Assembly: GCF_030013595.1 (NCBI RefSeq)
Contig: NZ_CP122768.1
Origin: Escherichia coli
GTDB lineage: Bacteria > Pseudomonadota > Gammaproteobacteria > Enterobacterales > Enterobacteriaceae
Reading direction: 5' to 3' (one strand)
Length of the DNA stretch: 64,000 nucleotides
Shown here: positions 1-64,000 of the stretch, one piece after another
How the letters are laid out: the number at the start of each line of letters is the position of its first letter
Numbering within the stretch: position 1 is the first letter of the stretch
Made by a program: the position numbers and the translations under genes
Notes under the pieces: generated by a model
Told to the model about the DNA's origin: nothing
The model's database searches: none
The model's input: the letters and a program-made list of their open reading frames with translations, nothing else

Positions 1-737
1 TGGAAACATTAGCAAAAAATGCCGATGTGGTTTTATCGCGATCTTATTTATGTGCCGAAGTATGGAAGAACCGTATTGTCGGCGGAAACAGCCTACCGAC
101 GGCGATCCATGCATTGCGCGTTGCTATCGATGATGATGGCAAACAACAGAACATTATTAAAACCATCCCGAAAAAAGGTTACCTGTGCAATAAAGAGTAT
201 GTGTCTTTGCCGGAGTCATCGCCTGCAGAAGCGCTGATTATTACCGACCAGATACAGGATACAGCCCCAGAAGAGATATCTTCGACAACACCGCCTGTGC
301 CTGTCAGAAAAAAACATAAAGGACTGATGGGGTTAGCCTTGACCGCGGCTGTTATATTTATTGGCTCGACCGTGGGGTATTCACACTTGAAAAATACACC
401 TGACGCCCCGCAGCTGGTAAAAGAGTCAATTAACAGTCCAAGAATAAAAATATTTCATCTTAGTTCTGGAAAAGAAAATAATTCTGTACCGTTACTGTCA
501 CAAACCCTCGCACCAGGAAAAGACAAACTCGATAATTTATTGTCAGCGCATAATATGACAATGACAACCTATTATAAATATGTTCGTAACCGACTGGAGA
601 GTGATATTGTTCTGCGCAACCAGTGCAACGGTAGCTGGCAATTAACTTTTAATGTGGATAGCTGGCAGAATAGCGATATTAATAGCGCGATGTATCAGAA
701 TTTAGAGAAGTTGTTAAATACTGTGCAGAAGTGCTGA
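1..737 (+). CDS. lafZ: ToxR/CadC-type transmembrane transcriptional regulator, 5' partial (coding frame starts at position 3)
   Basis: Open frame runs in from the window edge; OmpR-type winged-helix motif (LSRSYLCAEVW ... TIPKKGY), one TM helix (GLMGLALTAAVIFIGSTVGY), C-terminal periplasmic domain; sits after the lafW-like gene as in Flag-2 loci. Confidence 0.6.
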   Translation, partial: ETLAKNADVVLSRSYLCAEVWKNRIVGGNSLPTAIHALRVAIDDDGKQQNIIKTIPKKGYLCNKEYVSLPESSPAEALIITDQIQDTAPEEISSTTPPVPVRKKHKGLMGLALTAAVIFIGSTVGYSHLKNTPDAPQLVKESINSPRIKIFHLSSGKENNSVPLLSQTLAPGKDKLDNLLSAHNMTMTTYYKYVRNRLESDIVLRNQCNGSWQLTFNVDSWQNSDINSAMYQNLEKLLNTVQKC

Positions 738-791
738 TGAGTGCCAATATATGCCGGATACGACGCTAAAGGCGTCTTATCCGGCTGATAA

Positions 792-1769
792 TTACCCCAA
801 TAAATTCCTCACCGTCTGGCTGGAAATTCGCGCCTGACCGTTCACCGCCTGCAATAAAACCTGATAGTTATGATTGGCGCTATCCAGCACGCCGCCGAGA
901 TTTTCCGACGCCTGCACGGCGCTTTCCGTTTGCGGGAAGCGCGACATGCCGTCGATCAACTGCCGCGCCTTTTCCTGCTGTACCGCCATCTGCACACGCT
1001 GCTGATTAATGCTTTCTAACGTCTGAGAAATCCCCGCTCCGCCCTGTTGCAGGCTTTGCACTAAGCGGTCCGCCTGCGACGGTTCGGCAAAGGTTTTTAG
1101 TGGCATAAACGCTGATTTATCACCATCGGTGCGCACGCTTAGGGTGCTTTCAATGTTGGGCCACTGTTTTTCAGTGGTGGAGAAACTTATACCATCGGCG
1201 TTTTGATGCATCTGCACGCCCACGCGGCGCAGGGCGTTGGTCAGCCGCGTTTGATACTGCGCGGCGCTGTCATCCTCAGACAGCATCACCGCCGAAAGCT
1301 GAGTCTGCCGCCCGTCAGAGACGCTGAACATCCGCGTTCCCGGCGTGGGATTGTGTACCAGATTCGCCAGATCCGGCGAGTGAAAGCTCACCCGCGCTTC
1401 CCCCTGCAACACTGGCTGCAACTGGCGGTCCACCGCACCGCCGGAAAGCGCGGTGCGTTTGTCCAGCATCTGCATCAGCGCCGTACTCTGCGCCTGCCCG
1501 CCCTTACGCTGGCTGTGACGGTAATCGAGCAACTGCTGCTCCAGTTGCCCGAGATAATGATCCGCCTGCTGCAACGTGGTGAGCTGGTCGTTAAGCTGCA
1601 CGCTGTAACGCTGCGGGCGAGTGGTAATCAGCGGCGAGGCCGGATATTCACTCGCCGTCGCCGGGAGTTTTTGCCGCACCGCCTGAGTGGGCGCAACGGT
1701 TGACGACGATACCGCAGCGCTATGCGCGCCGCCGGTGGTGAGTGACGAAGAAGTAAGTCCGACCTGCAT
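792..1769 (-). CDS. Flag-2 associated protein of unknown function, Ser/Thr/Gln-rich (possibly LafW)
   Basis: 325 aa ORF immediately downstream of lfgL on the same strand (16 bp gap); no recognisable catalytic motif. Confidence 0.6.
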   Translation of the reverse strand: MQVGLTSSSLTTGGAHSAAVSSSTVAPTQAVRQKLPATASEYPASPLITTRPQRYSVQLNDQLTTLQQADHYLGQLEQQLLDYRHSQRKGGQAQSTALMQMLDKRTALSGGAVDRQLQPVLQGEARVSFHSPDLANLVHNPTPGTRMFSVSDGRQTQLSAVMLSEDDSAAQYQTRLTNALRRVGVQMHQNADGISFSTTEKQWPNIESTLSVRTDGDKSAFMPLKTFAEPSQADRLVQSLQQGGAGISQTLESINQQRVQMAVQQEKARQLIDGMSRFPQTESAVQASENLGGVLDSANHNYQVLLQAVNGQARISSQTVRNLLG

Positions 1770-1785
1770 ACTGCTCCTGAAAGAG

Positions 1786-2715
1786 TTAGAGAACGCTGAA
1801 TAAATTCAACTCACTCACTTTCGAGTAAGTCTTGAGGGTAGCTTCCATTGCTACTTCCAGTCCGGTAAAGGTGATCGACGCCGGGCCGTAATCGAGATCC
1901 TGTAATGAACCAATCAACTCATCATTAGAAGTAGAGATATCGGTCTGCGCATCGCTCAGCATCGACATGGTGTTCTGCGTCTCGCCGAGCGACGCAATCG
2001 AGGCGTTGAGGTCGTCCGAGGCGGTGTCCACCACGTTAACTGCGTTCTGAATATCGCTCTGCATCTGCGGATCGGCCGGGTCAACGTTTGGGTCTTGCAA
2101 CTCCTGCGACAGGGTATTCAGTGTGTTGAGCACATCTAAATTGCTGCCGAAGAAATCGCTCGCCGCCACGTTGGTATCCACTTCCACGCCGTTCGACACC
2201 GTGGTCTGGCGGTGGTCGCTGTTGCCCTGATAGCTGTAGCTGTCGGTCACGCCATCGCCGTCATCGTCCACCGCCACAATCGGCGGCTGATCGTTGATGG
2301 TACCGCCAAACACGTAATGCCCGTCTTCGTCCTGATAGTTCAGCGCCGCGACCATTGATTCGGTGAGCGACTCAATATCCTGCCCGAGACTTGCGAGCGA
2401 ATCGGCGGTATTGGTGCCATTCGCCGCTTCCAGCAGGTCGTCGCGCACCGCCAGCAGGCTGTTGTTGACGCCATCAAGGATTGATTCCTGCTGACTTAAC
2501 CCCGCCGACGCGGAGTCGATATTGCTCTGATACTGCTCAATCGCCGACTGTTGGCGGTTCAACTGGGTGATGCGCGTGGCGGCGATCGGGTCATCCGACG
2601 GCTGCAAAATTTCCTTGCCGGTTGCCATCTGCTCGACCACATGCGCCAGATCGCCGGAGAGATTATTAAAACTTTGCGTCATCGAGACGTAGGTTTGTTG
2701 GGTGGTTACTCGCAT
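1786..2715 (-). CDS. lfgL: Flagellar hook-associated protein 3 (FlgL family), lateral system
   Basis: N-terminus MRVTTQQTYVSMTQ ... SDDPIAA matches the FlgL N-terminal pattern; start taken at the internal ATG (2715) matching FlgL N-termini; follows lfgK. Confidence 0.85.
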   Translation of the reverse strand: MRVTTQQTYVSMTQSFNNLSGDLAHVVEQMATGKEILQPSDDPIAATRITQLNRQQSAIEQYQSNIDSASAGLSQQESILDGVNNSLLAVRDDLLEAANGTNTADSLASLGQDIESLTESMVAALNYQDEDGHYVFGGTINDQPPIVAVDDDGDGVTDSYSYQGNSDHRQTTVSNGVEVDTNVAASDFFGSNLDVLNTLNTLSQELQDPNVDPADPQMQSDIQNAVNVVDTASDDLNASIASLGETQNTMSMLSDAQTDISTSNDELIGSLQDLDYGPASITFTGLEVAMEATLKTYSKVSELNLFSVL

Positions 2716-2729
2716 TTTCGCGCTCCCGC

Positions 2730-4106
2730 TTAGCTGCACATTTCCAGCACCGAATCGAAAATCTCGGCCCCGGCGGAAATGACTTTCAGATTGGCTTCAT
2801 AAATTTGTTGATAGGTGATCAGGTTAACCGCCTCTTCGTCCATGCTGACGCCGCTGACGCTGCTCTGCTGGTTTTGCGCTGCGGAATAGACATTGGACGC
2901 GGCATCGACTTCCGTCTGGTTTTGCTGGCTGTAAATGCCGATATTGCTGATGATTGACGAGCACGCCTGCCCGACCGTCACGCTGCCGAGGTTGGCTATC
3001 TCCAGCGGTTCGGTGGAGATATTGATCAGCGCCTGTAAGTTGTCGCTGTTACCGCTTTCGTCCGGTGAACTGGAAAACGCCAGCTCATCGGCGGTGATAT
3101 CCGGGTTGACGGTCAGCGGGCCATCGGCGTTGCTGGCGTCATAAATAAACAGCGGCTCGCCGGGGTTGCCGTTGAGATCGTAGCCCTGCGCCAGTTGATT
3201 GTTGACCGCATCGGCAAACTGCGACGCCATGCTGTTGATGGTGTCGGTCAGCGGCGTCAGCACGTCGTTTTGATAATCAAACAGTGCGCCTAATGAACCT
3301 CCAGTGTCGGTGGTCATCGTCGAGGTGGTTCCGGCGAAGGTCAGCGACATGGTCGGCGTGCCGTCGGCGTTGGTTTCCAGCGCGATGGTCGAGCTTTGCT
3401 GCCCGCTCACCAGCGGTTGACCGTTTTTCAGGGTAACGTTGTAGTTGCCCTGGTCGTCGATATTGACCTGCACATCCATCATCCCGCTGAGTTCTTCCAC
3501 CATCTGGTCGCGGGCGTCGTACAGCGCGGAGGCGTTATCGCCGTTGGCTTCGGCCTGAGCGATTTGCTGGTTATAGCTGGCGATGCCGCTGGTGAGCGTG
3601 TTGATTTGCGACACCATCGCCTGCTGCTGGCTGATGATTTCCGTGCTTTGCGAGTCGATGTAATCCAGCGTGTTGTCGATACGCAGCGACAGCGCCCCGG
3701 CTTCGCTGATCACCTGTTCGCGCAGGGCGGAATCGTCAGGGCTGGTGGTCGCTTCGTTAAGGGCGGCGAAGAAGTTATCGAACCCGCCGCTCAGGCTGCT
3801 GTTATCGTCGCTCAGTACCGCTTCCAGTTGCGTGAGATACCCCTGCTGGGTGCTGTAATAGCCGTAATCGCTGGCGGCATACCACACCTGATTCACCTGA
3901 TACTGGTTAGAGACGCGGCGAATGCTGTCGACCTGCACGCCGTTACCGGCGCTGTTCGGCGAACCACCGCTGGCACCGATGGTGCTGATTTCTGCCACCT
4001 GACGGGTGTAGCCCGTAGTCATGGCGTTGGCGGTGTTTTGCGCCGTGACGTTCAGCTCCACCTGCGCGGTTGATGCGCCGCTGTAGCCGATGTTAATCAT
4101 GTCCAT
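2730..4106 (-). CDS. lfgK: Flagellar hook-associated protein 1 (FlgK)
   Basis: 458 aa; N-terminal MINIGYSGASTAQVELNVTAQNTANA and C-terminal flagellar rod/hook family helices. Confidence 0.9.
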   Translation of the reverse strand: MDMINIGYSGASTAQVELNVTAQNTANAMTTGYTRQVAEISTIGASGGSPNSAGNGVQVDSIRRVSNQYQVNQVWYAASDYGYYSTQQGYLTQLEAVLSDDNSSLSGGFDNFFAALNEATTSPDDSALREQVISEAGALSLRIDNTLDYIDSQSTEIISQQQAMVSQINTLTSGIASYNQQIAQAEANGDNASALYDARDQMVEELSGMMDVQVNIDDQGNYNVTLKNGQPLVSGQQSSTIALETNADGTPTMSLTFAGTTSTMTTDTGGSLGALFDYQNDVLTPLTDTINSMASQFADAVNNQLAQGYDLNGNPGEPLFIYDASNADGPLTVNPDITADELAFSSSPDESGNSDNLQALINISTEPLEIANLGSVTVGQACSSIISNIGIYSQQNQTEVDAASNVYSAAQNQQSSVSGVSMDEEAVNLITYQQIYEANLKVISAGAEIFDSVLEMCS

Positions 4107-4183
4107 GTTGGATCCTTACCGGTAAATCGTGCCGGTTAAAAGCGGCGTGAAGATGGGGATTCTTAAGTGGATAATGGTGCGCG

Positions 4184-4300
4184 CTGATGCCCTCACCCCG
4201 GCCCTCTCCCACAGGGAGAGGGAGAAAACCTGCGCCATATTCACCTCCGCGCTCAATCGGTCCCCTCGCCCCTTTGGGGAGAGGGTTAGGGTGAGGGGCA
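4184..4300. repeat. Inverted pair of GC-rich palindromic intergenic repeats (core CCCTCACCC..CCCTCTCCC-N4-GGGAGAGGG)
   Basis: Two units in opposite orientation at 4189-4224 and 4262-4298; the same family recurs 5 more times in the window. Confidence 0.85.
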
Positions 4301-4311
4301 AAGCGCGCCCC

Positions 4312-4611
4312 TCATTTCCCCTTCGGCGACAACTGCTTCACAATCATCGCCGCGATCCCAATCCCGTGCTGCTGCGCCAGGGTGTTACACAACTCATCGT
4401 CATAAAACCCCTGCATCATGCGCACCGAATCGCTGTTAAACGGGTTATCTTTCGAATCGAACAACTCGTTGGTTTTGCGCATCTCTTTGAGCATATTGCG
4501 TAAAAAAATCGCCTCAAACTGTTCGGCGGCCTGCCTGATATCATTGGCCTGAACCTTCGGCCCCATTAACGCATCGCTGCCGTCAATCCCGCCGCTGCCG
4601 TTAACTTTCAT
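4312..4611 (-). CDS. lfgJ: FlgJ rod-binding domain protein (no muramidase domain)
   Basis: 99 aa; motif FEAIFLRNMLKEMRKT typical of the FlgJ N-terminal rod-binding domain; lies between lfgI and lfgK. Confidence 0.8.
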   Translation of the reverse strand: MKVNGSGGIDGSDALMGPKVQANDIRQAAEQFEAIFLRNMLKEMRKTNELFDSKDNPFNSDSVRMMQGFYDDELCNTLAQQHGIGIAAMIVKQLSPKGK

Positions 4612-5726
4612 CAGATCACCTCCAGGTCGGCATCCAGCGCGCCCGCTTCATGCAGCGCCTGCAAAATCGACATAATGTCGTCCGGCGTCGCACCTAAACT
4701 GTTCAACGCATTAACCAACGTTTTCAGGCTGCTCGACTCCGGCAAACTTACCACGCCCGGACGGGCATGATTCACCGCAATATTGCTCTGCGGCGTTACC
4801 GCCGTGCGCCCGCCCGCAAAGGCATTCGGCTGGCTGACGTTGCTGGTTTCGTTAATCGAAACGGTCAAACTACCGTGCGACACCGCCGCCGCGTGCAGCG
4901 CAACGCCATCGCCCATCACCACCGTGCCGGTGCGCGAGTTAAACACCACGCGGGCGCGGATTTTCTCCGCCTGAACCTGCACATCGTCCAGTTGCGACAT
5001 AAACGCCACCCGCGCGCCGGGGCTGGTAGGCGCACGCACGGTAACGTTGGTGGAACTCTGCGCGGTGGCAATGCCGCCAAACGAGGCATTAATCGCCGCC
5101 GCAATGTTGTTGGCATCTTTAAACGACGGGCGTTTCAGGTTGAGGGTGATGGTATCGCCCATCTGAAAATCGCTGGGGATCTCGCGCTCCACCGTTGCGC
5201 CGTTAGGAATTAACCCGGCGGTTGGTGTATTAACCGTTACGCTCGAGCCGCTGGCCCCGGTGGCATTCATCCCACCCACCACCACGCTGCCCTGCGCCAG
5301 GGCATACACTTCGCCATCCGCGCCGTGCAACTGCGTAAGCAATAAAGTGCCGCCGCGAATACTTTTGGCATCTCCAATCGACGAAACGGTGACATCAATA
5401 GTCTGCCCGCGCGAGTACATCGGCGGCAATGTGGCGCTCACCGCCACCGCGGCGACGTTTTTCACCTTCGGGTCGATTTTATTCGGCAGCTGCACACCGA
5501 ACTGGCGCAGCATATTGGTGATGGTCTGGTTGGTGAATTTGACCTGATTTTTATCGCCGGTGCCGTCGAGGCCGACCACCAGGCTGTAGCCGACCAGTTG
5601 GTTTTCGCGCACACCCTGTACGTTGACCAGCGACTCCAGCGATTGCGCCAGCGCCACACCGGGCAGCGCCAGGCTTACGGCTACGACCACCGTCTTTATC
5701 CAGTTTTGCATTGCACTCTCCGGCAT
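4611..5726 (-). CDS. lfgI: Flagellar P-ring protein FlgI
   Basis: 371 aa with signal peptide; FlgI family by sequence and position. Confidence 0.9.
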
Positions 5727-6391
5727 TAGATCGGGAACAGAGGATGGTTAAACAGCCGCGTCAGCCAGCCTGCGGCGTTGGCGTCGCTTAACGCGCCGCG
5801 TCCGGCATAGGAAATGCGGGCGTCGGCGATCCGCTGGGAGGAAACAGAGTTGTCGTTCTGGATATCGTCGGCGCGTACCAGGCCGCTCAAGCGGATGTAC
5901 TCATCGCCCTGGTTGAGGGTCAGCCATTTTTCGCCGCGAATTTCCAGGATGCCGTTGGGCTGCACCGCATGGACGGAAACGGTGATCTCCCCGCGCAGGC
6001 TGTTCTGCTGCTGGGAAGTGGCGCTGCCGTCAAAGTCGCGGTTGGCATCGATGGAGCCGGAAAGCTTATCTTTGGTGTGACCAAAAATGGTCGGTGCGCC
6101 GATGTCGACGGTGTTGTTTTTACCGAAGTTGGTTTTCGCCTGTTTGCTCGACTGGGTGGATTCTTCGAGGATCACCGTCAGGATATCGCCCACGCGGTAA
6201 GCCCGCCTGTCGGCGGTGAGCGACCAGTTGTAGCCAGTTTCAAACACGCCCCCGGCACGCCCGTCTGCCGGAGGCGGCGCTTCGGTTTTCGGTGGCGCAA
6301 AGTATGCGTCGTCTTTTTTGACCAGAATGGCCTGCGATTCACACCCGCTAAGCAGGGGAAGCAGCGCCACCAGCCAGAAATAATTTTTCAC
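5726..6391 (-). CDS. lfgH: Flagellar L-ring lipoprotein FlgH
   Basis: 221 aa; lipoprotein signal LLPLLSGC; FlgH family. Confidence 0.9.
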
Positions 6392-6459
6392 GTTCTGCCT
6401 GTTTAGTGTTGCAGGCCACGGGGTGGCCGTTTTTTTGGTGGGTGCGGAGCCGATTTGTT

Positions 6460-6570
6460 CCCCTCACCCTAACCCTCTCCCCAAAGGGGCGAGGGGACCG
6501 ATCGAGCACAATGTTGCATACAGCGCCGGTCTGCTCCCTCTCCCTGTGGGAGAGGGCCGGGGTGAGGGCA
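6460..6570. repeat. GC-rich palindromic intergenic repeat, composite copy (near-identical to 16730-16840)
   Basis: cccctcaccctaaccctctccccaaaggggcgagggg ... ctccctgtgggagagggccggggtgaggg; spurious ORFs translate as PLTLTLSPKGRGD. Confidence 0.85.
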
Positions 6571-6596
6571 TCAGACCGCACGTTGCCCCCACGCCC

Positions 6597-7382
6597 TTAC
6601 AGCGTCTGGCTGATGTACTGCAACATATCGTCCGCTGCCGACACCATTTTGGCGTTCATCTCGTACGCGCGTTGCACCGTAATCATCGCCACCATTTCGT
6701 TGACGATATCCACGTTCGAGCCTTCCAGTGCGTTGTCCTGCAAAGTGCCAAGCCCATCTTCGCCCGGCACACCTTCTGTCGGCTGACCGCTGGCGGCGGT
6801 TTCCAGATAGAGGTTGTCACCCTCGGCGGAAAGCCCCGCCGGGTTAGCGAAGTTAACCAGCGTCAGTTGCCCTAACTCGGTCACGTCGCTGTCGCCAGGT
6901 AAGATCGCCGTCACCGTGCCGTCCTCACCAAAAGCAACATTAGTCGCCCCCGCCGGAACGTCGATTTCCGGTTGTAACGGCAAGCCCTGCGAGTTGGTCA
7001 GCACGCCGTCGGCGTTCACCTGCAAGTTGCCGTCGCGGGTATAGGCGATATCGCCGTTGGCCTTTTGCACCTGTAAAAATCCCTGCCCCATAATGGCGAC
7101 ATTCATCGCGTTGTCGGTGGTTTCAACGTTGCCTTCGGTGAAGGTTTTCTGGGTGCCGACAATGCGCACGCCGCTACCGAATTGCAGCCCGGTCGGCATG
7201 ATGTTGTTCTGGTCGAGCATCGCGCCCGGCGCTTCCTGGGTCTGGTAGAACAGATCCTGAAACATCACCCGGTCGCGCTTGAAGCCGGTGGTGTTAACGT
7301 TGGCGATGTTGTTGGCAATCGCGCTCATTTCAGCATCCTGCGCCGAGAGGCCGGTTTTGCTGATCCATAGTGCTGCGTTCAT
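6597..7382 (-). CDS. lfgG: Flagellar distal rod protein FlgG
   Basis: 261 aa; N-terminal MNAALWISKTGLSAQDAEMSAIANNIANVNTTGFK. Confidence 0.9.
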   Translation of the reverse strand: MNAALWISKTGLSAQDAEMSAIANNIANVNTTGFKRDRVMFQDLFYQTQEAPGAMLDQNNIMPTGLQFGSGVRIVGTQKTFTEGNVETTDNAMNVAIMGQGFLQVQKANGDIAYTRDGNLQVNADGVLTNSQGLPLQPEIDVPAGATNVAFGEDGTVTAILPGDSDVTELGQLTLVNFANPAGLSAEGDNLYLETAASGQPTEGVPGEDGLGTLQDNALEGSNVDIVNEMVAMITVQRAYEMNAKMVSAADDMLQYISQTL

Positions 7383-7426
7383 GGTGGTAAATTCCGTATT
7401 GTTTTGGGCCGCGGTTGCCGGATGCG

Positions 7427-7447
7427 GCGTGAACTTATCCGGCCTAC
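7427..7447. repeat. REP (palindromic unit) element
   Basis: gccggatgcggcgtgaacttatccggcctac matches the canonical E. coli REP consensus. Confidence 0.75.
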
Positions 7448-7456
7448 GATGTGCGG

Positions 7457-8194
7457 TTACGAGCCGCGCAATAAGCGGTTGCCCGCGTCGCTGATATCTT
7501 CGGCGGTTTTCATCATCTTGATTTGCGCTTCAAACTGGCGGTTCATGGCGATGGACGACATCATCTCGCTCACCGCCGAGACGTTGCTGCCTTCGAGAAA
7601 ACCGCCACTGACTTTGATATTTTCATCGCGCTGGGCCGGAACGCCGTCGGCAGTTATCAGCATCCCTTCAGGATTTTTCGCTAGGTTAGCAACCGGAATA
7701 TCCACCAGCTTCAGGCGGTCGATATCCATCGTCGCGGTCACGTCGCCGTCATCGGGCGTCACCGACAGCGTGCCGTCGCTGCCAAACGAGGCGATGGCGT
7801 TCGGCGGCAGAATGATCGGCCCGTTATCCCCCTGCACCAGATTGCCGTCGATGACCAGTTGCCCCTGGTCGTCCTGCTGAATGTTGCCGTTGCGGGTATA
7901 CACTTCGTTGCCGTTTTTATCCTGCACCGCAATGTAACCCGCGCCCTGAATCGCCACGTCCAGCGGGCGTTCGGTTTTCTCCGCTACACCCGTGCTGTCG
8001 TTCACGCCGCTGGCCCCTTCCTGCGCCATATAGCGCGTGTCGAAGCCACCGCCTTTCACCTTGTCGTTGGTCGCCATCGCCATATCGGCACGAAAACCAT
8101 TGGTGTTGACGTTCGCCAGGTTGTTGGCGCTGATCTGCTGCTCGTACAGGGTCTGAGAAGCACCGCTCAGGGCGGTATAAATCAAACGGTCCAT
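7457..8194 (-). CDS. lfgF: Flagellar proximal rod protein FlgF
   Basis: 245 aa; rod-family N- and C-terminal motifs. Confidence 0.9.
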   Translation of the reverse strand: MDRLIYTALSGASQTLYEQQISANNLANVNTNGFRADMAMATNDKVKGGGFDTRYMAQEGASGVNDSTGVAEKTERPLDVAIQGAGYIAVQDKNGNEVYTRNGNIQQDDQGQLVIDGNLVQGDNGPIILPPNAIASFGSDGTLSVTPDDGDVTATMDIDRLKLVDIPVANLAKNPEGMLITADGVPAQRDENIKVSGGFLEGSNVSAVSEMMSSIAMNRQFEAQIKMMKTAEDISDAGNRLLRGS

Positions 8195-9396
8195 TACATT
8201 GCCTGGAACAGCGCGTCATCGAGCTGCGTGCTGGTAGCGATAACTTTGGTGTTGGCCTGATAGTTACGCTGGGCGGTCATCAAGTTGACCAGTTCGCTGG
8301 TGATATCGACGTTAGAGCTTTCGAGCACGCCGGACGACAGCGTGCCGCAGGTGCCGGAGCCGGGAACGCCAATCAGCGGGGTGCCGGACTCGCCCGTTTG
8401 TACCCACGCGGTGCCGCTCACTGCCTCCAGGCCGTTTTCATTCGGGAAAGTCGCCAGCACCACCTGCCCCTGCAACATGCGCTCGCCGTTGCTGTAGGTG
8501 GCGTAAACTTTGCCATCGTCATCAACCTGCACACCGTTTTGCGTTGCGGAGGCGTAGCCGTTGGCAGCGTTGGTGGTGACCGAGAAGTCCGAGCCGTATT
8601 GCGTACAAGTGGTGTAATCGACGGTTAAGTCGATGGGTGCGGCGGCGTCGGTCTGAAACTCAATGGTCTGCGGTGTGGTTGGCGAGGTCAGCTTCCCGGT
8701 ATTCGGGTCGAAAGTTAAGGTCGTCGCCGGAACGCCAGTCTGCTGCTGACCGTCGAAGGTGTACTGCACTTCCCAGGTGTTTTCGCTGGTTTTGGTGAAA
8801 TACTGGCATACCGAGTGTTCGTTACCTAATGAGTCATACACCGTGGTGGTGTAGCTGTCGGTGTACGAGCTGCTGTTGGTCGGGTCGAACGGTACGGTGG
8901 TGCGATCGATAGCTTCATCGCTGGCGTTGAAGTTAGCGGTAAAGGTCAGGCTGCTGCTGGCCTGCGCCGGGATATTGCCGGTTTTGATCTGGATATCGGT
9001 GACCGTACCGGTTTGCAGAGTGCCCGTGTCATCGACCGGATAACCCTGTAAATAAGCGCCCGAGGCGTTGACAATATAGCCGTTTTTGTCGGTTTCAAAC
9101 GATCCGGCGCGGGTATAAGAAATGTTGCCCGCGCTGTCGCAGGTCACAAAAAAGCCATCGTTGTTAATCGCCAGATCCAGCGCGTTACCGGTGGAGACCA
9201 GCGAACCGCCGCGCGAAATGCTTTGCGCGGTGCCTGCCACGCTGACGCCCATCGCCTGACTTCCGGCATACATGGCTGAAAACTGGGTGGTCATCGACTT
9301 ATAGCCTACCGTTCCGGCGTTGGCGATGTTGTTACTGATCCCGTCGAGCTGTTCGTTAACGGCATTCAGCCCCGTTGCGGCAATTTCATAACTCAT
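8194..9396 (-). CDS. lfgE: Flagellar hook protein FlgE
   Basis: 400 aa; N-terminal MSYEIAATGLNAVNEQLDGISNNIANAGTVGYK. Confidence 0.9.
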   Translation of the reverse strand: MSYEIAATGLNAVNEQLDGISNNIANAGTVGYKSMTTQFSAMYAGSQAMGVSVAGTAQSISRGGSLVSTGNALDLAINNDGFFVTCDSAGNISYTRAGSFETDKNGYIVNASGAYLQGYPVDDTGTLQTGTVTDIQIKTGNIPAQASSSLTFTANFNASDEAIDRTTVPFDPTNSSSYTDSYTTTVYDSLGNEHSVCQYFTKTSENTWEVQYTFDGQQQTGVPATTLTFDPNTGKLTSPTTPQTIEFQTDAAAPIDLTVDYTTCTQYGSDFSVTTNAANGYASATQNGVQVDDDGKVYATYSNGERMLQGQVVLATFPNENGLEAVSGTAWVQTGESGTPLIGVPGSGTCGTLSSGVLESSNVDITSELVNLMTAQRNYQANTKVIATSTQLDDALFQAM

Positions 9397-9442
9397 TGTT
9401 TCGTCCTGTTAATTCAAATTTTGACAGCGTGCCCGTTGTTTT

Positions 9443-9521
9443 GCCGGATGCGGCGAACGCCTTATCCGGCCTACAAAACCATGCAGTTTCATGTAGGCCT
9501 GATAAGCGAAGCGCATCAGGC
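9443..9521. repeat. BIME: two inverted REP elements
   Basis: gccggatgcggcgaacgccttatccggcctac followed by inverted gtaggcctgataagcgaagcgcatcaggc. Confidence 0.75.
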
Positions 9522-9537
9522 AATTTGGCACCGGACA

Positions 9538-10251
9538 TCACGCCACATCACTGTCGGCATCGGGTACGCCAAACTGGCTAATCATGGTGAACGGCACTTC
9601 GCCCACGCCTGCAACATTGAGCACCGGAGAGCCGCCGTCGAGCGGGATGCGTACATCTTCCACTTCGCCGGAAACTTCAATCGGCACCTCTTCTTCCCCG
9701 GTGTTGGTCACCACCGAGACGTCGTAATCACCCGGCGGGATACCGTAATCCGCCGGATTAATCGAGAAATCCACCTGGCCTGGCCCGACGGACGAACTGC
9801 CTTCCGGGATCAGCGACACCGTATAGTCATCGCCTGCGGCATCGGTAAAGTGGAGATCGGCGGTGGTACAGGCGTCGTCAAGCGTGGCGCGACCATTAAT
9901 GGTCTGGTCGCTCACCTGCAAGGCGGTGGTCTGCACCATAATGTCGTCACCCACCAGGTTGCCGAGCGCCATTACCTGAATGTTGCTCATCAGCACCGCG
10001 TTGGTGTTGGCCTGCACGCTCATCTCTTCCATCATCGCCACCTGCGCCATCGACGAAAGCTGGTCGATGTATTCGGTGGCGTCAGTCGGGTCGGTCGGGT
10101 CCTGGTTTTGGATCTCGGCGACAAACAGCGTCAGGAAGGTATCGACGGGCGAGCTATCGCTGCTGCTTGTCGTGTCGCTGGCCGCCACGTTGTTGCTTTC
10201 CGCCGTGGCGGTCGGCTGCGGCGATTGCGCATTCAGCACCAAGGTATTCAT
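9538..10251 (-). CDS. lfgD: Flagellar hook assembly/capping protein FlgD
   Basis: 237 aa; N-terminal FlgD motif FLTLFVAEIQNQDPTDP. Confidence 0.9.
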   Translation of the reverse strand: MNTLVLNAQSPQPTATAESNNVAASDTTSSSDSSPVDTFLTLFVAEIQNQDPTDPTDATEYIDQLSSMAQVAMMEEMSVQANTNAVLMSNIQVMALGNLVGDDIMVQTTALQVSDQTINGRATLDDACTTADLHFTDAAGDDYTVSLIPEGSSSVGPGQVDFSINPADYGIPPGDYDVSVVTNTGEEEVPIEVSGEVEDVRIPLDGGSPVLNVAGVGEVPFTMISQFGVPDADSDVA

Positions 10252-10682
10252 CAGGCTTCTCCCAGTTTCAGCAAACTTTGCTGCATACTTTTCACGTTGT
10301 TGAGCACATCGACATTGGTTTCGAAATCGCGCGAGGCCGACATCATGTCCGCCATCTGTTCCACCACGTTGACGTCGGGATACCAGACATCCCCGTTAGC
10401 ATCCGCCAGCGGCGAATGCGGTTCATAGCGTTTCACCGCCCCGCCGGTTTGCAGCACGTCCTGCACCTGCACGCTGGCACCATCGATCGCATGGCGATGC
10501 GTTCCCGCCAGCAAGCTGTGGTGATACACCGCCGCAAACACCGGGCTGCGCGCTTTATACGCCTGTGCCTCGCTGCCGGCAGGTGCATTGGCATTCGCCA
10601 GGTTACTGGCAACGGTATTCAGACGTAGCGTTTGCGCCGTCATCGCCGAACCGGAAATCTGATAGATATCAGTAAATGACAT
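10251..10682 (-). CDS. lfgC: Flagellar rod protein FlgC
   Basis: 143 aa; MSFTDIYQISGSAMTAQTLRLNTVASNLANANAP. Confidence 0.9.
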   Translation of the reverse strand: MSFTDIYQISGSAMTAQTLRLNTVASNLANANAPAGSEAQAYKARSPVFAAVYHHSLLAGTHRHAIDGASVQVQDVLQTGGAVKRYEPHSPLADANGDVWYPDVNVVEQMADMMSASRDFETNVDVLNNVKSMQQSLLKLGEA

Positions 10683-10684
10683 GC

Positions 10685-11020
10685 TTATTTCCCTTCAATG
10701 GCCTCTCTGATGCCGCTGATTTGCAGATTCAGAAAGGTCAGACTGCTTTGATAATCCATACTATTTTGTGAAAACCGCGCCTGTTCACTGTTCAGCTCCA
10801 CGGTGTTGCCATCTTCCGACGGCTGCATCGGCACGCGGTACTGGACATCCACCGCCGCGTTATTTGCCCGTTGCATCTCCCTGGCAAAATCAATATCTTT
10901 AGCCTTGAAATTTGGCGTATCGACGTTCGCCAGATTCGCAGTCAGTAGCTCGGTCCTCTCAAGACGTAACTTCACTGCCTGCGGATGCACTCCCAATGCT
11001 TGTTGAAAACTGATCCCCAT
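10685..11020 (-). CDS. lfgB: Flagellar rod protein FlgB
   Basis: Start set at the internal ATG (11020) because the predicted sigma-54 promoter lies at 11057-11072; an upstream ATG at 11050 is the alternative; motif LANVDTPNFKAKDIDF. Confidence 0.8.
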   Translation of the reverse strand: MGISFQQALGVHPQAVKLRLERTELLTANLANVDTPNFKAKDIDFAREMQRANNAAVDVQYRVPMQPSEDGNTVELNSEQARFSQNSMDYQSSLTFLNLQISGIREAIEGK

Positions 11021-11056
11021 TCTCTGCGTCACTCCTGCTTCAATCCGCATACGCTA

Positions 11057-11072
11057 AGCAATCGCTGTGCCA
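11057..11072 (-). promoter_or_regulatory. Sigma-54 (-24/-12) promoter for the lfgB operon
   Basis: Minus strand reads TGGCAC-AGCGA-TTGCT, an exact match to TGGCAC-N5-TTGC, about 35 nt upstream of the lfgB start; a sigma-54 activator (lafK) is encoded in the locus. Confidence 0.6.
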
Positions 11073-11101
11073 TTTTTTAAGTGACTGATGAGAAAGGGTT
11101 T

Positions 11102-11839
11102 ATGAGTTTTCAATTTTGCAGGCGGAAGTTTTATTTCCTCCTGGCGCTGACCTTACCGGGCTACGCCGCCGTCCACCCCGTGCAACACAGCGCGCGGGAA
11201 CAAGTCAACGCCCAGGTACTGAATGCCGCGAGCCAGGAAATTGAATCGCTGGCGCAACAGCGGCGCTGGCATGACTATCGCTACACCTTTAAGGTCTATA
11301 TTCCCTCGCAGATTGCGACCGCCGCCCCCTGTGCGACTACACCCGGCGTCACGCTCACTTCGCCTGCGGAAATCACCCTCAACCGGATGAACTTCACCGT
11401 CAGTTGCCCGCAAAGCTGGCAGATGAACGTGGCGGTGCGCCCGGATGTTCTGGTGCCGGTGGTAATGGCGAAGTCACTGGTTGCCCGCGACACGCCGCTC
11501 ACGGCAAATGATGTGGAGTTGAAGCCCTACAACGTCAGCGCCCAGCGCCGCAATGTGTTGATGGATCCCGATGACGCGATTGGTTTCAGCAGTAAACACG
11601 CGCTGCAACCGGGCAGGCCCATCACCAAAGAAGAGCTGGTTTCGCCAGTGCTGGTCGAACGCGATCAGCCGGTGATGATTGTTTACCAGAGCGCGGGGAT
11701 CACCGCCTCGATGCCCGGCGTGGCGCTGAAAAATGGTCGCAAAGGCGAGATGGTGAAAGTGCGTAACGCCAGCAGCCAGCGGGTCATCAGCGCGATGGTG
11801 GCGGAAAGCGGCGTGGTAACAACGGTAAGCGCGGAGTAA
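11102..11839 (+). CDS. lfgA: Flagellar P-ring formation chaperone FlgA
   Basis: 245 aa with signal peptide, divergent from lfgB; ATG at 11102 preceded by agaaaggg. Confidence 0.8.
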   Translation: MSFQFCRRKFYFLLALTLPGYAAVHPVQHSAREQVNAQVLNAASQEIESLAQQRRWHDYRYTFKVYIPSQIATAAPCATTPGVTLTSPAEITLNRMNFTVSCPQSWQMNVAVRPDVLVPVVMAKSLVARDTPLTANDVELKPYNVSAQRRNVLMDPDDAIGFSSKHALQPGRPITKEELVSPVLVERDQPVMIVYQSAGITASMPGVALKNGRKGEMVKVRNASSQRVISAMVAESGVVTTVSAE

Positions 11840-12026
11840 TTTGCTGTAATACCGCGTAGCATATGTATGACTAGCTCCCAATATTCTGACTTTCTGACAA
11901 ATTTCATTGTGTATTTTGGATAATTATTGAGCACTCAATCACTACTGTTTAAATATCCAGATGATAACTATTTCATCTGGGTCAAATGAGTGATATTGTA
12001 TCACCAATAAGACCTACGGGGGTGCT

Positions 12027-13451
12027 ATGTCTGAATTTGAATTGCTCGTGAAAGATCTTCTTTTAAAATCAGAAGAAGACGAGAAAAAGCGACAAGAAAA
12101 AGATCGAGAATTAATTTCAAAGGTTCTTGAAATCTATGATCAAAAATATGTTGCAGAACTCCTACGAAAAGTAGGAAAAAATGAATGGAGCAGAGAAACA
12201 CTTAACCGTTGGATAAATGGTAAGTGTAACCCTAAACAATTAACTTCTGCTGAGGAAACTTTACTTCGAAAGATGCTTCCAGAACCTCCCGAACATCATC
12301 CTAACTATACATTTCGTTTTATTGATTTATTCGCAGGGATTGGTGGTATTCGTAAAGGCTTCGAAAATATTGGTGGGCAGTGTGTTTTTACTAGCGAATG
12401 GAATAAAGAAGCGGTAAGAACCTACAAAGCTAATTGGTTTAATGATGAACTAAATCATAAATTTAATCTTGATATACGAGAAGTCACTTTAAGTGATAGA
12501 GATGATGTTTCCGAAATGGAAGCCTATAATCATATAGACAAAAATATTCCAGATCATGATGTCCTTCTGGCCGGTTTTCCATGTCAGCCCTTTAGTCTGG
12601 CTGGGGTAAGCAAGAAAAATTCTCTGGGGCGTGCACATGGTTTTGAATGTGAGGCACAAGGAACACTATTTTTTGATGTCGCTCGAATTATTAAATCAAA
12701 AAAACCAGCTATTTTTGTGCTTGAGAATGTGAAGAACCTTAAAAGTCATGATAAAGGTAAGACTTTTAAAGTCATCATGGAAACACTCAATGAATTAGGG
12801 TATGAAGTCGCCGATGCTGGTGTGACTGGCTCAGATGATCCTAAAATTATAGATGGAAAACATTTTTTACCCCAACATCGTGAGCGTATAGTGTTGGTAG
12901 GATTTCGTAGGGATCTAAATATTCACAAGGATTTCACGTTACGAAATATTAACCGCTTTTACCCTCAAAACAGGCCAACATTTGGTGAATTATTAGATCA
13001 TGATGTTGACGACAAATATATTTTGACTCCAAGGTTATGGGAATATCTTTACAATTATGCAAAAAAACATGCAGCAAAAGGAAATGGATTTGGTTTTGGT
13101 TTAGTGGATCCTAAAAATCCAGATAGTATCGCACGAACGCTGTCTGCTCGTTACCATAAAGATGGCTCTGAAATACTGATCGATCGTGGCTGGGATAAGG
13201 CTGTCGGTGAAATCGATTTTAGTAATCCAGCGAATCAAGAGAATCGACCAAGAAGACTGACACCTCATGAATGTGCCAGGTTAATGGGTTTTGAAAAACC
13301 AGGGGGAAGACCTTTTAGAATACCTGTATCAGATACTCAAGCTTATAGACAATTTGGGAACTCAGTTGTTGTGCCAGTATTTGAAGCTGTAGCAAGATTA
13401 CTAGAACCGTACATACAAAAGGCTGTCAGCATGCAAGTTATTAACGATTAA
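12027..13451 (+). CDS. DNA (cytosine-5)-methyltransferase, Dcm / M.EcoRII-like
   Basis: 474 aa; C5-MTase motifs [40 protein letters not shown]; close to E. coli Dcm along its length; AT-rich codon usage unlike its neighbours. Confidence 0.9.
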
Positions 13452-13475
13452 TAATAATTAACTTTCACTATTGTG

Positions 13476-13497
13476 AGGCCTTTTTTATTAAAGGCCT
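13476..13497. terminator. Hairpin between the convergent methyltransferase and restriction enzyme genes
   Basis: aggccttt-tttatt-aaaggcct: 8 bp perfect stem in an AT-rich context. Confidence 0.5.
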
Positions 13498-13538
13498 CTA
13501 AATATATAATCATAAGTTATTATAAGTATACTTTTATA

Positions 13539-14744
13539 TTATATAAAATCTTCATACAGCGTTATTAACTGTGTGATAAAACCCTCTAACGTTAATAATC
13601 CATCCCTGATTTCCTCCGGATATTTTTTATGAAGAGGGGAAGGTACAACCAAGGTGACACCTTCAGCTCTCATTTCGTTAAATTGAGCAACTGAGACACC
13701 CTCTTGTAAGGTAAACAAATATATTTTGTTGATTTTATTTGCTTCATTGAGTGCCTGACGCCACCGATCCTTACATGTTGTTTTTACAGCAAGCATACGG
13801 AGTTTTTCTCTTGGAAAGTGATCATCATGGTAAGCTGCCGCTGATGGAAAAAGAAAATCGGGTTTCTTTTTTCCTTCAGTAATACATTGAGTAGCAAAAT
13901 GATGCAGTCCATGCTCAATAAAAATTTGCTCAAGATGTAGCTCCAGTGATTTCCCGGCTCGAGATTTTCTTCGATTACTAACAGAGTTAGCCATAGCTAT
14001 AAAATCATCTACAGAACCAAACCCTTGACGGATGATGTCCAGTACGTGAATTTCTTCAACCATTAGAAAGAGATCATATTCAATACGGCGGCGTTCTAAA
14101 AGTTGGTCATCTGGACTGGTTACGCCTGTTGGGTAATAACCCGCAGCATATTGAATAATCTCTAAGCCAGAAGGAAAGCTATGTTTCCAGCTTTCCGGAA
14201 TAACATATTCCTTTTGAGAGATTTTTGGCCTTGATGCGAGTACACCAAGTATTTCACTGGCAGGCCCAAACATTAAAGTTCCAGGAATGATCTCCCCAAT
14301 AGCTGATTCCAGTACATCCTCTTCTTCTGGGCTAACACAAACCCATACATCAACACTTTTGCTGTCTCTCCCTGGCTCATGTTCAAACGCAAGCACAGAC
14401 AAAGCACCTGTATTTTCCGGATCCTGTAGGGGACTGCCAGCCCCCCACCGAGTGATGCGTTTTTCATTTCTTGTTTGCCCGAAATACTTATTATTGTAGT
14501 AAATAGCGCGAACCTCACTGTCTACACATTCATGAGAGGAATAAGTTGCGCGCAATAAAACCGAAGGATTTTTTTCTGACGTATGATCTATAGATGGGAA
14601 AAGTTCAGCGACGATACCAGAAGGGATATATACCCCCACTTGATGCCCTCCTGTTGCACCAGTGTCGTTTGCTGAAAGACGTTTAATATAGAGATAGTTG
14701 TTACCACCGACCTTATCAAGCAGCCAATCTTGTAATCCTGACAT
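13539..14744 (-). CDS. Type II restriction endonuclease, EcoRII family (expected target CCWGG)
   Basis: 401 aa; N-terminal YIKRLSANDTGATGGHQVGVYIPS and the remainder match my recollection of EcoRII; convergent with the Dcm-like gene as in EcoRII systems; AAGGA ribosome-binding site upstream. Confidence 0.8.
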   Translation of the reverse strand: MSGLQDWLLDKVGGNNYLYIKRLSANDTGATGGHQVGVYIPSGIVAELFPSIDHTSEKNPSVLLRATYSSHECVDSEVRAIYYNNKYFGQTRNEKRITRWGAGSPLQDPENTGALSVLAFEHEPGRDSKSVDVWVCVSPEEEDVLESAIGEIIPGTLMFGPASEILGVLASRPKISQKEYVIPESWKHSFPSGLEIIQYAAGYYPTGVTSPDDQLLERRRIEYDLFLMVEEIHVLDIIRQGFGSVDDFIAMANSVSNRRKSRAGKSLELHLEQIFIEHGLHHFATQCITEGKKKPDFLFPSAAAYHDDHFPREKLRMLAVKTTCKDRWRQALNEANKINKIYLFTLQEGVSVAQFNEMRAEGVTLVVPSPLHKKYPEEIRDGLLTLEGFITQLITLYEDFI

Positions 14745-14797
14745 AAGACATCCTTATTTTTGCATAGTATCCGATTCAGATTTTTCCACATATCCAT

Positions 14798-14831
14798 CAG
14801 AACGACCAGAACGACCAGAACGACCAGAACC
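14798..14831. repeat. 9 bp tandem repeat (CAGAACGAC) x about 3.7
   Basis: cagaacgaccagaacgaccagaacgaccagaacc, 54-87 bp upstream of the restriction enzyme start codon. Confidence 0.9.
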
Positions 14832-14868
14832 AACATATCTGAACAAAAAGTAAATATGCGATAACGAT

Positions 14869-14896
14869 TAAAGTTTTGCCGCCTGTTAACCGCTTT
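14869..14896 (+). promoter_or_regulatory. Candidate sigma-28 (class 3) promoter for lfgMN
   Basis: Perfect -35 TAAAGTTT at 14869-14876; weak -10 (ACCGCTTT against GCCGATAA) after a 12 nt spacer; about 40 nt upstream of lfgM. Confidence 0.3.
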
Positions 14897-14934
14897 ACCG
14901 GAGTAACCCACCTAAATACCGAGACGAGGTTGCG

Positions 14935-15210
14935 ATGAAAATCACCCCGACTATGCCAGGCAATCGCCCGACAGTCACAACGGCAGGCTCCAGCCAGCCG
15001 CGCAAAGGCACGGCGACCACCACGACGCTAAGCGCCGACGACATTACCCAGGCGGGATTGCAGTCTGCCCAGCAAACACTGAACGACCAGCAAGAGAGCG
15101 ATATCGACAGCGATAAAGTGGCGCAAATGCAGGCGATGCTGGCCTCCGGCAGCCTGCAAGTGGACACCGAACAGTTAGCCAGCGACATGCTGAGTTTTTT
15201 CCAGAACTAA
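14935..15210 (+). CDS. lfgM: Anti-sigma-28 factor FlgM
   Basis: 91 aa, small acidic protein ending SDMLSFFQN; followed by the flgN homologue. Confidence 0.8.
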   Translation: MKITPTMPGNRPTVTTAGSSQPRKGTATTTTLSADDITQAGLQSAQQTLNDQQESDIDSDKVAQMQAMLASGSLQVDTEQLASDMLSFFQN

Positions 15211-15222
15211 GAGGCCGATGAA

Positions 15223-15651
15223 GTGAGTATCAGGTTACAACAGGTGAAGGCGTTGTTGCAGGGAATTCGTGACGATGACGCGCTGTATGATTCCCTGCGC
15301 GAACTTCTCCAGCGCCAGCGGATCTGCATGATTCGCCGCGCCAGCGAAGAGCTGCTGGCGGTAAACGAGGAGATAACCCATCACTATGAGCAGTTGCATG
15401 GGCATAGCCATCAGCGACACAGCCTGCTGAAAATGCTCGGTGTTAGCGTAAATCGTGACGGTCTGGCGCAGGTATTTGCCTGGCTTCCGGCGGTACAAAA
15501 AGCGGCAGCACAACAGTTGTGGCAACGCCTTGAGCAAAAAGCGGAACGCTGCAAAGCCTACAACGACAAAAACGGCGAGCAGTTGATTCGCCAGTATGAA
15601 TTTATTCAGTCTTTTTTAGGCAGCGAAGCGGATTTTCTGTACCAGGAATAA
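15223..15651 (+). CDS. lfgN: Flagellar export chaperone FlgN
   Basis: 142 aa helical protein; GTG start preceded by gagg. Confidence 0.75.
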   Translation: MSIRLQQVKALLQGIRDDDALYDSLRELLQRQRICMIRRASEELLAVNEEITHHYEQLHGHSHQRHSLLKMLGVSVNRDGLAQVFAWLPAVQKAAAQQLWQRLEQKAERCKAYNDKNGEQLIRQYEFIQSFLGSEADFLYQE

Positions 15652-15728
15652 CGACCATTCCTTCCCCCATCGCGGAAACGGATTTTCCGCCTGATTCACA
15701 ATCCTTTGTTTTTGATTATAAAAAATCA

Positions 15729-15745
15729 CGGCACGCTTATTGCAC
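15729..15745 (+). promoter_or_regulatory. Sigma-54 (-24/-12) promoter in front of the hypothetical gene and glycosyltransferase
   Basis: cGGCACG-CTTA-TTGCA matches TGGCACG-N4-TTGCA with exact spacing, 34 nt upstream of the ATG at 15779. Confidence 0.6.
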
Positions 15746-15778
15746 ATTCCGCAAAGTAATAAAGACTGGAAGCCACCT

Positions 15779-16609
15779 ATGAGTTTTATTGAATGTTACG
15801 AACCGGAATACGTGCGCAATTTTATGACGCAATATCCCGATTCGCCTTTGTACATCCGCAAGGTGTGGAAAAACGAGATTCGCCTGAGCCTGATGCTGAC
15901 AGAGCCAGAAAGTTGCGAAGCGGTGCTCAACGATGCCAGGGCCTTTGATTTACAGCTCACCTACCGCCCGGCGGAAGAAAATGCCGCAGAGCTTTCCGCG
16001 CGCGATGCGATAGTAAACCAGGTCATTTTGAGTACCCTCACGCTCCCCGATTTAACCCCAGAGCTTTCACTATATGCCATCGGGATTTTACTCTCCCGCG
16101 CCAGCAAAATGCCGGGCAGAGACGGAGATATTCTTGCCCGTTTGACGACGCTGCCGCAGGCGCTGGCCGATCATGCGAAAAAAGGCACGCTACAGGCACA
16201 GTTCGCCCAACTTCCGCCCGTGCCACAGCTGGCGCGTCACCTGGCCACGCTACTCGGGAGTTTTACGTTTGACTGGTCGATTTTGCCGGAAAGCCCGCGC
16301 AAAACTTCGCTGCCGTTGCAGATGCCTTTGCTGGCGCTACATGACGCCAACAGCGAAGCCCTGGTGCAACAGCAGCTTCAGGCTCAGTGGCAAACCACCT
16401 GGCAACAGCATTTTGCCACCGCGCCCTGGATGATGCGTAACTGGCTGATTTACCGCGTTTACCATGAGGTGATTGGACAGGCAGACGGAGCAGATTATTG
16501 CCCGCTGGTGTGCGATTTTTATCTTATCCGCACGTTAATCAGTTTTATGGACGCTGGATGGTTCTCCGCTGCGACAGGAGGATATTTTCGCCCTTTTTGC
16601 GGTGTTTGA
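15779..16609 (+). CDS. Hypothetical protein (Flag-2 accessory)
   Basis: 276 aa ORF from the ATG after the sigma-54 promoter; the 3' end may be frameshifted (see findings). Confidence 0.55.
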   Translation: MSFIECYEPEYVRNFMTQYPDSPLYIRKVWKNEIRLSLMLTEPESCEAVLNDARAFDLQLTYRPAEENAAELSARDAIVNQVILSTLTLPDLTPELSLYAIGILLSRASKMPGRDGDILARLTTLPQALADHAKKGTLQAQFAQLPPVPQLARHLATLLGSFTFDWSILPESPRKTSLPLQMPLLALHDANSEALVQQQLQAQWQTTWQQHFATAPWMMRNWLIYRVYHEVIGQADGADYCPLVCDFYLIRTLISFMDAGWFSAATGGYFRPFCGV

Positions 16610-16729
16610 ACGCTGGCGAGAGAGTGAAAATGCGCTGTTTATTCGCCAGCAAATTCAGTCGTTATGTGCGGCAGAGCCGCTGCTTTCAGCATTTTCGCTG
16701 CTGACGTGAGTCGCTCTGTGCGCGCTTTT

Positions 16730-16840
16730 CCCCTCACCCTAACCCTCTCCCCAAAGGGGCGAGGGAACCGATCGAGCACGGTGTTAAAATCGGCGCTGGT
16801 TTTCTCCCCTCTCCCTGTGGGAGAGGGTCGGGGTGAGGGC
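16730..16840. repeat. GC-rich palindromic intergenic repeat, composite copy (near-identical to 6460-6570)
   Basis: cccctcaccctaaccctctccccaaaggggcgagggaaccgatcgagcac ... ctccctgtgggagagggtcggggtgaggg. Confidence 0.85.
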
Positions 16841-16888
16841 ATCAGCACGCACATTCATCACATTCACCCCTTAACTCACCCAGACACC

Positions 16889-19360
16889 ATGCCAACACAA
16901 ACCATCATCAAAACACTCGCCACCCACCGCGAAAAACCGTTTGTCAGCGTCGTCACGCCAACCTGGAACCGTGGCGCATTCCTGCCGTACCTGCTTTATA
17001 TGTACCGCTATCAGGATTACCCGGCAGACCGCCGCGAACTCATCATCCTCGACGACTCGCCGCAAAGCCATCAACACATCATCGACCGCCTGACCAATGG
17101 CACACCGGAAGCCTTTAACATCCGCTATATTCATCACCCGGAAAAACTGCCACTGGGCAAAAAACGCAACATGCTCAACGAACTGGCGAGCGGCGAATAC
17201 ATCCTCTGCATGGACGATGACGACTACTACCCGGCAGATAAAATCTCCTGGACCATCGCCATGATGCAAAAACATAGGGCGCTCATCTCCGGCTCCGACC
17301 AGATCCCCATCTGGTACAGCCACATCAACCGCATTTTCAAAAGCCGCAGCTTTGGCCCGCATAACATCCTCAACGGCACCTTTTGCTATCACCGTAACTA
17401 CCTGAAAAAGCACCGTTACGACGACGATAGCAATTTAGGCGAAGAGAAAAGTTTCACCAACAATTTCAGCGTTAACCCGCTACAACTGCCCGGCGAGCGC
17501 ACGATTCTGTGTATCTCGCACAGCCACAACACCTTTGATAAAGACTTTATTCTCGGGGCCAGCACGCCTGTAAACGCGGCGCTTACGGATATCGTCCGCG
17601 ATCCGCTGCTCCGCAATGCTTATCTGAGTCTGCATAACGCCACTCATCACCAGGCGATCAACCATCAGGCGATCGATCAGATCGTTCTGCTGAATCTGGA
17701 TAAACGCCCGGATCGCTTACAACAGATCCGTGAAGAACTGGCATTGCTGCATATTCCACCTGAGAAGATCACCCGCCTTGCCGCCAGTGAAGATCAAAAC
17801 GGTCAACGGGGTCGCCGCCAGTCGCACTTGCAGGCGCTGCGCCTGGCGCAACAGCACGGCTGGCAAAACTATCTGCTGCTGGAAGATGACGCGGTTATTC
17901 TCAAGCAGGAGAAACATATTCAGGTGCTGAACACGCTGCTGGCGAGCCTGGCGAAAATTCCCTGGCAGGTGATGATCCTTGGCGGCGAAATTTCGCAAGG
18001 AACTATGCTAAAAAGTTTGCCGGGGCTGGTGCACGCGCGGGACTGCCGCAAAGTGTGCGCTTATCTGGTGAACAGCCGCTACTACCCGCAACTGGCGCAG
18101 CAGATGAGCAACGATGAGCACTCGCTGGAAGCCTGCTGGCAGCCGCTGCTACACGCCGACAAATGGCTGGCCTGTTACCCGAGCCTTTGTTACCAGCGAC
18201 CGGGCTTTAGCGATATCGAGAAAAAAGTCACCGACAACATTAGTCACTATTTCAATAAGTTACACGTAACCACCAAGCCATCCACGTTACCCATCGCCGA
18301 CACCATCGGCTTTTTTATGGAAACCTCATTCCACTACGCGCTGTATCGCCCAATCATCACCGCTCTACAGGCGCAGGGGGAGAGCTGCACGCTGGTGATC
18401 AACGACCGCGTGTTTAAACCGTTTCTGGATGAAATGCTGGAGACGCTAAAAAGCATCGACGACCCACAGCTTAAAGGTATGCGCTTGTCTGAGATGCAGG
18501 CACACGGCCAGCGGATGAAATGCCTGGTCAGCCCCTACCACACGCCCGCGCTCAATGGCCTGGCAGCGGTGAACGTTCGCGCCATGTATGGCTTAGCCAA
18601 AGAAACGTGGAACCACGCCGACTGGAACCGTTTTTATCAGCGCATTTTGTGTTACAGCCACTACAGCCAGCAGGCGCTGGCGCATTTCGGTAGCGCAAAA
18701 GTGGTCGGCAACCCACGCTTCGACGCCTGGCATAACGGCACGTTCGACCGCACTCTGCCGGAAAATATCCAACCCGATTCCTGTAAACCTACGGTGCTCT
18801 ACGCCCCTACGTTTGGCGCACTAAGCTCCCTGCCCCACTGGGCAGAAAAATTAGGCCGCTTAAGTGGCAATGTGAATCTGATTTGCAAACTGCACCACGG
18901 CACCTGCTCGCGCCCGGAAGAAACTGCATCGCTGGCACTGGCGCGCAGGCATTTAAAACGGCGCACCGACTCCGCCCGCCACACGCTGGCGCTGCTGGCA
19001 AAGGCCGATTACGTGCTGACCGATAACAGCGGCTTTATTTTCGATGCTATTCACGTTGATAAGCGGGTGATCCTGCTCGACTTTCCGGGCATGAGTGAAT
19101 TGCTCGACGGCGAGAAAAGCTACTCCACGCCGGAGAGCGCCGATCAGCAAATCCGCGAAATATTGCCGGTGGCTCATGATATGGCAGAGTTGCGTTACTT
19201 GTTGTCAGAGGCGTTTGACTGGGGGGCGGTGCAGACACGGCTTAAGGAGATTCGTCATCACTATTGCGATGCGTTTATGGATGGCAAGGCGGGAGAACGG
19301 GCGGCGATGGTGATTGTTGAGGCGCTGGCGGACAAGGAACCGTCAGGGATATGTCGATAA
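16889..19360 (+). CDS. Three-domain glycosyltransferase: GT2 + GT25-like + TagF-like CDP-glycerol glycerophosphotransferase
   Basis: 823 aa from the ATG at 16889 (the longer ORF from 16664 runs through the repeat). GT2: VSVVTPTWNRG, ILDDS, CMDDDD. GT25-like: IVLLNLDKRPDR, LLLEDD. TagF-like: GNPRFD, VLYAPTFG, LTDNSGFIFD. Confidence 0.85.
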   Translation: MPTQTIIKTLATHREKPFVSVVTPTWNRGAFLPYLLYMYRYQDYPADRRELIILDDSPQSHQHIIDRLTNGTPEAFNIRYIHHPEKLPLGKKRNMLNELASGEYILCMDDDDYYPADKISWTIAMMQKHRALISGSDQIPIWYSHINRIFKSRSFGPHNILNGTFCYHRNYLKKHRYDDDSNLGEEKSFTNNFSVNPLQLPGERTILCISHSHNTFDKDFILGASTPVNAALTDIVRDPLLRNAYLSLHNATHHQAINHQAIDQIVLLNLDKRPDRLQQIREELALLHIPPEKITRLAASEDQNGQRGRRQSHLQALRLAQQHGWQNYLLLEDDAVILKQEKHIQVLNTLLASLAKIPWQVMILGGEISQGTMLKSLPGLVHARDCRKVCAYLVNSRYYPQLAQQMSNDEHSLEACWQPLLHADKWLACYPSLCYQRPGFSDIEKKVTDNISHYFNKLHVTTKPSTLPIADTIGFFMETSFHYALYRPIITALQAQGESCTLVINDRVFKPFLDEMLETLKSIDDPQLKGMRLSEMQAHGQRMKCLVSPYHTPALNGLAAVNVRAMYGLAKETWNHADWNRFYQRILCYSHYSQQALAHFGSAKVVGNPRFDAWHNGTFDRTLPENIQPDSCKPTVLYAPTFGALSSLPHWAEKLGRLSGNVNLICKLHHGTCSRPEETASLALARRHLKRRTDSARHTLALLAKADYVLTDNSGFIFDAIHVDKRVILLDFPGMSELLDGEKSYSTPESADQQIREILPVAHDMAELRYLLSEAFDWGAVQTRLKEIRHHYCDAFMDGKAGERAAMVIVEALADKEPSGICR

Positions 19361-19449
19361 AATTCGATTTTTTAAACATGTCGTTGGAATACGTTTATGC
19401 CATCGACATGTTTTGGCGATATGTCGAAAAAACACGATTTTTTAAACAT
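19348..19449. repeat. Two 32 bp direct repeats with an internal inverted repeat
   Basis: gatatgtcgataaaattcgattttttaaacat (19348-19379) and gatatgtcgaaaaaacacgattttttaaacat (19418-19449); catgtcg ... cgacatg inverted repeat between them. Confidence 0.85.
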
Positions 19450-19504
19450 ATTTAACATAGCCAAACGGCAGACGGCATCATCTTCTCTCACAGCGGGAAT
19501 TAAA

Positions 19505-19909
19505 TCAGTAGGTGGCTGATTTACCCCTAATCACCTCAATGATCCCCGTCGTCGACACCGACGGCGTGCGGGGGAAATACACCACCTCACAAATATACGC
19601 AAAGCTGTCAAACTTCCCTGCCCAATCATCACCCATCACCAGAATATCCGCACCGTACCCCCGCAGATACTCCGCTTTCTGCTCCAGCGATTCTTCCAGA
19701 AATACGCCATCCACGCACGCCAGCCCGGCGATGATCGCCATGCGGTCATCCTGATGGTAAACCGGCGCTCTGCCCTTTTTGGCAATATTTAAGGCGTCGG
19801 ACGATACGCCGACCAGCAGCCGTTCGCCCAGCGTGCGGGCGCGTTGTAAAAGGCGCAGATGACCGACGTGAAACACATCGAAGGTGCCAAAGGTGATGAC
19901 CGTTTTCAT
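19505..19909 (-). CDS. Glycerol-3-phosphate cytidylyltransferase (TagD-like)
   Basis: 134 aa from MKTVITFGTFDVFHVGHLRLL; MGDDWAGKFD and VVYFPRT match TagD-type cytidylyltransferases; start codon is 2 bp from the lfiJ stop. Confidence 0.85.
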   Translation of the reverse strand: MKTVITFGTFDVFHVGHLRLLQRARTLGERLLVGVSSDALNIAKKGRAPVYHQDDRMAIIAGLACVDGVFLEESLEQKAEYLRGYGADILVMGDDWAGKFDSFAYICEVVYFPRTPSVSTTGIIEVIRGKSATY

Positions 19910-19911
19910 GG

Positions 19912-20346
19912 CTACTCCGCTAATTTGTGCCGCAGCCAGCACTGAACGGCGATATCGTCCACCGCTTTTTGCGCTTTCGCGTTGGCGCTTTCCTGCTGCT
20001 CGCGGCGTTTGTCGTCCAGCGTCAGGGCCACCACTTTCTCTTCGCACGCCGCCGCCGTCAGGTTTTTCTGCATTCGCGTGGCTTTGATGTTAGCCAGCGT
20101 TTTTTCCTGCTCCTGCCATGCGATCACCTTGCGCAAAGTGCCTTTGTAGCCGCTGACGTTTTTCAGCGATTCCACCGACGCCGCCGCGCCCGCAGACGTT
20201 TTCTCCACAAGGTAGCCTAACGCCTTGATATTGTTGTCATAGCCCGCGCAGATCTGTTTTTGCTTTGCCAGTTCGACGGTTTTGTCTTTGACCGATTTAT
20301 CCCGCAGGCGCTGCAACTGCGCCAGGGTGTCGATGATTTGTCGCAT
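19912..20346 (-). CDS. lfiJ: Flagellar export chaperone FliJ
   Basis: 144 aa coiled-coil protein after the FliI ATPase. Confidence 0.8.
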   Translation of the reverse strand: MRQIIDTLAQLQRLRDKSVKDKTVELAKQKQICAGYDNNIKALGYLVEKTSAGAAASVESLKNVSGYKGTLRKVIAWQEQEKTLANIKATRMQKNLTAAACEEKVVALTLDDKRREQQESANAKAQKAVDDIAVQCWLRHKLAE

Positions 20347-20348
20347 GG

Positions 20349-21686
20349 TTACTGTTCTGCCTTTTTGGCGGTGGGAAAGAGAATTTGCAGGCGGCTTTGC
20401 ACCAGTTCCAGGGAGGCGGGTTCGCGCATCTCCTGGCGCAAAAATCGCTCGATAGCCGGGAACATTTTCACCGCTTTGTCGACGCTGGCATCCGCGCCTG
20501 CCACGTAGCCGCCGAGTGGGATCAGCGGTTTGATCTCCATATAGGCGGCGTAGTTTTGCTTTAACGCGCGGGCGGATTGCTGATGTTCCAGGCTTGTGAC
20601 CTGGTTCATGCAGCGGCTGATCGACTGACCGATATCAATGGCCGGATAGTGCCCCGCTTCCGCCAGTTTGCGGGTTAATACGATATGCCCGTCCAGCACC
20701 GCGCGGGCGCAGTCAACGATGGGATCTTGCTGGTCGTCGCCTTCCGCCAGCACGGTGTAGATGGCGGTCATCGATCCCGCGCTTTCGCTGTTGCCTGCGC
20801 TCTCGACCAGTTTGGGGATCATGCCGAATGCCGATGGCGGATAGCCTTTGGTGGCGGGCGGTTCGCCGAGCGAGAGAGCAATTTCCCGCTGTGCCATCGC
20901 GTAGCGGGTCAGGGAATCCACCAGCAGTAAAACGTGATGCCCGCGGTCACGAAACCAGGCGGCGATGGAGTGGCACAGTTCGGTGGCTTTCAGGCGCATC
21001 AGCGGCGATTCATCGGCGGGCGCGACAACAACGATAGACTTTGCCAGCCCGTCCGCGCCCAACGAGTGGTCGATAAACTCTTTCACTTCGCGCCCGCGTT
21101 CGCCAATCAGCCCGACCACCACGATGTCTGCTTTGGTCTGGCGGGTGATCATCCCCAGCAGCACACTTTTCCCGACGCCGCTGCCCGCCATCAGACCGAC
21201 GCGCTGGCCTTTGCCGATGGTCAGCAGGCCGTTGATCGCTTTCACGCCCACGTCCAGCGGTTCGTCCACTGAACGGCGGGTTAAGGGATTAACCGAGGGC
21301 GGCAGCGGCGGCAGAAGGTCATTGCCGTTCAGGCGGCCTTTGCCATCCAGCGGTTCGCCGAGGCCATTCACCACGCGGCCTAACCAGCTTTCGCCAATCA
21401 GGATGTCGTGGGCTTTTTCTTCCGGGAAGACGCGTGCGCCCGCCATCAGGCCGACCGGCAGTTTAAACGGCATCAGGTAGGTGATGTCGCGATTAAAGCC
21501 TACGGCCTGCGCGTCGATAAGCGTGTGGTTGGCGCTTTCGATGCGGCACAGCTGCCCGGTCATTAGCGGGCAGCCGACGCTCTCCAGCAGGATGCCGTTT
21601 AGGCGCACCAGCCGCCCGGCGACGCGGGCCAGCGGGATCGACTCCAGCGAGCGCAGGGCGTTATCGAAAGCGGAAAAATCACTCAC
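20349..21686 (-). CDS. lfiI: Flagellum-specific ATPase FliI
   Basis: 445 aa; Walker A GSGVGKS. Confidence 0.9.
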   Translation of the reverse strand: MSDFSAFDNALRSLESIPLARVAGRLVRLNGILLESVGCPLMTGQLCRIESANHTLIDAQAVGFNRDITYLMPFKLPVGLMAGARVFPEEKAHDILIGESWLGRVVNGLGEPLDGKGRLNGNDLLPPLPPSVNPLTRRSVDEPLDVGVKAINGLLTIGKGQRVGLMAGSGVGKSVLLGMITRQTKADIVVVGLIGERGREVKEFIDHSLGADGLAKSIVVVAPADESPLMRLKATELCHSIAAWFRDRGHHVLLLVDSLTRYAMAQREIALSLGEPPATKGYPPSAFGMIPKLVESAGNSESAGSMTAIYTVLAEGDDQQDPIVDCARAVLDGHIVLTRKLAEAGHYPAIDIGQSISRCMNQVTSLEHQQSARALKQNYAAYMEIKPLIPLGGYVAGADASVDKAVKMFPAIERFLRQEMREPASLELVQSRLQILFPTAKKAEQ

Positions 21687-22389
21687 CCTGCGACTCCGGC
21701 GTTAGGGTTTCTTTCAGTGCGGTCATGCACTGTTCCAGGCGGTGCTCGCAGCCGATATCCAGTTCTGATTTATCAGTGATCACCCGGCATTCCCCCGGCG
21801 GCAAATCCGGCGAAGGCGTCAGCCCCCATTCGCTGACCTTTTCCGGCACCGCGTCGCGCAGGCGGTTAAACTCTTCCGTGCTCAGCATTACTTGCAGGGT
21901 CTCCGGCATCGCCGGGAAGGCCGCCAGCGCCTCTTCCACCAGCGCCAGCAACTGCGTCGGTTGCAGCGCAAGCTCGCAGCGGATCACCTGGCGGGTGACT
22001 TTTTCCACCAGTTGCAGCAAATCTTCCCGCTGTTTACGTTCGATATGGGCGAGGAAGTCGTTCACTTTTTCGGTGATGGCTTCCAGCGGTTGCGCCGCCT
22101 CAACAAACTGTTTGCGCCCTTCCTGCTGCCCGGCGAGGCTACCTTCGGTGTAGCCCTGGCGTCGCCCCTCGGCAAAACCTTGCTGATGACCTTCGCTAAA
22201 GCCCTGCTCCTGACCTTCGGTCATTCCCTGAGCAAACCCTTTTTGCAGCCCTTCCTGAAAACCGTCCATCAGCTGGCGCTGGTAATCGGCGGCGCTGATG
22301 CTGGCGGTGAGCGGTTCTCCGGTCACCGCACGCTGGCGCGGCGGAAAACGATGCAGGCGATAGCGCCCGCGCAGTGTTTCAATGGTCAT
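21679..22389 (-). CDS. lfiH: Flagellar assembly protein FliH
   Basis: 236 aa between the fliG and fliI homologues. Confidence 0.8.
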   Translation of the reverse strand: MTIETLRGRYRLHRFPPRQRAVTGEPLTASISAADYQRQLMDGFQEGLQKGFAQGMTEGQEQGFSEGHQQGFAEGRRQGYTEGSLAGQQEGRKQFVEAAQPLEAITEKVNDFLAHIERKQREDLLQLVEKVTRQVIRCELALQPTQLLALVEEALAAFPAMPETLQVMLSTEEFNRLRDAVPEKVSEWGLTPSPDLPPGECRVITDKSELDIGCEHRLEQCMTALKETLTPESQGE

Positions 22390-22392
22390 GGG

Positions 22393-23403
22393 TTACTCCG
22401 CCGTCTGTTCCGCAAAGAGCTGTAGCTGAATTTCGCCCGCCTCTTCCAGTTCACGGGCGATGCCCATGATTTCGCGGCGGATCTGTTCGATACGGCTGAC
22501 CGGCACCGGCCCCAGACGCGCGGTAATGGCTTCCAGTTGCTGCGCCTGACGTTTTGGCATTACCGCGTAAATCGAGCGGCGCAACAGGGCTTCGGTGCCT
22601 TTCAGCGCCACCGCCCAGTCTTCCATCGGCACTTCGTCGAGCAGACGTCGACGCACCTCTTCGTTCTGGCGGCTGAGGATAAAGAAGTCGTACATCTCAT
22701 CCTGGAGCTGCTCCAGCACCTCTTCGTCGCGCTCGCGCATCTGGTCGAGGATCACCTGCTGGTTACCCTGGAAGCGGTTGACGATATCCGCCGCCTGTTT
22801 GATGCCTTTTACCTTCGAGCCGTGTTCCGAAAGTACCGACAGACCGCGCTCGATCAGGCGGTCCAGTTCATCCACCACGTCGCGGTTAACATCGTTGAGT
22901 TTCGCCACCCGATAGAGAATTTCGTTTTGCACCGATTCGTTGAGATACGAGAGCACCGCCGCCGAGATTTCCGGCGTCAGAAACGCGAGGAACACCGCCT
23001 GCAATTGCAGATGTTCTTCGGAGATCAGCATCGCCAGCTGGCGTGGTTCCACCCATTGCAGGCGCGCCATCCGCGAGCGGATCTCATCGCCATAAATGCC
23101 GTTGATCACGCTGCTGGCGATCTCGGTGCCGAGGGCTTTGTTGAGAATGCCCTGCAACATGGATCGCGACGCACCGTTGATCCCGCTCTGCTCCCTGAAT
23201 TCATCAAAGAAGTTGTTGATCACTTTGCGCGCCATGCTGGTTTTAACGCCGGAAAGCCGCGCCATGTTTTCGCTCAGGCGCACCACTTCTTCGCGGCTGA
23301 GTTTTTGCATCACCGTCGCCGCCGCTTCTTCGCCAAGGCACAGCAGCAGGATCGCCGCCTGTTCCAGGTAGCTGTTGCTCTTATTTGTTGTCAATTCGCT
23401 CAT
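22393..23403 (-). CDS. lfiG: Flagellar motor switch protein FliG
   Basis: 336 aa; FliG family. Confidence 0.9.
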   Translation of the reverse strand: MSELTTNKSNSYLEQAAILLLCLGEEAAATVMQKLSREEVVRLSENMARLSGVKTSMARKVINNFFDEFREQSGINGASRSMLQGILNKALGTEIASSVINGIYGDEIRSRMARLQWVEPRQLAMLISEEHLQLQAVFLAFLTPEISAAVLSYLNESVQNEILYRVAKLNDVNRDVVDELDRLIERGLSVLSEHGSKVKGIKQAADIVNRFQGNQQVILDQMRERDEEVLEQLQDEMYDFFILSRQNEEVRRRLLDEVPMEDWAVALKGTEALLRRSIYAVMPKRQAQQLEAITARLGPVPVSRIEQIRREIMGIARELEEAGEIQLQLFAEQTAE

Positions 23404-25027
23404 TGCTGGTGATCCATTGTCTGAGAACTTCGGCTACGCGATCGGTGTCGCTCATGGCCAGTTTTTGCAGGAACTCGAGTTTTACTTCGAGGCCGGAACT
23501 CTGGGACGGCAGGCTGTCATCACCAGGCAGCGACGGCAGGTCGACGTTTTTGCGCTCCTCTTCCGGCATGGCAATCCACGGTTCGCTGACAGCTTCCGGT
23601 TCTGGTGTGATAACTGGCGCACGTACCGCCGTCAGCCGTTTCATCAGTGGGCGCACCACGAACAACAGCAACAACAGCGCCAGCAGGCCACAGCCAATCA
23701 GCCGCACCCAGGCCAGCACGCTGTCATCTTTCCACAGCGGAATAATTGGTTCGACCGGCATCGCCTGCGGGACAAAGTTAAGCAGCGATAAGGTGAGATT
23801 GTCACCGCGCTGGACGTCAATCCCGGCGGCATTGTTCAGCAACGCGGTCAGTTGCGCAGTCTGCTCCGGCTTCCAGTTTTTCAGCGCCGGGGCGTTTTGA
23901 TTGAGCACCACCGCCACGTTAAGGCGTTTCACCGCAAATCCGGGATGCTGAATATGCTGGACGCTGCGGTCGTAAGAGTAATCGCGCTTGCTTTCGCTGT
24001 GTTTCGAAAGCGCTTCCGGCGAGCGGTTTTCTTCCGTGCCGTTGGTCATTTGATTCGCCGCAACCGGCGGGCGGTTGCTGAGCGAACCGGGCACGCCCAT
24101 CGCCACCTGGTTAGTGTCGCTGTCCAGCACGCTCTCTTCGCGGTTGATTTTCGGCGCGTCGCCGTAGTGTTCCTGGGTTTCGTCGATGGTACTGAGGTCG
24201 AGATCCGGCATCACGCTGACGCGGTAATTCCCCGTACCAACCAGCGAATCCAGCACGTTCGCCACGCTGGCGCGGGTTTTGTCCTGGATATCTTTGAGGA
24301 TCTGATCGCGTTTACGGGTGGCGGCAGAAACCGCCTCGCCTGCGCCAATGCCGTCGGTCAGCAGATTTCCCGCCTGATCGACGACGCTAACTTTGCTGGC
24401 GTGCAGCCCCGGAATGCTGTCGGACACCAGATGCACAATGGCGTTCACCTGGTCCATATTCAGCTTCGCGCCGTAGTGCAGGCGCACCACCACCGAGGCG
24501 CTGTTTTGCGGCTCATCGCTGACCACAAACGAGCTTTCTTCGTTAAGCGCCAGATGCACCCGTGCGCTCTCCACCGCGTCCAGCGACATAATGCTCTGCG
24601 CCAGCTCCCCTTCGAGGCTGCGTTTGTAGCGCACGTTCTGCACGAACTGGCTGCTGCCGAGCACTTCGTCTTTGTCCATCAGCTCGTAGCCGCTGGGCAA
24701 TATCGCCTGCACGCCTTTGGCGGCAAGGGTCATGCGCGTTTTCGACAGTTCATCTTCCGGCACCAGAATTTGCCCGCTCTGCGGGTCAATGCGGTAGCTG
24801 AGCTTTTCACCGTCCAGCACGGTGACAATCTGCGACACAGGCAGATTTTCCTGGCGTCCGTAGAGCGAGACGTAGCCGCGATTACCGGTCCACAGCACAC
24901 TAACGATAATCGCCGTCGCCGCAACGGCAAGCCCCACTCCCGCCATCAATGCCCAGCGTTTGTTATCTGCAAGACGCAGTCGAAACGCCGGAAACGCCTG
25001 GGTTAACTTATTTATTTGTGCATTCAT
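23381..25027 (-). CDS. lfiF: Flagellar MS-ring protein FliF
   Basis: 548 aa with N- and C-terminal TM segments. Confidence 0.9.
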   Translation of the reverse strand: MNAQINKLTQAFPAFRLRLADNKRWALMAGVGLAVAATAIIVSVLWTGNRGYVSLYGRQENLPVSQIVTVLDGEKLSYRIDPQSGQILVPEDELSKTRMTLAAKGVQAILPSGYELMDKDEVLGSSQFVQNVRYKRSLEGELAQSIMSLDAVESARVHLALNEESSFVVSDEPQNSASVVVRLHYGAKLNMDQVNAIVHLVSDSIPGLHASKVSVVDQAGNLLTDGIGAGEAVSAATRKRDQILKDIQDKTRASVANVLDSLVGTGNYRVSVMPDLDLSTIDETQEHYGDAPKINREESVLDSDTNQVAMGVPGSLSNRPPVAANQMTNGTEENRSPEALSKHSESKRDYSYDRSVQHIQHPGFAVKRLNVAVVLNQNAPALKNWKPEQTAQLTALLNNAAGIDVQRGDNLTLSLLNFVPQAMPVEPIIPLWKDDSVLAWVRLIGCGLLALLLLLFVVRPLMKRLTAVRAPVITPEPEAVSEPWIAMPEEERKNVDLPSLPGDDSLPSQSSGLEVKLEFLQKLAMSDTDRVAEVLRQWITSNERIDNK

Positions 25028-25031
25028 AGGG

Positions 25032-25373
25032 TTAGATCGACATACTCATCAGATCGTTAAATCCGGTGGCGATTTTGTTGCGCACCTGCACCAGCGCGGA
25101 GAACGAGAGCGATGCCTGCTGGCTGGCGATCATCGCGCCGGCCAGGTCATCGCTTTTACCCAGGTCGATTGCCGTTTGCTGCTGCTCCGCCACCTGCTGG
25201 AACTGGTCAACGTGACCGAGCGCACCGCTCATAATGCGGTTAAACGACACGTCCGGGTCGGTGGAACTGAAGGTCATGGCGGGCAGCACCGGTGCCTGGG
25301 CGTTGGCCTGCATCCGCTGCACGTCCTGCATGATTTGCGCCTGCATGGTGCTGTTGATTGTGGTAATGCTCAT
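25032..25373 (-). CDS. lfiE: Flagellar hook-basal body protein FliE
   Basis: 113 aa; FliE family. Confidence 0.85.
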   Translation of the reverse strand: MSITTINSTMQAQIMQDVQRMQANAQAPVLPAMTFSSTDPDVSFNRIMSGALGHVDQFQQVAEQQQTAIDLGKSDDLAGAMIASQQASLSFSALVQVRNKIATGFNDLMSMSI

Positions 25374-25387
25374 TTTTAACTTCCGGG

Positions 25388-26374
25388 TCAGGAGAAAACT
25401 TCAATACCGTGCTTGCGCATGGAGGCCAGTCGATAGCGCAGTGCGCGCGGGGTAATGCCTAACAGGTCGGCAATTTTGCTGCGGTTGCCCTGATATTTAC
25501 GCATCAGGTCGGCGATATATTGATACTGGGCGCTACGTCCGGCCTGGCCTAAATCGCTGGTTTCCGCAACAGATACGGAGGGCTGAATGGGCCATTGCAG
25601 TTCGCTGTGGTCGGCAATGTCATTTTCCGGCAGGCCTAACGCGTCCGGGTAAATCACGCCGTCGCGATTTAAAATCATTCCCCGCTGAATGGCGTTTTCC
25701 AGCTGGCGCACATTACCCGGCCAGCGGTAATTCAGCAGCGCACGGCGGGTAGATTCCGAAAGGGTGATATTTTTCACCAGCACCGTGGAGTATTTTTTAA
25801 TAAATGACTCTGCCAGCGGAATAATATCGTTCAGACGTTCACGCAGCGGCGGCATGGTAATAGGAATAACCACCAGACGATAATAGAGATCTTCACGAAA
25901 ACGCCCTTCGGCGACTTCCTGCTCAAGGTTTTTATTGGTGCAGGCAATCAGGCGAAAATTGAGTTTAATTTGTCGGTTGCTGCCTAATCGCTCAACCTGT
26001 TGTTCCTGCAATACGCGTAATATTTTGGCCTGTAATGCCAGCGGCATATCGCCAATTTCATCGAGCAATAAGGTGCCGTTATTTGCCAGTTCCATTTTGC
26101 CTGGCACGCTGGCAATTGCGCCGGTAAATGCGCCTTTGTCGTAGCCAAATAATGTAGCTTCCAGCATGTTTTCCGGGATCGCCGCGCAGTTCACGCCGAC
26201 ATAGGGTGCGCTTTCATTTTCACCAAAGGCTACGGTGTGAATATATTTTGCCACGCACTCTTTGCCCGCGCCGGTTTCGCCCTGAATGAGCACCGGCACG
26301 TTAAATGCGGCGACACGCTTTGCCAGAGTAAAAGCGTTAATGCTGGAAGCGGCAGTTGCAATAAGTTCAGACAT
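25388..26374 (-). CDS. lafK: Sigma-54-dependent transcriptional activator (AAA+ domain plus C-terminal HTH, no N-terminal regulatory domain)
   Basis: 328 aa; Walker A GETGAGKE within 35 aa of the N-terminus; GAFTGA-type loop; C-terminal Fis-type HTH; an in-frame stop 26 codons upstream rules out a longer N-terminus. Confidence 0.85.
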   Translation of the reverse strand: MSELIATAASSINAFTLAKRVAAFNVPVLIQGETGAGKECVAKYIHTVAFGENESAPYVGVNCAAIPENMLEATLFGYDKGAFTGAIASVPGKMELANNGTLLLDEIGDMPLALQAKILRVLQEQQVERLGSNRQIKLNFRLIACTNKNLEQEVAEGRFREDLYYRLVVIPITMPPLRERLNDIIPLAESFIKKYSTVLVKNITLSESTRRALLNYRWPGNVRQLENAIQRGMILNRDGVIYPDALGLPENDIADHSELQWPIQPSVSVAETSDLGQAGRSAQYQYIADLMRKYQGNRSKIADLLGITPRALRYRLASMRKHGIEVFS

Positions 26375-26527
26375 AGGGTGAACGATATAAGTAGCGACAA
26401 TAATCAGGATGTTCTGAAGCGTATCACCGGCGGGATTAACAAGTTCGAATTAAACGATAATAAAAATATTATTTGATGGTAAACAATGAGTTAGATATTA
26501 ATACTGTTAATTTGGACATCTGTGATG

Positions 26528-26568
26528 CCCCCTCACCCTAACCCTCTCCCCGGATGGGGCGAGGGGAC
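26528..26568. repeat. GC-rich palindromic intergenic repeat, single unit
   Basis: cccctcaccctaaccctctccccggatggggcgaggggac in the lafK / lfiM divergent region. Confidence 0.8.
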
Positions 26569-26746
26569 AGACCGCAGACTGATTGGCGAAAATCACTCCC
26601 ATTAAGCAATTAATCGATTAATTATTTTTTCATCCTATTAATAATTTGCCCCTTTCACTCCCCCTCTATTTAATACCTCACCTTGTGTCACTGCCGGATT
26701 TGCGTGCACAAAATCGCCCATACCATTACAGCAGAGAAAGTAAGCC

Positions 26747-27598
26747 ATGCTGAAGTACAGTAAAACGCCAGGCATCTTTAAATTAGAAGGTAATCGGCTC
26801 GGACGCCCCTACCATCGCCTGCCGACCCTGTTTACGGGGAATTTTGACGTGATTGATTCGCATCTTGGCAGCTACTTTCTCAAAAAGCATCGCAGCAATA
26901 TCACCTTAAAAAAGATTGGCTGCGAAATGGATATTATTAATAAAAACGCCGAGCTGATGGTTTCCCAGGTCGGGCATCTGGCGTTTGATATTGATCGCTC
27001 CTTGCTGTTAATGCTGCTGGGCAATTTTTATGGTCTGGAGTCGTCTCTTGAAGAGGCGAAAGACCATAATGGCCTGCCGACCAAAACCGAAACGCGGTTA
27101 AAGAACCGCCTCGCGCTGGATATCTGCACGCTGATTTTTAATCTGCAAACCTCCGGTATTGCGCTGAAATTAAAGCTGGATAGCAGCACGGTGATTACCC
27201 ACTGGGCGTATCAATTAACCTTTACCCTCGCGGGTGATGAAGAGAGCAGTTTTCGTATTTTGCTCGACGACGCCCATACCGATTTTATTTTAAATCTGAT
27301 CCGCCACAGCGAGCACAGTAAACCGCAGCAGGTGGCAAAATCGGTTAATAAACCGGCCCTGATTAAAGAAATCATCCGCTCCCTGCCGCTGACCCTGAAC
27401 GTCAAAATCGCCGAGCTGTCGATGAATGTCGCCGATCTGGCGCAGATAAAAGCCGGGGATATTTTACCCATCTCGCTGGGAGAAACGTTCCCGGTGGCGA
27501 TTGGGCAATCTGAATTATTTAGCGCCCTGATTGTGGAAGACAAAGACAAACTGTTTTTGTCGGAGCTGGCGGGCAAAAATGAGAATAGCCATGAGTAA
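26747..27598 (+). CDS. lfiM: Flagellar motor switch protein FliM (short lateral form)
   Basis: 283 aa; first gene of the lfiMNPQR-lfhBA operon. Confidence 0.8.
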   Translation: MLKYSKTPGIFKLEGNRLGRPYHRLPTLFTGNFDVIDSHLGSYFLKKHRSNITLKKIGCEMDIINKNAELMVSQVGHLAFDIDRSLLLMLLGNFYGLESSLEEAKDHNGLPTKTETRLKNRLALDICTLIFNLQTSGIALKLKLDSSTVITHWAYQLTFTLAGDEESSFRILLDDAHTDFILNLIRHSEHSKPQQVAKSVNKPALIKEIIRSLPLTLNVKIAELSMNVADLAQIKAGDILPISLGETFPVAIGQSELFSALIVEDKDKLFLSELAGKNENSHE

Positions 27599-27962
27599 GC
27601 AAGAAGATATTTTAGCCGGGGATTTTGGCCTCACCGATGAAGTTGCGCCTGTCGCGAAATCCGCCGACGCTGAAACGCTGGTCACCCGCCTGGAAGACCG
27701 CTTTTCCGACTCGATGACGCTGCTGAAACGCATTCCGGTGACCTTAACGCTGGAAGTGTCGTCGGTGGAAATTATGTTAGCCGACCTGCTTAACATCGAC
27801 GACGACACGGTGATTGAGCTGGATAAGCTCGCCGGGGAGCCGCTGGATATCAAAGTGAACAATATCCTGCTGGGCAAAGCGGAAGTGGTGGTGGTCAACG
27901 AGAAGTACGGCCTGCGCGTGCTGGAGTTTAACACCCGCGATATCAACGACCTGGCACCATGA
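27591..27962 (+). CDS. lfiN: Flagellar motor switch protein FliN
   Basis: C-terminal SpoA/FliN domain; start ambiguous (ATG at 27591 overlapping the lfiM stop, or 27579). Confidence 0.8.
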   Translation: MSKQEDILAGDFGLTDEVAPVAKSADAETLVTRLEDRFSDSMTLLKRIPVTLTLEVSSVEIMLADLLNIDDDTVIELDKLAGEPLDIKVNNILLGKAEVVVVNEKYGLRVLEFNTRDINDLAP

Positions 27963-28711
27963 AACGCCGCACTCAACTGACGCTGGGCCTTGGGCTGCTG
28001 GCGCTTGCGCCGCTGGCGTTAGCCCAGGGTGGCGATATTGCGCTGCTTAACGTGGTCACCCACGGCAACACTCAGGAGTACAGCGTCAAAATCCAGGTGC
28101 TGATTCTGATGACCCTCGTCGGTTTGCTGCCGACGATGGTGCTGATGATGACCTGCTTTACGCGCTTTATTATCGTGCTGTCGCTGCTGCGCCAGGCGCT
28201 GGGGCTGCAACAAACGCCGCCAAACCGTATTCTGATTGGTATTGCGCTCTCACTCACCATGCTGGTGATGCGCCCTATCTGGCTCAATATTTACGACCAT
28301 GCGGTGGTGCCGTTCGAAAACGATCGGATTACGCTGACCGATGCGTTAAGCATCGCCGCGACGCCGCTGAAACGCTTTATGCTGGCGCAGACCGACAAAA
28401 AAGCGATGGCGCAAATCATGACCATCGGCGGCGCAAAGGGCAATGCCGCCGACCAGGATCTCTCGATTGTGGTGCCCGCCTATGTGTTGAGCGAGCTGAA
28501 AACGGCCTTCCAGATTGGCTTTATGATTTACATCCCGTTTCTGGTTATCGACCTGATTGTCGCCAGCGTATTGATGGCGATGGGGATGATGATGCTGTCG
28601 CCGCTGATTGTTTCGCTGCCCTTTAAACTGATGCTGTTTGTGCTGATCGACGGCTGGTCGCTGACAATCGGTACGCTCACCACCAGCATTCGCGGGCTGG
28701 GGCTGGGCTGA
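27959..28711 (+). CDS. lfiP: Flagellar export apparatus protein FliP
   Basis: 250 aa; signal peptide and TM segments. Confidence 0.9.
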   Translation: MKRRTQLTLGLGLLALAPLALAQGGDIALLNVVTHGNTQEYSVKIQVLILMTLVGLLPTMVLMMTCFTRFIIVLSLLRQALGLQQTPPNRILIGIALSLTMLVMRPIWLNIYDHAVVPFENDRITLTDALSIAATPLKRFMLAQTDKKAMAQIMTIGGAKGNAADQDLSIVVPAYVLSELKTAFQIGFMIYIPFLVIDLIVASVLMAMGMMMLSPLIVSLPFKLMLFVLIDGWSLTIGTLTTSIRGLGLG

Positions 28712-28713
28712 TT

Positions 28714-28986
28714 ATGTTGACCGTAGACGTAGCCGCCGACATTGTCGCGAGCGGCATTAAAGTGGTGATTTTACTGGTTTCGGTACTGGTAGTGCCAAGC
28801 CTGCTGGTTGGCCTGCTGGTGAGCGTGTTCCAGGCGGTGACGCAGATTAACGAACAGACCCTGAGTTTTTTGCCGAGGCTGATTGTCACGCTGGTGGTGC
28901 TGGGCGTGTGCGGCAAATGGATGATTATCCAATTGCATGATCTGTGTATTCATCTGTTTACCCAGGCCGCGTTGCTGGTGCATTAA
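28714..28986 (+). CDS. lfiQ: Flagellar export apparatus protein FliQ
   Basis: 90 aa, two TM helices. Confidence 0.9.
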   Translation: MLTVDVAADIVASGIKVVILLVSVLVVPSLLVGLLVSVFQAVTQINEQTLSFLPRLIVTLVVLGVCGKWMIIQLHDLCIHLFTQAALLVH

Positions 28987-28987
28987 G

Positions 28988-40426: not shown

Positions 40427-40539
40427 GTGGGTGTTGTGTTTAGGGCCGGGGAGAGTCGGGGTATGACTACGAAAGCCCCTAACTTAAACACGATATTACG
40501 CCAGAAGTCACCATTTCCAAAACACAACGCCGTTGTACC

Positions 40540-40773
40540 GTGGGATATCTGCCCAACAGCAGCGACACGCCGGTGATCAAAATCAGCGCCAAATGGCTGA
40601 GAGAAGCGGGATTTGAGATCGGCACGGGCGTTACCGTGAAGATCCCGGAAGGTTGCCTGATCCTGCTTGCGGATAACAACGGAGTACAGGAACTGAGGAA
40701 GGAACTTTATAAGGTTAAACAGGCTGTTAAGGGGATGCGTGACGGGATGTTTAGTGTGCTGAACGAAAGTTAA
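40540..40773 (+). CDS. SymE-family toxin homologue (AbrB-fold), N-terminus ambiguous
   Basis: PVIKISAKWLREAGFEIGTGVTVKIPEGCLILLA resembles the SymE core; homology continues upstream in frame to a stop at 40480; an ATG at 40463 is in a different frame. Confidence 0.5.
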   Translation: MGYLPNSSDTPVIKISAKWLREAGFEIGTGVTVKIPEGCLILLADNNGVQELRKELYKVKQAVKGMRDGMFSVLNES

Positions 40774-40780
40774 ATAATAA

Positions 40781-40816
40781 AAAAGCCGGGAAGATTTAAT
40801 TTTCCTCCCGGCTTTT
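40781..40816. terminator. Rho-independent terminator between convergent genes
   Basis: gccgggaag-atttaatttt-cctcccggc followed by ttttatttt. Confidence 0.7.
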
Positions 40817-40819
40817 ATT

Positions 40820-41068
40820 TTAGCTTAAAAGTATTTTTTCGATATATTCACTAACCTTTGAATTAACTCCTGATATATATTCATTATCTTTACCAGAGTA
40901 AAATTTTAAAGAACCTTCCAAATTATCATGAAGAACAAGAAGATCATAAGCAAGTAATTTTGGGATAAGCGAAGCACTTTGATAATCAGTCATTACTTTA
41001 TCAAGTGACATATATAGCCTATCAATTATGTTTGTATCTAAATCATCCGCTAATCTAATCATTTCCAC
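40820..41068 (-). CDS. Hypothetical small protein (82 aa, AT-rich)
   Basis: ORF with distinct AT-rich codon usage, bounded by the terminator and the IS end; no recognisable domain. Confidence 0.4.
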   Translation of the reverse strand: MEMIRLADDLDTNIIDRLYMSLDKVMTDYQSASLIPKLLAYDLLVLHDNLEGSLKFYSGKDNEYISGVNSKVSEYIEKILLS

Positions 41069-41107
41069 TACATCAATGTAAGCGACTCGTCAGAACCGTA
41101 TTGATAT

Positions 41108-42679
41108 TTACTGAGAGCTCAGATCAACTTTCCAGGGCAACAGATCGCGTACCCGGTTTGCCGGCCAGTCCTGGATATGTTCAATGACGTAACGCAGCCA
41201 CTTTTCTGGCTCCACATTGTTCAGACGGCATGTGCCGATCAGCGAGTACAACACCGCCGCATGTTCACCACCGCTGTCGGAACCCGCGAACATCCAGTTT
41301 TTCCGGCCTACGGCCACTCCCCGTAAGGCGTTCTCTGCGATGTTGTTGTCGATTTCCACCCAGCCATTACTGCAGTACACGTTCAGTGCATCCCACTGTT
41401 TCAGCAGGTATGCGAACGCTTTTGCCGTATCTGAGTGACGCGACAGTGTTTTCATCTGTTGCTGTATCCAGTCATACAGTGACTGCATCAGTGGCGCGGC
41501 TCTGGCTTTTCTTGCCGCCAGACGCTGTTCTGCTGAACAGCCCCGGACCTCTGCCTCGATGGCATACAGTTCACCGATACGCTGCAGGGCTTCCGTGGTG
41601 ATGTAGGTGGGCGCTCTTGCATGCACATCGTGGATTTTTCTCCGGGCATGAGCCATACACGCGGCTTCCGTTATTCTGCCGGATTCGTATAACGCCCGGT
41701 AACCACCGTAAGCATCGGCCTGAAGCACACCGCTGTAACCGGCCAGGTGATTTTGTGGATGGATACCTTTCCGGTCCGGACTGTACGCGAACCAGACCGC
41801 CGGGGGCATCTGTGAACCGGCGTTACGGTCATCACGGACGTAGACCCACAGCCGGGCTGTCCGGGTTTTACCGCTGCCCGGCTCCTGGACCGGGACGGGG
41901 ATATCATCAGCATGGACTTTACCGGGCATCAGCACATACTGGCGCAGGACGTCATACAGCGGCTCCAGCAGTTCAGCAACAGCACCTGTCCAGCGCCCCA
42001 GTGTGGCACGGCTCAGCTCCACTCCCTGACGACGGTATATTTCTGACTGGCGGTATAACGGCAGATGGTCTGCATATTTCCCGGTGACAACATGGGCCAG
42101 AAGCCCCGCTCCGGCATAACTGCGTGCAATGGGTTTTGAAGGTACTGGTGCCTGTACGATATGGTCGCACCGGCAACAGGCCTGTTTCGGACGTTGTGTT
42201 TCGATAACCTTAAAGGCGCTGCTGATAAGCTCCAGTTGCTCTGACACATCACATCCCAGAGAACTGAGTTCACCACCACAGGCAGGACAGCATTCCTCTT
42301 CCGGCCGGATAACCCGGGTTTCACGGGGAAGTGAGGCCGGTAACGGTTTACGGGCTGAAGACTGGCGCAGGGCGGATGGCAGTACCGGGTCATATTGCTC
42401 ACCCAGCGTTTCCGCCATTTCTTCCTGAAGTGCGCTGATTCGCTCCTGTGCTTCCTGTATCTGCCGTTCGGTTTTTGCACGAAGTTTTTCTGAGCTTTTA
42501 CCGAACTGCATACGTTGCAGTTTCGCAACCAGCGCCTTCAGCCGGTTGATTTCGGAAGCATAAGCCGCCACCCGCTGTGAGAGCAGGCGGTTGTATTCAG
42601 CCATCTGGCGGATGGTGTCCTGTTGCGTCTGCAACAGTGCCCGCAGGCGGGCGTTCTCATGAGCAAGTGAGGTGTCCAT
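41108..42679 (-). CDS. IS66-family transposase TnpC
   Basis: 523 aa; N-terminal coiled coil, Cys-rich zinc-finger region, DDE-type catalytic core. Confidence 0.9.
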
Positions 42680-42698
42680 ATCCTCACTTTACAACGGG

Positions 42699-43046
42699 TT
42701 ATATGCGGATTCCAGCGCGTTCCGTTCGTTTCGGGTGCTTCCAGTTGATACCTTCAAGAAGCATGGATAACTGAGCCGGAGTAAGGTGCACCTTGCCGTC
42801 ACGGGTGACTGGCCAGACGAAGCGGCCCCGCTCCAGGCGTTTGGTGAAGAGGCACAGTCCGTCACTGTCAGCCCACAACACTTTTATCTGGTCACCCCGG
42901 CGTCCGCGGAAGATGAACAGGTGTCCGGAGAACGGGTCATCCTTCAGGACGTTCTGAACTTTTGATGCCAGGCCGTTAAAGCCATTTCGCATATCGGTGA
43001 TACCTGCAACCAGCCAGATACGCGAACCTGCAGGGAGAGATATCAT
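42699..43046 (-). CDS. IS66-family accessory protein TnpB
   Basis: 115 aa; overlaps the tnpA stop. Confidence 0.85.
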   Translation of the reverse strand: MISLPAGSRIWLVAGITDMRNGFNGLASKVQNVLKDDPFSGHLFIFRGRRGDQIKVLWADSDGLCLFTKRLERGRFVWPVTRDGKVHLTPAQLSMLLEGINWKHPKRTERAGIRI

Positions 43047-43720
43047 CAGTGGCTGCTCCCTTTTATTTCGCGGATAAGTGTCTGTAATAACGCCGGCGTC
43101 AGTTTACCTTTAAGCCTGAGAGTTCCGGCCGGCAGAACCAGCTCACAACACAGACTGTCGGACGGTGTATTTATCTGCTCTGGTTCCTGTGCGGGGGCCG
43201 GGATTTTATTATCCGGCTCCGGCGTTAACGTCACGGGAAGCAGTGCCGGCATATTTTTTCCGGAAGGCAGCAGGCCACCTTTCCGGTATTGATGGCGCCA
43301 GTTGAAGAGCAGGTTATCGTTGATTCCGTTTTCCCGGGCGATCTGCGCCACACAGGCTCCGGGCTGCAGTGACTGCTCCACTAAGGCGATTTTAAACTCA
43401 TAAGGGAAGTTGGGCCGCCGGGGACGTTTTTTTACCACGGGGGCTTCGGATATAACGGTGCTTTCAGGACGTACGACTGGTACCGTGGAAAATTGTCCGT
43501 AAAGGCAGGCATCAAGTTCCTGCTCCGACATGCCTGCGGGCAAAGGCCACGAAAGGCCAGCTCTCCGAAAGCGCACGAACATACTACAAACTGTTGATTT
43601 TGGTACACCCAGGCGACGCCCGGCCACAACCCGGGGTAAATGTTCTTCAAAGTGAAGACGTAAAGCTTCAGTGATCCAGGTCCGGTGTTTCATACGATAG
43701 TGTCCATTAAAAATGGACAT
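43046..43720 (-). CDS. IS66-family accessory protein TnpA
   Basis: 224 aa; N-terminal HTH-like region; first ORF of the IS66 triplet. Confidence 0.8.
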   Translation of the reverse strand: MSIFNGHYRMKHRTWITEALRLHFEEHLPRVVAGRRLGVPKSTVCSMFVRFRRAGLSWPLPAGMSEQELDACLYGQFSTVPVVRPESTVISEAPVVKKRPRRPNFPYEFKIALVEQSLQPGACVAQIARENGINDNLLFNWRHQYRKGGLLPSGKNMPALLPVTLTPEPDNKIPAPAQEPEQINTPSDSLCCELVLPAGTLRLKGKLTPALLQTLIREIKGSSH

Positions 43721-43772
43721 TATTTTTGTAGAGCCGGAGGAAACAGACCAGACGGTTTAAATGAGCCGGTTA

Positions 43773-44237
43773 CTATTCAGCTTCATAAAGCTTTTTGAAC
43801 ATGGGGCTTTGATCCCAGGCGATCCCTTTGTAACGCTTCATATTTTTCCGCAATTCATCCTTTGAAAGATTCATAAAACGGATTTTTAATTTTTCATCGG
43901 TTTCAGTGTTGTAAACCAAATGTTCCATCCCACGCCAGGAGGACTCCAGTTTCTGAAATTCCGGATGACTCAGGATTAGTTTGATCTGCTCAGTTAATTT
44001 GAAATCGATCTGCTCAATAATCGCAGCAATACTTTTATAAGCGTCGTCACTGACGGTGACGGTATTTGTCAAAGCCTGTTGGGCCAGCGTCTGAACTGCT
44101 GCCTCAACAGCCTTTGCTGCCTGAGGTGTCTTGGGACGGAAGGCTTTATCCAGGAGCGAATCAAATTCAGTGTCCTGATAGGCAGTGGTTTGCGCAGCAG
44201 AGAGTTCGCCAGTCGCCAGAAGAGTATCGTTTACCAT
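43773..44237 (-). pseudogene. tssC: T6SS sheath large subunit TssC, 3'-truncated by the IS66 insertion
   Basis: Only about 154 N-terminal residues (ends ...SPMFKKLYEAE, which I recognise as the start of the conserved TssC core) before the IS terminal repeat creates a stop. Confidence 0.8.
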
Positions 44238-44261
44238 GAAAGTTCCTTAATAAAATCGCAG

Positions 44262-44807
44262 TTAGTCTGCTGTTCCCGTTTCACCTGATAAGACACTTTC
44301 CTGTTGAGCGACAGGTTTTGGCGCACTAGCCAGAGCTTTCAGTAACGTAGGGTCTTGTAATAGTTTGTTGATAAGATTTTCTGCTCCCGCTTTACCATCC
44401 ATGTAGGTTTGTAGGTTGGCAAGCTGAGTACGCGCTTCCAGCAGCTGGTTCAGGGCATCCACCTTACGGGCAATCTGCGCAGGCGAAAAATCGTCCATAT
44501 TCTCTAACGTGATATCGACCATTAACTGCCCTTCGCCCGTCAGCGTATTGGGGACAGCAAACGCCACGCGCGGCGCAATGGCTTTCATCCTCTCGTTGAA
44601 GTTATCGATATCAATATCAAGGAATTTACGATCGGTGACCGGCGGCAGCTCTTCACGCGGTTTACCCGCCAGGTCGGCCAGCACCGCCATGACAAACGGC
44701 AGTTCGATTTTTTTCTCGGAGCCGTAAATCTCAACGTCATACTCAATCTGCACGCGGGGCGCGCGGTTGCGGGCAATAAACTTCTGCGCGCTGTTGTTGA
44801 TAGCCAT
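44262..44807 (-). CDS. tssB: T6SS sheath small subunit TssB
   Basis: 181 aa; PRVQIEYDVEIYGSEKKIELPFVMAVLADL is the TssB signature. Confidence 0.9.
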   Translation of the reverse strand: MAINNSAQKFIARNRAPRVQIEYDVEIYGSEKKIELPFVMAVLADLAGKPREELPPVTDRKFLDIDIDNFNERMKAIAPRVAFAVPNTLTGEGQLMVDITLENMDDFSPAQIARKVDALNQLLEARTQLANLQTYMDGKAGAENLINKLLQDPTLLKALASAPKPVAQQESVLSGETGTAD

Positions 44808-44868
44808 AATCCTTCATTTCCTTATCAGTCAGCCGACGACCACCTGGGGAGTGGCCCGACGGTACAGT

Positions 44869-45159
44869 TTAAAAATCATACGCAGAGAGTATTTTTATAA
44901 TCTCTTTGTTTTCTTTGTACTTTTCCCGAAGCACAGGGAGTGATTTCTTCGCCGGAGGACACCAGGTATCAACCCCCTTTTCGATGTCTCTTTTATCCTT
45001 CTCTGGTAAAGAACTGTCCCATTCACCAGCAAGATGCTGGCACATTTCCGCATTACTCAGAAAATGCTGTACATCCTGTGGTAAAGACGGTTCCCCCTGA
45101 ACACTGAAAGCGAACATCATTAACAGGAATGTCCACAACACCGGATAACGAAATGTCAT
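44869..45159 (-). CDS. Small secreted protein, candidate immunity protein
   Basis: 96 aa; signal peptide (FLLMMFAFSVQG), two Cys; directly downstream of the M15 peptidase gene. Confidence 0.5.
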   Translation of the reverse strand: MTFRYPVLWTFLLMMFAFSVQGEPSLPQDVQHFLSNAEMCQHLAGEWDSSLPEKDKRDIEKGVDTWCPPAKKSLPVLREKYKENKEIIKILSAYDF

Positions 45160-45161
45160 AC

Positions 45162-45725
45162 TTAATGTCCATCAATTGACCAGTGGGGTATATCTGTATT
45201 TCCGCCTACAAATTTTCTGACGCCGTAACCCAGACCTACCGCCTGAAGCTGGGCATTCATTCCGGTTCGATGTAGTGTATTAATTGCAACATTCTGACCA
45301 TTGCTCCCCGCAATTGTTAATGTTCCGCTCCAACTGATATTCATATCTATCGCAGTACCGCGTGTATGGTTGGAGCTCAGTGCAGGCGCGACATTCAGAT
45401 TATTCATACCATAGGCCGTAACCATAGCCTGCGCCGCTTCAAGCGAGGCTTGCTCAGTCGGGTGAACCCACTCAATATCCACCCCCTCCATCGCCGGGAC
45501 GTTTTTTGCCTGAACGATTTCCTGAGCAATCAACCATGACCAGTGCATGAGATATGCTCTGGCGGGAGGGCGATATGTTGCAGAGATACTGACCCTTGCA
45601 CGCGCATTACCAAGCGCGCGCAAAAAATTATCTACCGATGCACGAAAAGTCCCCTGCAAATCATTAGTGGAAGAACTTCCAGGAAAGCGACTGACCCACA
45701 GTGCGCCACTTAATTCTTTTGCCAT
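45162..45725 (-). CDS. LAS/M15-family zinc peptidase, candidate peptidoglycan-targeting T6SS effector
   Basis: 187 aa, no signal peptide; SNHTRGTAID fits the SxHxxGxAxD zinc-binding motif; C-terminal IPHWS. Confidence 0.6.
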   Translation of the reverse strand: MAKELSGALWVSRFPGSSSTNDLQGTFRASVDNFLRALGNARARVSISATYRPPARAYLMHWSWLIAQEIVQAKNVPAMEGVDIEWVHPTEQASLEAAQAMVTAYGMNNLNVAPALSSNHTRGTAIDMNISWSGTLTIAGSNGQNVAINTLHRTGMNAQLQAVGLGYGVRKFVGGNTDIPHWSIDGH

Positions 45726-45737
45726 AAGGATGCTCCA

Positions 45738-48371
45738 TTAATCCGTTTCAAAAATAATCTGTTCATCCTCATCAACACGAATGCGGATTTGCGTGATGGC
45801 CGTTTTCTCTGTCATCGCCTGCAACCAATAACGGGACAGTTGTGGGAGGATATGTTGTTCGATATAGCCGATGAGCAAACGAGCGCCGGTCTCGTGCATC
45901 GGGCAGCGCGACACAATATGCGTAATCAGTTCATCGCCATACACCAGTGAAACGCCATGCCGCTCCGCCATCCGATCCATCAATCTGCCAAGATGCAGGC
46001 GGGCAATAACACCACGCGCGGTCTCATCCAGCGGTAAATAAGGAATAACCGTCACACGCCCCAGGAAAGCCGCCGGGAAGTGTTTACGTAACTCCGGCAT
46101 TAACGCCTCTTTTAACCCTGCCGAATCGGGCATCAGCGCCGGATCTTCACAGAGCTGGCTGATAAGTTCCGCCCCCGCGTTAGTAGTCAACAACAGCGTG
46201 GTATTTTTGAAATCGATGTGGACACCTTCGCCATCTTCCATCGCCCCCTTATCAAACACCTGGAAGAACAGCTCGTGGACGTCGTGATGGGCTTTTTCAA
46301 TTTCATCTAGCAATACCACGCTCCAGGGATGGCGGCGTACCGCTTCCGTCAACACACCGCCTTCGCCATAGCCGACGTAGCCGGGCGGCGCGCCTTTCAG
46401 AGTGGAGACTGTGTGAGACTCCTGATACTCGCTCATGTTGATGGTGATCAGATTCTGTTCACCGCCATAGATTGCTTCTGCCAGTGCCAGCGCGGTCTCA
46501 GTCTTGCCTACTCCGGACGGCCCGGCCAGCAAAAAGACACCCACAGGCTTACGCGGGTCACCTAAACCCGCCCGCGCGGTCTGGATACGCTCGCCAATCT
46601 GCGCCAACGCATCCATCTGCCCGGTAACACGCTGCGCCAAACGGGTGGGCAATTCCAGTATCTGACTGGCTTCATCTTTCACCATCCGTCCGGCGGGAAT
46701 ACCGGTCCAGTCGGAGACAATCTCTGCCACCACGGTTGCACTGACTTCCGGGTACACGACAGGGTTTTCACCCTGCCAGCCTCTTAATGCCGTTTCTGCC
46801 TGTTGTAGAGTGATTTCGTCGCGCTCGCCAGGCGCTGCGCCGCGTTGCTCCTGTAAACTGCGAACCAACTCCAGTTCCTGCTGCCACCGCGCTTCGGTGT
46901 CAGAAAGATCGGCATTAAGCGATATAATCCGCGCCGTCAGTACATCGCCCCGCTCCGAGCGGATACCCATTTTTTCCTGCTTTAATAACAACTCCTGCTC
47001 CAGTTCGGCAGCGTTGAGCTGCTGGCGCAGATACTGGACTCTCGCAGGCGGGGTATGCAGCGACAGCGCTACACGGGCCGCCGCCGTATCCAACAGGCTG
47101 ATGGCCTTATCCGGTAGTTGCCGGGCCGGAATGTAACGGTGAGAAAGCTGTACGGCGGCGCGCACGGCCTCATCAAGAATCAGGACATCATGGTGTTCTT
47201 CAAGCGTGGTGACTAATCCGCGCACCATCTCAACAGCCGCAACCTCTTCCGGCTCAGCAACCTGCAATACCTGAAAACGCCGGGTCAGCGCCGGATCCTT
47301 TTCGATATGGCGTTTGTACTCGCTCCAGGTGGTTGCGCCGATGGTGCGCAGAGTGCCACGCGCCAGCGCCGGTTTCAGCAAGTTGGCAGCATCCCCCGTA
47401 CCGGATGTACCACCAGCGCCCACCAGGGTGTGAACTTCATCAACAAAAAGTATCACCGGCTGCGCCGAGCGCGCGGCCTCTTCCAGCAAAGCTTTCAGGC
47501 GGGATTCAAATTCACCCTTCATGGACGCCCCAGCCAGCAGCGCTCCAACATCCAGTGACAGCAACCGCACGTTACGCAGTGAAGGCGGCACTTCCCCCCC
47601 GGCAATCGCCAGCGCGAATCCTTCCACCACTGCCGTTTTCCCGACCCCCGCCTCGCCGGTCAGCAGCGGGTTGTTCTGGCGACGGCGCAGCAGAATATCC
47701 GTCATAGTACGGATCTCGTGTTCGCGGCCGGTGACCGGATCGATATTGCCTTCACGGGCCAGCGCAGTCATGTCCTGGCAGTATTTCGCCAGCGCGGATT
47801 TACTTCCGGTTGATTCGCCGGCAAAGACCTGGCTAGCTTCCCCCGGTACTGCAGAATTTAAATCCGAGCCGTCATAAGGCATTTCTGTTAATTCAGGAGA
47901 TGAAGTGATTAAAGACGGAAGAATATCTAATAGTTCATCTACCGGTAGCTCTGCCAATGGCGCACAAATATTTTTTAACACCCGACACAATTCTGGCGTG
48001 GTTAACCAGGCAAGTAATAACCATCCACTACGAATTTTTTGATCGCCAAAGCGGATACTTGCCAACATCCAGGCTTTTTCAACAGAAAGATCGATATGAT
48101 GGGAAAAATCGTTAATTACACTCGCTCCGGCAGGCAATATATTCAATTGCTGAATTAACGCCTTCTCAACATCAGCAGATGTTATTTGATAATGTCGAAG
48201 CACATTGTGAATGTCATTCTCTGGTTGTTGTATTAACTGATGCAACCAATGCGTCAGTTCGACATAAGGATTAGCGCGTAATTTACAGAACGTCGTCGCA
48301 GATTCCAAAGATCTAAACAAAGATTTGGTTAGCTTTCCATACAGTGCACTGCGCGAAACAGGAGTGTCCAT
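45738..48371 (-). CDS. clpV: T6SS AAA+ ATPase ClpV (TssH)
   Basis: 877 aa; two AAA+ modules (GEAGVGKT, GPSGVGKT) and a ClpV-type N-domain. Confidence 0.9.
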   Translation of the reverse strand: MDTPVSRSALYGKLTKSLFRSLESATTFCKLRANPYVELTHWLHQLIQQPENDIHNVLRHYQITSADVEKALIQQLNILPAGASVINDFSHHIDLSVEKAWMLASIRFGDQKIRSGWLLLAWLTTPELCRVLKNICAPLAELPVDELLDILPSLITSSPELTEMPYDGSDLNSAVPGEASQVFAGESTGSKSALAKYCQDMTALAREGNIDPVTGREHEIRTMTDILLRRRQNNPLLTGEAGVGKTAVVEGFALAIAGGEVPPSLRNVRLLSLDVGALLAGASMKGEFESRLKALLEEAARSAQPVILFVDEVHTLVGAGGTSGTGDAANLLKPALARGTLRTIGATTWSEYKRHIEKDPALTRRFQVLQVAEPEEVAAVEMVRGLVTTLEEHHDVLILDEAVRAAVQLSHRYIPARQLPDKAISLLDTAAARVALSLHTPPARVQYLRQQLNAAELEQELLLKQEKMGIRSERGDVLTARIISLNADLSDTEARWQQELELVRSLQEQRGAAPGERDEITLQQAETALRGWQGENPVVYPEVSATVVAEIVSDWTGIPAGRMVKDEASQILELPTRLAQRVTGQMDALAQIGERIQTARAGLGDPRKPVGVFLLAGPSGVGKTETALALAEAIYGGEQNLITINMSEYQESHTVSTLKGAPPGYVGYGEGGVLTEAVRRHPWSVVLLDEIEKAHHDVHELFFQVFDKGAMEDGEGVHIDFKNTTLLLTTNAGAELISQLCEDPALMPDSAGLKEALMPELRKHFPAAFLGRVTVIPYLPLDETARGVIARLHLGRLMDRMAERHGVSLVYGDELITHIVSRCPMHETGARLLIGYIEQHILPQLSRYWLQAMTEKTAITQIRIRVDEDEQIIFETD

Positions 48372-48703
48372 CTGTTACACCTAATGATGTAAGAACATAT
48401 AAATGATACATAAACATAACTGTACCGATTAAAACTTCTAATTAATAGAATTATCAAAAAGGCCGAATGAAACAATGATGCATATCACAGAACACAATGT
48501 AATATAGCAGGTAGTATCTTTTTCATGGTGATATTCAATAGAGCAAGCCAATTTCATACATACCATGAATATATTAAATTGAAAATCGCCACTATATATT
48601 TCCGCGAAAACTTATATTGATAAAGTAAATTGATCAGCATTGCTTATCTAAAAATTTAGAAAACTTATTCTTTTGAAAGAAACATTCTACACAGTGATAC
48701 ACA

Positions 48704-49624
48704 ATGAAACCAAATATTACGTGGGGACTCCAAAAAATACAGGCGCACGGGATCGCCGATAACACAATTTACGCGACTGAAGGAACCCAAATTATCTTCA
48801 CCGTTACCTCCCCCTGGATTCCTGTTTTTGAGGTGAATGATGATGTAAAGATTGCCCTCAGTCTGACCCGCCACGAAGAAGCATGGTGGATTATCAATCA
48901 GTCTACCGAATATTGCTGTACGGTAAACGACCAGATTGTGGAACCTCATCACCGTATGCGTCTGAATGAAGGCGACCTGATAGAATGGGGGTTATCTTCA
49001 TGGTGCCTTGTGCACGGCAATCCATCATCTCCGGACCTGAGCGCAGTAAAAACGACATCGCAGACTGCCACCATGTCGGAAACAATAACCGAATATCTGG
49101 ATCTGGATTGGTTCAGGCAGCAGCATCTGACATCACAAAATCCATTCGATATCATTCCTGTTCATGGAGCCTCCTCCACTGGAGAAGATGCTAAAAAAGA
49201 AAATGCCCTGACTCGACTTTATCAGGAATACCGCGAGGCGTTGTTATCTCCTGAACAAGATCTTCATCGCCATGCTGATCCTTTTCCCTTTAACGAAGAG
49301 CCCTCCTCACAGGATCTGGATTCATTGCGTGATCTGGTCACTGAAGCCGAGACATTGCAGGATATGGTCACTGGCGGGTTAAGCATTGACGCTATTCTCG
49401 ATGTCCTGGACGCCACCGGCGAAGGGGAAACCGCCTGGCCTGCCGAAAAGACGCCCCCAGATATCCTGCACCTGCTATCCCCGGAATGCGCACCGGAAAC
49501 AGCGCATAACACCGTTCTGCCCGACCTGACACGCAAAGAGCATCGCATCATTGGCATTGACATTGACAGCCATTATCGGATAAACCCGGCACAACACGGA
49601 GAGATATCTCATGACAAACAATAA
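48704..49624 (+). CDS. T6SS-associated FHA-domain protein (TagH/Fha-like)
   Basis: 306 aa; N-terminal region resembles an FHA fold; heads the plus-strand T6SS operon. Confidence 0.55.
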   Translation: MKPNITWGLQKIQAHGIADNTIYATEGTQIIFTVTSPWIPVFEVNDDVKIALSLTRHEEAWWIINQSTEYCCTVNDQIVEPHHRMRLNEGDLIEWGLSSWCLVHGNPSSPDLSAVKTTSQTATMSETITEYLDLDWFRQQHLTSQNPFDIIPVHGASSTGEDAKKENALTRLYQEYREALLSPEQDLHRHADPFPFNEEPSSQDLDSLRDLVTEAETLQDMVTGGLSIDAILDVLDATGEGETAWPAEKTPPDILHLLSPECAPETAHNTVLPDLTRKEHRIIGIDIDSHYRINPAQHGEISHDKQ

Positions 49625-50441
49625 CGAGCTACCGGCTACCCTGTCGGCGCTGCTGCGGGATTATTCCGTGGCGGAGGGCATTCAAATGGCAGAACAGCAG
49701 GTCAGGATGCACCCGGCGCAGGCCTCCCGCCGCCACAGCCTATTTCAGTTATTGTGCGTGGCAGGCTACTGGTCGCGGGCACTGCAACAGATCCAGCTAT
49801 GCGCCCGGATGGACGCAAATTATACCCGCGAAGCGCAGGTATTTGGCGAGCTGATACGCTGTGAGATATACCGCCACGCCTGCTTTCAGGGAGAACAGCG
49901 GCCCGATTTTATTCTCCCGCCGCCCGCCTGGATGGAGGATCTGCTGACCGCCCTCGCCTGTAACGCTCGTGGTGAAGCGCAGGAAGCTGACGCCCACCGC
50001 AGCCGCGCACTTGAGGCCATAACAGATACTGCAGGGCAGTGGAATGGTGGCGCATTTGACTGGATTAGCGACAGCGACTCCCGTACCGGTCCGGTACTCG
50101 AACTCATCGCGGGCGGAGTATATATCTGGCTGCCGTTTTCACAAATCTGTTCGCTAAAATCGCCGCGGCCTGCGCATCTGACCGATTTGATCTGGAAACC
50201 CGTCAACGTCACACTGAATAATGGCGACACACACAGTGCCTGGCTGTTTTCCCGCTACAGCGGCTCTGAAAAGGCTGCCGACTCCCTGCGTCTGTGCCGG
50301 GAAACGGTCTGGCAGGACGGGCCGGGAGAGACTCTGGTACAGGCGCTGGGTCAGAGGGTGTGGCTCACCGGTCACGGCGATATCAGCCTGCTGGATTTGT
50401 CCACCTGTACCTTTAACACCGCTGAAGGAAGCGACGCGTGA
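49611..50441 (+). CDS. tagJ: T6SS accessory protein TagJ (ImpE family)
   Basis: 276 aa; pattern LFQLLCVAGYW ... GPVLELIAGGVYIWLPF matches ImpE/TagJ. Confidence 0.7.
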   Translation: MTNNNELPATLSALLRDYSVAEGIQMAEQQVRMHPAQASRRHSLFQLLCVAGYWSRALQQIQLCARMDANYTREAQVFGELIRCEIYRHACFQGEQRPDFILPPPAWMEDLLTALACNARGEAQEADAHRSRALEAITDTAGQWNGGAFDWISDSDSRTGPVLELIAGGVYIWLPFSQICSLKSPRPAHLTDLIWKPVNVTLNNGDTHSAWLFSRYSGSEKAADSLRLCRETVWQDGPGETLVQALGQRVWLTGHGDISLLDLSTCTFNTAEGSDA

Positions 50442-50932
50442 GCGCTTCCCGCCAGCGTCCGGGCAATCACCTGCTGCCCACGCTGTTTGACCGCCTGTGT
50501 GATGATGCCCCAAACCAGAAACGCGACCACGATATCAGCGTCAGCCCGGTTCAGCTTAAGGAGATCATTCGCCGGGATTTGTCATTTCTGCTCAACACCG
50601 TCAGCCATGAAGATGATATTGATGCTGCACGTTATCCGGACGCGGCAGCGTCCGTACTGAACTACGGCCTGCCGCCACTGGCGGGCAGCTTTCTGTATGA
50701 ACACAAGTGGGACGATATTCGCAGGGCCATTTTGCGTACCATCATCCGGTTTGAACCCCGGCTGAAAGCGTCCACCCTGCAAATCATCCCACTTCAGGAT
50801 GAGCGCCACCAGAGCGGCCATAACACATTACAGTTTGAAATTCGCGGCGAGATCCTCACGCAGCCCTACCCGATGGCATTCCGGGTACGCAGCGCGCTGG
50901 ATATGGAACAGAGCCGCATTACGTTTTTTTAA
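50438..50932 (+). CDS. tssE: T6SS baseplate protein TssE
   Basis: 164 aa; LLPTLFDRLCDD N-terminal motif; GTG start overlapping the tagJ stop. Confidence 0.8.
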   Translation: MSASRQRPGNHLLPTLFDRLCDDAPNQKRDHDISVSPVQLKEIIRRDLSFLLNTVSHEDDIDAARYPDAAASVLNYGLPPLAGSFLYEHKWDDIRRAILRTIIRFEPRLKASTLQIIPLQDERHQSGHNTLQFEIRGEILTQPYPMAFRVRSALDMEQSRITFF

Positions 50933-50947
50933 TTCAGAGAGAAACCG

Positions 50948-52830
50948 ATGGATCCACGGCTACTGGAATACTACAACCGCGAACTGAGCTATCTGCGGGA
51001 AACGGGAGCCGAATTTGCCGCCCGTCATCCTAAAGTCGCCGCCCGACTGGGTATGCAGGGAACGGATATTGCCGATCCGTATGTGGAGCGAATGGTCGAG
51101 GCCTTCAGCTTCCTGACCGCCCGCACGCAGCTAAAAATTGACGCTGAATTCCCCCGTTTCACCCAGCGTCTGCTGGAAGTGGTCAGCCCCAATTACGTCA
51201 CACCCACGCCCTCAATGAGCGTGGCGCAGCTTCATCCCAATCCGGAAGAAGGCGATCTGGCGAAGGGATTCACCGTCCCGCGCAACACGGCCTTTTTTTC
51301 CGCCATTCCGGAAGGCGAAAGTACCGCCTGCCAGTTTCGTAGCAGCCAGAATGTGACGCTGTGGCCGCTTGCCATCGAAGAGGTGCGGCTGACCGCCGCG
51401 CCGCCGGATATGCCTGCCCTGCACCGCTACCTGCCAGCCAACATTCACGTCGCTGGTGCGCTGCGTATTACCCTGCGCACCTTTGGTGAACTGACGTTCA
51501 GTCAGCTTGCAGGGCTGAACAAGCTGCCATTTTATCTCTGCGGCGAGGAGCGCACGGCCTCACACCTGTTCGAACTACTGCATACCAGCGCCATCGCGAG
51601 CCTGGCTGGCATTCCGGGGCATTTTGACGGCGCACTGGATGTGAATCTGAAACAGCCCGTTATGTACGAAGGCCTGGATCCGGATCAGGGACTGTTGCCG
51701 CTGGCGTGGAATGTGTTTCACGGCCATAACCTGCTACATGAATATTTTACCTGTCCGGAACGCTTCTTTTTTTCACCCCGACAGGCCTGTCTGCCGGGTT
51801 ACAGAAAATTAACGGCGGCGTGGCGGAGATTGTTATCCTGCTGAACCGCCTGCCGCCGGACTGGCTGATCCACCAGACAAACGCGGCACAGTTCAGCCTG
51901 TTCTGTACCCCGGTTATCAACCTGTTTCCCCGCGTCGCCGCCCGGATCGATGTCACGCACAGCACGACGGAACAGCATCTGGTGGTGGACAGAACCCATC
52001 CGCTGGATTATGAGGTGTTCTCGGTCCAGGAAGTGGAAGGGCTGGAAACTGACACCACACGGAAGATGGCCTTTCGCCCGCTCTACCACACCCGCAATAA
52101 TGATGAAGGCAATCACGGACGTTATTTTTCCCTGCGCCGGGAGCCGCGCCGGTTGTCGGAAAATGCCCGCCGCTATGGCACCCGCACCTCCTATACAGGA
52201 TCAGAAGTGTTCCTGTCGCTGGTTGACCAGTATGAAGCGCCGTACCCGGAAAATCTGCGCCATATCACCATCACGGCTATGGTCACCAACCGCGATCTGC
52301 CCTGTCTTATTGCCCGCAATGGACGGGACGATCTGACCGTGGATGCGGCCATCCCGGTGGCGGGCGTGGGGCTTATCCGTCCGCCGCGTCCGCCGCAGCC
52401 TCCGCTGGCTGAACGTGAAATGGCCTGGCGGTTGATCCGCCAGTTATCCTTTAACTATCTGCCGCTGGCCGATCTGGATCACCGTACCGGTGGTCAGGCG
52501 CTGCGCGATCTGCTTAACCTGTTTATTCCGGCGCATGACAGTCCGCAGTCGCGCCAGGTGCGCAGCCTGATTGGCTGCAACACCACCCCGGTCACCCGCC
52601 GTCTGCCCGGTTCCGGGCTGCTGGTCTATGGGCGCGGCGTCAGTTGTGAACTGACCGTGGATGAGGAGGGGTTCTCCGGTATCAGTCCGTATCTGTTCGG
52701 TCTGGTGTTGGAGCACTATATCGCCCGTCATGTTTCCATTAATACCTTCTCGCAGATGACGCTGCACAGCATGCAGCGCGGCAAAATTATGACCTGGCCT
52801 GCCAGGGCGGGACAGCGGGGAAGCGTATGA
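50948..52830 (+). pseudogene. tssF: T6SS baseplate protein TssF, frameshifted in a T7 homopolymer (51767-51773)
   Basis: Two overlapping ORFs (50948-51844 frame 2; 51820-52830 frame 1) together give a TssF-length protein; an eighth T would restore ...ERFFFFTPTGLSAGL... Confidence 0.7.
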
Positions 52831-53822
52831 GCGACGATTTCACTCAGGCGCAGGAAACCCCCTGGCGTTACGGTTTTCTGAACCTGATGCGCCGCGTGGA
52901 TGTGCAGTTGTGTACTGTTCCGGCAGGCAACACCTGGCAACCACGGATGGAAAAATTTCGCCTCGGACAAACTCCCGCGCTGACCTTTGCGCCACGGGAA
53001 ATCGCCAGTGTGAGCTGGCAGGAAGAGCGGCTGCACATCAGTTTGTACAGTCTCGGGCTGTGGGAGCCGAACGGTCCACTGCCGCTGCACTACACCGAAC
53101 TGGCGCGCAACCGGACTGAAAGCCGAAGAGACCCGACGCTAACCCGTTTTTCTGATCTTTTTCATCACCGCTGGCTGACGCAGTTTTACCAGGCATGGCG
53201 CAGCGCCCAGTCCGCTGGGGGCGGTCTGGATAAACCACAACATGACCGTTTTGCCTTTTATATCGCCAGCCTCAGCGGGCAGGATTTGCGGGAGAGCGCC
53301 GACAGCCCGTTGCCGGATCACGCTCGCCTGGCGGCATCGGCCCATCTGGTGCGTGAGTCCCGCAATCCGGACGGTCTGGCCACCACGCTGGCGCACTATT
53401 TCGGTGTACCTTTCCGGATACAGGAGTATGTCCTGCACTGGATAGCCGTGGCGGACGATGAGATCACCCGGCTGGGGATGCCAGCCCCCTCTTCCGTTAT
53501 TGGCAACGGTGCACTCATCGGCCAGGCCGTGCCGGACATGCAGTATAAGTTCCGGCTGGTTATCGGCCCGCTGACGCTGGAGGATTACCGACGTTTTCTG
53601 CCTGGCGGCAATAACCTGCCAGTCCTGACAGAACTGGTCCGCGCCTTTAGCGGTTTTGAATACTGCTGGGAAATTGAGCTACAGCTAAAGCCCCACGCCG
53701 CCCCTCCGGCTGTTACCGGTGGTTCGTACCAACTGGGCTGGACCGCATGGGCGGGTAAAGCCATGCACGAAAACCCGGTGACGGGCATGATTTTCGAACC
53801 AGAACACTACCTGGCGCACTGA
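52827..53822 (+). CDS. tssG: T6SS baseplate protein TssG
   Basis: 331 aa after tssF; TssG-like N-terminus. Confidence 0.8.
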   Translation: MSDDFTQAQETPWRYGFLNLMRRVDVQLCTVPAGNTWQPRMEKFRLGQTPALTFAPREIASVSWQEERLHISLYSLGLWEPNGPLPLHYTELARNRTESRRDPTLTRFSDLFHHRWLTQFYQAWRSAQSAGGGLDKPQHDRFAFYIASLSGQDLRESADSPLPDHARLAASAHLVRESRNPDGLATTLAHYFGVPFRIQEYVLHWIAVADDEITRLGMPAPSSVIGNGALIGQAVPDMQYKFRLVIGPLTLEDYRRFLPGGNNLPVLTELVRAFSGFEYCWEIELQLKPHAAPPAVTGGSYQLGWTAWAGKAMHENPVTGMIFEPEHYLAH

Positions 53823-53832
53823 GGATAATTTA

Positions 53833-54879
53833 ATGGATACATCCCTGTCTGACCCAATTTCGGCAGAATGCCCCTGCGGCCCGGATCTGGAGTACGATCC
53901 GGAATACCTGCTACTGTTCACGCGCGCCGCACCGCGTGAAGAAGCGCAATACGGCGATTTTGTCAGTACGCCGGAAACCATTAACTGGGCGGAGCTTGAG
54001 CGGGATGCCTGCCGACTGCTGACGCGCAGCAAAGATATCCGCATTCTGGTTGTCCTGCTGCGCTGCCGTATCCAGCAGGCCGGTGCCAGGGGACTGGCGG
54101 AGGCGCTCGCGCTGCTGGAAACGTTGTGCGCCACGTACCCGAACGCCATCCATCCTCAACTGCTCGCGACTGAAGATATCACCGCCGAAGAGGCGGCAGT
54201 GGCACGTAGTAACGCCCTGGCGGCGTTGCTGGACCATGAAGGCGTAATAGCGGATATTCGTGGCATTACACTGTCAAACAATGCTGCCATACGCCTTCAG
54301 GTACGGGATGTGGAGCGTTCGCTGTCTGCATCACGCCCGGCGGATGCGCTGGCACCAGAATCGGTACGCCAGCAACTGGCCGACCTGGAGGCGCGCGGCA
54401 CACTGCCGCTGGATGCCTTTCGCCAGGCCGCAGAGACCACTGAGCGGCTGCAACGCCATGCGCGTGAAACGCTGAATGACCAGGCACCGAACCTATCCCG
54501 TCTGACACAATTGCTGGCCCTGTTGCCGGGAGCGATACGGACCACCACGCCGGAGATCCTGCCACAACCAGTGGCTGAACAGCCGGAGAGCACCACCATC
54601 GTTCATACTGAACAGATATCATCAGAGCAGATTGCGCTACCGGTGCATATCGCGGAGGAAATATCACCGATGTCCGGCGCAGACCCCCGGCAGATCCGCG
54701 ACCGGAACGACGCGCTGGAACGCCTGCGTGTCATCCGTCGCTGGTTTGAGCACAGCGAACCGAGCAGCCCGACCATTCCTTTGCTGCGCCAGGCAGAACG
54801 CCTGGTCGGAAAACGCTTCTCGGAGGTAATAAATGAAATTCCAGTAGAACTGCTGGAAAAATGGGATGCGCTGGAGTAA
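53833..54879 (+). CDS. tssA: T6SS protein TssA (ImpA N-terminal domain)
   Basis: 348 aa; ImpA_N-type motif CGPDLEYDPEY; gagga ribosome-binding site. Confidence 0.8.
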   Translation: MDTSLSDPISAECPCGPDLEYDPEYLLLFTRAAPREEAQYGDFVSTPETINWAELERDACRLLTRSKDIRILVVLLRCRIQQAGARGLAEALALLETLCATYPNAIHPQLLATEDITAEEAAVARSNALAALLDHEGVIADIRGITLSNNAAIRLQVRDVERSLSASRPADALAPESVRQQLADLEARGTLPLDAFRQAAETTERLQRHARETLNDQAPNLSRLTQLLALLPGAIRTTTPEILPQPVAEQPESTTIVHTEQISSEQIALPVHIAEEISPMSGADPRQIRDRNDALERLRVIRRWFEHSEPSSPTIPLLRQAERLVGKRFSEVINEIPVELLEKWDALE

Positions 54880-54885
54880 CAGAAG

Positions 54886-54917
54886 TGGCCAGAATTTATA
54901 TTATCTGGCCATTTTTT
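54886..54917 (+). terminator. Rho-independent terminator after tssA
   Basis: tggccaga-(10 nt loop)-tctggcca followed by tttttt. Confidence 0.75.
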
Positions 54918-54972
54918 AAATCATATTCGTTTTACTTGCGGAGTGAAAAATTCTCGCTTCACCAAAACGACG

Positions 54973-55002
54973 AAAGCCCGAATCAGTAATGATTCGGGCT
55001 TT
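54973..55002 (-). terminator. Terminator hairpin downstream of aspV
   Basis: aaagcccgaatc-agtaat-gattcgggcttt perfect 12 bp stem just 3' of the tRNA. Confidence 0.7.
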
Positions 55003-55010
55003 CTGAATAT

Positions 55011-55087
55011 TGGCGGAACGGACGGGACTCGAACCCGCGACCCCCTGCGTGACAGGCAGGTATTCTAACCGACTGAACTACCGCTCC
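55011..55087 (-). tRNA. aspV: tRNA-Asp (GUC)
   Basis: Reverse complement is the 77 nt E. coli tRNA-Asp, GGAGCGGTAGTTCAGTCGGTTAGAATACCTGCCTGTCACGCAGGGGGTCGCGGGTTCGAGTCCCGTCCGTTCCGCCA. Confidence 0.95.
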
Positions 55088-55219
55088 GCGTTGTGTTCCG
55101 TTGGGAACGAGGCGAATATTACGGATTGCCTCTCCCTTCGTCAACGGTTTTTCTCATCTTTTGAATCGTTTGCTGCAAAAATCGCCCAAGTCGCTATTTT
55201 TAGCGCCTTTTACAGGTAT

Positions 55220-55951
55220 TTATGCCCGCCAGAGGCAGCTTCCCCCCTTCTTCTGCACCAGATCGAGACGGGCTTCATGTGCTGCAAGCTCTTCATCTGT
55301 CGCAAAAACAACGCGTAACTTACTTGCCTGACGCACAATGCGCTGAATTGTTGTTTCATCTTGTTGCTGTTGTGTCTCTCCTTCCATCGCAAAAGCCATC
55401 GACGTTTGCCCACCAGTCATCGCCAGATAAACTTCCGCAAGGATCTGGGCATCGAGTAATGCCCCGTGCAACGTTCGTTTACTGTTATCTATTTCGTAGC
55501 GGGCACATAACGCATCGAGGCTGTTGCGCTTACCGGGAAACATTTTCCTCGCCACCGCAAGGCTATCGGTGACCTTACAGAAGGTATTGGTCTTCGGAAT
55601 ATCGCGCTTAAGCAACGAAAACTCGTAGTCCATAAAGCCGATATCGAACGCTGCGTTATGGATCACCAACTCCGCGCCGCGAATATAGTCCATGAACTCA
55701 TCGGCTACTTCGGCAAACGTGGGCTTATCGAGCAAAAATTCATCGGCAATACCATGTACGCCAAAGGCTTCCGGATCCACCAGCCGATCGGGTTTGAGAT
55801 AAACATGGAAGTTATTGCCCGTCAGGCGACGGTTCACCACTTCAACGGCACCAATCTCAATGATCTTGTGGCCTTCATAGTGCGCGCCAATCTGGTTCAT
55901 ACCGGTAGTTTCGGTATCGAGAACGATCTGGCGTGTAATTGCAGTGCTCAT
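55220..55951 (-). CDS. dnaQ: DNA polymerase III epsilon subunit (3'-5' proofreading exonuclease)
   Basis: Start at [17 protein letters not shown]; DEDDh exonuclease motifs; divergent from rnhA. Confidence 0.95.
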
Positions 55952-56015
55952 AGCGGTCATTTATGTCAGACTTGTCGTTTTACAGTTCGATTCAATTACA
56001 GGAAGTCTACCAGAG

Positions 56016-56483
56016 ATGCTTAAACAGGTAGAAATTTTCACCGATGGTTCGTGTCTGGGCAATCCTGGACCTGGGGGTTACGGCGCTATTTTACGCTATC
56101 GCGGACGCGAGAAAACCTTTAGCGCAGGCTACACCCGCACCACCAACAACCGTATGGAGTTGATGGCCGCTATTGTCGCGCTGGAGGCGTTAAAAGAACA
56201 TTGCGAAGTCATTTTGAGTACCGACAGCCAGTATGTCCGCCAGGGTATCACCCAGTGGATCCATAACTGGAAAAAACGTGGCTGGAAAACAGCAGACAAA
56301 AAACCAGTAAAAAATGTCGATCTCTGGCAACGTCTTGATGCTGCGCTGGGGCAGCATCAAATCAAATGGGAATGGGTTAAAGGCCATGCCGGACACCCGG
56401 AAAACGAACGTTGCGATGAACTGGCTCGTGCCGCAGCGATGAATCCCACACTGGAAGATACGGGCTATCAAGTCGAAGTTTAA
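56016..56483 (+). CDS. rnhA: Ribonuclease HI
   Basis: 155 aa from [23 protein letters not shown]; matches E. coli RnhA. Confidence 0.95.
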
Positions 56484-57202
56484 GCCTGTGGTTTACGACA
56501 TTGCCGGGTGGCTCCAACCGCCTGGCGAATTCGTGGCTTGTTTTTACTCTGTTTCATCGGATTTAGCGTTAAAGGAATAGTCCGTTTCCGGGCGACAATA
56601 AGTTGTAAGCAACCAAGCGCAGGAATATGCGCATTCAATAGTTTTCCACCGTGTTTGTTCCACGGGAGAACGTGGAAACGGCTGGCGTGTAGCACTTCAA
56701 AATTCAACAAAGAGAGCCAGTCCAGCTGCCGCATCAGAGTAAACATCCGGCTATTATAGGGCGAGGTTTTGCGCAATACCGGCACAAGTTTTCGTAATCC
56801 CATTAAACTGATGGGATTGAAGCCACTAATCACCAGCCAGCCATCATCAATCAATACCCGATCGGCTTCACGCAATAAACGATGCGGATCGGTGCACCAC
56901 GGCAATGTATGTGCCAGTAGACAAACATCAACGGATTTATCGGCAAAAGGAAGATGAAGTGGGTCCGCCTGCACCTGGACGGGCATTCCTTGCGCAGAAA
57001 CATTCACTTGATGAGAAACCGCGCACGCTTCGCAATTGATTTCTGCGCTTAAATTGCCAATCTTAAGCAGATGAAAACCATACATTTTAGTGAACCACGG
57101 GTTGAGCTGGCGCTCCAGCGCCTTGCGATAAAGCTCTCCCCAGGGCAAATCGCCCCAGCAATCAGGAGCCACGACAGTTTGAGGGACTCTTGCCGGTTTC
57201 AT
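56480..57202 (-). CDS. yafS: SAM-dependent methyltransferase YafS
   Basis: Start chosen at [11 protein letters not shown] (the ORF allows 6 more codons upstream); conserved K-12 neighbour. Confidence 0.85.
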
Positions 57203-57232
57203 CACAACCTTCCGTTTCACACTGAGAGGTAA

Positions 57233-57991
<759 letters not shown>

Positions 57992-58062
57992 TAAAACTTT
58001 CTTGTCATCGGCTCCGTTCGCCGTTATGATCGGTCGTCTTTTAAGCAACTATTGACACACAC

Positions 58063-59421
58063 ATGAAGGCAAAAGCGATATTACTCGCCTCTGTCCTGCT
58101 CGTGGGTTGCCAGAGTACCGGCAACGTTCAACAGCACGCACAGAGCCTTTCTGCAGCTGGTCAAGGGGAAGCAGCAAAGTTTACAAGTCAGGCACGATGG
58201 ATGGACGATGGGACGTCTATCGCGCCAGATGGTGACTTGTGGGCTTTCATTGGCGACGAGCTAAAGATGGGAATTCCGGAAAATGACCGGATTCGCGAAC
58301 AGAAACAGAAATATTTACGCAATAAGAGCTATCTCCACGATGTAACTTTACGGGCAGAGCCGTATATGTACTGGATAGCCGGGCAAGTTAAAAAACGTAA
58401 CATGCCTATGGAACTGGTACTACTACCCATAGTGGAGAGCGCTTTTGATCCTCACGCAACGTCTGGCGCCAATGCAGCAGGCATCTGGCAGATCATTCCG
58501 AGCACGGGGCGCAATTATGGTTTGAAACAGACCCGCAATTATGACGCGCGTCGCGATGTTGTTGCTTCAACAACTGCCGCGCTGAACATGATGCAGCGTC
58601 TGAACAAGATGTTTGACGGCGACTGGCTTCTGACCGTAGCGGCTTATAACAGCGGCGAAGGTCGAGTCATGAAGGCAATTAAAACGAACAAAGCGCGTGG
58701 GAAATCCACGGACTTCTGGTCGTTACCGTTGCCGCAGGAAACGAAGCAGTACGTGCCTAAAATGCTGGCATTGAGTGATATTCTCAAAAACAGCAAGCGT
58801 TATGGCGTACGTCTGCCAACGACCGATGAAAGCCGTGCTCTGGCGCGTGTGCACCTGAGCAGCCCAGTTGAAATGGCGAAGGTTGCAGATATGGCGGGGA
58901 TTTCCGTCAGCAAGCTGAAGACATTCAACGCTGGCGTGAAAGGCTCCACGCTGGGCGCAAGTGGTCCGCAGTACGTGATGGTGCCAAAGAAGCATGCAGA
59001 TCAACTGCGTGAATCTCTGGCTTCGGGCGAAATTGCTGCTGTACAGTCGACGCTGGTTGCCGACAATACGCCGCTTAACAGCCGTGTTTACACCGTACGC
59101 TCTGGCGACACGCTTTCAAGTATCGCTTCACGTCTCGGCGTTAGCACCAAAGATTTGCAGCAGTGGAACAAACTGCGCGGCTCTAAGCTGAAACCAGGCC
59201 AAAGTCTGACGATTGGCGCAGGTAGTAGCGCACAGCGGTTGGCAAACAACAGCGATAGCATTACTTATCGTGTGCGCAAAGGCGATTCGCTTTCAAGCAT
59301 TGCTAAACGCCACGGCGTGAACATCAAAGATGTGATGCGCTGGAACAGCGATACTGCGAATCTGCAACCAGGCGATAAGCTGACGTTGTTTGTGAAAAAC
59401 AACAACATGCCAGATTCCTGA
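58063..59421 (+). CDS. mltD: Membrane-bound lytic murein transglycosylase D
   Basis: 452 aa; lipoprotein signal LLVGC; transglycosylase domain plus C-terminal LysM repeats. Confidence 0.95.
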   Translation: MKAKAILLASVLLVGCQSTGNVQQHAQSLSAAGQGEAAKFTSQARWMDDGTSIAPDGDLWAFIGDELKMGIPENDRIREQKQKYLRNKSYLHDVTLRAEPYMYWIAGQVKKRNMPMELVLLPIVESAFDPHATSGANAAGIWQIIPSTGRNYGLKQTRNYDARRDVVASTTAALNMMQRLNKMFDGDWLLTVAAYNSGEGRVMKAIKTNKARGKSTDFWSLPLPQETKQYVPKMLALSDILKNSKRYGVRLPTTDESRALARVHLSSPVEMAKVADMAGISVSKLKTFNAGVKGSTLGASGPQYVMVPKKHADQLRESLASGEIAAVQSTLVADNTPLNSRVYTVRSGDTLSSIASRLGVSTKDLQQWNKLRGSKLKPGQSLTIGAGSSAQRLANNSDSITYRVRKGDSLSSIAKRHGVNIKDVMRWNSDTANLQPGDKLTLFVKNNNMPDS

Positions 59422-59437
59422 CAAACCAGATAATGAA

Positions 59438-59467
59438 AGGCACCGATTCCCCCGGTGCCTTTTTTAT
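59438..59467 (+). terminator. Rho-independent terminator after mltD
   Basis: ggcaccg-attcccc-cggtgcc followed by tttttt. Confidence 0.8.
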
Positions 59468-60238
59468 TTATGCTGCTTTATGTGCTTCTACCATGATGAT
59501 ATCACTGGTGAAAGAGCCATCATTCTGCAAGGCAAAATACGTTTTCACCTCTGTCGATGCGCTCTGTTGGTAAATGCGAATAGCGTCTACTAACGCTTCT
59601 GGCGTACGCATTCTCGCGACCCATGAAGAAAATTCCAGCGGTAACTTATCTGTAATTAAATTATCAACTATCAGATTGGCTTCATTGATTAACGTCAACC
59701 ACTCACCGCTGGCGTAGTTTCGTACGTGAGAGGTATCGCGTAATGCTTCTACCGTCTGTAACCAGACGTCGCGCACTGGGTGACCCGGAGACATTACGTC
59801 CATCACAATCAGCCTACCGCCAGGTTTCAATATCCTATTCACTTCTCGCAGTGCTGCACCAACATCATGCCAGTGATGGGCAGAATAACGGCTGATAACA
59901 ATATCAAATGCGTTATCGGCAAATGGCAGACTTTCGGCATATCCCTGGCGGGTGGCGATATTTTTCAGGTGCCGGGCTTCGGCAGCTTGTGCCACGACAT
60001 CCAGCATTTGGGCAGATAAGTCATACGCCACCACCGCGCTCACGTTCTGCGCAGCGACAAAGCTGGCATGCCCTGCTCCGCAGCCCATATCAAGTACACT
60101 TGCATCAGGATAATCAGCCAGACGCACCGCCAGGCGTTGTAAATCTCGCCCGGATGCATGTACGGTACTGGTTAAATACTCACTGGCCTGCGAGCTAAAC
60201 TGCTTTTCTACGTGGTCATGGTGGGATTGTGTTGTCAT
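59468..60238 (-). CDS. yafE: SAM-dependent methyltransferase YafE
   Basis: 256 aa ORF; motif I LDMGCGAGH; K-12 may be annotated from a later start. Confidence 0.85.
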   Translation of the reverse strand: MTTQSHHDHVEKQFSSQASEYLTSTVHASGRDLQRLAVRLADYPDASVLDMGCGAGHASFVAAQNVSAVVAYDLSAQMLDVVAQAAEARHLKNIATRQGYAESLPFADNAFDIVISRYSAHHWHDVGAALREVNRILKPGGRLIVMDVMSPGHPVRDVWLQTVEALRDTSHVRNYASGEWLTLINEANLIVDNLITDKLPLEFSSWVARMRTPEALVDAIRIYQQSASTEVKTYFALQNDGSFTSDIIMVEAHKAA

Positions 60239-60314
60239 TGCGCTGTCCTTTTATTGTTTGATTAAAAAGGGCAGCGCCAAACGTTGGTCTGCCCTGTGGC
60301 AGACATGACATACC

Positions 60315-61166
<852 letters not shown>

Positions 61167-61355
61167 CTACTGTTATAGGGATTTTAGCTCACTCTTTCAA
61201 CGAGCAATTGTATATTGTTATGTAAGCAAGTGCTTACACCGGTCAGAATTTTGCTCATTATTGAGAACATTAAATCGGATGACATATCACGCATCCTGAT
61301 GGTTTAATGACAAATAAATTCAAAATATCTCATCTATTTTGCAACAGGAGCAAAA

Positions 61356-62270
61356 ATGAAAGCCACGTCGGAAGAACTCGCCATTTTTGTTTCGGTCGTC
61401 GAAAGCGGTAGCTTTAGCCGGGCAGCGGAACAATTAGGGCAAGCAAACTCAGCGGTAAGCCGGGCGGTGAAAAAGCTGGAGATGAAACTTGGCGTTAGCC
61501 TGCTTAATCGGACCACGCGGCAACTTAGCCTGACGGAAGAAGGCGAGCGTTATTTTCGTCGCGTACAGTCAATTTTGCAGGAGATGGCAGCGGCAGAATC
61601 AGAAATTATGGAGACGCGTAATACACCGCGTGGACTGTTGCGCATCGATGCCGCAACTCCAGTAGTGCTGCACTTTCTGATGCCGTTGATTAAGCCTTTC
61701 CGTGAACGCTATCCGGAAGTCACTTTATCACTAGTCTCCTCCGAAACGATTATTAATTTGATCGAAAGAAAAGTGGATGTCGCGATACGCGCCGGTACGT
61801 TAACGGATTCCAGCTTACGTGCCAGGCCGTTATTTAACAGTTATCGAAAAATTATAGCCTCCCCCGATTATATTTCCCGCTATGGGAAGCCAGAAACGCT
61901 CGACGATTTAAAGCAACATGTTTGCCTGGGATTCACTGAACCCGCTTCCCTCAATACCTGGCCGATAGCCTGTAGCGATGGACAATTACATGAGGTGAAG
62001 TACGGTTTGTCATCCAATAGTGGGGAAACACTGAAACAGCTTTGCCTGAGTGGCAACGGGATTGCGTGTTTGTCCGACTACATGATCGACAGAGAAATCG
62101 CTCGCGGAGAATTGGTGGAGTTAATGGCAGATAAAGTGTTGCCAGTGGAAATGCCATTCAGTGCAGTCTATTACAGCGACCGTGCGGTAAGTACGCGCAT
62201 CCGGGCTTTTATCGATTTCCTTAGCGAGCATGTAAAAACAGCTCCCGGAGGAGCTGTCAGAGAGACTTAA
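61356..62270 (+). CDS. yafC: LysR-family transcriptional regulator YafC
   Basis: 304 aa; N-terminal [26 protein letters not shown]. Confidence 0.9.
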
Positions 62271-63070
62271 TCCCATTCAGGAGCCAGACCTTCCGGGCTA
62301 ACCAGGCGGTCGTTGCAATCCAGTGCGGCGATCGCTTTTTTATCTTCGGCATCAAGCTGTAAATTTTGTGCCTTAAGATTACTTTCCAGGTTTTTACGTT
62401 TAGTAGAAGAAGGAATTACTGAGTAACCTTCCCCCATAGCCCACGCCAGAATCACTTGTGCCGGAGTCGCATTGTGTTTAGCTGCGATACGAGCAATAAC
62501 CTCATCTTTCAGGGCCTTACCATACGCCAGCGTCATATAGGAAGTAATATGGATGCCGTGCTGTTTAGCCCAGGCAACCACTTTACGGTTTTGCAGATAA
62601 GGAGAGAGTTCAATCTGGTTAGTAGCGATGTTTTCAGCACCAACAGCAGCAATCGCTTTTTCCATCAATGGGATCGTGAAGTTGGAAATACCGATCTCAC
62701 GCGTCAGCCCTTGTTTTTTGGCTTCCAGCAGCGCCTGCATAAACTCTTCAACAGAGACTTCATCGTTTGGTGACGGCCAGTGGATTAGCGTCAGATCAAC
62801 ATAATCAGTACGCAATTTTTGCAGGCTCTCTTGCAGACTCGGGATCAATTTGTCTTTGCTGAGATTTTCAATCCAGATTTTAGTGGTGATGTAGAGTTCA
62901 TGACGTGGCACGCCACTTTCTGCAATCGCCTGACCTACGGCAGCTTCGTTATCATAGATTTGTGCGGTATCAATTGCGCGATAACCAAGTTCAAGCGCCG
63001 TTTTCACAGATGAAATAACAACGTCGTCTTTGAGACGGAAAGTACCTAAACCAAATGCAGGGATAGCCAT
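62267..63070 (-). CDS. dkgB: 2,5-diketo-D-gluconate reductase B (aldo-keto reductase)
   Basis: 267 aa; matches E. coli DkgB. Confidence 0.95.
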
Positions 63071-63192
63071 AATATGCCTCTTTTAATGCTATTTTCGTTA
63101 ACTGAGGTGATTATGGGCTTCAGACTGTTGCGGAAAAAGAGCGTAAAATGCAGAGGATTTTTGCGATTCTGGCAATAATAGATATACAGACG

Positions 63193-63226
63193 AAAAAAAA
63201 CCTCGAGCGTTAACTCGAGGCTTCTT
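63193..63226 (-). terminator. Rho-independent terminator after aspU / rrnH
   Basis: Minus strand reads cctcgag-ttaacg-ctcgagg followed by tttttttt. Confidence 0.8.
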
Positions 63227-63232
63227 AATAAG

Positions 63233-63309
63233 TGGCGGAACGGACGGGACTCGAACCCGCGACCCCCTGCGTGACAGGCAGGTATTCTAACCGACTGAAC
63301 TACCGCTCC
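63233..63309 (-). tRNA. aspU: tRNA-Asp (GUC)
   Basis: Second copy identical to aspV, distal gene of the rrn operon. Confidence 0.95.
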
Positions 63310-63361
63310 ACCGAATTCTTTTACAACCACCGGTTTTATGACCGGCTTACTGCTTAATTTG

Positions 63362-63481
63362 ATGCCTGGCAGTTCCCTACTCTCGCATGGGGAGACCCCA
63401 CACTACCATCGGCGCTACGGCGTTTCACTTCTGAGTTCGGCATGGGGTCAGGTGGGACCACCGCGCTAAGGCCGCCAGGCA
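63362..63481 (-). rRNA. rrfH: 5S ribosomal RNA
   Basis: 120 nt; reverse complement matches E. coli 5S rRNA (TGCCTGGCGGCC ... GGAACTGCCAGGCAT). Confidence 0.95.
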
Positions 63482-63573
63482 AATTCTGTTTCATCAGACC
63501 GCTTCTGCGTTCTGAGTTAATCTGTATCAGGCTGAAAATCTTCTCTCATCCGCCAAAACATCTTCGGCGTTGT

Positions 63574-64000
<427 letters not shown>

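Follow-up and report, generated by a model that had tools for sequence, protein, structure and literature searches.

The window, by which we mean the whole 64,000-nucleotide stretch that was analyzed, is a segment of the Escherichia coli chromosome in which the Flag-2 lateral-type flagellar locus is flanked by dinB/lafU and yafL. Over positions 10000 to 12500, it is 99.9% identical to NZ_CM149870; the gene order was taken from the PGAP annotation of that strain, and the assignments were confirmed with Pfam and NCBIfam. Because the window departs from NZ_CM149870 beyond approximately 30 kb, the gene labels of that strain are unreliable there; past about position 30000 (e.g., 55200 to 57300), in the distal T6SS/Rhs part, the ORF layout was unlike that of NZ_CM149870. 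The first gene of the flgBCDEFGHIJKL-type string, lfgB, is divergent from the flgA-type gene lfgA in a locus that also carries lafK and lafS, and the promoter PlfgB lies directly upstream of lfgB (Table 1).

Flag-2 was found in 1,279 of 5,426 complete E. coli genomes, with the PlfgB region at 94 to 100% identity. In the window, genes for a Dcm-type cytosine methyltransferase (12027 to 13451, plus strand) and a type II restriction endonuclease (13539 to 14744, minus strand) are inserted between lfgA and lfgM, and this insertion (12027 to 14744) splits lfgA from lfgMN. It matches the EcoRII/Dcm cargo reported for 21 Escherichia Flag-2 loci (PMC6993521). Twenty-eight of the 1,279 Flag-2-positive genomes covered at least 80% of positions 10000 to 12500, a query that reaches 474 nt into the insertion.

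LafK, encoded 14 kb from PlfgB, has a Sigma54_activat domain from residue 6 (7e-64), an AAA lid, and an HTH_8 domain at residues 284 to 317, with the motifs GETGAGKE (Walker A), GAFTGA, and LLLDEIGD (Walker B). A domain search detected no receiver or other sensory domain at its N terminus, and LafK has previously been recorded as lacking a sensory domain and grouped with PspF and HrpRS (PMC3162934). Thus, its activity is probably set by the amount of LafK.

Table 1. Features of the Flag-2 locus. Positions are those of the window, except where L001, which was scanned together with the window, is named.
Feature	Position	Strand	Remarks
lfgC-D-E-F-G-H-I-J-K-L and lafW, co-oriented downstream genes	792..10682	-	probable operon body
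lfgB, FlgB-like proximal rod protein, 111 aa	10685..11020	-	operon gene 1; PGAP; NF009328 6e-46
Shine-Dalgarno AGGAG	11032..11036	-	in the leader of ~26 nt
Predicted transcription start, ~11046	11044..11048	-	predicted from sigma-54 geometry, 12 nt 3' of the -12 C (11058)
Upstream in-frame ATG, not the start codon	11048..11050	-	~-4..-2 relative to the predicted start site
PlfgB, sigma-54 core promoter	11057..11072	-	TGGCAC-AGCGA-TTGCT; -24 GG 11071-11070, -12 GC 11059-11058
lfgA, FlgA-like P-ring chaperone	11102..11839	+	PGAP, Pfam; divergent from lfgB
PlfgB extended element GGAAA-N6-TTCCGCCTG	11138..11119	-	TTCCGCCTG to -24 element, 46 nt
PlfgB palindrome GGAAA-TAAAA-CTTCC	11124..11138		centre ~-85; lfgA codons 8-13
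PlafV palindrome GGAAA-CGGAT-TTTCC	15674..15688		40 nt before PlafV, non-coding DNA
PlafV extended element GGAAA-N6-TTCCGCCTG	15674..15693	+	TTCCGCCTG to -24 element, 35 nt
PlafV, second sigma-54-type promoter	15729..15744	+	CGGCAC-GCTTA-TTGCA; 34 nt before ATG 15779
lafK, sigma-54 enhancer-binding protein, 328 aa	25388..26374	-	Pfam Sigma54_activat, HTH_8
PlafB, third sigma-54 promoter	L001 8233-8248	-	TGGCAC-GCCTT-TTGCC; 31 nt before lafB/fliD
PlafB extended element GGAAA-N6-TTCCGCCTG	L001 8303..8284	-	TTCCGCCTG to -24 element, 35 nt
PlafB palindrome	L001 8289-8303		40 nt before PlafB, non-coding DNA

The sigma-54 promoter and start codon of lfgB

The minus-strand sequence from 11072 to 11057, TGGCACAGCGATTGCT, has no mismatches to the extended sigma-54 consensus TGGCAC-N5-TTGCW, and its GG and GC dinucleotides are exactly 10 nt apart. 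It lies inside the 81-bp gap between lfgB and lfgA on the strand of lfgB, with its 3' end 36 nt from ATG 11020, and it points at the gene across a short leader with a ribosome-binding site. When both strands of the 64-kb window were scanned for TGGCACNNNNNTTGCW (TGGCAC-N5-TTGCW), this was the single exact match. The number expected by chance is 0.14, and at least one exact match occurred in 13 of 100 dinucleotide-preserving shuffles. The PlfgB motif was also the highest-ranking match in the window, at 17.8 bits, in a scan with an RpoN position weight matrix derived from Vibrio sites with ChIP/RNA-seq support (PMC9817140); this score was reached somewhere in 6% of the shuffles. Among the best 25 matrix matches, it was the sole intergenic one with a nearby gene start downstream on the same strand. 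The motif alone is therefore only modestly improbable, and its placement and conservation carry the argument. The gene rpoN, which E. coli carries, was absent from the 64-kb window.

An alignment of 13 diverse LfgB proteins led to 80 related loci from approximately 25 genera (Escherichia, Citrobacter, Pseudocitrobacter, Phytobacter, Pseudescherichia, Enterobacter, Yersinia, Rahnella, Serratia, Pantoea, Erwinia, Kluyvera, Cedecea, Lelliottia, Izhakiella, Tatumella, Mangrovibacter, Rosenbergiella, Pseudomonas, Serpens, Methylomonas, and others). All 80 carried a GG-N10-GC element 29 to 72 nt upstream of the FlgB-like start. With the window included, 39 of the 81 sequences matched the consensus exactly, 28 had one mismatch (mostly TGGCAT), 6 had two, and 8 had three. 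Dereplication at 80% identity left 55 sequences for measuring information content: the core positions G, G, A and T, G, C reached 1.9 to 2.0 bits, the N5 spacer 0.1 to 0.7 bits, and no position of the leader exceeded about 0.35 bits; GG and GC were invariant in all 55. Within E. coli, substitutions in PlfgB were confined to the spacer and the tolerated C/T position. As read from these alignments, the pattern marks a functional sigma-54 promoter with a defined orientation. One of the records, L019 (CACSKA010000002.1), is titled "Chryseobacterium sp. 18061" and carries an Enterobacter-like Flag-2 lfgB region (LfgB identity, 80%); the assembly was probably mislabelled or is a mixture.

A chance match, with lfgB read from an unrecognized sigma-70 or other promoter, would be compatible with the shuffle frequencies, but its likelihood is negligible and it appears effectively refuted by the conservation pattern (the same position in 80/80 loci, invariant GG/GC, a drifting spacer), given also that no sigma-70-like promoter was predicted within 10800 to 11300 and that orthologous promoters are RpoN-bound (PMC9817140) or LafK-dependent (PMC5013049) by experiment.

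Five observations agree on the start codon of lfgB. ATG 11020 is the PGAP call, and residues 1 to 111 of the resulting protein align with positions 1 to 116 of the NF009328 profile at 6e-46, residue 1 meeting profile position 1 in both of the NCBIfam FlgB families NF009328 and NF005527. The LfgB homologues are 111 to 116 amino acids long, the N terminus M-(G/S/A)-I-S-F is kept across genera, and the reading frame of the Citrobacter orthologues is closed by a TAA two codons before the ATG. On these grounds, we conclude from the sequences that ATG 11020 is the true start. Transcription from sigma-54 promoters starts about 12 nt downstream of the GC, and the in-frame ATG at 11050 to 11048 would then lie outside the predicted transcript, at about -4 to -2. 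The AGGAG of the leader did not vary among E. coli lineages and is also present in the Citrobacter and Pseudescherichia leaders. No convincing minus-strand terminator was found in the inter-cistronic gaps of the genes that follow, and the string from lfgB to lafW is probably one operon, in which internal promoters are possible.

These results support each element of what the earlier note had proposed for this region. The minus-strand motif was exactly as it had given it, its spacing of about 35 nt to the lfgB start was accurate, and the position weight matrix scan that it had suggested put the motif first in the window. The sigma-54 assignment itself is upheld by the exact consensus, the correct -24/-12 spacing, and the same placement in about 25 genera amid drifting spacer and flanks, and a sigma-54 activator is indeed encoded in the same locus. 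It had further preferred ATG 11020 because the upstream ATG falls between promoter and start; this argument is sound, as that ATG precedes the predicted transcription start at about 11046. Neither PlafV nor the palindrome described below appears in that note.

The element is also close to lfgA: in the window, 30 nt separate the -24 element from the lfgA ATG (11102), and in all loci, the element is located 14 to 34 nt upstream of the lfgA start codon. Neither the relaxed sigma-54 scan nor the sigma-70-like prediction over 10800 to 11300 detected a separate promoter for lfgA. The element might thus serve lfgA as, for instance, an operator, an element in the 5' untranslated region of its mRNA, or a roadblock formed by the sigma-54 holoenzyme, instead of or besides serving lfgB. 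However, the conserved positions are those of a sigma-54 promoter oriented toward lfgB, with an unconstrained spacer, and the same module stands before lafV and lafB, where a divergent gene is absent. In addition, an Rfam search of positions 10000 to 16500 returned no match to any RNA family. We consider a role in lfgA expression very unlikely to account for the element, and a promoter that drives lfgB remains the preferred interpretation.

Other sigma-54 sites in the Flag-2 locus

We scanned the whole locus with GG and GC fixed and up to two or three mismatches allowed. Three intergenic sigma-54 sites that face a gene start were found in Flag-2, at spacings of 31 to 36 nt from that start. Besides PlfgB, these were PlafV and PlafB. 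PlafV precedes lafV, which encodes a FliB-like flagellin lysine methylase and is followed by a GT2 glycosyltransferase gene; lafV belongs to variable region VR1 (PMC6993521). The PlafV sequence was unchanged in six diverged E. coli lineages, and a sigma-54 site with the upstream palindrome described below is likewise found ahead of LafV-like ORFs in Pseudocitrobacter and in three species of Citrobacter. PlafB is located outside the window, approximately 1.8 kb before window position 1, and heads an operon with the sigma-28 gene lafS. Three other sigma-54-like sites, at 3971 to 3986 (plus strand), 23667 to 23682 (minus strand), and 56901 to 56916 (minus strand), were rejected as chance matches: these near-consensus sites are in coding regions and lack both the palindrome and a plausible start downstream.

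Some features around these promoters were noted in passing. In the window, lafV (15779 to 16609) is apparently truncated, with 276 codons versus about 310 elsewhere, and it carries the PGAP label "frameshifted" in NZ_CM149870. The apparent start of the glycosyltransferase ORF (16664 to 19360) differs from the PGAP call. Further upstream of PlafB are a separate lafA terminator hairpin and a REP-like element. A regular-expression search of the locus for sigma-28 promoters gave nothing convincing; the LafS consensus may differ from the one used, which makes this result uninformative.

Upstream of lafK and lfiM, no correctly oriented sigma-54 motif was present with GG/GC fixed and up to three mismatches. 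The 372-bp divergent intergenic region between these two genes contains a G+C-rich repeat-like element, CCCCCTCACCCTAACCCTCTCCCCGGATGGGGCGAGGGGAC, at 26515 to 26580, which we take to resemble the boxC-type intergenic repeats of E. coli. The statement in the earlier note that neither gene has a comparable motif thus survived the relaxed scan. Its suggestion that lafK and lfiM occupy a higher tier is supported by the absence of the motif and agrees with the class I status of the fliM(L) and lafK operons in Vibrio and Aeromonas (PMC3930126, PMC5013049). In an Aeromonas lafK mutant, PfliM activity was reduced too (PMC5013049), so the tiers of Flag-2 may be less clean.

A conserved palindrome upstream of the promoters

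Each of the three promoters is preceded by a palindrome, GGAAA-N5-TTTCC, and by an extended form of it, the 14-base element GGAAA-N6-TTCCGCCTG. This element had three perfect matches in the window and L001 together, one upstream of each sigma-54 promoter, and with up to two mismatches it occurred seven times in the window versus 0.68 expected. The distance from the 3' end of the palindrome to the promoter was 51 nt at PlfgB and 40 nt at both PlafV and PlafB, a difference of 11 nt, or one helical turn. Copies with two mismatches were also seen inside lafV (15867 to 15886, plus strand), about 110 nt downstream of the predicted lafV start site, and inside lfgG (6950 to 6969, minus strand).

The palindrome, with at most one mismatch, was present in 43 of the 55 dereplicated lfgB loci, and its N5 centre varied freely; a control segment taken 300 nt further into lfgA had it in 0 of 55. 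It started at -66 to -70 from the promoter element in 43 of 55 loci (most Enterobacterales), at -76 in Tatumella and Rosenbergiella, and at -122 or -123 in Pseudomonas and Serpens; it was not found in the distant Methylomonas locus (L082). The gap between palindrome and promoter was 40 or 51 nt in E. coli, mostly 53 nt in other Enterobacterales, about 61 nt in Tatumella and Rosenbergiella, and 107 to 108 nt in Pseudomonas, and these distances were not uniformly in helical phase. In 44 loci, the GGAA and TTCC cores were invariant, including two synonymous third-codon positions of lfgA (xGG and the Phe codon TTC). The 80 loci contained 18 further sigma-54-like matches. Six of these, in other genera, had the palindrome upstream at a distance of 40 or 51 nt, and all six precede LafV-like ORFs; the other twelve, which lack it, look like chance matches. 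The palindrome was absent from the intergenic region between lafK and lfiM.

A conserved TTTCC block at -57 to -53 was at first rejected as an enhancer, since it shifts with the lfgA reading frame. It was reinstated because the full palindrome occurs at two non-coding promoters, across genera, and at synonymous positions. In many loci, the stretch from the palindrome to the -24 element seemed to hold an IHF-type site (WATCAA-N4-TTR with an A-tract), but such a site is not claimed: the match in the window is poor, with two mismatches, and its conserved TCAT contains the lfgA start codon in a large clade in which lfgA starts at -14. In several genera (L018, L020, L022, L026, and L030), extra GGAAA or TTTCC half-sites were observed immediately before the main palindrome, approximately 80 to 95 nt upstream of the sigma-54 element. 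These suggest a second activator-binding site, and such sites are common in the enhancers of bacterial enhancer-binding proteins (bEBPs). A literature search that did not extend to Ren 2005, Stewart & McCarter 2003, and Wilhelms 2013 found no published description of the palindrome or of a LafK operator.

We propose that GGAAA-N5-TTTCC is a previously undescribed LafK enhancer which, together with the -24/-12 element, would define a three-promoter LafK regulon (the lfgB operon, lafV with the glycosyltransferase gene, and lafB...lafS), a reading of the sequences on which we are evenly divided. The main competing explanation keeps the sigma-54 promoter and denies the palindrome to LafK: another regulator, such as the OmpR-type LafZ, may bind there, or the signal peptide of LfgA may impose the conservation, with LafK acting elsewhere or from solution. 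At PlfgB, the palindrome is locked in the codons of lfgA and keeps a constant codon phase across loci, so that part of its conservation could be at the protein level (R/G-K-x-x-F), and LafK is tied to the palindrome by sequence association. Among the bEBPs of this flagellar group, some bind on the downstream side of the start site and some act without binding DNA. FlgR and CtcC are examples of bEBPs that lack a receiver or a DNA-binding domain and work without an enhancer (PMC3162934). LafK, however, keeps its HTH_8 domain, and the 10-bp spacing of the half-sites fits a dimeric helix-turn-helix protein, whereas direct repeats are the usual target of OmpR-type proteins. A coding constraint is disfavored by the invariance of the synonymous lfgA positions, the copies in non-coding DNA at PlafV and PlafB, and the link to LafV-like ORFs, the palindrome accompanying 6/6 of the extra sigma-54 sites at flagellar genes and 0/12 of the other matches. 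We therefore regard this competing explanation as somewhat unlikely and proceed with the palindrome as a candidate LafK site.

LafK and the Flag-2 hierarchy

Taken together, we interpret PlfgB as the class II, RpoN-dependent promoter of the Flag-2 rod/hook operon, activated by LafK, with a probability of about 0.88; the dependence of lfgB on RpoN and LafK in E. coli is what the motif, its conservation, and orthology point to. Predictions of the same kind are that LafK binds the palindrome, where transcription starts, and how far the operon reaches. In the proposed mechanism, sigma-54 RNA polymerase would form a closed complex on 11072 to 11057 that is unable to open unaided. LafK most likely binds GGAAA-N5-TTTCC, whose centre is about 85 bp before the start, in the first codons of lfgA, and the GAFTGA loop of LafK would touch sigma-54 across the A/T-rich spacer, with ATP hydrolysis opening the promoter. 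Transcription from about 11046 would then yield a leader of about 26 nt with the AGGAG, followed by ATG 11020 and the rod, hook, ring, and junction genes. The same palindrome-plus-promoter module would also drive lafV and, outside the window, the lafB...lafS (sigma-28) operon. The shared module at lfgB, lafV, and lafB would place LafK one tier above these genes, and lafK-lfiE..J and lfiM..lfhA, which are without the module, would be one tier higher still.

Sigma-54 sites upstream of lfgB and lafB have been noted before in E. coli PCN033, a swarming strain (Liu et al. 2015, PMC4578781). The species, locus, gene, and consensus (TGGCAC-N5-TTGC) are the same, and LafK of PCN033 has a full sigma-54 activation domain. 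That report consists of one sentence, in which coordinates, conservation, the start-codon argument, the upstream element, and PlafV go unmentioned (PMC4578781), and the window comes from a different isolate, with the EcoRII/Dcm insertion beside lfgA. In Aeromonas hydrophila, a lateral PflgB-lacZ fusion fell from 970 to 20 MU in a lafK mutant (approximately 50-fold), and the promoter is placed in class II (PMC5013049); the Vibrio parahaemolyticus flgB2 promoter site, ATGGCACGTATCTTGT, was bound by RpoN in an EMSA (PMC9817140). These systems share with E. coli Flag-2 the orthologous flgB..L string, LafK, and the sigma-54 -24/-12 element. However, their hosts swarm by means of the lateral system and possess polar flagella as well, whereas E. 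coli Flag-2 exists beside the peritrichous Flag-1 system under FlhDC/sigma-70. Given the PCN033 sites and the Aeromonas and Vibrio experiments, the finding of an lfgB promoter is correct but already known: the sigma-54 promoter of lfgB is an existing prediction in E. coli and an experimental fact in orthologous systems. The conserved upstream palindrome is the only part that is possibly new.

Among better-known activators, PspF at pspA and HrpR/HrpS at hrpL resemble LafK in having an AAA+ domain and a C-terminal helix-turn-helix without a sensory domain (PMC3162934). They too act at consensus sigma-54 promoters from upstream sites within about 100 bp, as proposed here for LafK. In contrast to PspF, which is controlled by the anti-activator PspA, LafK has no known or evident partner and is presumably controlled via its own transcription, and the proposed LafK operator is unrelated in sequence to the PspF and HrpRS operators. 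FleQ and FlrA of polar flagellates likewise exert NtrC-family AAA+ control over sigma-54 rod/hook genes, but they differ from LafK in having an N-terminal FleQ/REC-like domain and a response to c-di-GMP. The published FleQ box does not resemble GGAAA-N5-TTTCC, and binding by FleQ can occur on the downstream side of the start site.

For annotation, the results fix the start codon of lfgB and mark class II of the Flag-2 hierarchy, and the regulatory region is intact in the 1,279 of 5,426 complete E. coli genomes that carry Flag-2. If the palindrome is a LafK site, a module of palindrome and -24/-12 element would have been kept from Escherichia to Pseudomonas, lfgA codons 8 to 13 would encode a signal peptide and an enhancer with the same bases, and LafK binding could couple the activation of lfgB to the control of lfgA. 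The combination of palindrome and -24/-12 element would also provide a sequence signature with which to search genomes for LafK targets. Overall, the regulation of Flag-2 in Enterobacterales is nearly unstudied by experiment, and the lafV promoter and the candidate LafK operator make direct tests possible.

Follow-up and report, generated by a model that had tools for sequence, protein, structure and literature searches.

The window, that is the whole 64-kb stretch of Escherichia coli DNA analysed here, carries two convergent genes between lfgA and lfgM of a Flag-2 flagellar locus. One encodes a C5-cytosine DNA methyltransferase (M) and the other an EcoRII-type restriction endonuclease (R). 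These are the only two ORFs of the cassette (Table 1). Among annotated genomes, E. coli strain HCP5S3_I2 gives the best match, at 99.6%, on its chromosome. The surrounding 49 kb of that chromosome is Flag-2, with lafA, lfgL to lfgB, lfgA, lfgMN, the glycosylation region, lfiE-J, lfiM-R and lfhBA, and beyond Flag-2 lie yafL through fadE. An earlier note on this DNA had placed the two ORFs at the positions and in the convergent orientation given in Table 1, and had sited them between lfgA and lfgM. Both statements hold, as the FlgA model (TIGR03170) ends before the insert and the FlgM model (TIGR03824) starts after it. The note had also described a block of about 3 kb. The size is right, and the true extent of the insert goes slightly beyond the coordinates it gave. 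An Rfam search of 11500-15300 did not find a known RNA.

Table 1. Positions in the window of the insert, its parts and the neighbouring flagellar genes
Feature	Coordinates	Strand	Remarks
lfgA, FlgA homologue (TIGR03170)	11081/11102-11839		Upstream of the insert
Whole insert	11845-14864		3,020 bp, 38.2% GC; from alignment to the empty site (strain 118UI), boundaries the same in 12/12 carriers
Insert left edge	11845-11944		No coding sequence; particular to the Flag-2 cassette lineage of E. coli
Conserved block upstream of M	11945-12026	+	Two palindromes and a ribosome-binding site; presumed promoter/operator
M, C5-cytosine DNA methyltransferase, M.EcoRII/Dcm type	12027-13451	+	474 aa
Spacer between convergent M and R	13452-13538		87 bp, hairpin inside
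R, EcoRII-type restriction endonuclease	13539-14744	-	401 aa; N-terminal effector and C-terminal catalytic domain
Region upstream of R and insert right edge	14745-14864	-	Includes the perfect 9-bp tandem repeat CAGAACGAC, 14798-14830
Native region upstream of lfgM, kept intact	14865-14934	+	Begins CGAT-TAAAGTTT; ACCGCTTT 12 nt further on
lfgM, FlgM homologue (TIGR03824)	14935-15210		Downstream of the insert; lfgN next

The insertion site

Alignment to the empty allele of strain 118UI shows that the insert begins 5 bp past the lfgA stop codon. The empty lfgA-lfgM spacer is 80 bp long, and 5 bp of it (GCAGG) are replaced by the insert. The alignment and a repeat scan found no target-site duplication and no terminal inverted or direct repeats at 11845/14864, and there is no transposase, integrase or other mobility gene in the insert. 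A transposon or IS origin is rejected on these grounds.

The right end of the insert lies 4 bp upstream of TAAAGTTT (14869), a conserved motif, and the 70 bp before the lfgM start codon are unaltered and conserved with the empty allele. TAAAGTTT matches the sigma-28 -35 consensus at 8/8 positions. The -10 consensus is matched by ACCGCTTT, 12 nt further on, at only 4/8 positions, and neither the upstream regions of lafA and lfgK nor loose patterns gave a convincing sigma-28 signature shared with other late genes of Flag-2. Since the -10 match is weak and no signature is shared, we say only that, judged by its sequence, lfgMN may keep its own promoter despite the insert. The earlier note had argued that the insertion separates lfgMN from the lfgA promoter. 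It is true that the insert lies between them, but the retained 70 bp make a separate promoter for lfgMN possible.

The methyltransferase

M scores 911.9 bits against the NCBIfam model of the Dcm subfamily (PRK10458, cut-off 710) and carries Pfam PF00145 (E=1e-78). The C5-MTase motifs are complete in alignments: FxGxG, PCQ, ENV, QxRxR and GNSV (as FGNSVVVPV). An N-terminal DNA_meth_N domain (PF18284) covers residues 28-84 (E=2e-26). Over residues 32-65, which fall in this DNA_meth_N / M.EcoRII repressor region, M and the plasmid enzyme hardly differ.

The identity of M to the plasmid M.EcoRII-type enzyme is 83%, and to chromosomal Dcm it is 68%. The identity between M.EcoRII and Dcm is also 68%, and both methylate CCWGG (PMC3874152). 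M.EcoRII is a closer relative of M than of Dcm, and with the specificity that M.EcoRII and Dcm share this points to the inner cytosine of CCWGG as the probable target of M. It must be noted that M is not followed by a vsr ORF. Its stop codon is followed by the 87-bp spacer and then by the convergent R. This implies that M is of the M.EcoRII type rather than a dcm-vsr copy. We rejected a duplicated dcm as the source of M, as the nucleotide identity is only 67%, vsr is absent and M is nearer to M.EcoRII.

The endonuclease

R can be aligned over its whole length to chain 1NA6, a crystal structure of EcoRII (E=4e-188). The N-terminal domain is EcoRII-N (Pfam PF09217, residues 16-164, E=4e-60) and matches PDB 3HQF (E=4e-74). 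The C-terminal domain is EcoRII-C (PF09019, residues 226-390, E=5e-70) and matches PDB 3HQG (E=5e-107), while Ecl18kI and PspGI match weakly. In the 1NA6 alignment D296, K321 and E334 of R correspond to D299 (in PDF), K324 (in AVKTT) and E337 (in LNEA) of EcoRII, which are its catalytic residues (PD...K...E). All three are conserved. PADLOC models label M and R as a Type II MTase and REase. The earlier note had named the pair a Dcm-like C5-cytosine methyltransferase and an EcoRII-family endonuclease, and the matches of both proteins fall inside those families.

R is 69% identical to plasmid-borne EcoRII. From this full-length identity we infer that R cleaves unmethylated CCWGG and needs at least two sites to do so. 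The identity is only 69%, and the specificity of R could have shifted from that of the characterised EcoRII.

Non-coding features of the cassette

Cassettes from four unrelated contexts hardly vary in the 82 bp upstream of M. The palindromes in this block are CCAGATGA-N8-TCATCTGG and GTGATA-N3-TATCAC. In M.EcoRII a repressor domain is fused to the enzyme, which acts as an autorepressor (PMC12707154). By analogy the near-invariant block upstream of M is likely its promoter/operator. For R, a consensus scan of 14745-14864 did not find a convincing sigma-70 promoter.

The earlier note had seen a hairpin between the two genes, and it is there. The arms are at 13469-13483 and 13490-13504. They contain a perfect stem of 9 bp, GAGGCCUUU/AAAGGCCUC (13475-13483/13490-13498), with a loop of 6 nt, and the fold has z-scores of -3.8 on the plus strand and -4.9 on the minus strand. 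The hairpin has no T tract, and a consensus terminator scan made no call there. It may be a bidirectional terminator.

At its two ends, over 100 bp on the left and some 72 bp on the right, the insert has sequence peculiar to the E. coli lineage of the cassette. The left edge does not align with the plasmid, prophage or Leclercia cassettes, and its conservation among carriers is 94.5-100%.

Horizontal origin

The earlier note had called the block AT-richer than the genes on both sides and had taken this as a sign of horizontal acquisition. The windowed GC content agrees: it is 0.34-0.43 across 11800-14800 against 0.50-0.61 on both sides (400-bp windows). The GC content of the insert as a whole (Table 1) compares with 57.3% in the 5 kb to its left and 54.0% in the 5 kb to its right. 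Acquisition from elsewhere is supported by this foreign composition, by the precise empty site in most genomes that have the junction (see below), and by homologous cassettes at other sites.

R belongs to a large family: 7,848 proteins match at E<1e-30, and most of them come from the Enterobacterales. Outside R's own cluster the closest endonucleases have identities of 82%, 77% (Klebsiella oxytoca) and 76% (Leclercia). Enterobacterial plasmids carry the same convergent pair in 3,890 records, at 60-80% nucleotide identity, and on thousands of plasmids the DNA identity is about 70-74%. In K. oxytoca the convergent pair is in a P2-like prophage, between a gpA-like replication gene and portal/terminase genes. 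On the Leclercia chromosome it is between marC and a gntP-family gene. The related cassettes elsewhere are AT-rich too, with 40-49% GC. A collection of 100,044 species genomes was scanned for the left junction and for the block upstream of M, and neither gave a match. These scans yielded no donor and no member of this cassette lineage outside E. coli.

Distribution and selection in E. coli

The lfgA-lfgM junction is present in 1,278 of 5,426 complete E. coli genomes. It is contiguous in 1,250 of these and split in the other 28 (2.2%). A separate search for the full cassette also found it in 28 genomes, which we take to be the same 28. The comparison with other Flag-2 loci that the earlier note had called for thus gives a junction that is empty in most of them. 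No other type of insert was found at this junction in the 5,426 genomes.

The boundaries of the insert are identical in all 12 carriers that were retrieved, which points to one ancestral insertion. M and R are intact in all 12, at up to 4% nucleotide divergence. M has a dN/dS ratio of 0.04-0.11, and R one of 0.06-0.09 where dS exceeds 0.05. Purifying selection on M and R is as strong as or stronger than on the flanking flagellar genes.

The cassettes of the carriers are 96-100% identical to that of the window, but lfgA is only 93-95% identical and lfgMN 94-98%. In NRZ14408, 1190 and E700025 there are next to no mismatches between about 11600 and about 15400, and beyond that tract they become much more frequent. 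This near-identical tract is the footprint of recombination that carried the cassette together with short pieces of its flanks. The acquisition itself is old, not recent. In the two most distant carriers the dS of the cassette (0.10-0.17) approaches that of the flanks (0.12-0.23), which implies a long residence in E. coli without amelioration of the base composition.

Interplay with host Dcm

There are 187 CCWGG sites in the window, a count that none of 100 shuffles reached. This makes the chromosome a rich target, and one that has to be methylated. Of the 5,426 E. coli genomes 5,366 have a dcm-like gene, and a second M-like chromosomal locus was seen in all but one of the carriers, 27 of 28. 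This locus is almost certainly dcm. The earlier note had suggested that M would be a second Dcm-type enzyme if the host had dcm, and this is so for those 27. The one exception is strain DCE7 (NZ_CP090611.1), which has a single M-like locus and may be without dcm. Hosts that carry Dcm have no obvious need for M, yet M is conserved in them.

Incoming DNA from Dcm-positive enterobacteria would already be protected, so any CCWGG barrier raised by the cassette would be limited to DNA without CCWGG methylation. The restriction barrier that the earlier note saw in the flagellar island has to be qualified in this sense. Nearly all E. coli are positive for a dcm-like gene, and the target would be non-Dcm-methylated DNA only.

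Proposed explanation and alternatives

We argue that the cassette is a functional Type II restriction-modification pair (EcoRII-type, subtype IIE) that was acquired once, horizontally, in the lfgA-lfgM spacer and has no evident flagellar role. We put the probability of this at about 0.88. In this scenario a single horizontal transfer would have placed the pair in the 80-bp spacer of an E. coli Flag-2 locus. M would methylate the CCWGG sites of the host, and its N-terminal domain would probably repress M's own promoter at the conserved palindromic block. R would be autoinhibited by its N-terminal effector domain and would cut unmethylated CCWGG only once a second or third site is bound. Transcription of M and R would converge on the common hairpin. 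Vertical descent would have maintained the cassette in E. coli, and homologous recombination through the flanking flagellar genes would have moved it between lineages. lfgMN would probably still fire from the retained region upstream of it.

One can imagine that the cassette is mainly an addiction module, which stabilises Flag-2 by killing the cells that lose the island. EcoRII-type systems do cause post-segregational killing (PMC3874152), and E. coli often loses Flag-2 as a block (De Maayer et al., PMC6993521). The cassette is in the middle of the island, and in DCE7 there is a carrier that may lack dcm. However, Dcm attenuates the host killing that follows EcoRII loss (PMC3874152), and with a second M-like gene in 27 of 28 carriers the cassette should be a poor addiction module in most of them. 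It is also present at no more than 2.2% of Flag-2 junctions, and most strains must therefore keep Flag-2 by other means. We consider addiction as the main role unlikely.

A scenario that depends on particular strains can also be considered. The tandem repeat CAGAACGAC has 3.7 copies in the window and 1.7 in each of 12 other carriers examined. Its copy number could tune R or the divergent lfgM promoter, which would make restriction strain-variable or switchable, with host Dcm already damping the toxicity of the system; or else the cassette could act in the rare dcm-less carrier as an addiction module that locks in Flag-2. We find this quite unlikely too.

We consider it very unlikely that M and R form a remnant that is silent or in decay, in which R is unexpressed or inactive and M is a redundant second Dcm. 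The lack of a clear sigma-70 promoter for R in the consensus scan would fit a remnant, and host Dcm would render M redundant and R harmless. AT-rich DNA such as that of the cassette could also be silenced by H-NS. A remnant is not expected to look like this pair, however: the ORFs are intact in every carrier retrieved despite the divergence among them, their dN/dS is 0.04-0.11, and the catalytic residues of R are conserved.

That M was co-opted into flagellar regulation, with read-through from the lfgA promoter coupling CCWGG methylation to Flag-2 or with lfgMN expression altered, is hardly credible: M is oriented as lfgA with no terminator predicted between them, and the cassette parts lfgMN from the lfgA promoter, but M keeps a presumed promoter/operator block that cassettes outside flagellar loci also have, nearly all carriers have a Dcm that methylates these sites already, and 98% of Flag-2 loci are without the cassette.

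Comparison with known systems

The functional restriction-modification pair that we favour is most like the plasmid EcoRII system. Both are convergent pairs, an arrangement that is found in the plasmid pACN001 and also in K. oxytoca and Leclercia. R has both domains over its full length, and the residues D299, K324 and E337 of EcoRII are conserved. The 83% identity of M includes the DNA_meth_N/repressor region, and the block upstream of M is conserved. There are differences as well. R is only 69% identical and the DNA about 71% identical. The Flag-2 cassette is chromosomal and at a fixed site. The GC content is 37-41% against 48-49% in the plasmid system, and the spacer between the genes is 87 bp against 33 bp in pACN001. 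The edges of the Flag-2 cassette, with the 9-bp tandem repeat among them, are peculiar to its lineage.

Chromosomal dcm-vsr is the other system to compare. M belongs to the same PRK10458 subfamily as Dcm, has equal length and domain order at 68% identity, and presumably shares the CCWGG specificity. However, M is without a vsr partner, is paired with an endonuclease, is at another locus and has 37% GC where chromosomal dcm has 52%.

The cassette has been reported before. De Maayer, Pillay and Coutinho (BMC Genomics 2020, PMC6993521) describe EcoRII and Dcm as cargo of Flag-2 in 21 Escherichia strains. Their EcoRII (pfam09019) has 401 aa and 97.1% amino-acid identity, and their Dcm (PRK10458) has 474 aa and 98.6% amino-acid identity. 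Their supplementary table gives both cargo genes as confined to Escherichia. Their cargo and our cassette are the same thing, with no difference in kind. The restriction-modification cassette in Flag-2 is real and ordinary, and it was already published in 2020. What is added here is the exact junction, the evidence for a single origin, the spread by flank recombination, the estimates of selection, the shared upstream block and the co-occurrence with dcm. Of these, the junction, the single origin, the selection and the interplay with dcm are absent from the passages of the paper that were consulted.

Conclusions

With this cassette Flag-2 is confirmed as a place where cargo genes land. The cassette is also a clean natural example of a restriction-modification cassette without mobility genes that was inserted once and spread by recombination in its flanks. 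The significance beyond housekeeping is small, and the redundancy with host Dcm is the only mildly interesting biology. Host Dcm should neutralise the addictive value of the cassette and much of its defensive value, yet both genes are under strong purifying selection.

Divergence and insertions in Flag-2

The Flag-2 genes that flank the EcoRII-type restriction-modification cassette are unusually diverged among E. coli strains. We compared positions 7000-19300 of the window with the loci L003-L013. The nucleotide identity of lfgA is 93-95%, with a dS of 0.15-0.24, and identity drops to 87-88% on the 3' side of lfgN. Less divergence than this is expected of E. coli core genes.

The lysine-N-methylase/glycosyltransferase gap holds ISEc13 in two carriers, L009 and L013. 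These insertions are a further sign that Flag-2 tolerates insertions. The palindromic units upstream of the glycosyltransferase artificially lengthen the 5' end of an 898-aa ORF.

Compared with intact alleles, the flagellin lysine-N-methylase gene of the window is frameshifted by one additional T (+1). In the genome closest to the window the gene has the same frameshift and is annotated as 'frameshifted'. The window's Flag-2 locus has probably lost flagellin methylation.

Repeats, insertion elements and genes (window coordinates unless a locus is named)
Feature	Location	Context
GC-rich palindromic repeat units, E. coli intergenic repeat type (e.g. GCCCCTCACCCTAACCCTCTCCCCAAAGGGGCGAGGGGAC)	4180-4320	upstream of lfgK
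GC-rich palindromic repeat units, E. coli intergenic repeat type	16640-16860	upstream of glycosyltransferase
Perfect 9-bp tandem repeat CAGAACGAC	14798-14830	54-86 nt upstream of endonuclease start codon
Flagellin lysine-N-methylase (FliB-like) gene	15779-16709	directly 3' of lfgN; frameshift at 16543
ISEc13 (IS4-like)	L009 9962-11334	between lysine-N-methylase and glycosyltransferase, Flag-2 variable region
ISEc13 (IS4-like)	L013 9965-11338	between lysine-N-methylase and glycosyltransferase, Flag-2 variable region
EcoRII/methyltransferase pair related to cassette	L015 2397-10485 (Klebsiella oxytoca contig JAEHKL010000013.1)	cargo of P2-like prophage

Variation and relatives of the cassette

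The 9-bp repeat 5' of the endonuclease gene has 3.7 copies in the window versus 1.7 in all 12 other carriers examined. When complete E. coli genomes were searched, the cassette match spanned about 18 bp less than the query in every one of the 28 carriers.

The endonuclease of the Klebsiella oxytoca pair is 77% identical to that of the window, and next to the pair lie an HNH gene and a gene for a Dam-type methylase. It is cargo in a P2-like prophage, therefore temperate phages also carry EcoRII-type cassettes.

Only one of the 28 carriers, DCE7 (NZ_CP090611.1, L013), has a single methyltransferase-like chromosomal locus. Its genome is 4.4 Mb, and dcm may be absent from it. If DCE7 does lack dcm, it would have no CCWGG methylase other than the Flag-2 enzyme, and in this strain the cassette would be truly addictive.

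Follow-up and report, generated by a model that had tools for sequence, protein, structure and literature searches.

The DNA analyzed in this study, a stretch of 64,000 nucleotides of an Escherichia coli genome (hereafter the window), comprises the Flag-2 (lateral flagella) locus of this species. Between lfgA (11081-11839) and lfgM, which is followed by lfgN on the + strand, a restriction-modification (R-M) cassette is inserted. Its GC content amounts to 38% compared with 54-57% of the flanks, and it is lacking at the empty site of strain ATCC 8739, where lfgA and lfgM are separated by a spacer of 80 bp. The predicted endonuclease (R) contains the domains EcoRII-N (PF09217, E 3e-60) and EcoRII-C (PF09019, E 4e-70) and can be aligned with the EcoRII structure 1NA6 along its entire length (E 4e-188), in agreement with a preliminary description of the region, in which the R gene had been called EcoRII-like. 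The methyltransferase (M) exhibits the domains DNA_meth_N (PF18284) and DNA_methylase (PF00145). Its domains and the order of its genes place the cassette in the EcoRII family, and the ~69% identity of R to R.EcoRII would point to a CCWGG specificity. While the lfgM/N part was matched in 1278 out of 5426 complete E. coli genomes, the R-M cassette was present in only 28 of them. Between E. coli lineages the cassette is diverged by up to ~4% and is therefore old or has been acquired repeatedly. An EcoRII/Dcm cargo (401-aa EcoRII, 474-aa Dcm) has been reported for 21 Escherichia Flag-2 loci, as stated in the account of the cargo genes by De Maayer et al. 2020 (PMC6993521); the gene-level content is already published. 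The imperfect 10-11-bp direct repeat flanking the cassette (AGTAATTTGC / AGTAAATATGC) resembles a single copy at the empty site and may be a diverged target duplication or a microhomology used at insertion. The coordinates of the features are compiled in the table.

Table. Features of the R-M cassette and its surroundings in the window; promoter elements are predicted
Feature	Position	Strand	Basis
Left copy of the imperfect direct repeat, AGTAATTTGC, includes the lfgA stop codon	11835..11844	+	empty-site comparison
Inserted R-M cassette	11845..14859	.	comparison with the empty site of ATCC 8739, GC content
M, C5-cytosine methyltransferase gene, 474 aa, convergent with R	12027..13451	+	domains
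R, EcoRII-type restriction endonuclease gene, 401 aa, intact	13539..14744	-	domains, 1NA6 match
Promoter-proximal block from the array to the R start codon, includes Shine-Dalgarno sequence AAGGA	14745..14797	-	invariant in 13/13 haplotypes
Predicted extended -10, TGTGG-AAAAAT (TGTGGAAAAAT)	14780..14790	-	best candidate in every allele, score 7.3
9-bp tandem array, (CAGAACGAC)3 + CAGAAC	14798..14830	.	Tandem Repeats Finder, sequence, alleles 1.7/2.7/3.7/4.7
Predicted -35 hexamer TGGTCG, 17-bp spacer, inside the promoter-proximal repeat unit	14803..14808	-	in all alleles
A/T-rich distal upstream segment, in R orientation GCATATTTACTTTTTGTTCAGATATGTTG	14831..14859	-	sequence; placement inferred from promoter scan
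Right copy of the imperfect direct repeat, AGTAAATATGC, = right junction	14849..14859	+	alignment with empty site L006
Sigma-28-type lfgM promoter-like site, TAAAGTTT (8/8), N12, ACCGCTTT (4/8)	14869..14896	+	inferred
lfgM, anti-sigma-28 factor of Flag-2 (FlgM family), divergent from R	14935..15210	+	

Upstream of R, the cassette contains a 9-bp tandem array, which in the window is present in its 3.7-copy form. Together with its flanks it reads CAT-CAGAACGAC-CAGAACGAC-CAGAACGAC-CAGAAC-CAACAT, corresponding to GTTCTG(GTCGTTCTG)3 on the strand of the R gene. Tandem Repeats Finder reported the array with period 9, 3.7 copies, 100% matches, a score of 66 and the consensus CAGAACGAC, and it was both the top-scoring and the sole perfect tandem repeat of the 64-kb window. 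Four occurrences of the 9-mer were counted in the window, compared with 0.43 expected, and a count of four or more was not reached in any of 100 shuffles; for the run of 24 bases matching at lag 9, the chance probability is ~4^-24 per position. Thus, the perfect repeat of about 3.7 units noted upstream of the R gene was confirmed, as was its location between R and the divergent lfgM on the + strand. Its distance of 54 bp to the ATG of R (14744, minus strand) had also been given correctly, while the end had been placed at 14831. Base 14831 does not fit the period, and the true end is therefore at 14830. The array thus covers 54-86 bp upstream of the ATG, and it is separated from the right junction by 19-29 bp of cassette DNA.

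On either side of the array lies a copy of a 7-bp direct repeat (ACATATC, 14788-14794 and 14833-14839), an arrangement that could be due to chance. Two small open reading frames run over the array, one on the + strand (51 aa with ERP repeats) and one on the minus strand (with LVV repeats). Both are devoid of a ribosome-binding site, overlap R out of frame or antisense and showed no conservation in Klebsiella spallanzanii; they were discarded as spurious.

Comparison across related isolates disclosed four alleles of the tract with 1.7, 2.7, 3.7 and 4.7 copies, which differ by whole units and have identical flanks. The alleles are those of the places listed individually in look-ups that collapsed similar places, about 20 of which belong to the expanded clade. 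At least 39 other cassette-bearing E. coli contexts belonging to at least five diverged lineages contain 1.7 copies (including L001-L005, L008, L009, L011, L012-L015, L044, L046-L052, L054-L056). This allele was found in five complete genomes standing for groups that are up to ~5% diverged in this region, in the further assemblies L008, L009, L011, L050-L052 and L056, and in four metagenome contigs, the only ones detected by a metagenome scan for the tract (4/4 with 1.7 copies). Likewise, a 121-nt query with 1.7 copies matched all 28 complete cassette-bearing genomes over exactly 121 nt and in one piece. By look-ups with the exact R protein, which is indexed in 107 blocks, 2.7 copies were identified in L010 and L045, and 3.7 copies in L007/L043 in addition to the window. 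Look-ups with a clade-specific LfgF variant, indexed in 30 blocks, yielded another genome with 3.7 copies (L059) and the one with 4.7 copies (L058). R and M are intact in all alleles.

All alleles with more than 1.7 copies fall into one near-clonal subclade, in which they form a nested series consisting of gains only. In a 21-kb alignment, the genomes with 2.7 and 3.7 copies have approximately nine SNPs in common compared with their 1.7-copy relatives, and those with 3.7 copies have one further SNP and an indel in a REP element in common. L043 is distinct from the window, as within 21 kb there are one SNP and one indel between them and its contig is too short to comprise the window. The 4.7-copy genome does not differ from the window by any SNP over ~9.4 kb. 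The array is a lineage-specific VNTR that arose by slipped-strand expansion, and its simplest history would comprise three successive +9 events in a single near-clonal subclade. The change of copy number by slippage anticipated in the preliminary description is thus corroborated; its variability holds true for this one subclade, but not for the other lineages, which all have 1.7 copies. From two tract changes versus about eight SNPs in 21 kb, we roughly infer a mutation rate of the tract several thousand times the substitution rate per base, perhaps ~1e-6 per generation, which is well below that of classical contingency loci.

All cassettes examined carry CAGAAC-N3-CAGAAC, i.e., two hexamers 9 bp apart that are usable as a start for slippage. 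By chance alone, about 15 matches of 6 bp at a fixed lag are to be expected in 64 kb, and the ancestral state with 1.7 copies is nothing but a fortuitous direct repeat of 6 bp. The remaining indels that distinguish these genomes reside in REP elements or a homopolymer, where slippage is usual. REP (BIME-type) elements at ~7433 and ~9454, in the lfgF-lfgG and lfgD-lfgE spacers, exhibit indels of 2-4 bp among near-identical genomes, one of which marks the 3.7-copy clade. At 16806, the window has one extra C in a GC-rich palindromic repeat (..TTTTCTCCCCTCTCCCTGTGGGAGAGGG..) compared with four near-identical genomes; inside this repeat begins an open reading frame of 898 aa (16664-19360), a glycosyltransferase annotated elsewhere with 821-847 aa. 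The FliB-like lysine-N-methylase gene located after lfgN (15740-16709) appears to be frameshifted in this clade. Its reading frame in the window comprises 289 aa and ends at 16609, compared with 309-310 aa in other lineages, and in the near-identical genome L001 the gene is annotated as a frameshifted pseudogene. In the 4.7-copy genome L058, mntR, mntS and sulfatase genes (12093-16738) directly follow lfgK, where the window and L057 contain a flagellin-like gene and further Flag-2 genes, a structural difference in Flag-2 between otherwise identical strains.

To what extent the DNA around the array is conserved was deduced from 13 haplotypes. The cassette DNA upstream of R (14745-14848, minus extra units) did not contain a single segregating site at 86 positions, compared with 41 out of 402 (~10%) at third codon positions of R (Fisher p = 4e-4). 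Segregating sites were also present in the M-R spacer (7/87), upstream of M (12/182) and in the native region upstream of lfgM (6/75); the first and last of these combined (13/162) differed from the R upstream region with p = 0.005. Two rarer lineages possess one substitution each in the R upstream region. The depletion of segregating sites suggests that the region is functionally constrained. A longer segment of 160 bp (14698-14857), composed of the first 47 nt of R and the upstream cassette DNA, was likewise free of substitutions in the 13 haplotypes, which differ at ~10% of synonymous sites (p = 4e-4).

A consensus promoter and terminator scan of positions 14600-15000 did not reveal a sigma-70 site at threshold. 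The candidate R promoter listed in the table emerged from our own position-weight scan, a rough one built on hexamer frequencies, the scores of which are indicative only. As such a score is expected about 0.5 times by chance in a stretch of this length, the model is founded mainly on sequence conservation in one other species and on agreement of position: in five EcoRII-type systems, the predicted -10 is found at a distance of 36-46 nt from the ATG. It was the top-scoring candidate in those of IncN, the K. pneumoniae plasmid and K. grimontii, while in K. spallanzanii the conserved AAAAAT ranked third. The block TGTGGAAAAATC (12 nt) is the sole similarity between the R upstream regions of the window and of K. 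spallanzanii, the closest homologue outside E. coli (78% aa identity), in which the array region is absent and the rest unrelated. The R upstream regions of the IncN, Yokenella and K. pneumoniae plasmids and of K. grimontii showed neither alignable similarity nor a repeat, and a literature search did not find a published mapping of the ecoRIIR promoter.

Because the candidate -35 lies inside the promoter-proximal unit, the core elements are the same in every allele. Promoters spanning the array, in which the copy number would alter the spacing of -35 and -10, were also considered and rejected, as no such candidate exceeded the background in any allele. The preliminary description had brought the array into connection with restriction enzyme promoters; it is located at or just upstream of the -35 of the best candidate, which is itself a prediction. 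Overlapping the predicted -10, the sequence TTTTCCACA (14782-14790, + strand) fits the relaxed DnaA-box consensus TTWTNCACA; it coincides with the conserved TGTGGAAAAATC block and may simply represent the extended -10 element. A perfect 7-bp inverted repeat (TTCAGAT/ATCTGAA, 14775-14781 and 14837-14843) brackets the predicted promoter, possibly by chance. On the other side of the junction, the lfgM promoter-like site is situated in native DNA and starts 9 bp outside the cassette; the sigma-28 consensus is TAAAGTTT-N11-GCCGATAA. By insertion of the cassette the two predicted promoters, those of R and lfgM, were placed ~110 bp apart.

The tract was also evaluated as an operator of the methyltransferase and dismissed, as nothing corresponding to the block conserved upstream of M (CCAGAT..ATCTGG) is present upstream of R. 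According to the pertinent section of a review (PMC12707154), M.EcoRII represses its own gene only and leaves the R gene unaffected, and the tract is therefore unlikely to be a methyltransferase operator. The block itself (CTGTTTAAAT..CCAGAT-N..-ATCTGGGTCAAATGAGTGATA..TATCAC, 11945-12015) is conserved in the IncN, Yokenella, K. spallanzanii and K. pneumoniae plasmid systems and contains a perfect 8-bp inverted repeat (CCAGATGA/TCATCTGG, 11957-11980); it probably constitutes the M promoter and the operator for autoregulation. Upstream of M, TTCTGAC occurs twice, 8 bp apart (11884-11898), and resembles the GTTCTG core of the 9-bp unit. This pair is not conserved in other EcoRII-type systems and was not retained as a related operator.

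We give roughly an even chance to the interpretation that the tract is a slippage VNTR which borders the R promoter on its upstream side and, if it has any effect, acts as a quantitative modifier of R transcription. The starting point would be CAGAACGACCAGAAC, present in all E. coli Flag-2 EcoRII-type cassettes with its two CAGAAC hexamers 9 bp apart. Misalignment between the hexamers would have added one 9-bp unit in one subclade, giving 2.7 copies, and the longer tract would then have gained more units, resulting in the 3.7 copies of the window and the 4.7 copies of another isolate. According to the candidate promoter model, all alleles would keep the same -10, spacer and -35, and each unit would contribute 9 bp of 56%-GC DNA from about -45 outward. 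The added units would shift the A/T-rich segment GCATATTTACTTTTTGTTCAGATATGTTG, along with the back-to-back lfgM promoter, by 9, 18 or 27 bp, and a modest drop in R transcription might ensue through the loss of upstream A/T-rich contacts. The likely effect predicted by this model is a modest change in R transcription, probably downward, or none, and the tract does not look like an on/off switch.

As the core promoter elements are unchanged, the expansion could also be neutral. A VNTR that originated by slippage and does not measurably change the expression of R or lfgM with its copy number, so that it would be a mere lineage marker, has a chance we put somewhat short of even, and such a neutral polymorphism is almost as likely as a modest effect. 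Besides the identity of the predicted -10, spacer and -35 in all alleles, the restriction of the expansion to a single clone, the further slippage indels that build up in the same genomes and the intactness of R and M in all alleles are in line with neutrality. It is opposed by the significant depletion of substitutions in the surrounding 86 bp, according to which the upstream DNA appears to matter, and by the fact that the sequence at -45 to -60 commonly affects the strength of E. coli promoters.

One could go further than a modest modifier and interpret the series of gains as the result of selection, the VNTR acting as a graded 'rheostat' that retunes R, probably downward, or easing the crowding of the R and lfgM promoters. 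We regard this as unlikely; three gains and zero losses are too few events to demonstrate selection. To our knowledge, retuning of Type II R-M systems by a VNTR has not been described in E. coli.

That the tract is a contingency locus, i.e., a hypermutable sequence by which restriction would be reversibly switched between on and off in the manner of phase-variable R-M systems, is very improbable. There is indeed a tandem repeat in the predicted promoter region of an R-M gene, overlapping the predicted -35 and the upstream zone of the candidate promoter, and four alleles exist among nearly identical genomes. However, with 2-5 units of 9 bp the tract is short, 1.7 copies are found in each of the 39 or more contexts representing five or more diverged lineages, and the alleles are stable across isolates that are several SNPs per 21 kb apart. 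A high reversible mutation rate in many lineages was not observed in the assemblies compared; the variation is confined to one near-clonal subclade and is therefore unlike that of a fast phase-variation tract, with gains only and no reversion seen. Furthermore, there is no candidate promoter whose -35/-10 spacing is altered by the tract, and the inferred rate near 1e-6 per generation lies far below that of classical loci.

We attach equally little credence to an element acting at the RNA level, in which the tract would be part of a long 5' UTR of R or of a + strand transcript toward lfgM and would influence translation or stability. If transcription started upstream of the array, the predicted accessibility of the Shine-Dalgarno sequence and AUG would fall from 0.46 (1.7 copies) to 0.36 (3.7 copies) and 0.24 (6.7 copies), a mild drop in a hypothetical leader, and a weak promoter-like site exists on the + strand (14730-14760, score 7.5, 19-bp spacer). 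Against this, there is no acceptable R-strand promoter upstream of the array, an Rfam search of positions 14300-15300 gave no family match but only a chance sub-threshold hit to a snoRNA, and the array region is missing from the K. spallanzanii homologue.

The proposal of the preliminary description that the array could be a scar at the cassette boundary, to which we add a target-site duplication such as the 9 bp left by an IS element, is scarcely credible: although the array is near the right end of the cassette and 9 bp is a common target-duplication length of IS elements, it ends 19-29 bp inside the junction and is therefore not the junction itself, the junction possesses the different imperfect direct repeat AGTAATTTGC / AGTAAATATGC, same-site cassettes with identical junctions contain 1.7 to 4.7 units, and repeated insertion and excision of an IS element in exactly the same register is implausible.

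If the copy number tunes R, E. coli would offer a simple, naturally occurring case in which a promoter VNTR adjusts the toxin half of a Type II R-M system, and this would bear on the domestication of selfish R-M cassettes and on strain differences in the uptake of phages and plasmids. If it is neutral, it would provide a marker of fine resolution (1.7 to 4.7 units) for a single clone with the Flag-2 EcoRII cassette, and at the same time illustrate how a growing array is seeded by a chance direct repeat of 6 bp. The most notable feature is the nested, gains-only series inside the otherwise invariant and putatively regulatory region of a restriction endonuclease gene. We know of no case in which E. 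coli is the host, or a Type II restriction endonuclease the target, of a promoter-VNTR mechanism.

Among the known systems, the EcoRII/Dcm cargo of Flag-2 loci (PMC6993521) is the same cassette; in its account of the cargo that article describes the genes only and makes no mention of an upstream repeat or polymorphism. With EcoRII of the IncN plasmid, the cassette shares the two domains of R, the N-terminal domain of M, the convergent gene order and the conserved block CTGTTTAAAT..CCAGAT..ATCTGGGTCAAATGAGTGATA upstream of M, the gene whose autoregulation is attributed to Som & Friedman 1994, as cited in the part of PMC12707154 devoted to M.EcoRII. It differs from the plasmid system by an R that is ~69% identical and by its chromosomal site in Flag-2, and the region upstream of R is not homologous and free of repeats in the plasmid. 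Phase-variable R-M systems or 'phasevarions' (Type I/III mod or hsd genes with simple-sequence repeats; reviewed in PMC12707154 and PMC3874152) resemble the locus in that a repeat tract is tied to an R-M gene and changed by slipped-strand mispairing. Their tracts are mostly homopolymers or units of 2-5 nt in coding regions, which allow fast and reversible switching, whereas the 9-bp unit reported here is situated outside the open reading frame of a Type II enzyme and does not vary in most lineages. Graded expression has been ascribed to the 7-bp repeats upstream of hmw1A of Haemophilus influenzae and to promoter VNTRs of Mycobacterium tuberculosis, as set out in the relevant portions of PMC8262952 and PMC12817950, respectively. 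Compared with the tracts depicted there, the one in the window and its relatives is much shorter (2-5 units), varies in one clone only and has undergone nothing but gains. As in those systems, short units are arranged head-to-tail upstream of the start codon and close relatives differ by whole units, and the effect, here an expectation only, would be quantitative and not a frameshift.

Follow-up and report, generated by a model that had tools for sequence, protein, structure and literature searches.

Does an operon for a flagellar anti-sigma factor retain a promoter of its own once foreign DNA has separated it from its upstream neighbor? The question is raised by a locus of Escherichia coli in which a restriction-modification (R-M) block lies between lfgA and lfgM, within the stretch of 64,000 nucleotides that was analysed here and is referred to as the window. 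The earlier note on this DNA had proposed that a sigma-28-type promoter of lfgMN survives past the insert, and this proposal is supported in silico by a conserved footprint, by further copies of the motif ahead of lfgK and lafA, and by its invariance in seven strains. We consider it likely that positions 14869-14897 represent a late (class-3-type) promoter of lfgMN in the Flag-2 system, read by the lateral sigma factor LafS and probably the sole promoter that lfgMN has here; very probably, lfgM would keep its own control past the insert.

The window covers the E. coli Flag-2 (lateral flagella) locus, and its closest complete genome is that of HCP5S3_I2, at 99.6% identity. The lafA, lafS and lafTU genes are found just past the left end of the window and were read from the near-identical genome (locus L004), in which lafS, encoding a sigma factor of the FliA family, is present within the Flag-2 locus (L004 8044-8760, minus strand). 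The genes and the insert that concern us are the following.

10685-11020, minus strand: lfgB
11058-11072, minus strand: sigma-54 core TGGCAC-N5-TTGC with 0 mismatches, 5' of lfgB; middle-class promoter for the divergently oriented operon
11102-11839, plus strand: lfgA (TIGR03170)
11845-14859, no strand assigned: EcoRII-type R-M insert of 3,015 bp, placed after the stop codon of lfgA and before the promoter of lfgM, from alignment with uninterrupted strains
12027-13451, plus strand: Dcm-family cytosine-5 methyltransferase, the M gene (NF007772, 912 bits; PF00145; PF18284)
13475-13498, no strand assigned: hairpin with a 9-bp GC-rich stem between the convergent M and R genes (fold z -3.8; 0 of 200 shuffles as good)
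13539-14744, minus strand: EcoRII-type endonuclease (EcoRII-N/EcoRII-C; PF09217; PF09019), the R gene, convergent with M and divergent from lfgM
14926-14929, plus strand: Shine-Dalgarno sequence GAGG of lfgM, from the sequence; other loci keep (c)gaggt
14935-15210, plus strand: lfgM, anti-sigma-28 factor of the lateral (Flag-2) system, FlgM family (TIGR03824, E 6e-13; PF04316)
15223-15651, plus strand: lfgN, FlgN-type chaperone and second gene of the operon (PF05130, E 1e-18; annotated FlgN in RefSeq relatives)

The middle-class promoters of Flag-2 differ in type from the late ones, as sigma-54 cores are found before both lfgB and lafB, the latter having the core TGGCACgccttTTGC upstream in L004. 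A further sigma-54 core, with one mismatch (CGGCACgcttaTTGC), is located at 15729-15743 on the plus strand, 5' of the gene that follows lfgN. This gene, which encodes a FliB-like flagellin lysine-N-methylase (approximately 15779-16710), is frameshifted, with a 1-nt insertion at 16543 relative to the intact allele of ESC818, and is also flagged as a pseudogene in HCP5S3_I2. REP/BIME-like palindromes (of the gccggatgcggcgtaaacgccttatccggcctac and gggagagggttagggtgaggg type) fill the intergenic DNA that precedes the lfgK promoter (window approximately 4170-4330, minus strand) and lafB (L004 12540-12660, minus strand), and they vary between Escherichia lineages. At 99-100% identity, lfgB is also carried by four E. 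coli records labelled as plasmids, of 22-834 kb (NZ_CP104632.1, CP054241.1, CP088538.1 and NZ_AP023208.1), which are probably mislabelled chromosomal contigs.

The bounds of the insert were set by alignment to three uninterrupted alleles. With an endonuclease that combines EcoRII-N and EcoRII-C domains and a methyltransferase of the Dcm family, the cassette belongs to the EcoRII-type type II R-M systems, and its G+C content of 0.32-0.45 compares with about 0.56 in the flanks. This part of Flag-2 has matches in 1,279 complete E. coli genomes, of which 28 have the block and the others lack it; in the uninterrupted strain ESC818 the gap between lfgA and lfgM is 80 nt. Native sequence restarts at 14860 (G[A/C]TAACGAT), leaving 9-20 nt of native DNA before the -35 box. 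The insert ends 9 nt before that box, and the R-M block that the earlier note had placed just upstream is real. The insert junctions are identical in seven insert-bearing E. coli (the window and six others), whose flanks are up to 5% divergent, and this sharing of junctions points to a single insertion event behind the cassette in all seven.

Imperfect direct repeats mark the two ends of the insert: AGTAATTTGC occupies 11835-11844, taking in the lfgA stop codon, and AGTAAATATGC occupies 14849-14859. They may have arisen as a target duplication that has since decayed, or may be the short homology through which the cassette integrated. Between the start codon of the R gene (14744, minus strand) and the lfgM promoter there is a 9-nt tandem repeat, CAGAACGAC, at 14798-14830, with 3.7 copies in the window against 1.7 in the six other insert-bearing strains, which alters the spacing in the presumed promoter region of the R gene. 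The hairpin at 13475-13498, GAGGCCTTT-tttatt-AAAGGCCTC, is not a textbook terminator, since it has no T-run on either strand; it may hinder transcripts that read through from lfgA or M, with a terminator function that is putative.

The proposed promoter itself consists of two blocks separated by a spacer.

14869-14876, plus strand: -35 block TAAAGTTT of the lfgMN promoter, exact at 8 of 8 positions
14877-14889, plus strand: 13-nt spacer tgccgcctgttaa, conserved in length and free in sequence
14890-14897, plus strand: -10 block CCGCTTTA, in which CG at 14891-14892 is the sigma-28 hallmark C-13/G-12
14904-14906, plus strand: predicted transcription start, counted from C-13 at 14891, which gives +1 at 14904

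The exact -35 block bears out the claim that a perfect -35 box is present at this place. From TAAAGTTT to the ATG of lfgM there are 59 nt, and 37 nt from the end of the -10 block. A conserved A at 14905, 8 nt after the -10 block and carrying 1.3 bits, is found beside the predicted +1, which itself would fall inside the range 14900-14910 in which the earlier note expected a transcript start. In uninterrupted strains the 80-nt spacer between lfgA and lfgM reads TAA-tttgcgcaggcgat-TAAAGTTT-tgccgcctgttaa-CCGCTTTA-ccgg...gaggttgcg-ATG, and because it contains the identical site, the site is native and was not made by the insert. Among the seven insert-bearing strains both promoter blocks are invariant, and changes are restricted to the spacer (tgTTgcc in A25) and the leader.

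The TAAAGTTT octamer is not enriched, with two copies in the window against 1.44 expected, and it was dropped as evidence because this count is at the level of chance. A search for the canonical arrangement TAAAGTTT-N11-GCCGATAA with up to three mismatches matched three unrelated sites and missed the one before lfgM. A scan of 11000-15300 for sigma-70 promoters and terminators returned nothing relevant near the site, and no sigma-70-like promoter on the plus strand after 14005. An RNA element was considered as an explanation and rejected, as an Rfam search at the lfgM promoter region returned no family and the folding of 14860-14960 is ordinary (z = +0.43).

Flag-2-type loci were collected with an LfgB probe, one genome per species, and the DNA 5' of lfgM was taken from every locus. 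The comparison takes in 22 species belonging to Escherichia, Pseudocitrobacter, Citrobacter, Phytobacter, Pseudescherichia, Enterobacter, Buttiauxella, Pantoea, Leminorella, Shewanella and Vibrio. Across these species a two-block motif, T(T/A)AAGTTT-N13-(C/T)CGCTTT(A/T), is conserved 5' of lfgM, while the spacer and the flanks drift: the -35 block holds 1.71 bits per column and the -10 block 1.38, against 0.36 in the spacer and 0.37-0.50 in the flanks. Within the -10 block the CG never varies (2.0 bits). In the Enterobacterales the lfgM loci have T(T/A)AAG(T/A)TT, 13 unconserved bases (12 in two loci) and (C/T)CGCTTT(A/T). Shewanella and Parashewanella have TTTAGTTT-N13-TCGCTATT upstream of lfgM, the lateral cluster of Vibrio campbellii has TTAATGTT-N13-TCGCCTAT, and inspection by eye gives TACAGTTT-N13-TCGCTATA at the same place in Marinobacter. 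The search with the LfgB protein returned Enterobacterales alone among its best 120 matches and did not reach Vibrio or Aeromonas. A record of Aeromonas caviae from a plasmid collection was rejected as a lateral cluster, as it represents a polar flagellar cluster, and the 2.06-Mb "plasmid" of V. campbellii looks like chromosome 2.

Several of these loci hold additional features around the motif. In Citrobacter, Enterobacter and related loci (L010-L031), a T-rich tract (gaTTTTTTgtga) resembling an UP element is found 10-17 nt before the -35 block, with about 1 bit per column; it is absent from the Escherichia alleles, and the corresponding position in the window is occupied by A/T-rich sequence at the insert edge. 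Escherichia sp. MOD1-EC7003 (L006 6128-8083) has the same insert with the methylase kept and most of the endonuclease gene gone, so that its methylase looks like an orphan derived from the cassette; here the foreign DNA stops 3-4 nt before TAAAGTTT and the promoter blocks are intact. In Enterobacter sp. ENT03 (L022 8440-9150) lfgA is separated from the lfgM promoter by about 0.7 kb of non-coding DNA that is GC-rich and repeat-like, and Shewanella sp. OPT22 (L033 6687-9044) has at this place an open reading frame of 785 amino acids, for which a Pfam scan gave no match. A second copy of the motif is present in the lfgA-lfgM gap of locus CwR94 (L029 8795-9172). In ENT03, OPT22 and MOD1-EC7003 alike, the motif stays directly joined to lfgM despite the extra DNA, and insertions seem to recur in the gap ahead of the promoter.

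The same motif is also found before other late genes. It is present 5' of lfgK in every locus examined, and in the window it takes the following form.

4138-4166, minus strand: sister promoter 5' of lfgK, TTAAGAAT-N13-CCGCTTTT, the top match of the position weight matrix at 26.0 bits

Upstream of lafA it appears as TTAAGTTT-N12-TCGTTTTT in L004, and with a 13-nt spacer in Phytobacter. A matrix was trained solely on lfgK sites from 22 non-Escherichia loci and was then scanned over the window, where the lfgK site is followed by the lfgM site at 19.3 bits and the next best match has 13.0. The lfgM site therefore ranks second of 127,942 window positions, in a comparison in which the lfgK training sites and the lfgM test sites share genomes, so that the loci are independent and the lineages are not. 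A score of 19.3 bits was attained anywhere in 3.7% of 300 first-order Markov simulations of a 64-kb window, a figure that ignores location. At 15 bits or more in thirty-two loci of 12-20 kb, the matches are almost solely the lfgK, lfgM and lafA sites, with two off-target. A 16.0-bit match, TTAAGATC-N12-TCGATTTT, is located at L004 10676-10703 (plus strand), antisense within the fliS-like gene lafC, and may represent chance or an antisense promoter. The lfgM site thus has the attributes of a late promoter, in that it lies upstream of and is oriented towards a late gene and recurs before other late genes. A text search of the literature for a published lateral consensus gave only noise. In E. 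coli, flgMN, flgKL and fliC are class-3 operons of FliA, and the flgAMN and flgMN transcription units overlap (PMC4183435). Since lfgM, lfgK and lafA are the counterparts of flgMN, flgKL and fliC, Flag-2 repeats the architecture of flag-1.

What type of sigma-28 promoter the site represents is indicated by its -10 block. A FliA matrix was built from 13 in-vivo sites of E. coli K-12, nearly all of which read ..CCGATAA (PMC4183435). With this matrix the -35 block of the lfgM site scores 12.0 bits, in keeping with the sigma-28 family, whereas its -10 block scores -2.4 bits, within the -0.1 to -3.3 of the three Flag-2 sites and far from the 8.8-14.3 of the FliA sites. C-13/G-12 is the specificity hallmark of sigma-28 promoters, and mutating either base greatly lowers the activity of the tar promoter (bioRxiv 10.1101/2020.01.02.893370). 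CCGCTTTA keeps both bases, at 14891-14892, with a distal half of CTTT where FliA promoters have ATAA and with a spacing one base over the canonical. Of the two stretches previously called the -10, AACCGCTT at N11 agrees with GCCGATAA at 1 of 8 positions and ACCGCTTT at N12 at 4 of 8. The description of the -10 as weak is accordingly right as regards the match to a FliA-type element, which is poor, but CCGCTTTA is a conserved -10 of the lateral type and is not weak in that sense. The canonical enterobacterial FliA class was rejected, as the site does not have GCCGATAA at 11-nt spacing, and the site appears to be a sigma-28-family promoter of lateral type.

LafS itself provides a possible counterpart to this altered element. 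Its best solved relatives are FliA structures (E approximately 1e-31), and the residues through which FliA touches the -10 element were taken from the structure of the sigma-28 initiation complex (bioRxiv 10.1101/2020.01.02.893370). In a pairwise alignment of LafS with FliA (6pmi), the C-13-contacting residues R58 and R74 are conserved as R67 and R82, while Q63, which contacts -11A, is replaced by P71, T69 (-9A) by G77 and H26 (-7) by K35. This pattern fits a sigma factor that would keep the reading of CG with an altered reading of the distal -10; it is a lead only, because there is an alignment gap beside this loop. The pairing of the motif with LafS rather than FliA is suggested by their co-occurrence.

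The proposed control of lfgMN would run as follows. LafS, made from the sigma-54-dependent lafB operon, would direct RNA polymerase to TAAAGTTT and CCGCTTTA across the 13-nt spacer, and transcription would begin near 14904-14906. The resulting mRNA, with some 30 nt of leader, would code for LfgM, the anti-sigma factor, and for LfgN, the chaperone. LafS would thereby make its own inhibitor, in a negative feedback whereby LfgM restrains LafS until it is exported after the hook-basal body has been built. In V. parahaemolyticus, the lateral flgM is lower in an rpoN mutant, and RpoN does not bind the flgM promoter (PMC9817140); this fits an indirect cascade from sigma-54 to sigma-28. In uninterrupted strains the flgA-type gene is adjacent and co-oriented, with an 80-nt gap, and lfgM probably also receives read-through from lfgA, as in the flgAMN/flgMN arrangement of flag-1. 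In the window lfgA and lfgM are held apart by 3,015 bp with a convergent gene and a hairpin, and since the cassette sits after the lfgA stop codon and before the promoter, lfgMN would probably be expressed from this promoter alone. We infer that read-through from lfgA into lfgM is probably lost or much reduced here, because a transcript would need to extend over 3 kb of foreign DNA, in which it would be antisense to the convergent R gene and would meet the hairpin; the earlier note's view that lfgMN is cut off from the lfgA promoter is in this respect a reasonable one. Flag-2 is not known to be expressed in E. coli.

Other readings of the site must be set against this one. The promoter could be real and yet share control with transcripts that still cross the cassette from lfgA or the methylase gene, a dual control that we regard as unlikely. 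Both of these genes are co-oriented with lfgM, and no canonical intrinsic terminator (stem plus T-run) is found on the plus strand between 11839 and 14935; such transcripts would nevertheless have to travel 3 kb, run antisense through the convergent 1.2-kb R gene and pass the stable GC-rich hairpin. Untranslated antisense RNA is a typical substrate of Rho. It is distinctly improbable that the site is read mainly by FliA of the primary flagellar system (Flag-1), through cross-talk between the two systems. The Escherichia -35 block is a perfect FliA -35 and the C-13/G-12 hallmark is present, and these would suit FliA, but the in-vivo FliA -10 blocks are CGATAA-like, with scores well apart from those of the Flag-2 sites, the motif is conserved in genera that have different primary flagella, and LafS carries P71 and G77 at the positions of FliA Q63 and T69 with the arginines kept.

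Conservation by itself does not identify the binding protein, and the blocks might be bound by another regulator, a repressor or LafZ for instance, or might form a sigma-70 promoter. We give this very little weight: two blocks with a fixed and free 13-nt spacer, a TAAAG/TTAAG -35 and the hallmark CG fit sigma-28 and not TTGACA/TATAAT, and the motif is placed exactly before three late-gene homologues. A chance resemblance without function, which would agree with the octamer count and with the failure of the canonical consensus search, is effectively refuted and hardly credible, given that both blocks are conserved across genera with a drifting spacer, that the site ranks second with an independently trained matrix and that the blocks are invariant in seven strains. 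A late promoter of lfgMN read by LafS therefore remains our preferred reading.

A broader proposal can be made tentatively, as one that is plausible and somewhat short of probable. LafS-type sigma factors may have a -10 code of their own, C-13 G-12 followed by C/T-T-T in place of the A-T-A-A of FliA, running from Vibrio and Shewanella to E. coli and matched by the changes Q63 to P and T69 to G; such a code would insulate the Flag-2 late regulon, and the insert would make lfgMN purely LafS-controlled. If so, the Flag-2 late regulon would be insulated from the FliA regulon in cells that have both systems, and the insert would turn a dually controlled lfgMN into a purely LafS-controlled one, shifting the first appearance of the anti-sigma factor. 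Strains with and without the insert represent a natural test of the share that class-2 read-through has in the timing of the anti-sigma factor. The comparison also yields a usable consensus for enterobacterial Flag-2 late promoters, T(T/A)AAG(T/A)(T/A)N-N13-YCGCTTT, which the textbook FliA consensus misses. Finally, the cassette sits in one short stretch, from the lfgA stop codon to the -35 box, and breaks neither gene nor the lfgM promoter; so harmless a landing place helps to explain its persistence with identical junctions in diverse E. coli.

With respect to known systems, an lfgMN promoter is an expected and ordinary element of flagellar clusters, and the insert is already in the literature. 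De Maayer et al. (2020) described EcoRII/Dcm genes within flag-2 in 21 Escherichia strains, a cargo that includes the same cassette, with an EcoRII-type endonuclease of 401 amino acids and a Dcm-type methylase of 474 (PMC6993521); the passages of that paper on this cargo give no exact insertion point and draw no link to the lfgM promoter.

The lateral late promoters of V. parahaemolyticus and Aeromonas, which are class-3 promoters of sigma-28(L)/LafS before flgMN(L) and lafA, belong to an orthologous gene system, and flgMN(L) is of class 3 in the lateral systems of both. In V. campbellii the regions upstream of the lateral lfgM and lfgK have TTAAT...-N13-TCGCCT.. at the same place, with a -35 of TTAAT where the enterobacterial loci have T(T/A)AAG, and a -10 of TCGCCT where they have YCGCTT. 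The closest parallel in position is the class-3 (FliA) promoter of flag-1 flgMN in E. coli and Salmonella, which shares with the Flag-2 promoter its place between flgA and flgM, its genes and its feedback logic, and which likewise has late companions before flgKL and before the flagellin gene (PMC4183435), a -35 of TAAAG type and C-13/G-12. In contrast to flag-1, the Flag-2 promoter has CCGCTTTA rather than GCCGATAA as its -10 and a spacer that is one base longer, its presumed sigma factor is LafS rather than FliA, and in the window a 3-kb R-M cassette splits lfgA from the promoter.

Follow-up and report, generated by a model that had tools for sequence, protein, structure and literature searches.

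A putative lateral-flagellin modification cassette in variable region 1 of the Escherichia coli Flag-2 locus

The Flag-2 (lateral flagella) locus of Escherichia coli contains a known variable region, VR1. In the window analysed here (64,000 nucleotides of contig NZ_CP122768.1, assembly GCF_030013595.1), three genes lie between lfgN and lfiJ: lafV, a gene for an 823-residue transferase, and a homologue of tagD. Judged from its genes, this cassette is reasonably likely to modify the lateral flagellin, which would then bear a short chain of sugars with glycerol-phosphate as its cap. The functional reading is well supported in silico because of the identity and fold of the domains, the conservation of the promoter, the co-occurrence of tagD with the third domain, the purifying selection seen in dN/dS, and the association with the flagellar locus and, in strain RIT691, with lafA; all of these were computed here.

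An earlier reading of this DNA, the original prediction, had proposed such a module for a flagellar component. It passed every computational test applied, but it overstated the novelty of the system, misjudged the first gene and went too far in describing the product as a polymer.

The VR1 locus and its predicted promoter

Ren et al. reportedly gave the first description of the E. coli 042 Flag-2 locus in 2005. VR1 was placed between lfiJ and lfgN by De Maayer et al. 2020 (PMC6993521), who found among 592 strains GT2-1 in 222, TagD in 235 and LafV in 342. They also catalogued TagB in VR1, recorded the EcoRII/Dcm cargo that is present in this window, and proposed from genomics that teichoic-acid-type glycopolymers occur within the flag-2 flagellin glycan. 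Locus and genes are the same as here, and orthologues already carry names at NCBI. The gene content and the general idea were thus published in 2020 and the reading is not new; the original prediction had been aware of no described enterobacterial system with this three-domain architecture.

What can be added is that the transferase reads as three domains, that the sigma-54 element is conserved, that tagD co-occurs with domain 3 and that lafV is frameshifted in this strain. De Maayer et al. class the large protein as GT2 only, and their TagB-type phosphotransferases are separate proteins. A text search of their paper (PMC6993521) found no mention of promoters.

The gene order agrees with that first given. 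On the forward strand, lfgM (14935-15210) and lfgN (15223-15651) are followed by lafV and the transferase gene; tagD and lfiJ (20346-19912) lie on the reverse strand. Strain 042 has the same order, lfgN-lafV-GT / tagD-lfiJ, at 94.7% identity. Among 5426 complete E. coli genomes, 1277 carry the region to an extent of at least 80%.

The first gene, originally called merely hypothetical, is lafV (15779-16709, +, by alignment with E. coli 042). It belongs to the FliB-like "lysine-N-methylase" family and is a pseudogene in this strain. Because an inserted T at about 16543 shifts the frame by +1 relative to 042, the readable frame (15779-16609, +) ends at 16609 rather than at about 16709, giving 276 residues against 309 in 042. 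RefSeq describes the gene of a 99.9%-identical strain, HCP5S3_I2, as "lysine-N-methylase, frameshifted". The match of lafV to NCBIfam NF038110 reaches 37 bits (cut-off 85) and covers profile positions 105-338 only, and a profile search of the Pfam release used gave no match. Its relatives, of 309-315 residues, carry a precomputed PF27117 assignment and the NCBI name lysine-N-methylase.

Between lafV and the transferase gene lies a spacer of 280 bp. The palindromic repeat element inserted there (16717-16853) is 137 bp long, and its inverted arms measure 48 nt. E. coli genomes contain part of the query at several sites (median 8 per genome), and a related copy of the element is found in the window at about 26525-26570. 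The corresponding spacer in Citrobacter is much shorter. In E. coli, the long palindrome could attenuate read-through from the sigma-54 promoter.

Directly 3' of lfgN, a stem-loop without a T-tract can be read (GCGGAAA-cggat-TTTCCGC, 15672-15690, +). It is probably the 3' end of the lfgMN transcript or an RNA-stability element, and a hairpin with different stem letters occupies the equivalent place in Citrobacter and other loci.

The near-consensus sigma-54 promoter of the original prediction is present as a sequence element. This -24/-12 type element, CGGCACGCTTATTGCA (15729-15744, +), matches TGGCAC-N5-TTGCW at all positions but one, with correctly spaced GG (15730-15731) and GC (15742-15743) pairs. 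Its end is separated from the lafV ATG at 15779 by 34 nt, and transcription is predicted to start about 10 nt downstream of it. Matches of this type are not enriched across the window (27 observed, 44 expected); the element upstream of lafV is taken as more than chance because it is intergenic and conserved. Its GGCA(C/T) and TTGC positions do not vary among 16 loci, while the flanks diverge; at least five genera are represented (Escherichia, Pseudocitrobacter, several Citrobacter clades, Phytobacter, Leminorella and others). The specified positions carry 1.65 bits of information on average, the 3' flank 0.42 and the 5' flank 0.81. Upstream of lfgB there is a perfect sigma-54 site, and the locus does encode the expected sigma-54 activator, lafK (25388-26374, -). 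We infer from these elements that the cassette depends on sigma-54 and LafK.

The three-domain transferase and TagD

The transferase gene (16889-19360, +) is the "GT2-1" of De Maayer 2020. The AF2 model of its 823-residue product has a mean pLDDT of 86 and consists of three domains with low-confidence linkers between them. Since the maximum 19-residue Kyte-Doolittle score is 1.42, no transmembrane helix is predicted, and the protein is predicted to be soluble. Each of the three fused domains first proposed (GT2, a divergent GT25 and a TagF/TagB type) is real as judged by profile or fold searches, and the motifs quoted for them are all present at their residues.

Domain 1 (residues about 14-250; 16928-17638, +) is a GT2-family GT-A domain that matches Pfam PF00535 with E 2e-16. 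It carries LDDS at 54-57 and DDDD at 109-112, and its sequence matches in the PDB include AvpGT (9jma, 1.5e-8) and TarS.

Domain 2 (about 260-460; 17666-18268, +) is a GT-A domain of a divergent, GT25-like type; LNLDKRPDR occupies 268-276 and LLLEDD 329-334. The Pfam profile search gave no PF01755 (GT25) match for the E. coli protein; the Plesiomonas orthologue matches this family at 5e-6, and three remote sequence relatives carry it. Among AFDB models, domain 2 matches the fold of a Yersinia pestis GT25 protein (TMt 0.86). The best PDB match found by Foldseek is human COLGALT1/GLT25D1, which aligns over about 550 columns of domains 1 and 2 with E 1e-17.

Domain 3 (about 470-817; 18297-19339, +) is a TagB/TagF-type CDP-alcohol phosphotransferase of GT-B fold. 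Its motifs are GNPRFD (607-612), YAPTFG (638-643), KLHH (667-670) and TDNSGF (711-716). The E. coli protein matches PF04464 with E 0.005-0.02, below significance; this assignment, like that of GT25, rests on transitive and structural evidence. Tyr567, invariant in the family, may stand at the position of the TagF catalytic base His444. Primase and polymerase activities of domain 3 are not separable by sequence.

The tagD homologue (19909-19505, -) codes for a 134-residue glycerol-3-phosphate cytidylyltransferase-like protein and comes last in the lafK-lfiEFGHIJ transcription unit. Only the two bases CC separate the lfiJ stop codon TAG (19914-19912) from the tagD ATG at 19909, which confirms the predicted 2-bp gap. 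The product is 48% identical to Bacillus subtilis TagD over its full length and contains HxGH and RTxxxSTT motifs; FGTFDVFHVGHLRLL, quoted in the original prediction, is present. Its PDB matches are 1coz (B. subtilis TagD, E 1.4e-32, full length), 2b7l (1.6e-27) and, more weakly, 3elb (5e-16) and 3hl4 (2e-6). The identity of the CDP-activated alcohol is uncertain because the TIGR01518 score of 114 bits falls below the equivalog cut-off of 165.

The transferase and tagD genes converge on a structured spacer (19348-19449), in which two 32-nt direct repeats (19348-19379 and 19418-19449) flank an inverted repeat of 18 nt (19374-19413). The spacer could act as a bidirectional terminator, or else be a small repeat element; no Rfam family matched it above threshold.

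Across the loci compared, tagD tracks an intact TagF-like domain. Where domain 3 has canonical motifs (21 loci), tagD accompanies it in 20, the exception having no tagD in the region; tagD is absent from all six loci in which domain 3 is missing (four) or degenerate (two) (Fisher p 2e-5, not corrected for phylogeny). Among the 19 mapped loci with tagD that extend as far as lfiJ, the two genes adjoin directly in 18; about 775 bp separate them in the other.

Proposed function and alternatives

The following course of events can be proposed. TagD, made from the last part of the lafK-lfiEFGHIJ mRNA, would convert CTP and sn-glycerol-3-phosphate, a central metabolite, to CDP-glycerol. The soluble 823-residue enzyme, transcribed from the LafK/sigma-54 promoter upstream of lafV, would act in the cytoplasm on the lateral flagellin LafA before export. 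Its GT2 domain, and probably the GT25-like domain too, would add one or two sugars to Ser/Thr, and the C-terminal TagF-type domain would transfer glycerol-phosphate from CDP-glycerol to the LafA glycan. The result would be a negatively charged, phosphodiester-linked cap, possibly a short chain. LafV would make a separate modification, presumably lysine methylation, lost here through the frameshift. We infer the CDP-glycerol donor, the LafA-glycan acceptor, the sugars and the order of these steps, and the locus is presumed to be expressed at some time.

The flagellin substrate of the original prediction finds support in Enterobacteriaceae bacterium RIT691, where two lafA genes enclose an unbroken, same-strand run of tagD, lafV and the transferase gene, beside fliD. 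The remaining loci with a three-domain transferase and recovered flanks all lie in flag-2 between lfgN and lfiJ. As for the teichoic-acid-like glycan once suggested, the pairing of TagD- and TagF-type enzymes stands, but the term implies a polymer; the characterised flagellar analogues FtaD and PA1091 add a single phospho-linked cap.

The cassette could instead be a silent relic, inherited with Flag-2 and serving no present function in this strain, which we consider unlikely. In E. coli EC958 under laboratory conditions, Flag-2 is unexpressed, LafA is undetectable and no Flag-2-driven motility is seen (PMC4637896). Pseudogenes are scattered, with lfgC frameshifted in strain 042 and lafV here; a restriction-modification system is inserted between lfgA and lfgM in this window, and the repeat element follows lafV. 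Given the silence in EC958 and these frameshifts, the cassette may rarely or never operate in many strains. Against a relic, the transferase and tagD frames are intact, the region is present in the genome counts given above, and lfgC is intact in this window (a 143-residue ORF). Moreover, dN/dS is 0.04-0.22 for each domain and tagD, similar to lfgN and lfiJ; against orthologues, it is 0.07-0.16 for the whole transferase gene, 0.04-0.16 for domain 1 and 0.04-0.08 for tagD.

Alternately, the TagD-like enzyme may activate, and domain 3 transfer, a different phospho-alcohol, such as ribitol-5-phosphate, phosphoethanolamine, phosphocholine or a phospho-amino acid as in Clostridioides difficile and Pseudomonas aeruginosa. 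The low TIGR01518 score allows for this, as do a superfamily that includes ethanolamine-phosphate and choline-phosphate cytidylyltransferases (3elb and 3hl4 above) and the use of CDP-(methyl)threonine, not CDP-glycerol, by the characterised flagellar TagF-like enzymes. It is nevertheless rather improbable: by far the best matches are two solved TagD/TarD enzymes, E. coli VR1 lacks genes for an unusual phospho-alcohol or an FtaC/PA1088-like methyltransferase, and glycerol-3-phosphate requires no additional pathway.

That the cassette adds sugars and glycerol-phosphate to a cell-envelope polymer (LPS core, O-antigen, capsule or ECA) and is flagellar only by location is very improbable: although GT2, GT25 and TagF families are chiefly familiar from the synthesis of LPS, capsule and teichoic acid and VR1 is an integration hotspot with unrelated cargo such as EcoRII/Dcm, lafV-GT hold its lfgN edge and tagD its lfiJ edge across several genera, the genes moved jointly to the lafA site in RIT691, tagD sits within the flagellar export operon, the promoter resembles that of lfgB, and there are no genes for a flippase, polyprenyl-phosphate transferase or exporter and no predicted membrane segment.

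Comparison with known systems

The closest characterised analogues of the proposed flagellin modification are P. aeruginosa PA1091 and C. difficile FtaD. PA1091 (FgtA), from the PAO1 b-type flagellin cluster PA1088-PA1091, is a GT2 domain fused to a TagF/CD0244-like phosphotransferase, and flagellin of the pa1091 mutant is unglycosylated (PMC11833859). As proposed for E. coli, its CDP-activated donor comes from a separate nucleotidyltransferase. The flagellin ends up with an O-linked sugar that bears a phosphodiester-linked substituent, and the E. coli product is proposed to be alike. The donor differs, being CDP-N,N-dimethylthreonine (proposed), made through PA1088-1090, enzymes that are absent here. 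Compared with PA1091, the E. coli protein has an extra GT25-like middle domain.

In C. difficile 630, the TagF-like FtaD transfers the substituted phosphate of a CDP donor to GlcNAc-FliC in vitro (bioRxiv 10.64898/2026.02.12.704994); the TagF fold is therefore proven in post-glycosylation flagellin modification. This Type A system (CD0240 and FtaABCD, CD0241-CD0244) uses separate enzymes where those of E. coli are fused. Its donor is CDP-N-methylthreonine, and it acts on the primary flagellum of a Gram-positive host, unlike the lateral system of E. coli.

In the wall teichoic acid systems of Bacillus and Staphylococcus (TagD and TagF/TagB/TarL), and with the TagF-like capsule polymerases Cps3D and Bcs3, the acceptor is lipid-linked or a polymer chain, whereas that of E. 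coli domain 3 is presumably a protein-bound glycan. Unlike TagF, domain 3 lacks an N-terminal membrane-association region and is fused to two GT-A domains. A similar tandem of GT-A domains, the second of GT25 type, is found in COLGALT1/GLT25D1, which likewise glycosylates a protein substrate. The sequences are 12-13% identical, and a different orientation of the domains keeps the TM-score low (0.29/0.41). COLGALT1 acts on hydroxylysine, a chemistry of which the E. coli protein bears no sign.

The lafV-transferase-tagD cassette

The sequence is part of an E. coli chromosome that contains the Flag-2 (lateral flagella) locus. After lfgM and lfgN come an open reading frame at 15779-16609 and one for an 823-aa protein at 16889-19360. 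On the opposite strand lie a 134-aa open reading frame (19909-19505) and then lfiJIHGFE-lafK. Between lfgN and lfiJ there are no other genes, either in the window or in strain 042. This arrangement, and every motif quoted in the original prediction, is found where it had been placed, and the 134-aa gene indeed starts 2 bp beyond the lfiJ stop codon. Over 15600-20000, identity is 99.9% with strain HCP5S3_I2 and 94.7% with strain 042. Of 5426 complete E. coli genomes, 1277 (about one in four), ST131-type lineages among them, contain at least 80% of this segment.

The first gene had been called hypothetical. It is instead lafV, whose family is named lysine-N-methylase by NCBI, and in this strain it is a pseudogene. 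Relative to strain 042, an extra T at about 16543 shifts the stop from about 16709 to 16609, and RefSeq marks lafV as frameshifted in the near-identical genome HCP5S3_I2. Against the FliB profile NF038110 the protein scores 37 bits (cut-off 85), matching over positions 105-338 of 373 and leaving the first 100 or so unmatched; the intact homologue from Enterobacteriaceae bacterium RIT691 scores 55 bits. By these scores its link to FliB is weak. LafV has no match in the Pfam-A release used, no relative in the PDB and no PHROG match, and the sources of its putative methylase name are the sub-threshold NCBIfam match and the NCBI names.

Several features of the surrounding locus can also be seen. 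The gene lfgC is intact here (a 143-aa open reading frame, 10251-10682, minus strand) and frameshifted in strain 042, so the structural part of Flag-2 may be more complete in this strain than in the reference strain. Between lfgA and lfgM lies a low-GC island (12027-14744; GC 0.35-0.44 against about 0.56 around it) that is missing from strain 042. Its two genes, which converge, are for a Dcm-type cytosine methyltransferase (12027-13451; PRK10458, 912 bits) and a restriction endonuclease of 401 aa (13539-14744). The island is the same insertion as the EcoRII/Dcm cargo that De Maayer et al. (2020, PMC6993521) describe from 21 flag-2 loci of Escherichia. Downstream of Flag-2 and the yafK-fadE region are genes for an IS66-family transposase (41108-42679) and a type VI secretion ClpV/TssH ATPase (45738-48371).

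A three-domain transferase and a TagD homologue

The 823-aa protein was read in the original prediction as a fusion of GT2, GT25-like and TagF-like domains, and this reading is right. Profile matches of the protein or its relatives, fold matches and an AlphaFold2 model all agree with it. The model, built with 38 homologues, has a mean pLDDT of 86 and places the domains at residues 14-250, 260-460 and 470-817. No transmembrane segment is predicted. Some orthologues already carry an NCBI name. When the protein is compared directly with Pfam profiles, the GT2 match is significant, the GT25 region gives no match of its own, and the PF04464 match is marginal in this protein and clear in its relatives.

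Domain 1 is clearly GT2. It matches PF00535 (E 2.1e-16, residues 20-133), as do 21 of 21 orthologues. It has a GT-A fold, and its DxD-type metal/nucleotide-sugar motif (DDDD, 109-112) is invariant across orthologues, as is LDDS (54-57). Foldseek matches the domain to TarS, AvpGT and SpsA.

For domain 2, the E. coli sequence does not match PF01755 even at E<=10. Four lines, which run through intermediates and fold, nevertheless point to a GT25-like domain. The Plesiomonas orthologue matches PF01755 at 5e-6. Three remote relatives (P0299-P0301; 25-31% identity, about 90% coverage) bear PF01755; they are the informative remote matches of a word-indexed homology search with the domain alone, which otherwise returned mostly fragments of the same protein. 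Taken together, domains 1 and 2 have the GT25 enzyme COLGALT1 as their top PDB fold match (E 1e-17). Finally, domain 2 matches a stand-alone Yersinia pestis GT25 protein in the AFDB (30% identity, TMt 0.86).

Domain 3 matches PF04464 at E 0.023 within the full protein and 0.0047 in isolation, both short of significance. An exhaustive HMMER search finds 444 proteins at E<1e-10; of 30 relatives from this search, 29 match PF04464, and a profile of these relatives has PDB matches to TagF, TarL and Cps3D (1e-8 to 6e-14). These matches place domain 3 in the TagB/TagF family, with a TagF-type GT-B fold. The active site can be compared with S. epidermidis TagF, whose active-site histidines are His584 and His444. 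H669 (in KLHH) is invariant in the 30-sequence family alignment and pairs with TagF H584. The alignment with TagF stops short of H444, and in the candidate motif (MYGL) it is Tyr567 that is invariant.

The third domain looks like an exchangeable module, because two homologous proteins (P0078 and P0079) share domains 1 and 2 at about 72% identity with a Capsule_synth domain (PF05159, KpsC/KpsS-type) in place of the third, and because two-domain versions of about 470 aa are also common.

The 134-aa protein aligns over its whole length (residues 1-129) with B. subtilis TagD (1COZ; E 1.4e-32, 48% identity) and also matches 2b7l (E 1.6e-27). It has the TagD signature motifs HVGH (HxGH) and RTPSVSTT (RTxxxSTT). 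The match is strong, yet the score against the NCBIfam equivalog TIGR01518 falls below the cut-off (114.4 against 165.4 bits), so CDP-glycerol is the most likely product of this enzyme without being certain.

Conservation and predicted expression of the cassette

Neighbouring genes were mapped in 31 loci fetched from other species. Comparison with the Flag-2 loci of other Enterobacteriaceae shows gene positions that are kept across genera. The lafV-transferase pair occupies the lfgN end of the variable region, and tagD the lfiJ end, in Escherichia, Pseudocitrobacter, several Citrobacter clades, Enterobacter and Pseudescherichia. Of 19 such loci, 18 have tagD directly beside lfiJ; in the other (L023) the two are about 775 bp apart. 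In Citrobacter, as much as about 6 kb of additional cargo separates the pair from tagD.

The presence of tagD tracks canonical domain 3. It is found in 20 of 21 loci with canonical domain-3 motifs (the exception is L020), in none of four loci without domain 3 (L025, L029-L031) and in neither of two with degenerate motifs (L021, L022). The association has a nominal Fisher p of 2e-5, which is uncorrected for shared ancestry. This co-occurrence is the one indirect sign that domain 3 may use CDP-glycerol and transfer sn-glycerol-3-phosphate. All three domains and tagD are under purifying selection, with dN/dS of 0.04-0.22, close to lfgN and lfiJ.

The two loci with degenerate motifs, from Leminorella grimontii (L021) and Citrobacter freundii M-21 (L022), encode long transferases with YAPSLD/YAPALN and SDDDARLFDA/GDNRALLFDA at the TagF-type motifs; neither has tagD, and L021 has an extra GT25-like gene in its place. 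In Escherichia sp. E1V33 (L007) an intact tagD adjoins lfiJ, and a second, fragmentary one (10559-10868; residues 30-54 and 64-134) directly follows the transferase gene. The fragment seems to be left over from a duplication or rearrangement.

An independent arrangement occurs in RIT691 (L016, 5202-12481). Here tagD, lafV and the transferase gene follow one another without interruption on a single strand, flanked by two lafA flagellin genes and beside fliD. This position supports the cooperation of the three genes, and flagellin as their likely target. Directly after the transferase gene in this locus is one for an EAL-domain (c-di-GMP phosphodiesterase-like) protein (10570-11403).

The near-consensus sigma-54 promoter of the original prediction is present, as judged from its sequence. 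The element, CGGCACGCTTATTGCA at 15729-15744, lies on the correct strand, 35 nt before the lafV ATG. It has GG at -24 and GC at -12 in the canonical GG-N10-GC spacing, and deviates from the consensus at one position. Matches to the sigma-54 consensus are not enriched window-wide. The GGCA(C/T) and TTGC positions do not vary among the 16 loci whose lfgN-lafV spacer is 128 bp or longer, in contrast to the diverging flanks (mean information 1.65 bits at these positions, 0.42 for the 3' flank and 0.81 for the 5' flank). At the lafV promoter the consensus is perfect in two distant loci. The predicted sigma-54 activator, lafK, is likewise encoded in the locus (25388-26374); LafK lacks a receiver domain. 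We infer from these features that the lafV promoter depends on sigma-54 and LafK. In two Enterobacter loci the spacer is merely 24-27 bp and the sigma-54 element is missing, so transcription from lfgMN probably continues into the genes there.

As a member of the lafK-lfiEFGHIJ unit, tagD is probably not itself sigma-54 driven: it stands at the end of the unit, and no sigma-54 consensus is found in the lafK-lfiM intergenic region. Elsewhere in the window, a perfect consensus (TGGCACAGCGATTGCT, 11057-11072, minus strand) lies immediately upstream of lfgB, at the start of the lfgBCDEFGHIJKL operon. A scan of the cassette region for sigma-70 and terminator consensus sequences gives nothing above shuffled expectation.

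Other intergenic elements accompany the cassette. At about 15700-15728, 10-30 nt before the -24 element, the sequence is A/T-rich and contains a recurring TTGAT/TTGAA motif. This stretch has counterparts in L009-L027, shows partial conservation between genera and may serve as a binding site for IHF or as one part of the site for the activator. A stem-loop right after lfgN (15672-15690) recurs in Citrobacter and other genera in position and pairing rather than in sequence, which suggests a conserved RNA 3'-end element.

In E. coli, a GC-rich palindromic repeat of 137 bp (16717-16853), with 48-nt inverted arms CCCTCACCCTAACCCTCTCCCC...GGGAGAGGGTCGGGGTGAGGG, is inserted between lafV and the transferase gene and may affect their co-transcription. 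A related copy lies at about 26525-26570 in the lafK-lfiM spacer, and the median E. coli genome contains the element in eight places. The transferase and tagD genes converge, and the spacer between them (19348-19449) contains two 32-nt direct repeats, 70 bp apart, that flank an 18-nt inverted repeat; it has no Rfam match. Within 14700-20100, Rfam gives only sub-threshold matches, three on the two palindromic spacers and one inside lafV, and these were treated as noise because they belong to eukaryotic miRNA/lncRNA families.

A proposed modification of lateral flagellin

In the best-supported account, TagD would produce CDP-glycerol, and the flagellin LafA would be glycosylated in the cytoplasm by the GT2 domain and probably the GT25-like domain. 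The TagF-type domain would then attach glycerol-phosphate to the LafA glycan. Here we infer the donor, the sugars, the acceptor residues and whether one unit or many are added.

A more modest outcome would be a single glycerol-phosphate cap, for which we see about an even chance if the locus is expressed. A full-text literature search found no report of phosphoglycerol on flagellin, so even this cap, if real, would be the first reported on a flagellin. In a bolder reading, domain 3, like TagF, might act as a polymerase and build a poly(glycerol-phosphate) chain on a short glycan of lateral flagellin. That would give a Gram-negative flagellar filament, in E. coli and its relatives, a teichoic-acid-like polyanionic coat, and we consider it improbable. 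Lysine-linked glycosylation, which the likeness to COLGALT1 and a lysine-modifying LafV might together suggest, was rejected, as there is no hydroxylase, nothing speaks in its support, and GT25 enzymes use many different acceptors.

The module is not novel. It corresponds to variable region 1 of flag-2, which has been described with GT2-1, TagD, TagB and LafV, and teichoic-acid-type glycopolymers on flag-2 flagellin have already been suggested (De Maayer et al. 2020, PMC6993521). The present analysis refines this picture and does not reveal a new kind of system. It adds that GT2-1 combines GT2, GT25-like and TagF-like domains, that the sigma-54 element is conserved and that tagD is linked to an intact domain 3, together with the RIT691 arrangement and the lafV frameshift.

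The prediction of flagellin modification is sound and testable. Its value is limited by the earlier publication of genes and hypothesis, and by the uncertain activity of Flag-2, whose expression in E. coli is yet to be seen and which is silent in strain EC958 (PMC4637896). If confirmed, it would mean that Enterobacteriaceae decorate a protein, lateral flagellin, by the CDP-glycerol/TagF chemistry of Gram-positive teichoic acids. Since roughly one in four complete E. coli genomes has the cassette, the modification could have consequences for a second flagellar system: for its antigenicity, its recognition by TLR5 or its susceptibility to phage.

Related systems are found in other bacteria. In C. 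difficile, the TagF-like enzyme FtaD is proven to transfer phospho-N-methylthreonine from a CDP donor to GlcNAc-FliC (bioRxiv 10.64898/2026.02.12.704994). In P. aeruginosa, PA1091 fuses a GT2 domain to the same phosphotransferase (PMC11833859). The proposed E. coli mechanism follows the logic of C. difficile FtaABCD and of PA1091, and would add a third donor to a newly characterised class, the phospho-linked modifications that flagellin receives after glycosylation, as in C. difficile (Type A) and P. aeruginosa (b-type). Like FtaABCD and PA1088-PA1091, the cassette at 15729-19909 is predicted to combine a glycosyltransferase, a TagF-like phosphotransferase and a nucleotidyltransferase within a flagellar locus, here Flag-2. 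Unlike them, it has neither an FtaA-like enzyme nor an FtaC-like methyltransferase for a CDP-amino-acid donor. Because genes for such a donor are absent between lfgN and lfiJ, the E. coli system would work as the FtaABCD and PA1088-PA1091 systems do, with a different and simpler donor.

Follow-up and report, generated by a model that had tools for sequence, protein, structure and literature searches.

Within the Flag-2 (lateral flagella) locus of Escherichia coli, an open reading frame annotated as a 276-residue hypothetical protein raises the question of whether it encodes a short protein in its own right or is the remnant of a longer gene whose reading frame has been lost. The window analyzed here is a stretch of 64,000 nucleotides of E. 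coli DNA (contig NZ_CP122768.1). From the letters alone, the original prediction had assigned the gene to a Flag-2 locus and proposed a 1-nt indel near 16540–16565, beyond which the true protein would be read in the +1 frame. The setting was recognized correctly: the gene is lafV of variable region 1 (VR1), and it lies between lfgN and lfiJ beside genes for flagellin modification. The gene order in the window is lfgL-B, lfgA, an EcoRII/Dcm insertion, lfgM, lfgN, lafV, an 823-aa GT2 glycosyltransferase, a cytidylyltransferase-like gene, lfiJ-E, lafK, lfiM-R and lfhBA. The FliB orthologue of variable region 1 is named lafV and is found in 342 of 592 flag-2 loci (PMC6993521). A literature search on ‘lafV’ returned De Maayer 2020 as the only relevant work. 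The gene and its immediate neighbors are as follows.

15223–15651, + strand: lfgN, a FlgN-like chaperone gene, the upstream neighbor at the edge of Flag-2 cluster 2.

15779–16709, + strand: lafV pseudogene of the FliB_C family in Flag-2 variable region 1, recognized from its length, its repair, the annotation of orthologues and the RefSeq label ‘frameshifted’.

16717–16853, no strand assigned: GC-rich inverted repeat with two 48-nt arms of 75% complementarity, between lafV and the glycosyltransferase gene.

16889–19360, + strand: intact glycosyltransferase gene, the downstream VR1 partner of lafV, whose 823-aa product carries a GT2 domain (Pfam PF00535, E 6.8e-17) at its N-terminus.

The first sign that this gene is damaged is its length. 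From its start to the stop of its native frame, lafV spans 931 nt, which is not a multiple of 3. Intact orthologues have 930 nt, or more by whole codons, and the intact E. coli alleles measure 930 nt (933 nt in one allele type), giving a product of 309–310 aa. The annotated frame runs from the ATG at 15779 to a TGA at 16607–16609 and ends in the tail ...GWFSAATGGYFRPFCGV, whereas the +1 frame has no stop between 16539 and a TGA at 16707–16709 and reads SVLWTLDGSPLRQEDIFALFAVFERWRESENALFIRQQIQSLCAAEPLLSAFSLLT. Retranslation reproduced the coordinates of both frames and both peptides exactly as they had been predicted. The +1 frame was also expected to have no start codon of its own, and it indeed contains no ATG, its sole start-type codon being the GTG at 16602. 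The idea of a split gene that begins at this GTG was considered and rejected; no orthologue is split, and the resulting reading frame would have only 35 aa. An open +1 frame is by itself no more than would be expected by chance. When off-frame open stretches across the stop codons of the window’s 42 genes were compared, their median was 43 codons, and the other off-frame at the premature stop of lafV is open for 78 codons. The case for a frameshift, therefore, rests on homology.

Comparison with related genes places the lesion precisely. In the DNA alignment, MSB1_4I, 360D-1 and 4/4, three intact or near-intact orthologues that all have TTT, show a gap opposite an extra T of the window, and pairwise comparison with loci L005–L007 and L017–L019 puts the indel at 16543. 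The surplus T belongs to a short run at 16543–16546, inside the interval that had been predicted, and deletion of one T restores an open reading frame of 309 aa. The native frame is left after Ser255, and 21 unrelated residues follow before a stop that comes 100 nt early. This weak tail, at which the annotated frame had been suspected to end abnormally, has no counterpart in any of the orthologues aligned. The true C-terminus consists of 54 residues in the +1 frame, LWTLDGSPLRQEDIF...LLSAFSLLT. The altered part of the gene can be described by three features.

16543–16546, + strand: frameshift site, a TTTT run with one surplus T in comparison with the TTT of all intact alleles (DNA alignment and pairwise comparison).

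16544–16609, + strand: aberrant 21-residue tail FMDAGWFSAATGGYFRPFCGV and the premature TGA at 16607–16609, which form the end of the annotated 276-aa product (translation).

16545–16709, + strand: the stretch that encodes the true C-terminus, read in the +1 frame as residues 256–309 (54 aa, LWTLDG...AFSLLT), with its stop at 16707–16709 (translation and conservation).

The homology on which the case depends extends over the whole repaired protein. Its 309 residues are collinear with orthologues of 308–315 aa from Escherichia, Pseudocitrobacter, Citrobacter and Phytobacter, with an identity, over 100% of the length, of 81–91% to LafV of E. coli and E. marmotae and of 42–57% to more distant orthologues, including those of Citrobacter and Phytobacter. 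Conservation was assessed in an alignment of 39 sequences from the same four genera, down to 42% identity. In residues 256–309, nine positions are invariant (W257, D260, F273, E277, W279, R280, A304, S306 and L307) and seven more are nearly so, and the density of conserved positions in this segment equals that of the remaining protein. The alignment with orthologues that had been proposed as a check thus speaks for the alternative frame: its peptide is conserved, and no orthologue ends like the annotated one. When 1.84 billion representative proteins were searched with a profile, 138 related clusters were found, and the C-terminus of LafV was aligned with the very C-terminal end of FliB proteins of about 400 aa. 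A precomputed assignment to PF27117 (FliB_C) exists for the truncated product itself; a local Pfam scan of the repaired protein gave no match because PF27117 is absent from the local copy. The gene, thus, has the full-length homology (once repaired) and the VR1 position of the LafV/FliB_C family and lacks an intact frame of about 308–315 codons. With 931 nt and a premature stop at 16607–16609, it is a pseudogene.

The most obvious alternative is that the genome truly has TTT and that the extra T is a homopolymer miscall introduced during sequencing or assembly. Apparent frameshifts usually stem from single-base errors in homopolymers, and both complete genomes with the 931-nt allele come from one study of pigs in Winchester, UK. 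However, the T run is only 4 nt long, and the same allele recurs far beyond a single assembly. Eight NCBI drafts were read (L009–L016, from several projects and unrelated accession series), and each of the eight carries a 931-nt allele identical to that of the window. In an assembly collection, 78 blocks contain the exact truncated 276-aa product and 36 the exact repaired 309-aa protein. The RefSeq pseudogene ACR3H5_RS20775 of E. coli HCP5S3_I2 (NZ_CM149870.1), labeled ‘lysine-N-methylase, frameshifted’, is 100% identical over 931 nt, including the TTTT, and LCP30S3_I5 (NZ_CM149862.1) carries the same allele; in both strains, the EcoRII/Dcm genes, lfgM, lfgN and the glycosyltransferase gene are arranged as in the window. 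HCP5S3_I2 is the closest complete genome, and the window differs from it by 20 SNPs and five intergenic indels over 41 kb, yet the two have the frameshift in common. The window, thus, represents a distinct genome of the HCP5S3_I2 lineage. The presence of an identical allele in independent assemblies excludes an assembly error, and we regard the miscall explanation as extremely improbable. The frameshift is an inherited mutation common to many assemblies.

The mutation is nevertheless rare in the species. Among the 1278 complete E. coli genomes that have lafV, 1276 carry an in-frame allele and 2 the 931-nt allele; in an even sample of 1278 E. coli records, all 58 full-coverage matches other than the query were 1 nt shorter than the query. 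The closest intact alleles are those of L017 and L019, which have the EcoRII context of the window and whose lafV differs from that of the window only by the T and two synonymous SNPs (16024 and 16384); their product is identical to the repaired window protein. More generally, intact LafV (WP_000008087.1, WP_216781340.1 and the exact 309-aa protein in GCA_037642415.1) occupies the same position in the locus and is the same protein up to residue 255, while the window allele differs from it by one surplus T and the loss of residues 256–309. The lafV frameshift is, therefore, an ordinary, lineage-specific pseudogene that RefSeq has already flagged. The repaired frame is free of additional stops and indels downstream, and the insertion is, therefore, a recent event.

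It might be asked whether the shift is corrected during expression, so that some full-length, functional LafV is made, either because the ribosome shifts to +1 at the U run or because transcription slips there. The shift does lie at a homopolymeric U run (AGU UUU AUG), and slipping by +1 at this point would yield a protein close to the native one. However, known transcriptional slippage tracts are far longer than four U, and there is no in-frame stop, rare codon or upstream Shine-Dalgarno-like stimulator at the shift site. Neither a conserved shift nor a stimulatory context of the kind that marks a programmed, prfB-like +1 frameshift was found; since the frameshift is missing from orthologues, including those of all other genera, which are in-frame, the site is no conserved recoding signal. 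Moreover, an intact parent allele exists that, apart from the two synonymous SNPs, is set apart within lafV by the T alone. Recoding is, in our view, scarcely credible here. We hold with high confidence that lafV of Flag-2 VR1 has been broken in this lineage by the insertion of one T into a TTT run.

The damage is confined to this one gene. Every other Flag-2 gene of the window has its full length, and cluster 3 (lafA to lafU), as seen in the closest complete genome, is intact as well; lafV is thus the only broken gene of the Flag-2 locus. The order of lafV and the glycosyltransferase gene is kept in all the relatives examined. The latter starts 180 nt past the native lafV stop, beyond the GC-rich inverted repeat, so translational coupling between the two genes is not an issue. 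The inverted repeat, just before which the +1 frame had been correctly predicted to end, belongs to a dispersed intergenic E. coli family, since its halves (query 1019–1153) have multiple matches in each of 5172 genomes out of 5426 from E. coli, with a median of 8 places per genome. The strain 4/4 allele type does not have it. In an Rfam gathering scan of the window, nothing was found near lafV, the only matches being rRNA and tRNA at the far end, and a promoter and terminator scan gave nothing above chance.

Further observations concern the wider surroundings. A Dcm-type cytosine methyltransferase gene (12027–13451, + strand) and an EcoRII-like restriction endonuclease gene (13539–14744, − strand), both intact, form a pair (12027–14744) that is inserted between lfgA and lfgM and splits the usual lfgA-lfgM-lfgN run. 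Such EcoRII/Dcm cargo is known from 21 Escherichia flag-2 loci (PMC6993521). Between the EcoRII gene and lfgM lies an intergenic 9-nt tandem repeat, CAGAACGAC, with 3.7 copies at 14798–14830. One of the five indels that separate the window from the closest complete genome is a two-copy change in this repeat, with two copies (18 nt) fewer in that genome, which shows that strains of the lineage vary in copy number. Collinearity with the same genome stops at about 41077, within an RHS-repeat and orphan-toxin region, which is annotated there as several RHS fragments and an ankyrin-repeat protein. From this point on, the region differs between otherwise near-identical strains.

What the lineage has lost depends on what LafV does, and the family label of ‘lysine-N-methylase’ should be read with caution. 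LafV belongs to Flag-2 and FliB to Flag-1. In comparison with Salmonella-type FliB (NCBIfam NF038110; PMC8598068), the homology of LafV begins at about FliB residue 105 and runs to the C-terminal end, where it takes in the LL..L.LL motif. The profile alignment sets LafV residues of about 16–313 onto residues of about 99–407 of the ~400-aa FliB proteins, so a homologous FliB_C domain is present. The N-terminal part of FliB is different: its residues ~16–103, with the CX4CX3CC motif, are missing in LafV. FliB needs a [4Fe-4S] cluster that is held by this motif (C17, C22, C26 and C27); when all four cysteines are replaced by alanine, the cluster is missing (PMC8598068). No CX4CX3CC motif occurs in the window protein. 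Against NF038110, LafV scores 46.7 bits, below the cutoff of 85, and covers only positions 105–367 of the 373 in the profile, whereas true FliB proteins reach 158–293 bits over positions 1–372. Within the FliB_C family (alignment A4), CX4CX3CC is present in 48 of the 52 long FliB-type proteins; 24 short proteins have CxCxxC instead, and 77 short proteins, among them all the E. coli and Citrobacter LafVs, are Cys-less and have neither motif. The label, which rests on homology to a non-catalytic-looking part of FliB, appears doubtful because the cluster-binding motif is missing in LafV of E. coli and Citrobacter. Two separate and speculative readings may be mentioned, although we consider them rather unlikely: the TTTT allele could be an adaptive loss of function that alters the surface modification of lateral flagellin in a successful clone, and LafV of the E. 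coli type, instead of being a lysine methylase, could be a module without catalysis of its own that binds flagellin or serves as an adaptor in partnership with the glycosyltransferase encoded next to it.

The consequence for the protein can be judged from a structural model. The AlphaFold2 model of repaired LafV has a pLDDT of 91.2 and a pTM of 0.91, and the segment that is lost contains helices at 266–280, 283–296 and 300–308, with a mean pLDDT of 84–97 in 10-residue blocks. Based on this model, the removal of three confident C-terminal helices is likely to abolish the function of LafV. It could be argued that the 276-aa product, which retains ~83% of LafV, is still functional, or that its loss is adaptive, and that the allele is, in either case, kept by selection. 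In favor of this, the collection has the frameshifted allele in 78 blocks and its exact intact parent in 36, but these counts reflect the sampling of a clone and not fitness. Against it stands the missing segment, in which 9 positions are invariant and a further 7 nearly so; it is conserved to the same degree as the remaining protein and comprises the three helices. Maintenance of the truncated allele by selection is, therefore, quite unlikely. The truncated product of 276 aa probably fails to fold properly or has no activity, and lafV is probably a recent pseudogene.

Other lesions of lafV have been found in E. coli. The lafV gene of 360D-1 (locus L003) has an internal TAG stop; a different frameshift, with a 252-aa product, is represented by 29 member sequences (P0034); and P0025–P0031 comprise N-terminally truncated forms of LafV (277–281 aa) and in-frame deletions of ~29 aa. 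From these sequences, lafV appears to be recurrently inactivated in the species. The occurrence of independent lesions in other lineages fits relaxed or negative selection on lafV, a pattern that can also be cited in favor of an adaptive loss, and it suggests that selection on lafV in E. coli is weak.

The course of events in this lineage can be pictured as follows. Replication slippage, most likely, put one T into the TTT run. Translation now departs from its native frame after Ser255, and the conserved 54 residues of the C-terminus are not made. The lateral flagella of this lineage, if they are built, would consequently lack the contribution of LafV to flagellin modification, and it is uncertain whether this contribution is lysine methylation. 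In the annotation, a lafV pseudogene (931 nt, frameshifted at 16543–16546) should replace the 276-aa ‘hypothetical protein’, which is not to be taken for a novel short protein. In studies of lateral flagella and flagellin modification in these strains, a LafV-null background is to be expected.

Follow-up and report, generated by a model that had tools for sequence, protein, structure and literature searches.

A repeat pair between convergent Flag-2 genes of Escherichia coli is very probably a decaying relic of a SoFic 5′ control region

Between the convergent glycosyltransferase (GT) and cytidylyltransferase (CT) genes of a Flag-2 locus, the 64-kb stretch of Escherichia coli DNA analyzed here (the window) carries a pair of direct repeats with an inverted repeat between them. 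What are these repeats, or what were they once? The original prediction offered three answers: a pair of protein-binding sites, a small RNA, or a recombination scar.

The repeats and the genes around them

The flanking convergent genes are as the original prediction had them, and the sequence confirms the two 32-nt direct repeats as claimed. The features of this segment are:

16664..19360, + strand: glycosyltransferase open reading frame with a GT2 domain; its last five codons and stop extend into the relic described below
19348..19379, + strand: direct repeat 1, a module of the form ATATGTCGA-N14-TAAACAT, with a TGTCGA box at 19352-19357
19374..19413, no strand assigned: central inverted repeat, AAACATGTCG...CGACATGTTT, with UUUUGG next on the + strand
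19380-19385: imperfect box TGTCGT in the left arm of the central inverted repeat
19403-19408: perfect reverse box TCGACA in the right arm of the central inverted repeat
19418..19449, + strand: direct repeat 2, the second copy of the module, with a TGTCGA box at 19422-19427
19505..19909, − strand: TagD-like cytidylyltransferase, stop codon at 19505-19507, 405 bp in orthologous records
19912-20346: lfiJ/FliJ, the next gene after CT

Repeat 1 (GATATGTCGATAAAATTCGATTTTTTAAACAT, 19348-19379) and repeat 2 (GATATGTCGAAAAAACACGATTTTTTAAACAT, 19418-19449) are identical at 29 of 32 positions and start 70 nt apart. They flank a 10-bp inverted repeat: the catgtcg/cgacatg pair reported between them is present, and belongs to a longer inverted repeat with arms at 19374-19391 and 19396-19413 that are 89% complementary. 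Each 32-mer is itself an imperfect palindrome (ATATGT...ACATAT), and no other copy of this palindrome was found in the 64-kb window. A degenerate form of the 32-mer, allowing up to three mismatches, matches only these two sites in the window and none in 100 shuffles. Tandem Repeats Finder reported nothing in the window because only 1.5 units of a longer array survive there. The GT stop codon (TAA, 19358-19360) falls inside repeat 1; in Pseudocitrobacter faecalis a TAA lies 3 nt before repeat 1, at a point where the window reads TCA.

Two deletions between the repeats and the cytidylyltransferase gene

The segment that contains both repeats has close homologs directly upstream of SoFic genes, and pieces of a SoFic gene follow it in the window:

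19349..19452, + strand: array relic (repeat 1, spacer 1 and repeat 2), corresponding to the initial 1.5 units of the 70-bp tandem array found ahead of SoFic genes
19452..19454, no strand assigned: deletion junction 1, where the array is joined to SoFic codon ~316
19454..19490, + strand: SoFic pseudogene fragment from the winged-helix domain, 97% identical to positions 2617-2653 of L002
19490..19493, no strand assigned: deletion junction 2, where 70 nt are missing inside the SoFic 3′ end by alignment
19494..19511, + strand: last SoFic codons (RELNQ) and stop TAG, overlapping the CT 3′ end

The relic aligns with positions 1501-1604 of L002, an intact Flag-2 SoFic locus of E. coli, at 87.5% identity, with each unit of the 8.5-unit array in locus L001 at 77-80%, and with arrays in 10 further enterobacterial loci at 71-82%. 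It is also colinear with P. faecalis (L009 1481-2433) at 88%, in a match that includes the GT 3′ end. P. faecalis has the same GT upstream of its array, and its order GT–array–SoFic–CT–lfiJ is colinear with the window at 88-92%. At this site the order array–SoFic–CT is intact in P. faecalis and in nine E. coli genomes. The gene beside the array in intact loci was identified as SoFic by NCBIfam NF046030 (597 bits), by the PADLOC SoFic model (2e-122) and by PDB matches 9vjc and 3eqx. SoFic is a phage-defence gene whose product combines a Fic domain with a winged-helix domain; the proteins of E. coli and Shewanella share 63% identity, and wild-type EcSofic is toxic (PMC12249575).

Alignment with these intact loci shows that two deletions removed the promoter-bearing spacer, module 3 and nearly all of SoFic. 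Junction 1 accounts for ~1012 bp, comprising spacer 2 with its promoter-like site, repeat 3 and most of SoFic. To the right of the relic, 37 nt and 18 nt of coding sequence are left: positions 19454-19483 encode NIAKRQTASS in a tblastn match that covers SoFic residues 316-327, and the window from 19493 onward is 96% identical to L002 2730-3171. The SoFic open reading frame expected directly 3′ of the array is absent from the window, having been deleted, and no SoFic gene was found anywhere else in the 64 kb. The window element is homologous to the region directly upstream of intact SoFic genes, but since SoFic itself is deleted, we consider the element a relic of the SoFic 5′ control region family rather than a working member. 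It is thus very probable that the repeats between GT and CT are a decaying remnant of that control region, made up of orphaned operator modules. The proposal of a recombination scar came closest to this reading, with the refinement that the scar is the 5′ portion left over from a SoFic cassette after two deletions took out the gene, with scraps of SoFic coding sequence adjoining it.

The relic junctions are common to 107 of 5426 E. coli genomes (class A), and about 575 genomes carry a REP pair in the relic's place (class B). Conservation in related Flag-2 loci, the check that the original prediction suggested, is therefore partial: of the ~680 E. coli genomes that have this GT and this CT, only 107 contain the relic, and the rest have the REP pair. 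Four other class A genomes share junctions 1 and 2 exactly, and one of the four has decayed further. When the window is compared with other class A E. coli, the relic shows 96% conservation and the flanking genes 90-95%, which could hint at constraint; however, the dead fic fragment that adjoins the relic is 98% conserved, above the relic itself, which makes the comparison of relic and flanks uninformative as a test of constraint and points instead to recent shared ancestry of the segment. The odd repeat structure in the window is thus accounted for as a scar where a defence gene was lost, and the nine intact loci against 107 relics in 5426 E. coli genomes show turnover of defence cargo in the Flag-2 variable region.

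Every homolog found adjoins SoFic or a SoFic relic, bar one further orphan piece without SoFic sequence (L004). We considered whether the helix-turn-helix gene downstream of L004 was a stand-alone SoFic C-terminal domain, and rejected this for want of any real similarity. A genome 99.9% identical to the window has a single array-like place, and the apparent eight places per genome seen elsewhere are the eight units of one array adjoining fic; a dispersed repeat of the REP, ERIC or MITE kind was rejected on these grounds. A CRISPR array was likewise rejected, as the neighbors are GT, CT and lfiJ rather than cas genes and the whole 70-bp unit repeats in intact arrays; the CRISPR-like 32+38 periodicity was discounted because the 38-bp spacers share homology among themselves.

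The same comparisons bear on whether the repeats mark the end of a mobile element or a site-specific recombination site, being att sites, cassette terminal repeats or MITE-like ends, with the window holding an excision footprint. Homology among unrelated SoFic contexts (Flag-2, an ICE with MobH, other islands and plasmids) does begin exactly at repeat 1, and Flag-2 VR1 is a known hotspot of cargo integration (PMC6993521). But the cassette's other end has no matching repeat, no integrase is adjacent, and none of the homologs found is dispersed. The deletion ends lie inside the array and inside the fic open reading frame, at imprecise junctions without a repeat and with an extra internal 70-nt deletion. 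We regard this origin as very unlikely.

A candidate operator upstream of SoFic

What the relic descends from is best seen in intact loci, which are laid out as module, 38-bp spacer, module, spacer with a sigma-70-like promoter, module, and SoFic ATG. Their arrays comprise 2.5 to 8.5 units and occur in Enterobacterales, Providencia, Acinetobacter and one Acidobacteria MAG, with units of 70-72 bp or 40 bp placed directly upstream of the SoFic ATG (0-70 bp away, except for two 40-bp arrays at ~136 bp). We counted 302 TGTCGA/TCGACA boxes in the upstream 300 bp of 80 SoFic loci, which come from different species, against 17.6 ± 4.0 in dinucleotide shuffles, a ~17-fold over-representation; box density there is 25 times the locus background. 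The offset of the box is fixed at -26/-28 in 39 of 83 SoFic loci, and the layout of repeat 1 is that of the promoter-proximal module in the same proportion (39/83). Ten of the 83 lack an exact box within 300 bp upstream. Spacings between boxes are quantized near multiples of 10 bp (11/21/51, 19/30 and 30/40/70), and the window boxes at 19352 (+), 19403 (−) and 19422 (+) reproduce the modal, canonical enterobacterial values of 51, 19 and 70. A promoter-like GTGACA-N17-TATGAT/TATTAT, called by consensus scan alone, overlaps the reverse box in the last spacer, and enterobacterial modules show no obvious Shine-Dalgarno sequence.

SoFic is a widespread toxic defence enzyme. Published work places its DNA binding somewhere within a 100-bp stretch just ahead of the SoFic gene: the dimer from S. 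oneidensis binds these first 100 bp in vitro, and no motif is named (bioRxiv 10.64898/2026.07.09.737422). We found that this fragment contains both ACATGTCGATTGAATCGACAT and TTATGTCGATAAAAGAAGGTTTTTTTAAAC. Our literature searches returned no description of repeats or of an operator upstream of SoFic, and the operator motif itself appears to be undescribed. CccR, a related Fic–HTH protein, autorepresses through widely spaced inverted repeats at its own -35/-10 (PMC9755527). Taken together, homology to the modules upstream of SoFic, the phased boxes and the fragment bound in vitro argue that the repeats are most likely orphaned SoFic operator modules. A pair of protein-binding sites, as originally proposed, is thus probably what the repeats were to begin with, given their homology to TGTCGA-box modules, but their cognate gene is gone. 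A by-product of this analysis is a testable candidate operator motif for SoFic, consisting of AYATGTCGATA boxes with ~10-bp phasing in 70-bp units.

A module is a wide palindrome composed of ATGTCGA, ~13 bp, and a degenerate TAAACAT or TCGACAT, and the ~10n-bp distances between boxes put them on one face of the helix. In the model that we favor for intact loci, they would be bound by the winged-helix domain of dimeric SoFic. Because the boxes overlap the putative -10 region, transcription start and start codon, SoFic binding would be expected to repress the toxin gene, and the upstream array units may serve as auxiliary sites. In the window, with no SoFic in 64 kb, the operators most likely do nothing specific. 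The relic has two incidental effects: it supplies the GT stop codon and places a hairpin and U-run downstream of GT.

The predicted folding energy of that hairpin (19374-19413) is -16.7 kcal/mol for the + strand (z = -3.3); for the − strand it is -16.9 kcal/mol (z = -5.7). The statement that this is not a simple terminator was a fair one. A hairpin followed by UUUU is present on the + strand, but a consensus terminator scan made no call. We think it rather unlikely that after SoFic was lost the central hairpin and U-run, along with the A/T hairpins of the repeats, were co-opted to end GT transcription and perhaps, weakly, CT transcription; such a function would come on top of the origin proposed here and would not replace it. 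The folding energies on the two strands and the UUUUGG after the + strand stem are suggestive, as is the left arm of class A, ACATGTCG, which is fully complementary to the right arm where most homologous units have ACATATCG or worse. REP hairpins also stand at the same place in the class B allele. On the − strand, however, the stem is followed by UUUAAAAAA and no U-run, and across homologous units the hairpin is only 63% paired, equal to shuffles.

The pairing data also speak against the proposed small RNA. A structured small RNA, or a ToxI-like RNA antitoxin array with transcribed repeats, would be in keeping with a variable-copy tandem array (2.5 to 8.5 units) directly upstream of a toxic gene and with folding z-scores of -3.4 and -2.6. 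But an Rfam scan of 18800-20000 (E <= 10) gave only chance-level matches, the best at E = 0.12 and 23 bits against a gathering threshold of 120, and the hairpin is 63.0% paired over 24 units versus 61.8% in shuffles, with no excess covariation. In the RNAalifold prediction, pairing is confined to the invariant boxes (covariation term +0.2), and across phyla conservation lies in the primary sequence, TGTCGA at ~10-bp phasing, rather than in pairing. In addition, the promoter-like site lies within the last unit, so distal units would not be co-transcribed with SoFic, and SoFic is an AMP transferase, not an RNase. We therefore find no support for this part of the original prediction and judge a small RNA extremely improbable. 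A type III toxin-antitoxin array was rejected as a class, because the promoter-like site in the last spacer, the abutment of the array on the ATG and the Fic AMP transferase do not fit its definition, which calls for repeats transcribed from a promoter upstream of them, a terminator ahead of the toxin gene and an endoRNase as toxin.

Orphaned modules might still be functional if SoFic encoded elsewhere bound the relic in trans, as a decoy or as a roadblock to GT/CT expression. All the class A sequences examined retain three perfect boxes, a further SoFic allele with a long array lies elsewhere in ~240 E. coli genomes, and in one class A strain, AST240, a second place is array-like. The window, however, has no SoFic gene, and its 99.9% identical relative offers one array-like place only. 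The dead fic fragment shows conservation equal to or above that of the relic, which argues against specific constraint on the boxes. Functional operators in the window are accordingly, in our view, highly improbable.

A broader reading would make the lattice of boxes an undescribed, integral part of SoFic defence: a platform that represses the gene and holds SoFic dimers until phage causes their release. The Coxiella enzyme CbFic2 provides a parallel, in that DNA binding switches its activity. From Acinetobacter to E. coli, arrays of 2.5 to 8.5 units of 70 bp could form a multi-dimer DNA platform with two jobs, shutting off the toxin gene and keeping SoFic dimeric and DNA-bound; the enzyme would be armed once phage triggers its release from the array, and orphan arrays such as that in the window would act as decoys that shift the threshold. 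We consider this unlikely.

Comparison with known systems

Like the relic, the REP/BIME palindromes of E. coli form hairpins between convergent genes, and a REP pair occupies this very place in ~575 genomes. The window element is unrelated to them in sequence, AT-rich, linked to SoFic and not dispersed. ToxI-type arrays of type III toxin-antitoxin systems are similarly made of variable-number tandem repeats directly upstream of a toxic gene, whereas the SoFic array has a 70-bp unit, conserves a DNA box rather than a fold, contains a promoter-like site, and precedes a toxin that is not an RNase.

The deleted gene was a member of the SoFic anti-phage system (PADLOC/DefenseFinder "SoFic"; EcSofic with the AS1 antitoxin, PMC12249575). 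As published, this system is a single gene with or without a small downstream antitoxin, and an upstream array is not mentioned. The Flag-2 copies of SoFic overlap CT at their 3′ end, leaving no room for a downstream AS1.

CccR of Yersinia pseudotuberculosis, a toxin and autorepressor, is a Fic protein that acts as a dimer, has its DNA-binding domain at the C terminus and follows the same logic as we propose for SoFic. Its half-sites, AGATAATCAT-N26-ATGATAATCT, differ from ATGTCGA boxes at ~10n-bp spacing, and it has one operator where SoFic has a 70-bp tandem array. CccR and SoFic are only distantly related: the 11 PDB matches at E <= 1e-10 include none to a CccR structure, and the only non-SoFic Fic chains among them score ~1e-11.

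The closest counterpart is fragment F1 of S. oneidensis SoFic (mloA), which ends in TTATGTCGATAAAAGAAGGTTTTTTTAAAC right before the ATG and also carries the ACATGTCGATTGAATCGACAT pair. Compared with F1, the window has no downstream gene, retains only the distal 1.5 units and is missing the promoter-bearing spacer, but the module in F1 is the same as the 32-mer of the window (ATATGTCGATAAAA..TTTTTTAAACAT).

Repeat structure in Flag-2 variable region 1

The original prediction described two 32-nt direct repeats with an inverted repeat between them, located between convergent glycosyltransferase and cytidylyltransferase genes, and all of these elements were borne out. The direct repeats occupy positions 19348-19379 and 19418-19449, 70 nt apart, and match at 29/32 positions. 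The inverted repeat, AAACATGTCG...CGACATGTTT, has arms at 19374-19391 and 19396-19413 that are 89% complementary, with a folding energy of ~-17 kcal/mol on the + and - strands alike. No further degenerate copies of the 32-mer were found in the 64-kb window with up to 3 mismatches allowed (0 in 100 shuffles). The flanking genes encode a GT2-domain glycosyltransferase (GT, + strand), whose stop codon (19358-19360) lies within repeat 1, and a cytidylyltransferase (CT, - strand), beyond which follow lfiJ, lfiI, lfiH, and lfiG. The locus is Flag-2 variable region 1, already known as a hotspot for cargo genes (PMC6993521). Among other E. coli, two pig isolates match the window at 99.9% identity and many more at ~95%.

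A SoFic deletion scar

Using sensitive blastn with positions 19340-19510 as the query against 5426 complete E. coli genomes, we identified homologues of 77-89% identity, nearly all positioned directly 5′ of a gene annotated as a 358-aa “protein adenylyltransferase Fic” in unrelated contexts. This gene encodes SoFic, already known as an anti-phage system consisting of one gene; its product contains Fic_N, Fic, and SoFic-like_C Pfam domains and matches NCBIfam equivalog NF046030 (597 bits), SoFic in PADLOC (2e-122), and PDB entries 9vjc (EcSofic) and 3eqx. Alignment shows that the intact array comprises three 32-bp modules separated by 38-bp spacers (period 70 bp), and that the third module ends in ...AAACAT immediately before the SoFic ATG start codon. 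One common E. coli SoFic allele carries 8.5 units, which explains why blastn reported 8 places per genome. A partial match in a defence island of E. coli JNE112863 has no adjoining fic gene. There, a pair of module-like repeats (1470-1575 of the NZ_AP045072.1 locus) carries TGTCGA boxes in the absence of SoFic and represents a second kind of orphan; the island also carries AbiEii-family and HNH endonuclease genes, and its downstream HTH gene is not related to SoFic.

We mapped the window onto L002, a locus of E. coli AHM8C212RI in which SoFic lies between the array and the same CT gene.

Segments and junctions of the window relative to L002
19349-19452: array units, aligned to L002 1501-1604
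Between 19452 and 19454: junction 1, ~1012 bp lost relative to L002
19454-19490: fic interior, L002 2617-2653, 97% identical
After 19490: junction 2, a further 70 nt lost relative to L002
19493 onward: downstream segment, L002 2730 onward, 96% identical

Two pieces of SoFic can still be read in the window, each in the appropriate frame: NIAKRQTASS (in a tblastn match spanning SoFic residues 316-327) and, from the SoFic terminus, RELNQ*. The survival of two separate coding scraps means that the locus changed by losing SoFic, not by gaining it. The undeleted order GT–array–SoFic–CT–lfiJ is kept in Pseudocitrobacter faecalis DSM 27453, which is colinear with the window at 88-92% identity. The repeats could alternatively mark the end of a mobile element, but no counterpart repeat is present on the other side of the cassette, and the junctions lack precision. 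The feature is a scar, in which the distal part of a likely SoFic operator array has been orphaned next to SoFic pseudogene fragments, and is ordinary for the window.

In P. faecalis, GT ends at a TAA 3 nt upstream of repeat 1. The same codon is TCA in the window and in other class A E. coli, which carry this relic between GT and CT; the GT ORF therefore extends five codons (SGICR) into repeat 1, where it terminates at a TAA that belongs to the relic (19343-19360 for the extension with its stop). The relic may have been co-opted, in an incidental role, as a GT terminator: a -16.7 kcal/mol hairpin is followed by UUUU, and the class A stem is better than that of other units, but a consensus scan did not call it.

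Distribution and conservation

The relic is carried by 107 E. coli genomes, and its junctions are the same as the window's in all four examined in detail. One of these, class A strain CB6837, has decayed further: it has a deletion of 7 bp, and its GT stops earlier, at a TAA. In ~575 E. coli genomes (682 minus 107), a REP/BIME pair replaces the relic between the same GT and CT genes; the two alleles differ by a swap of the entire segment separating GT from CT, not of the element alone. Examples of the REP/BIME allele are E. coli 1303 (L005 484-600) and SC477 (L006), and in this allele both genes, GT and CT, end in codons other than those of the window.

Intact SoFic is found in Flag-2 in 9 E. 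coli genomes, and the long-array allele at other sites in ~240. The array and SoFic also occur together on Pantoea and Cedecea plasmids and in an ICE, and 163 Salmonella plasmids carry the promoter-proximal part of the array with the SoFic 5′ end; 151 of 167 matching plasmids are predicted to be conjugative. In E. coli FDAARGOS_403 (L001, NZ_CP023535.1), a separate 59-60-bp tandem repeat (204-379; three copies, 78% matches), which has no sequence relationship to the SoFic units, lies 5′ of an XRE-type HTH gene (681-977), itself just 5′ of the 8.5-unit array. L002 (NZ_CP104613.1) carries a partial, diverged (83-86%) copy of the cytidylyltransferase/lfiJ end at 1152-1442, annotated as a frameshifted glycerol-3-phosphate cytidylyltransferase pseudogene, across the SoFic cassette from CT; CT-like sequence therefore lies on both sides of the cassette. 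Where SoFic lies in Flag-2, its stop overlaps the convergent cytidylyltransferase 3′ end by 7 nt (L002 2742-2748; P. faecalis L009 3571-3577), leaving no space for a downstream AS1 antitoxin gene such as that reported for EcSofic (PMC12249575).

Among class A genomes, the relic is 96% conserved, the flanking genes 90-95%, and the adjoining dead fic fragment 98%. That the dead fragment is conserved more than the relic indicates recent common descent of the segment rather than constraint acting on the repeats. GT and CT differ by 5-10% among relic-sharing E. coli (window 18860-19909 versus L007 and L088-L090), which is high for E. coli, and the relic and dead fic fragment differ by just 2-4% in the same comparison. 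Sequence divergence of this kind suggests a recombination mosaic around the scar.

A phased box array upstream of SoFic

We scanned one genome per species, yielding 80 SoFic loci whose taxonomic range extends from Enterobacterales through Acinetobacter and Comamonadaceae to an Acidobacteria MAG. Tandem Repeats Finder detected 70-72-bp (or 40-bp) arrays directly 5′ of the ATG in many of them, and the common denominator of SoFic upstream regions is the hexamer TGTCGA/TCGACA (extended consensus AYATGTCGATA). We counted 302 boxes in the 300-bp upstream regions of the 80 genes (dinucleotide shuffles, 17.6 +/- 4.0, maximum 29), a density 25x that of the remainder of each locus. At least three boxes occur in 60/83 loci, and offsets are fixed: 39/83 have a forward box at -26 or -28. 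Distances between neighbouring boxes are quantised (convergent 11/21/51, divergent 19/30, same-orientation 30/40/70); with the box read as the 7-mer TGTCGAT, all fall near multiples of 10 bp, which would place the boxes on one helix face.

The window 32-mer is one module, with a perfect left half-site and a degenerate right half-site (TAAACAT) 21 bp downstream; in the promoter-proximal module, the right half-site spans the ATG of SoFic. In the arrays of P. faecalis and E. coli, a sigma-70-like site, GTGACA-N17-TATGAT (TATTAT in L001), overlaps the reverse box of the last spacer. Across eight genera, GTGACATG...CGACATAT is common to most promoter-proximal spacers; distal spacers lack it, and the window retains only a distal spacer.

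An RNA element finds no support: the window hairpin is 63.0% paired over 24 homologous units versus 61.8% in shuffles, the sole consensus “helix” pairs the invariant boxes, and Rfam gave no credible match. A role as decoy operators fits poorly with a window that has no SoFic gene and a closest genome that lacks a second array.

The best-supported mechanism is that the boxes are SoFic operator half-sites, to which we infer that E. coli SoFic binds through its C-terminal winged-helix domain. Expression of wild-type EcSofic is toxic (PMC12249575), making tight autorepression plausible. The conserved, phased TGTCGA-box array is likely the SoFic operator; we found it described in none of the papers searched, and this by-product of the analysis is open to direct test.

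In a 2026 preprint (bioRxiv 10.64898/2026.07.09.737422), SoFic of S. oneidensis is reported to bind the 100 bp immediately 5′ of its own gene when dimeric, but not when monomeric, and to leave composition-matched control DNA unbound; no motif is named. According to the supplementary table of the preprint, the bound fragment includes both ACATGTCGATTGAATCGACAT and TTATGTCGATAAAAGAAGGTTTTTTTAAAC, of which TTATGTCGATAAAAGAAGGTTTTTTTAAAC is the same module as the window repeat (compare L085, a further comparison locus). CccR, a related toxin of the Fic–HTH type, is an autorepressor that acts on its promoter via 10-bp inverted repeats 26 bp apart (PMC9755527).
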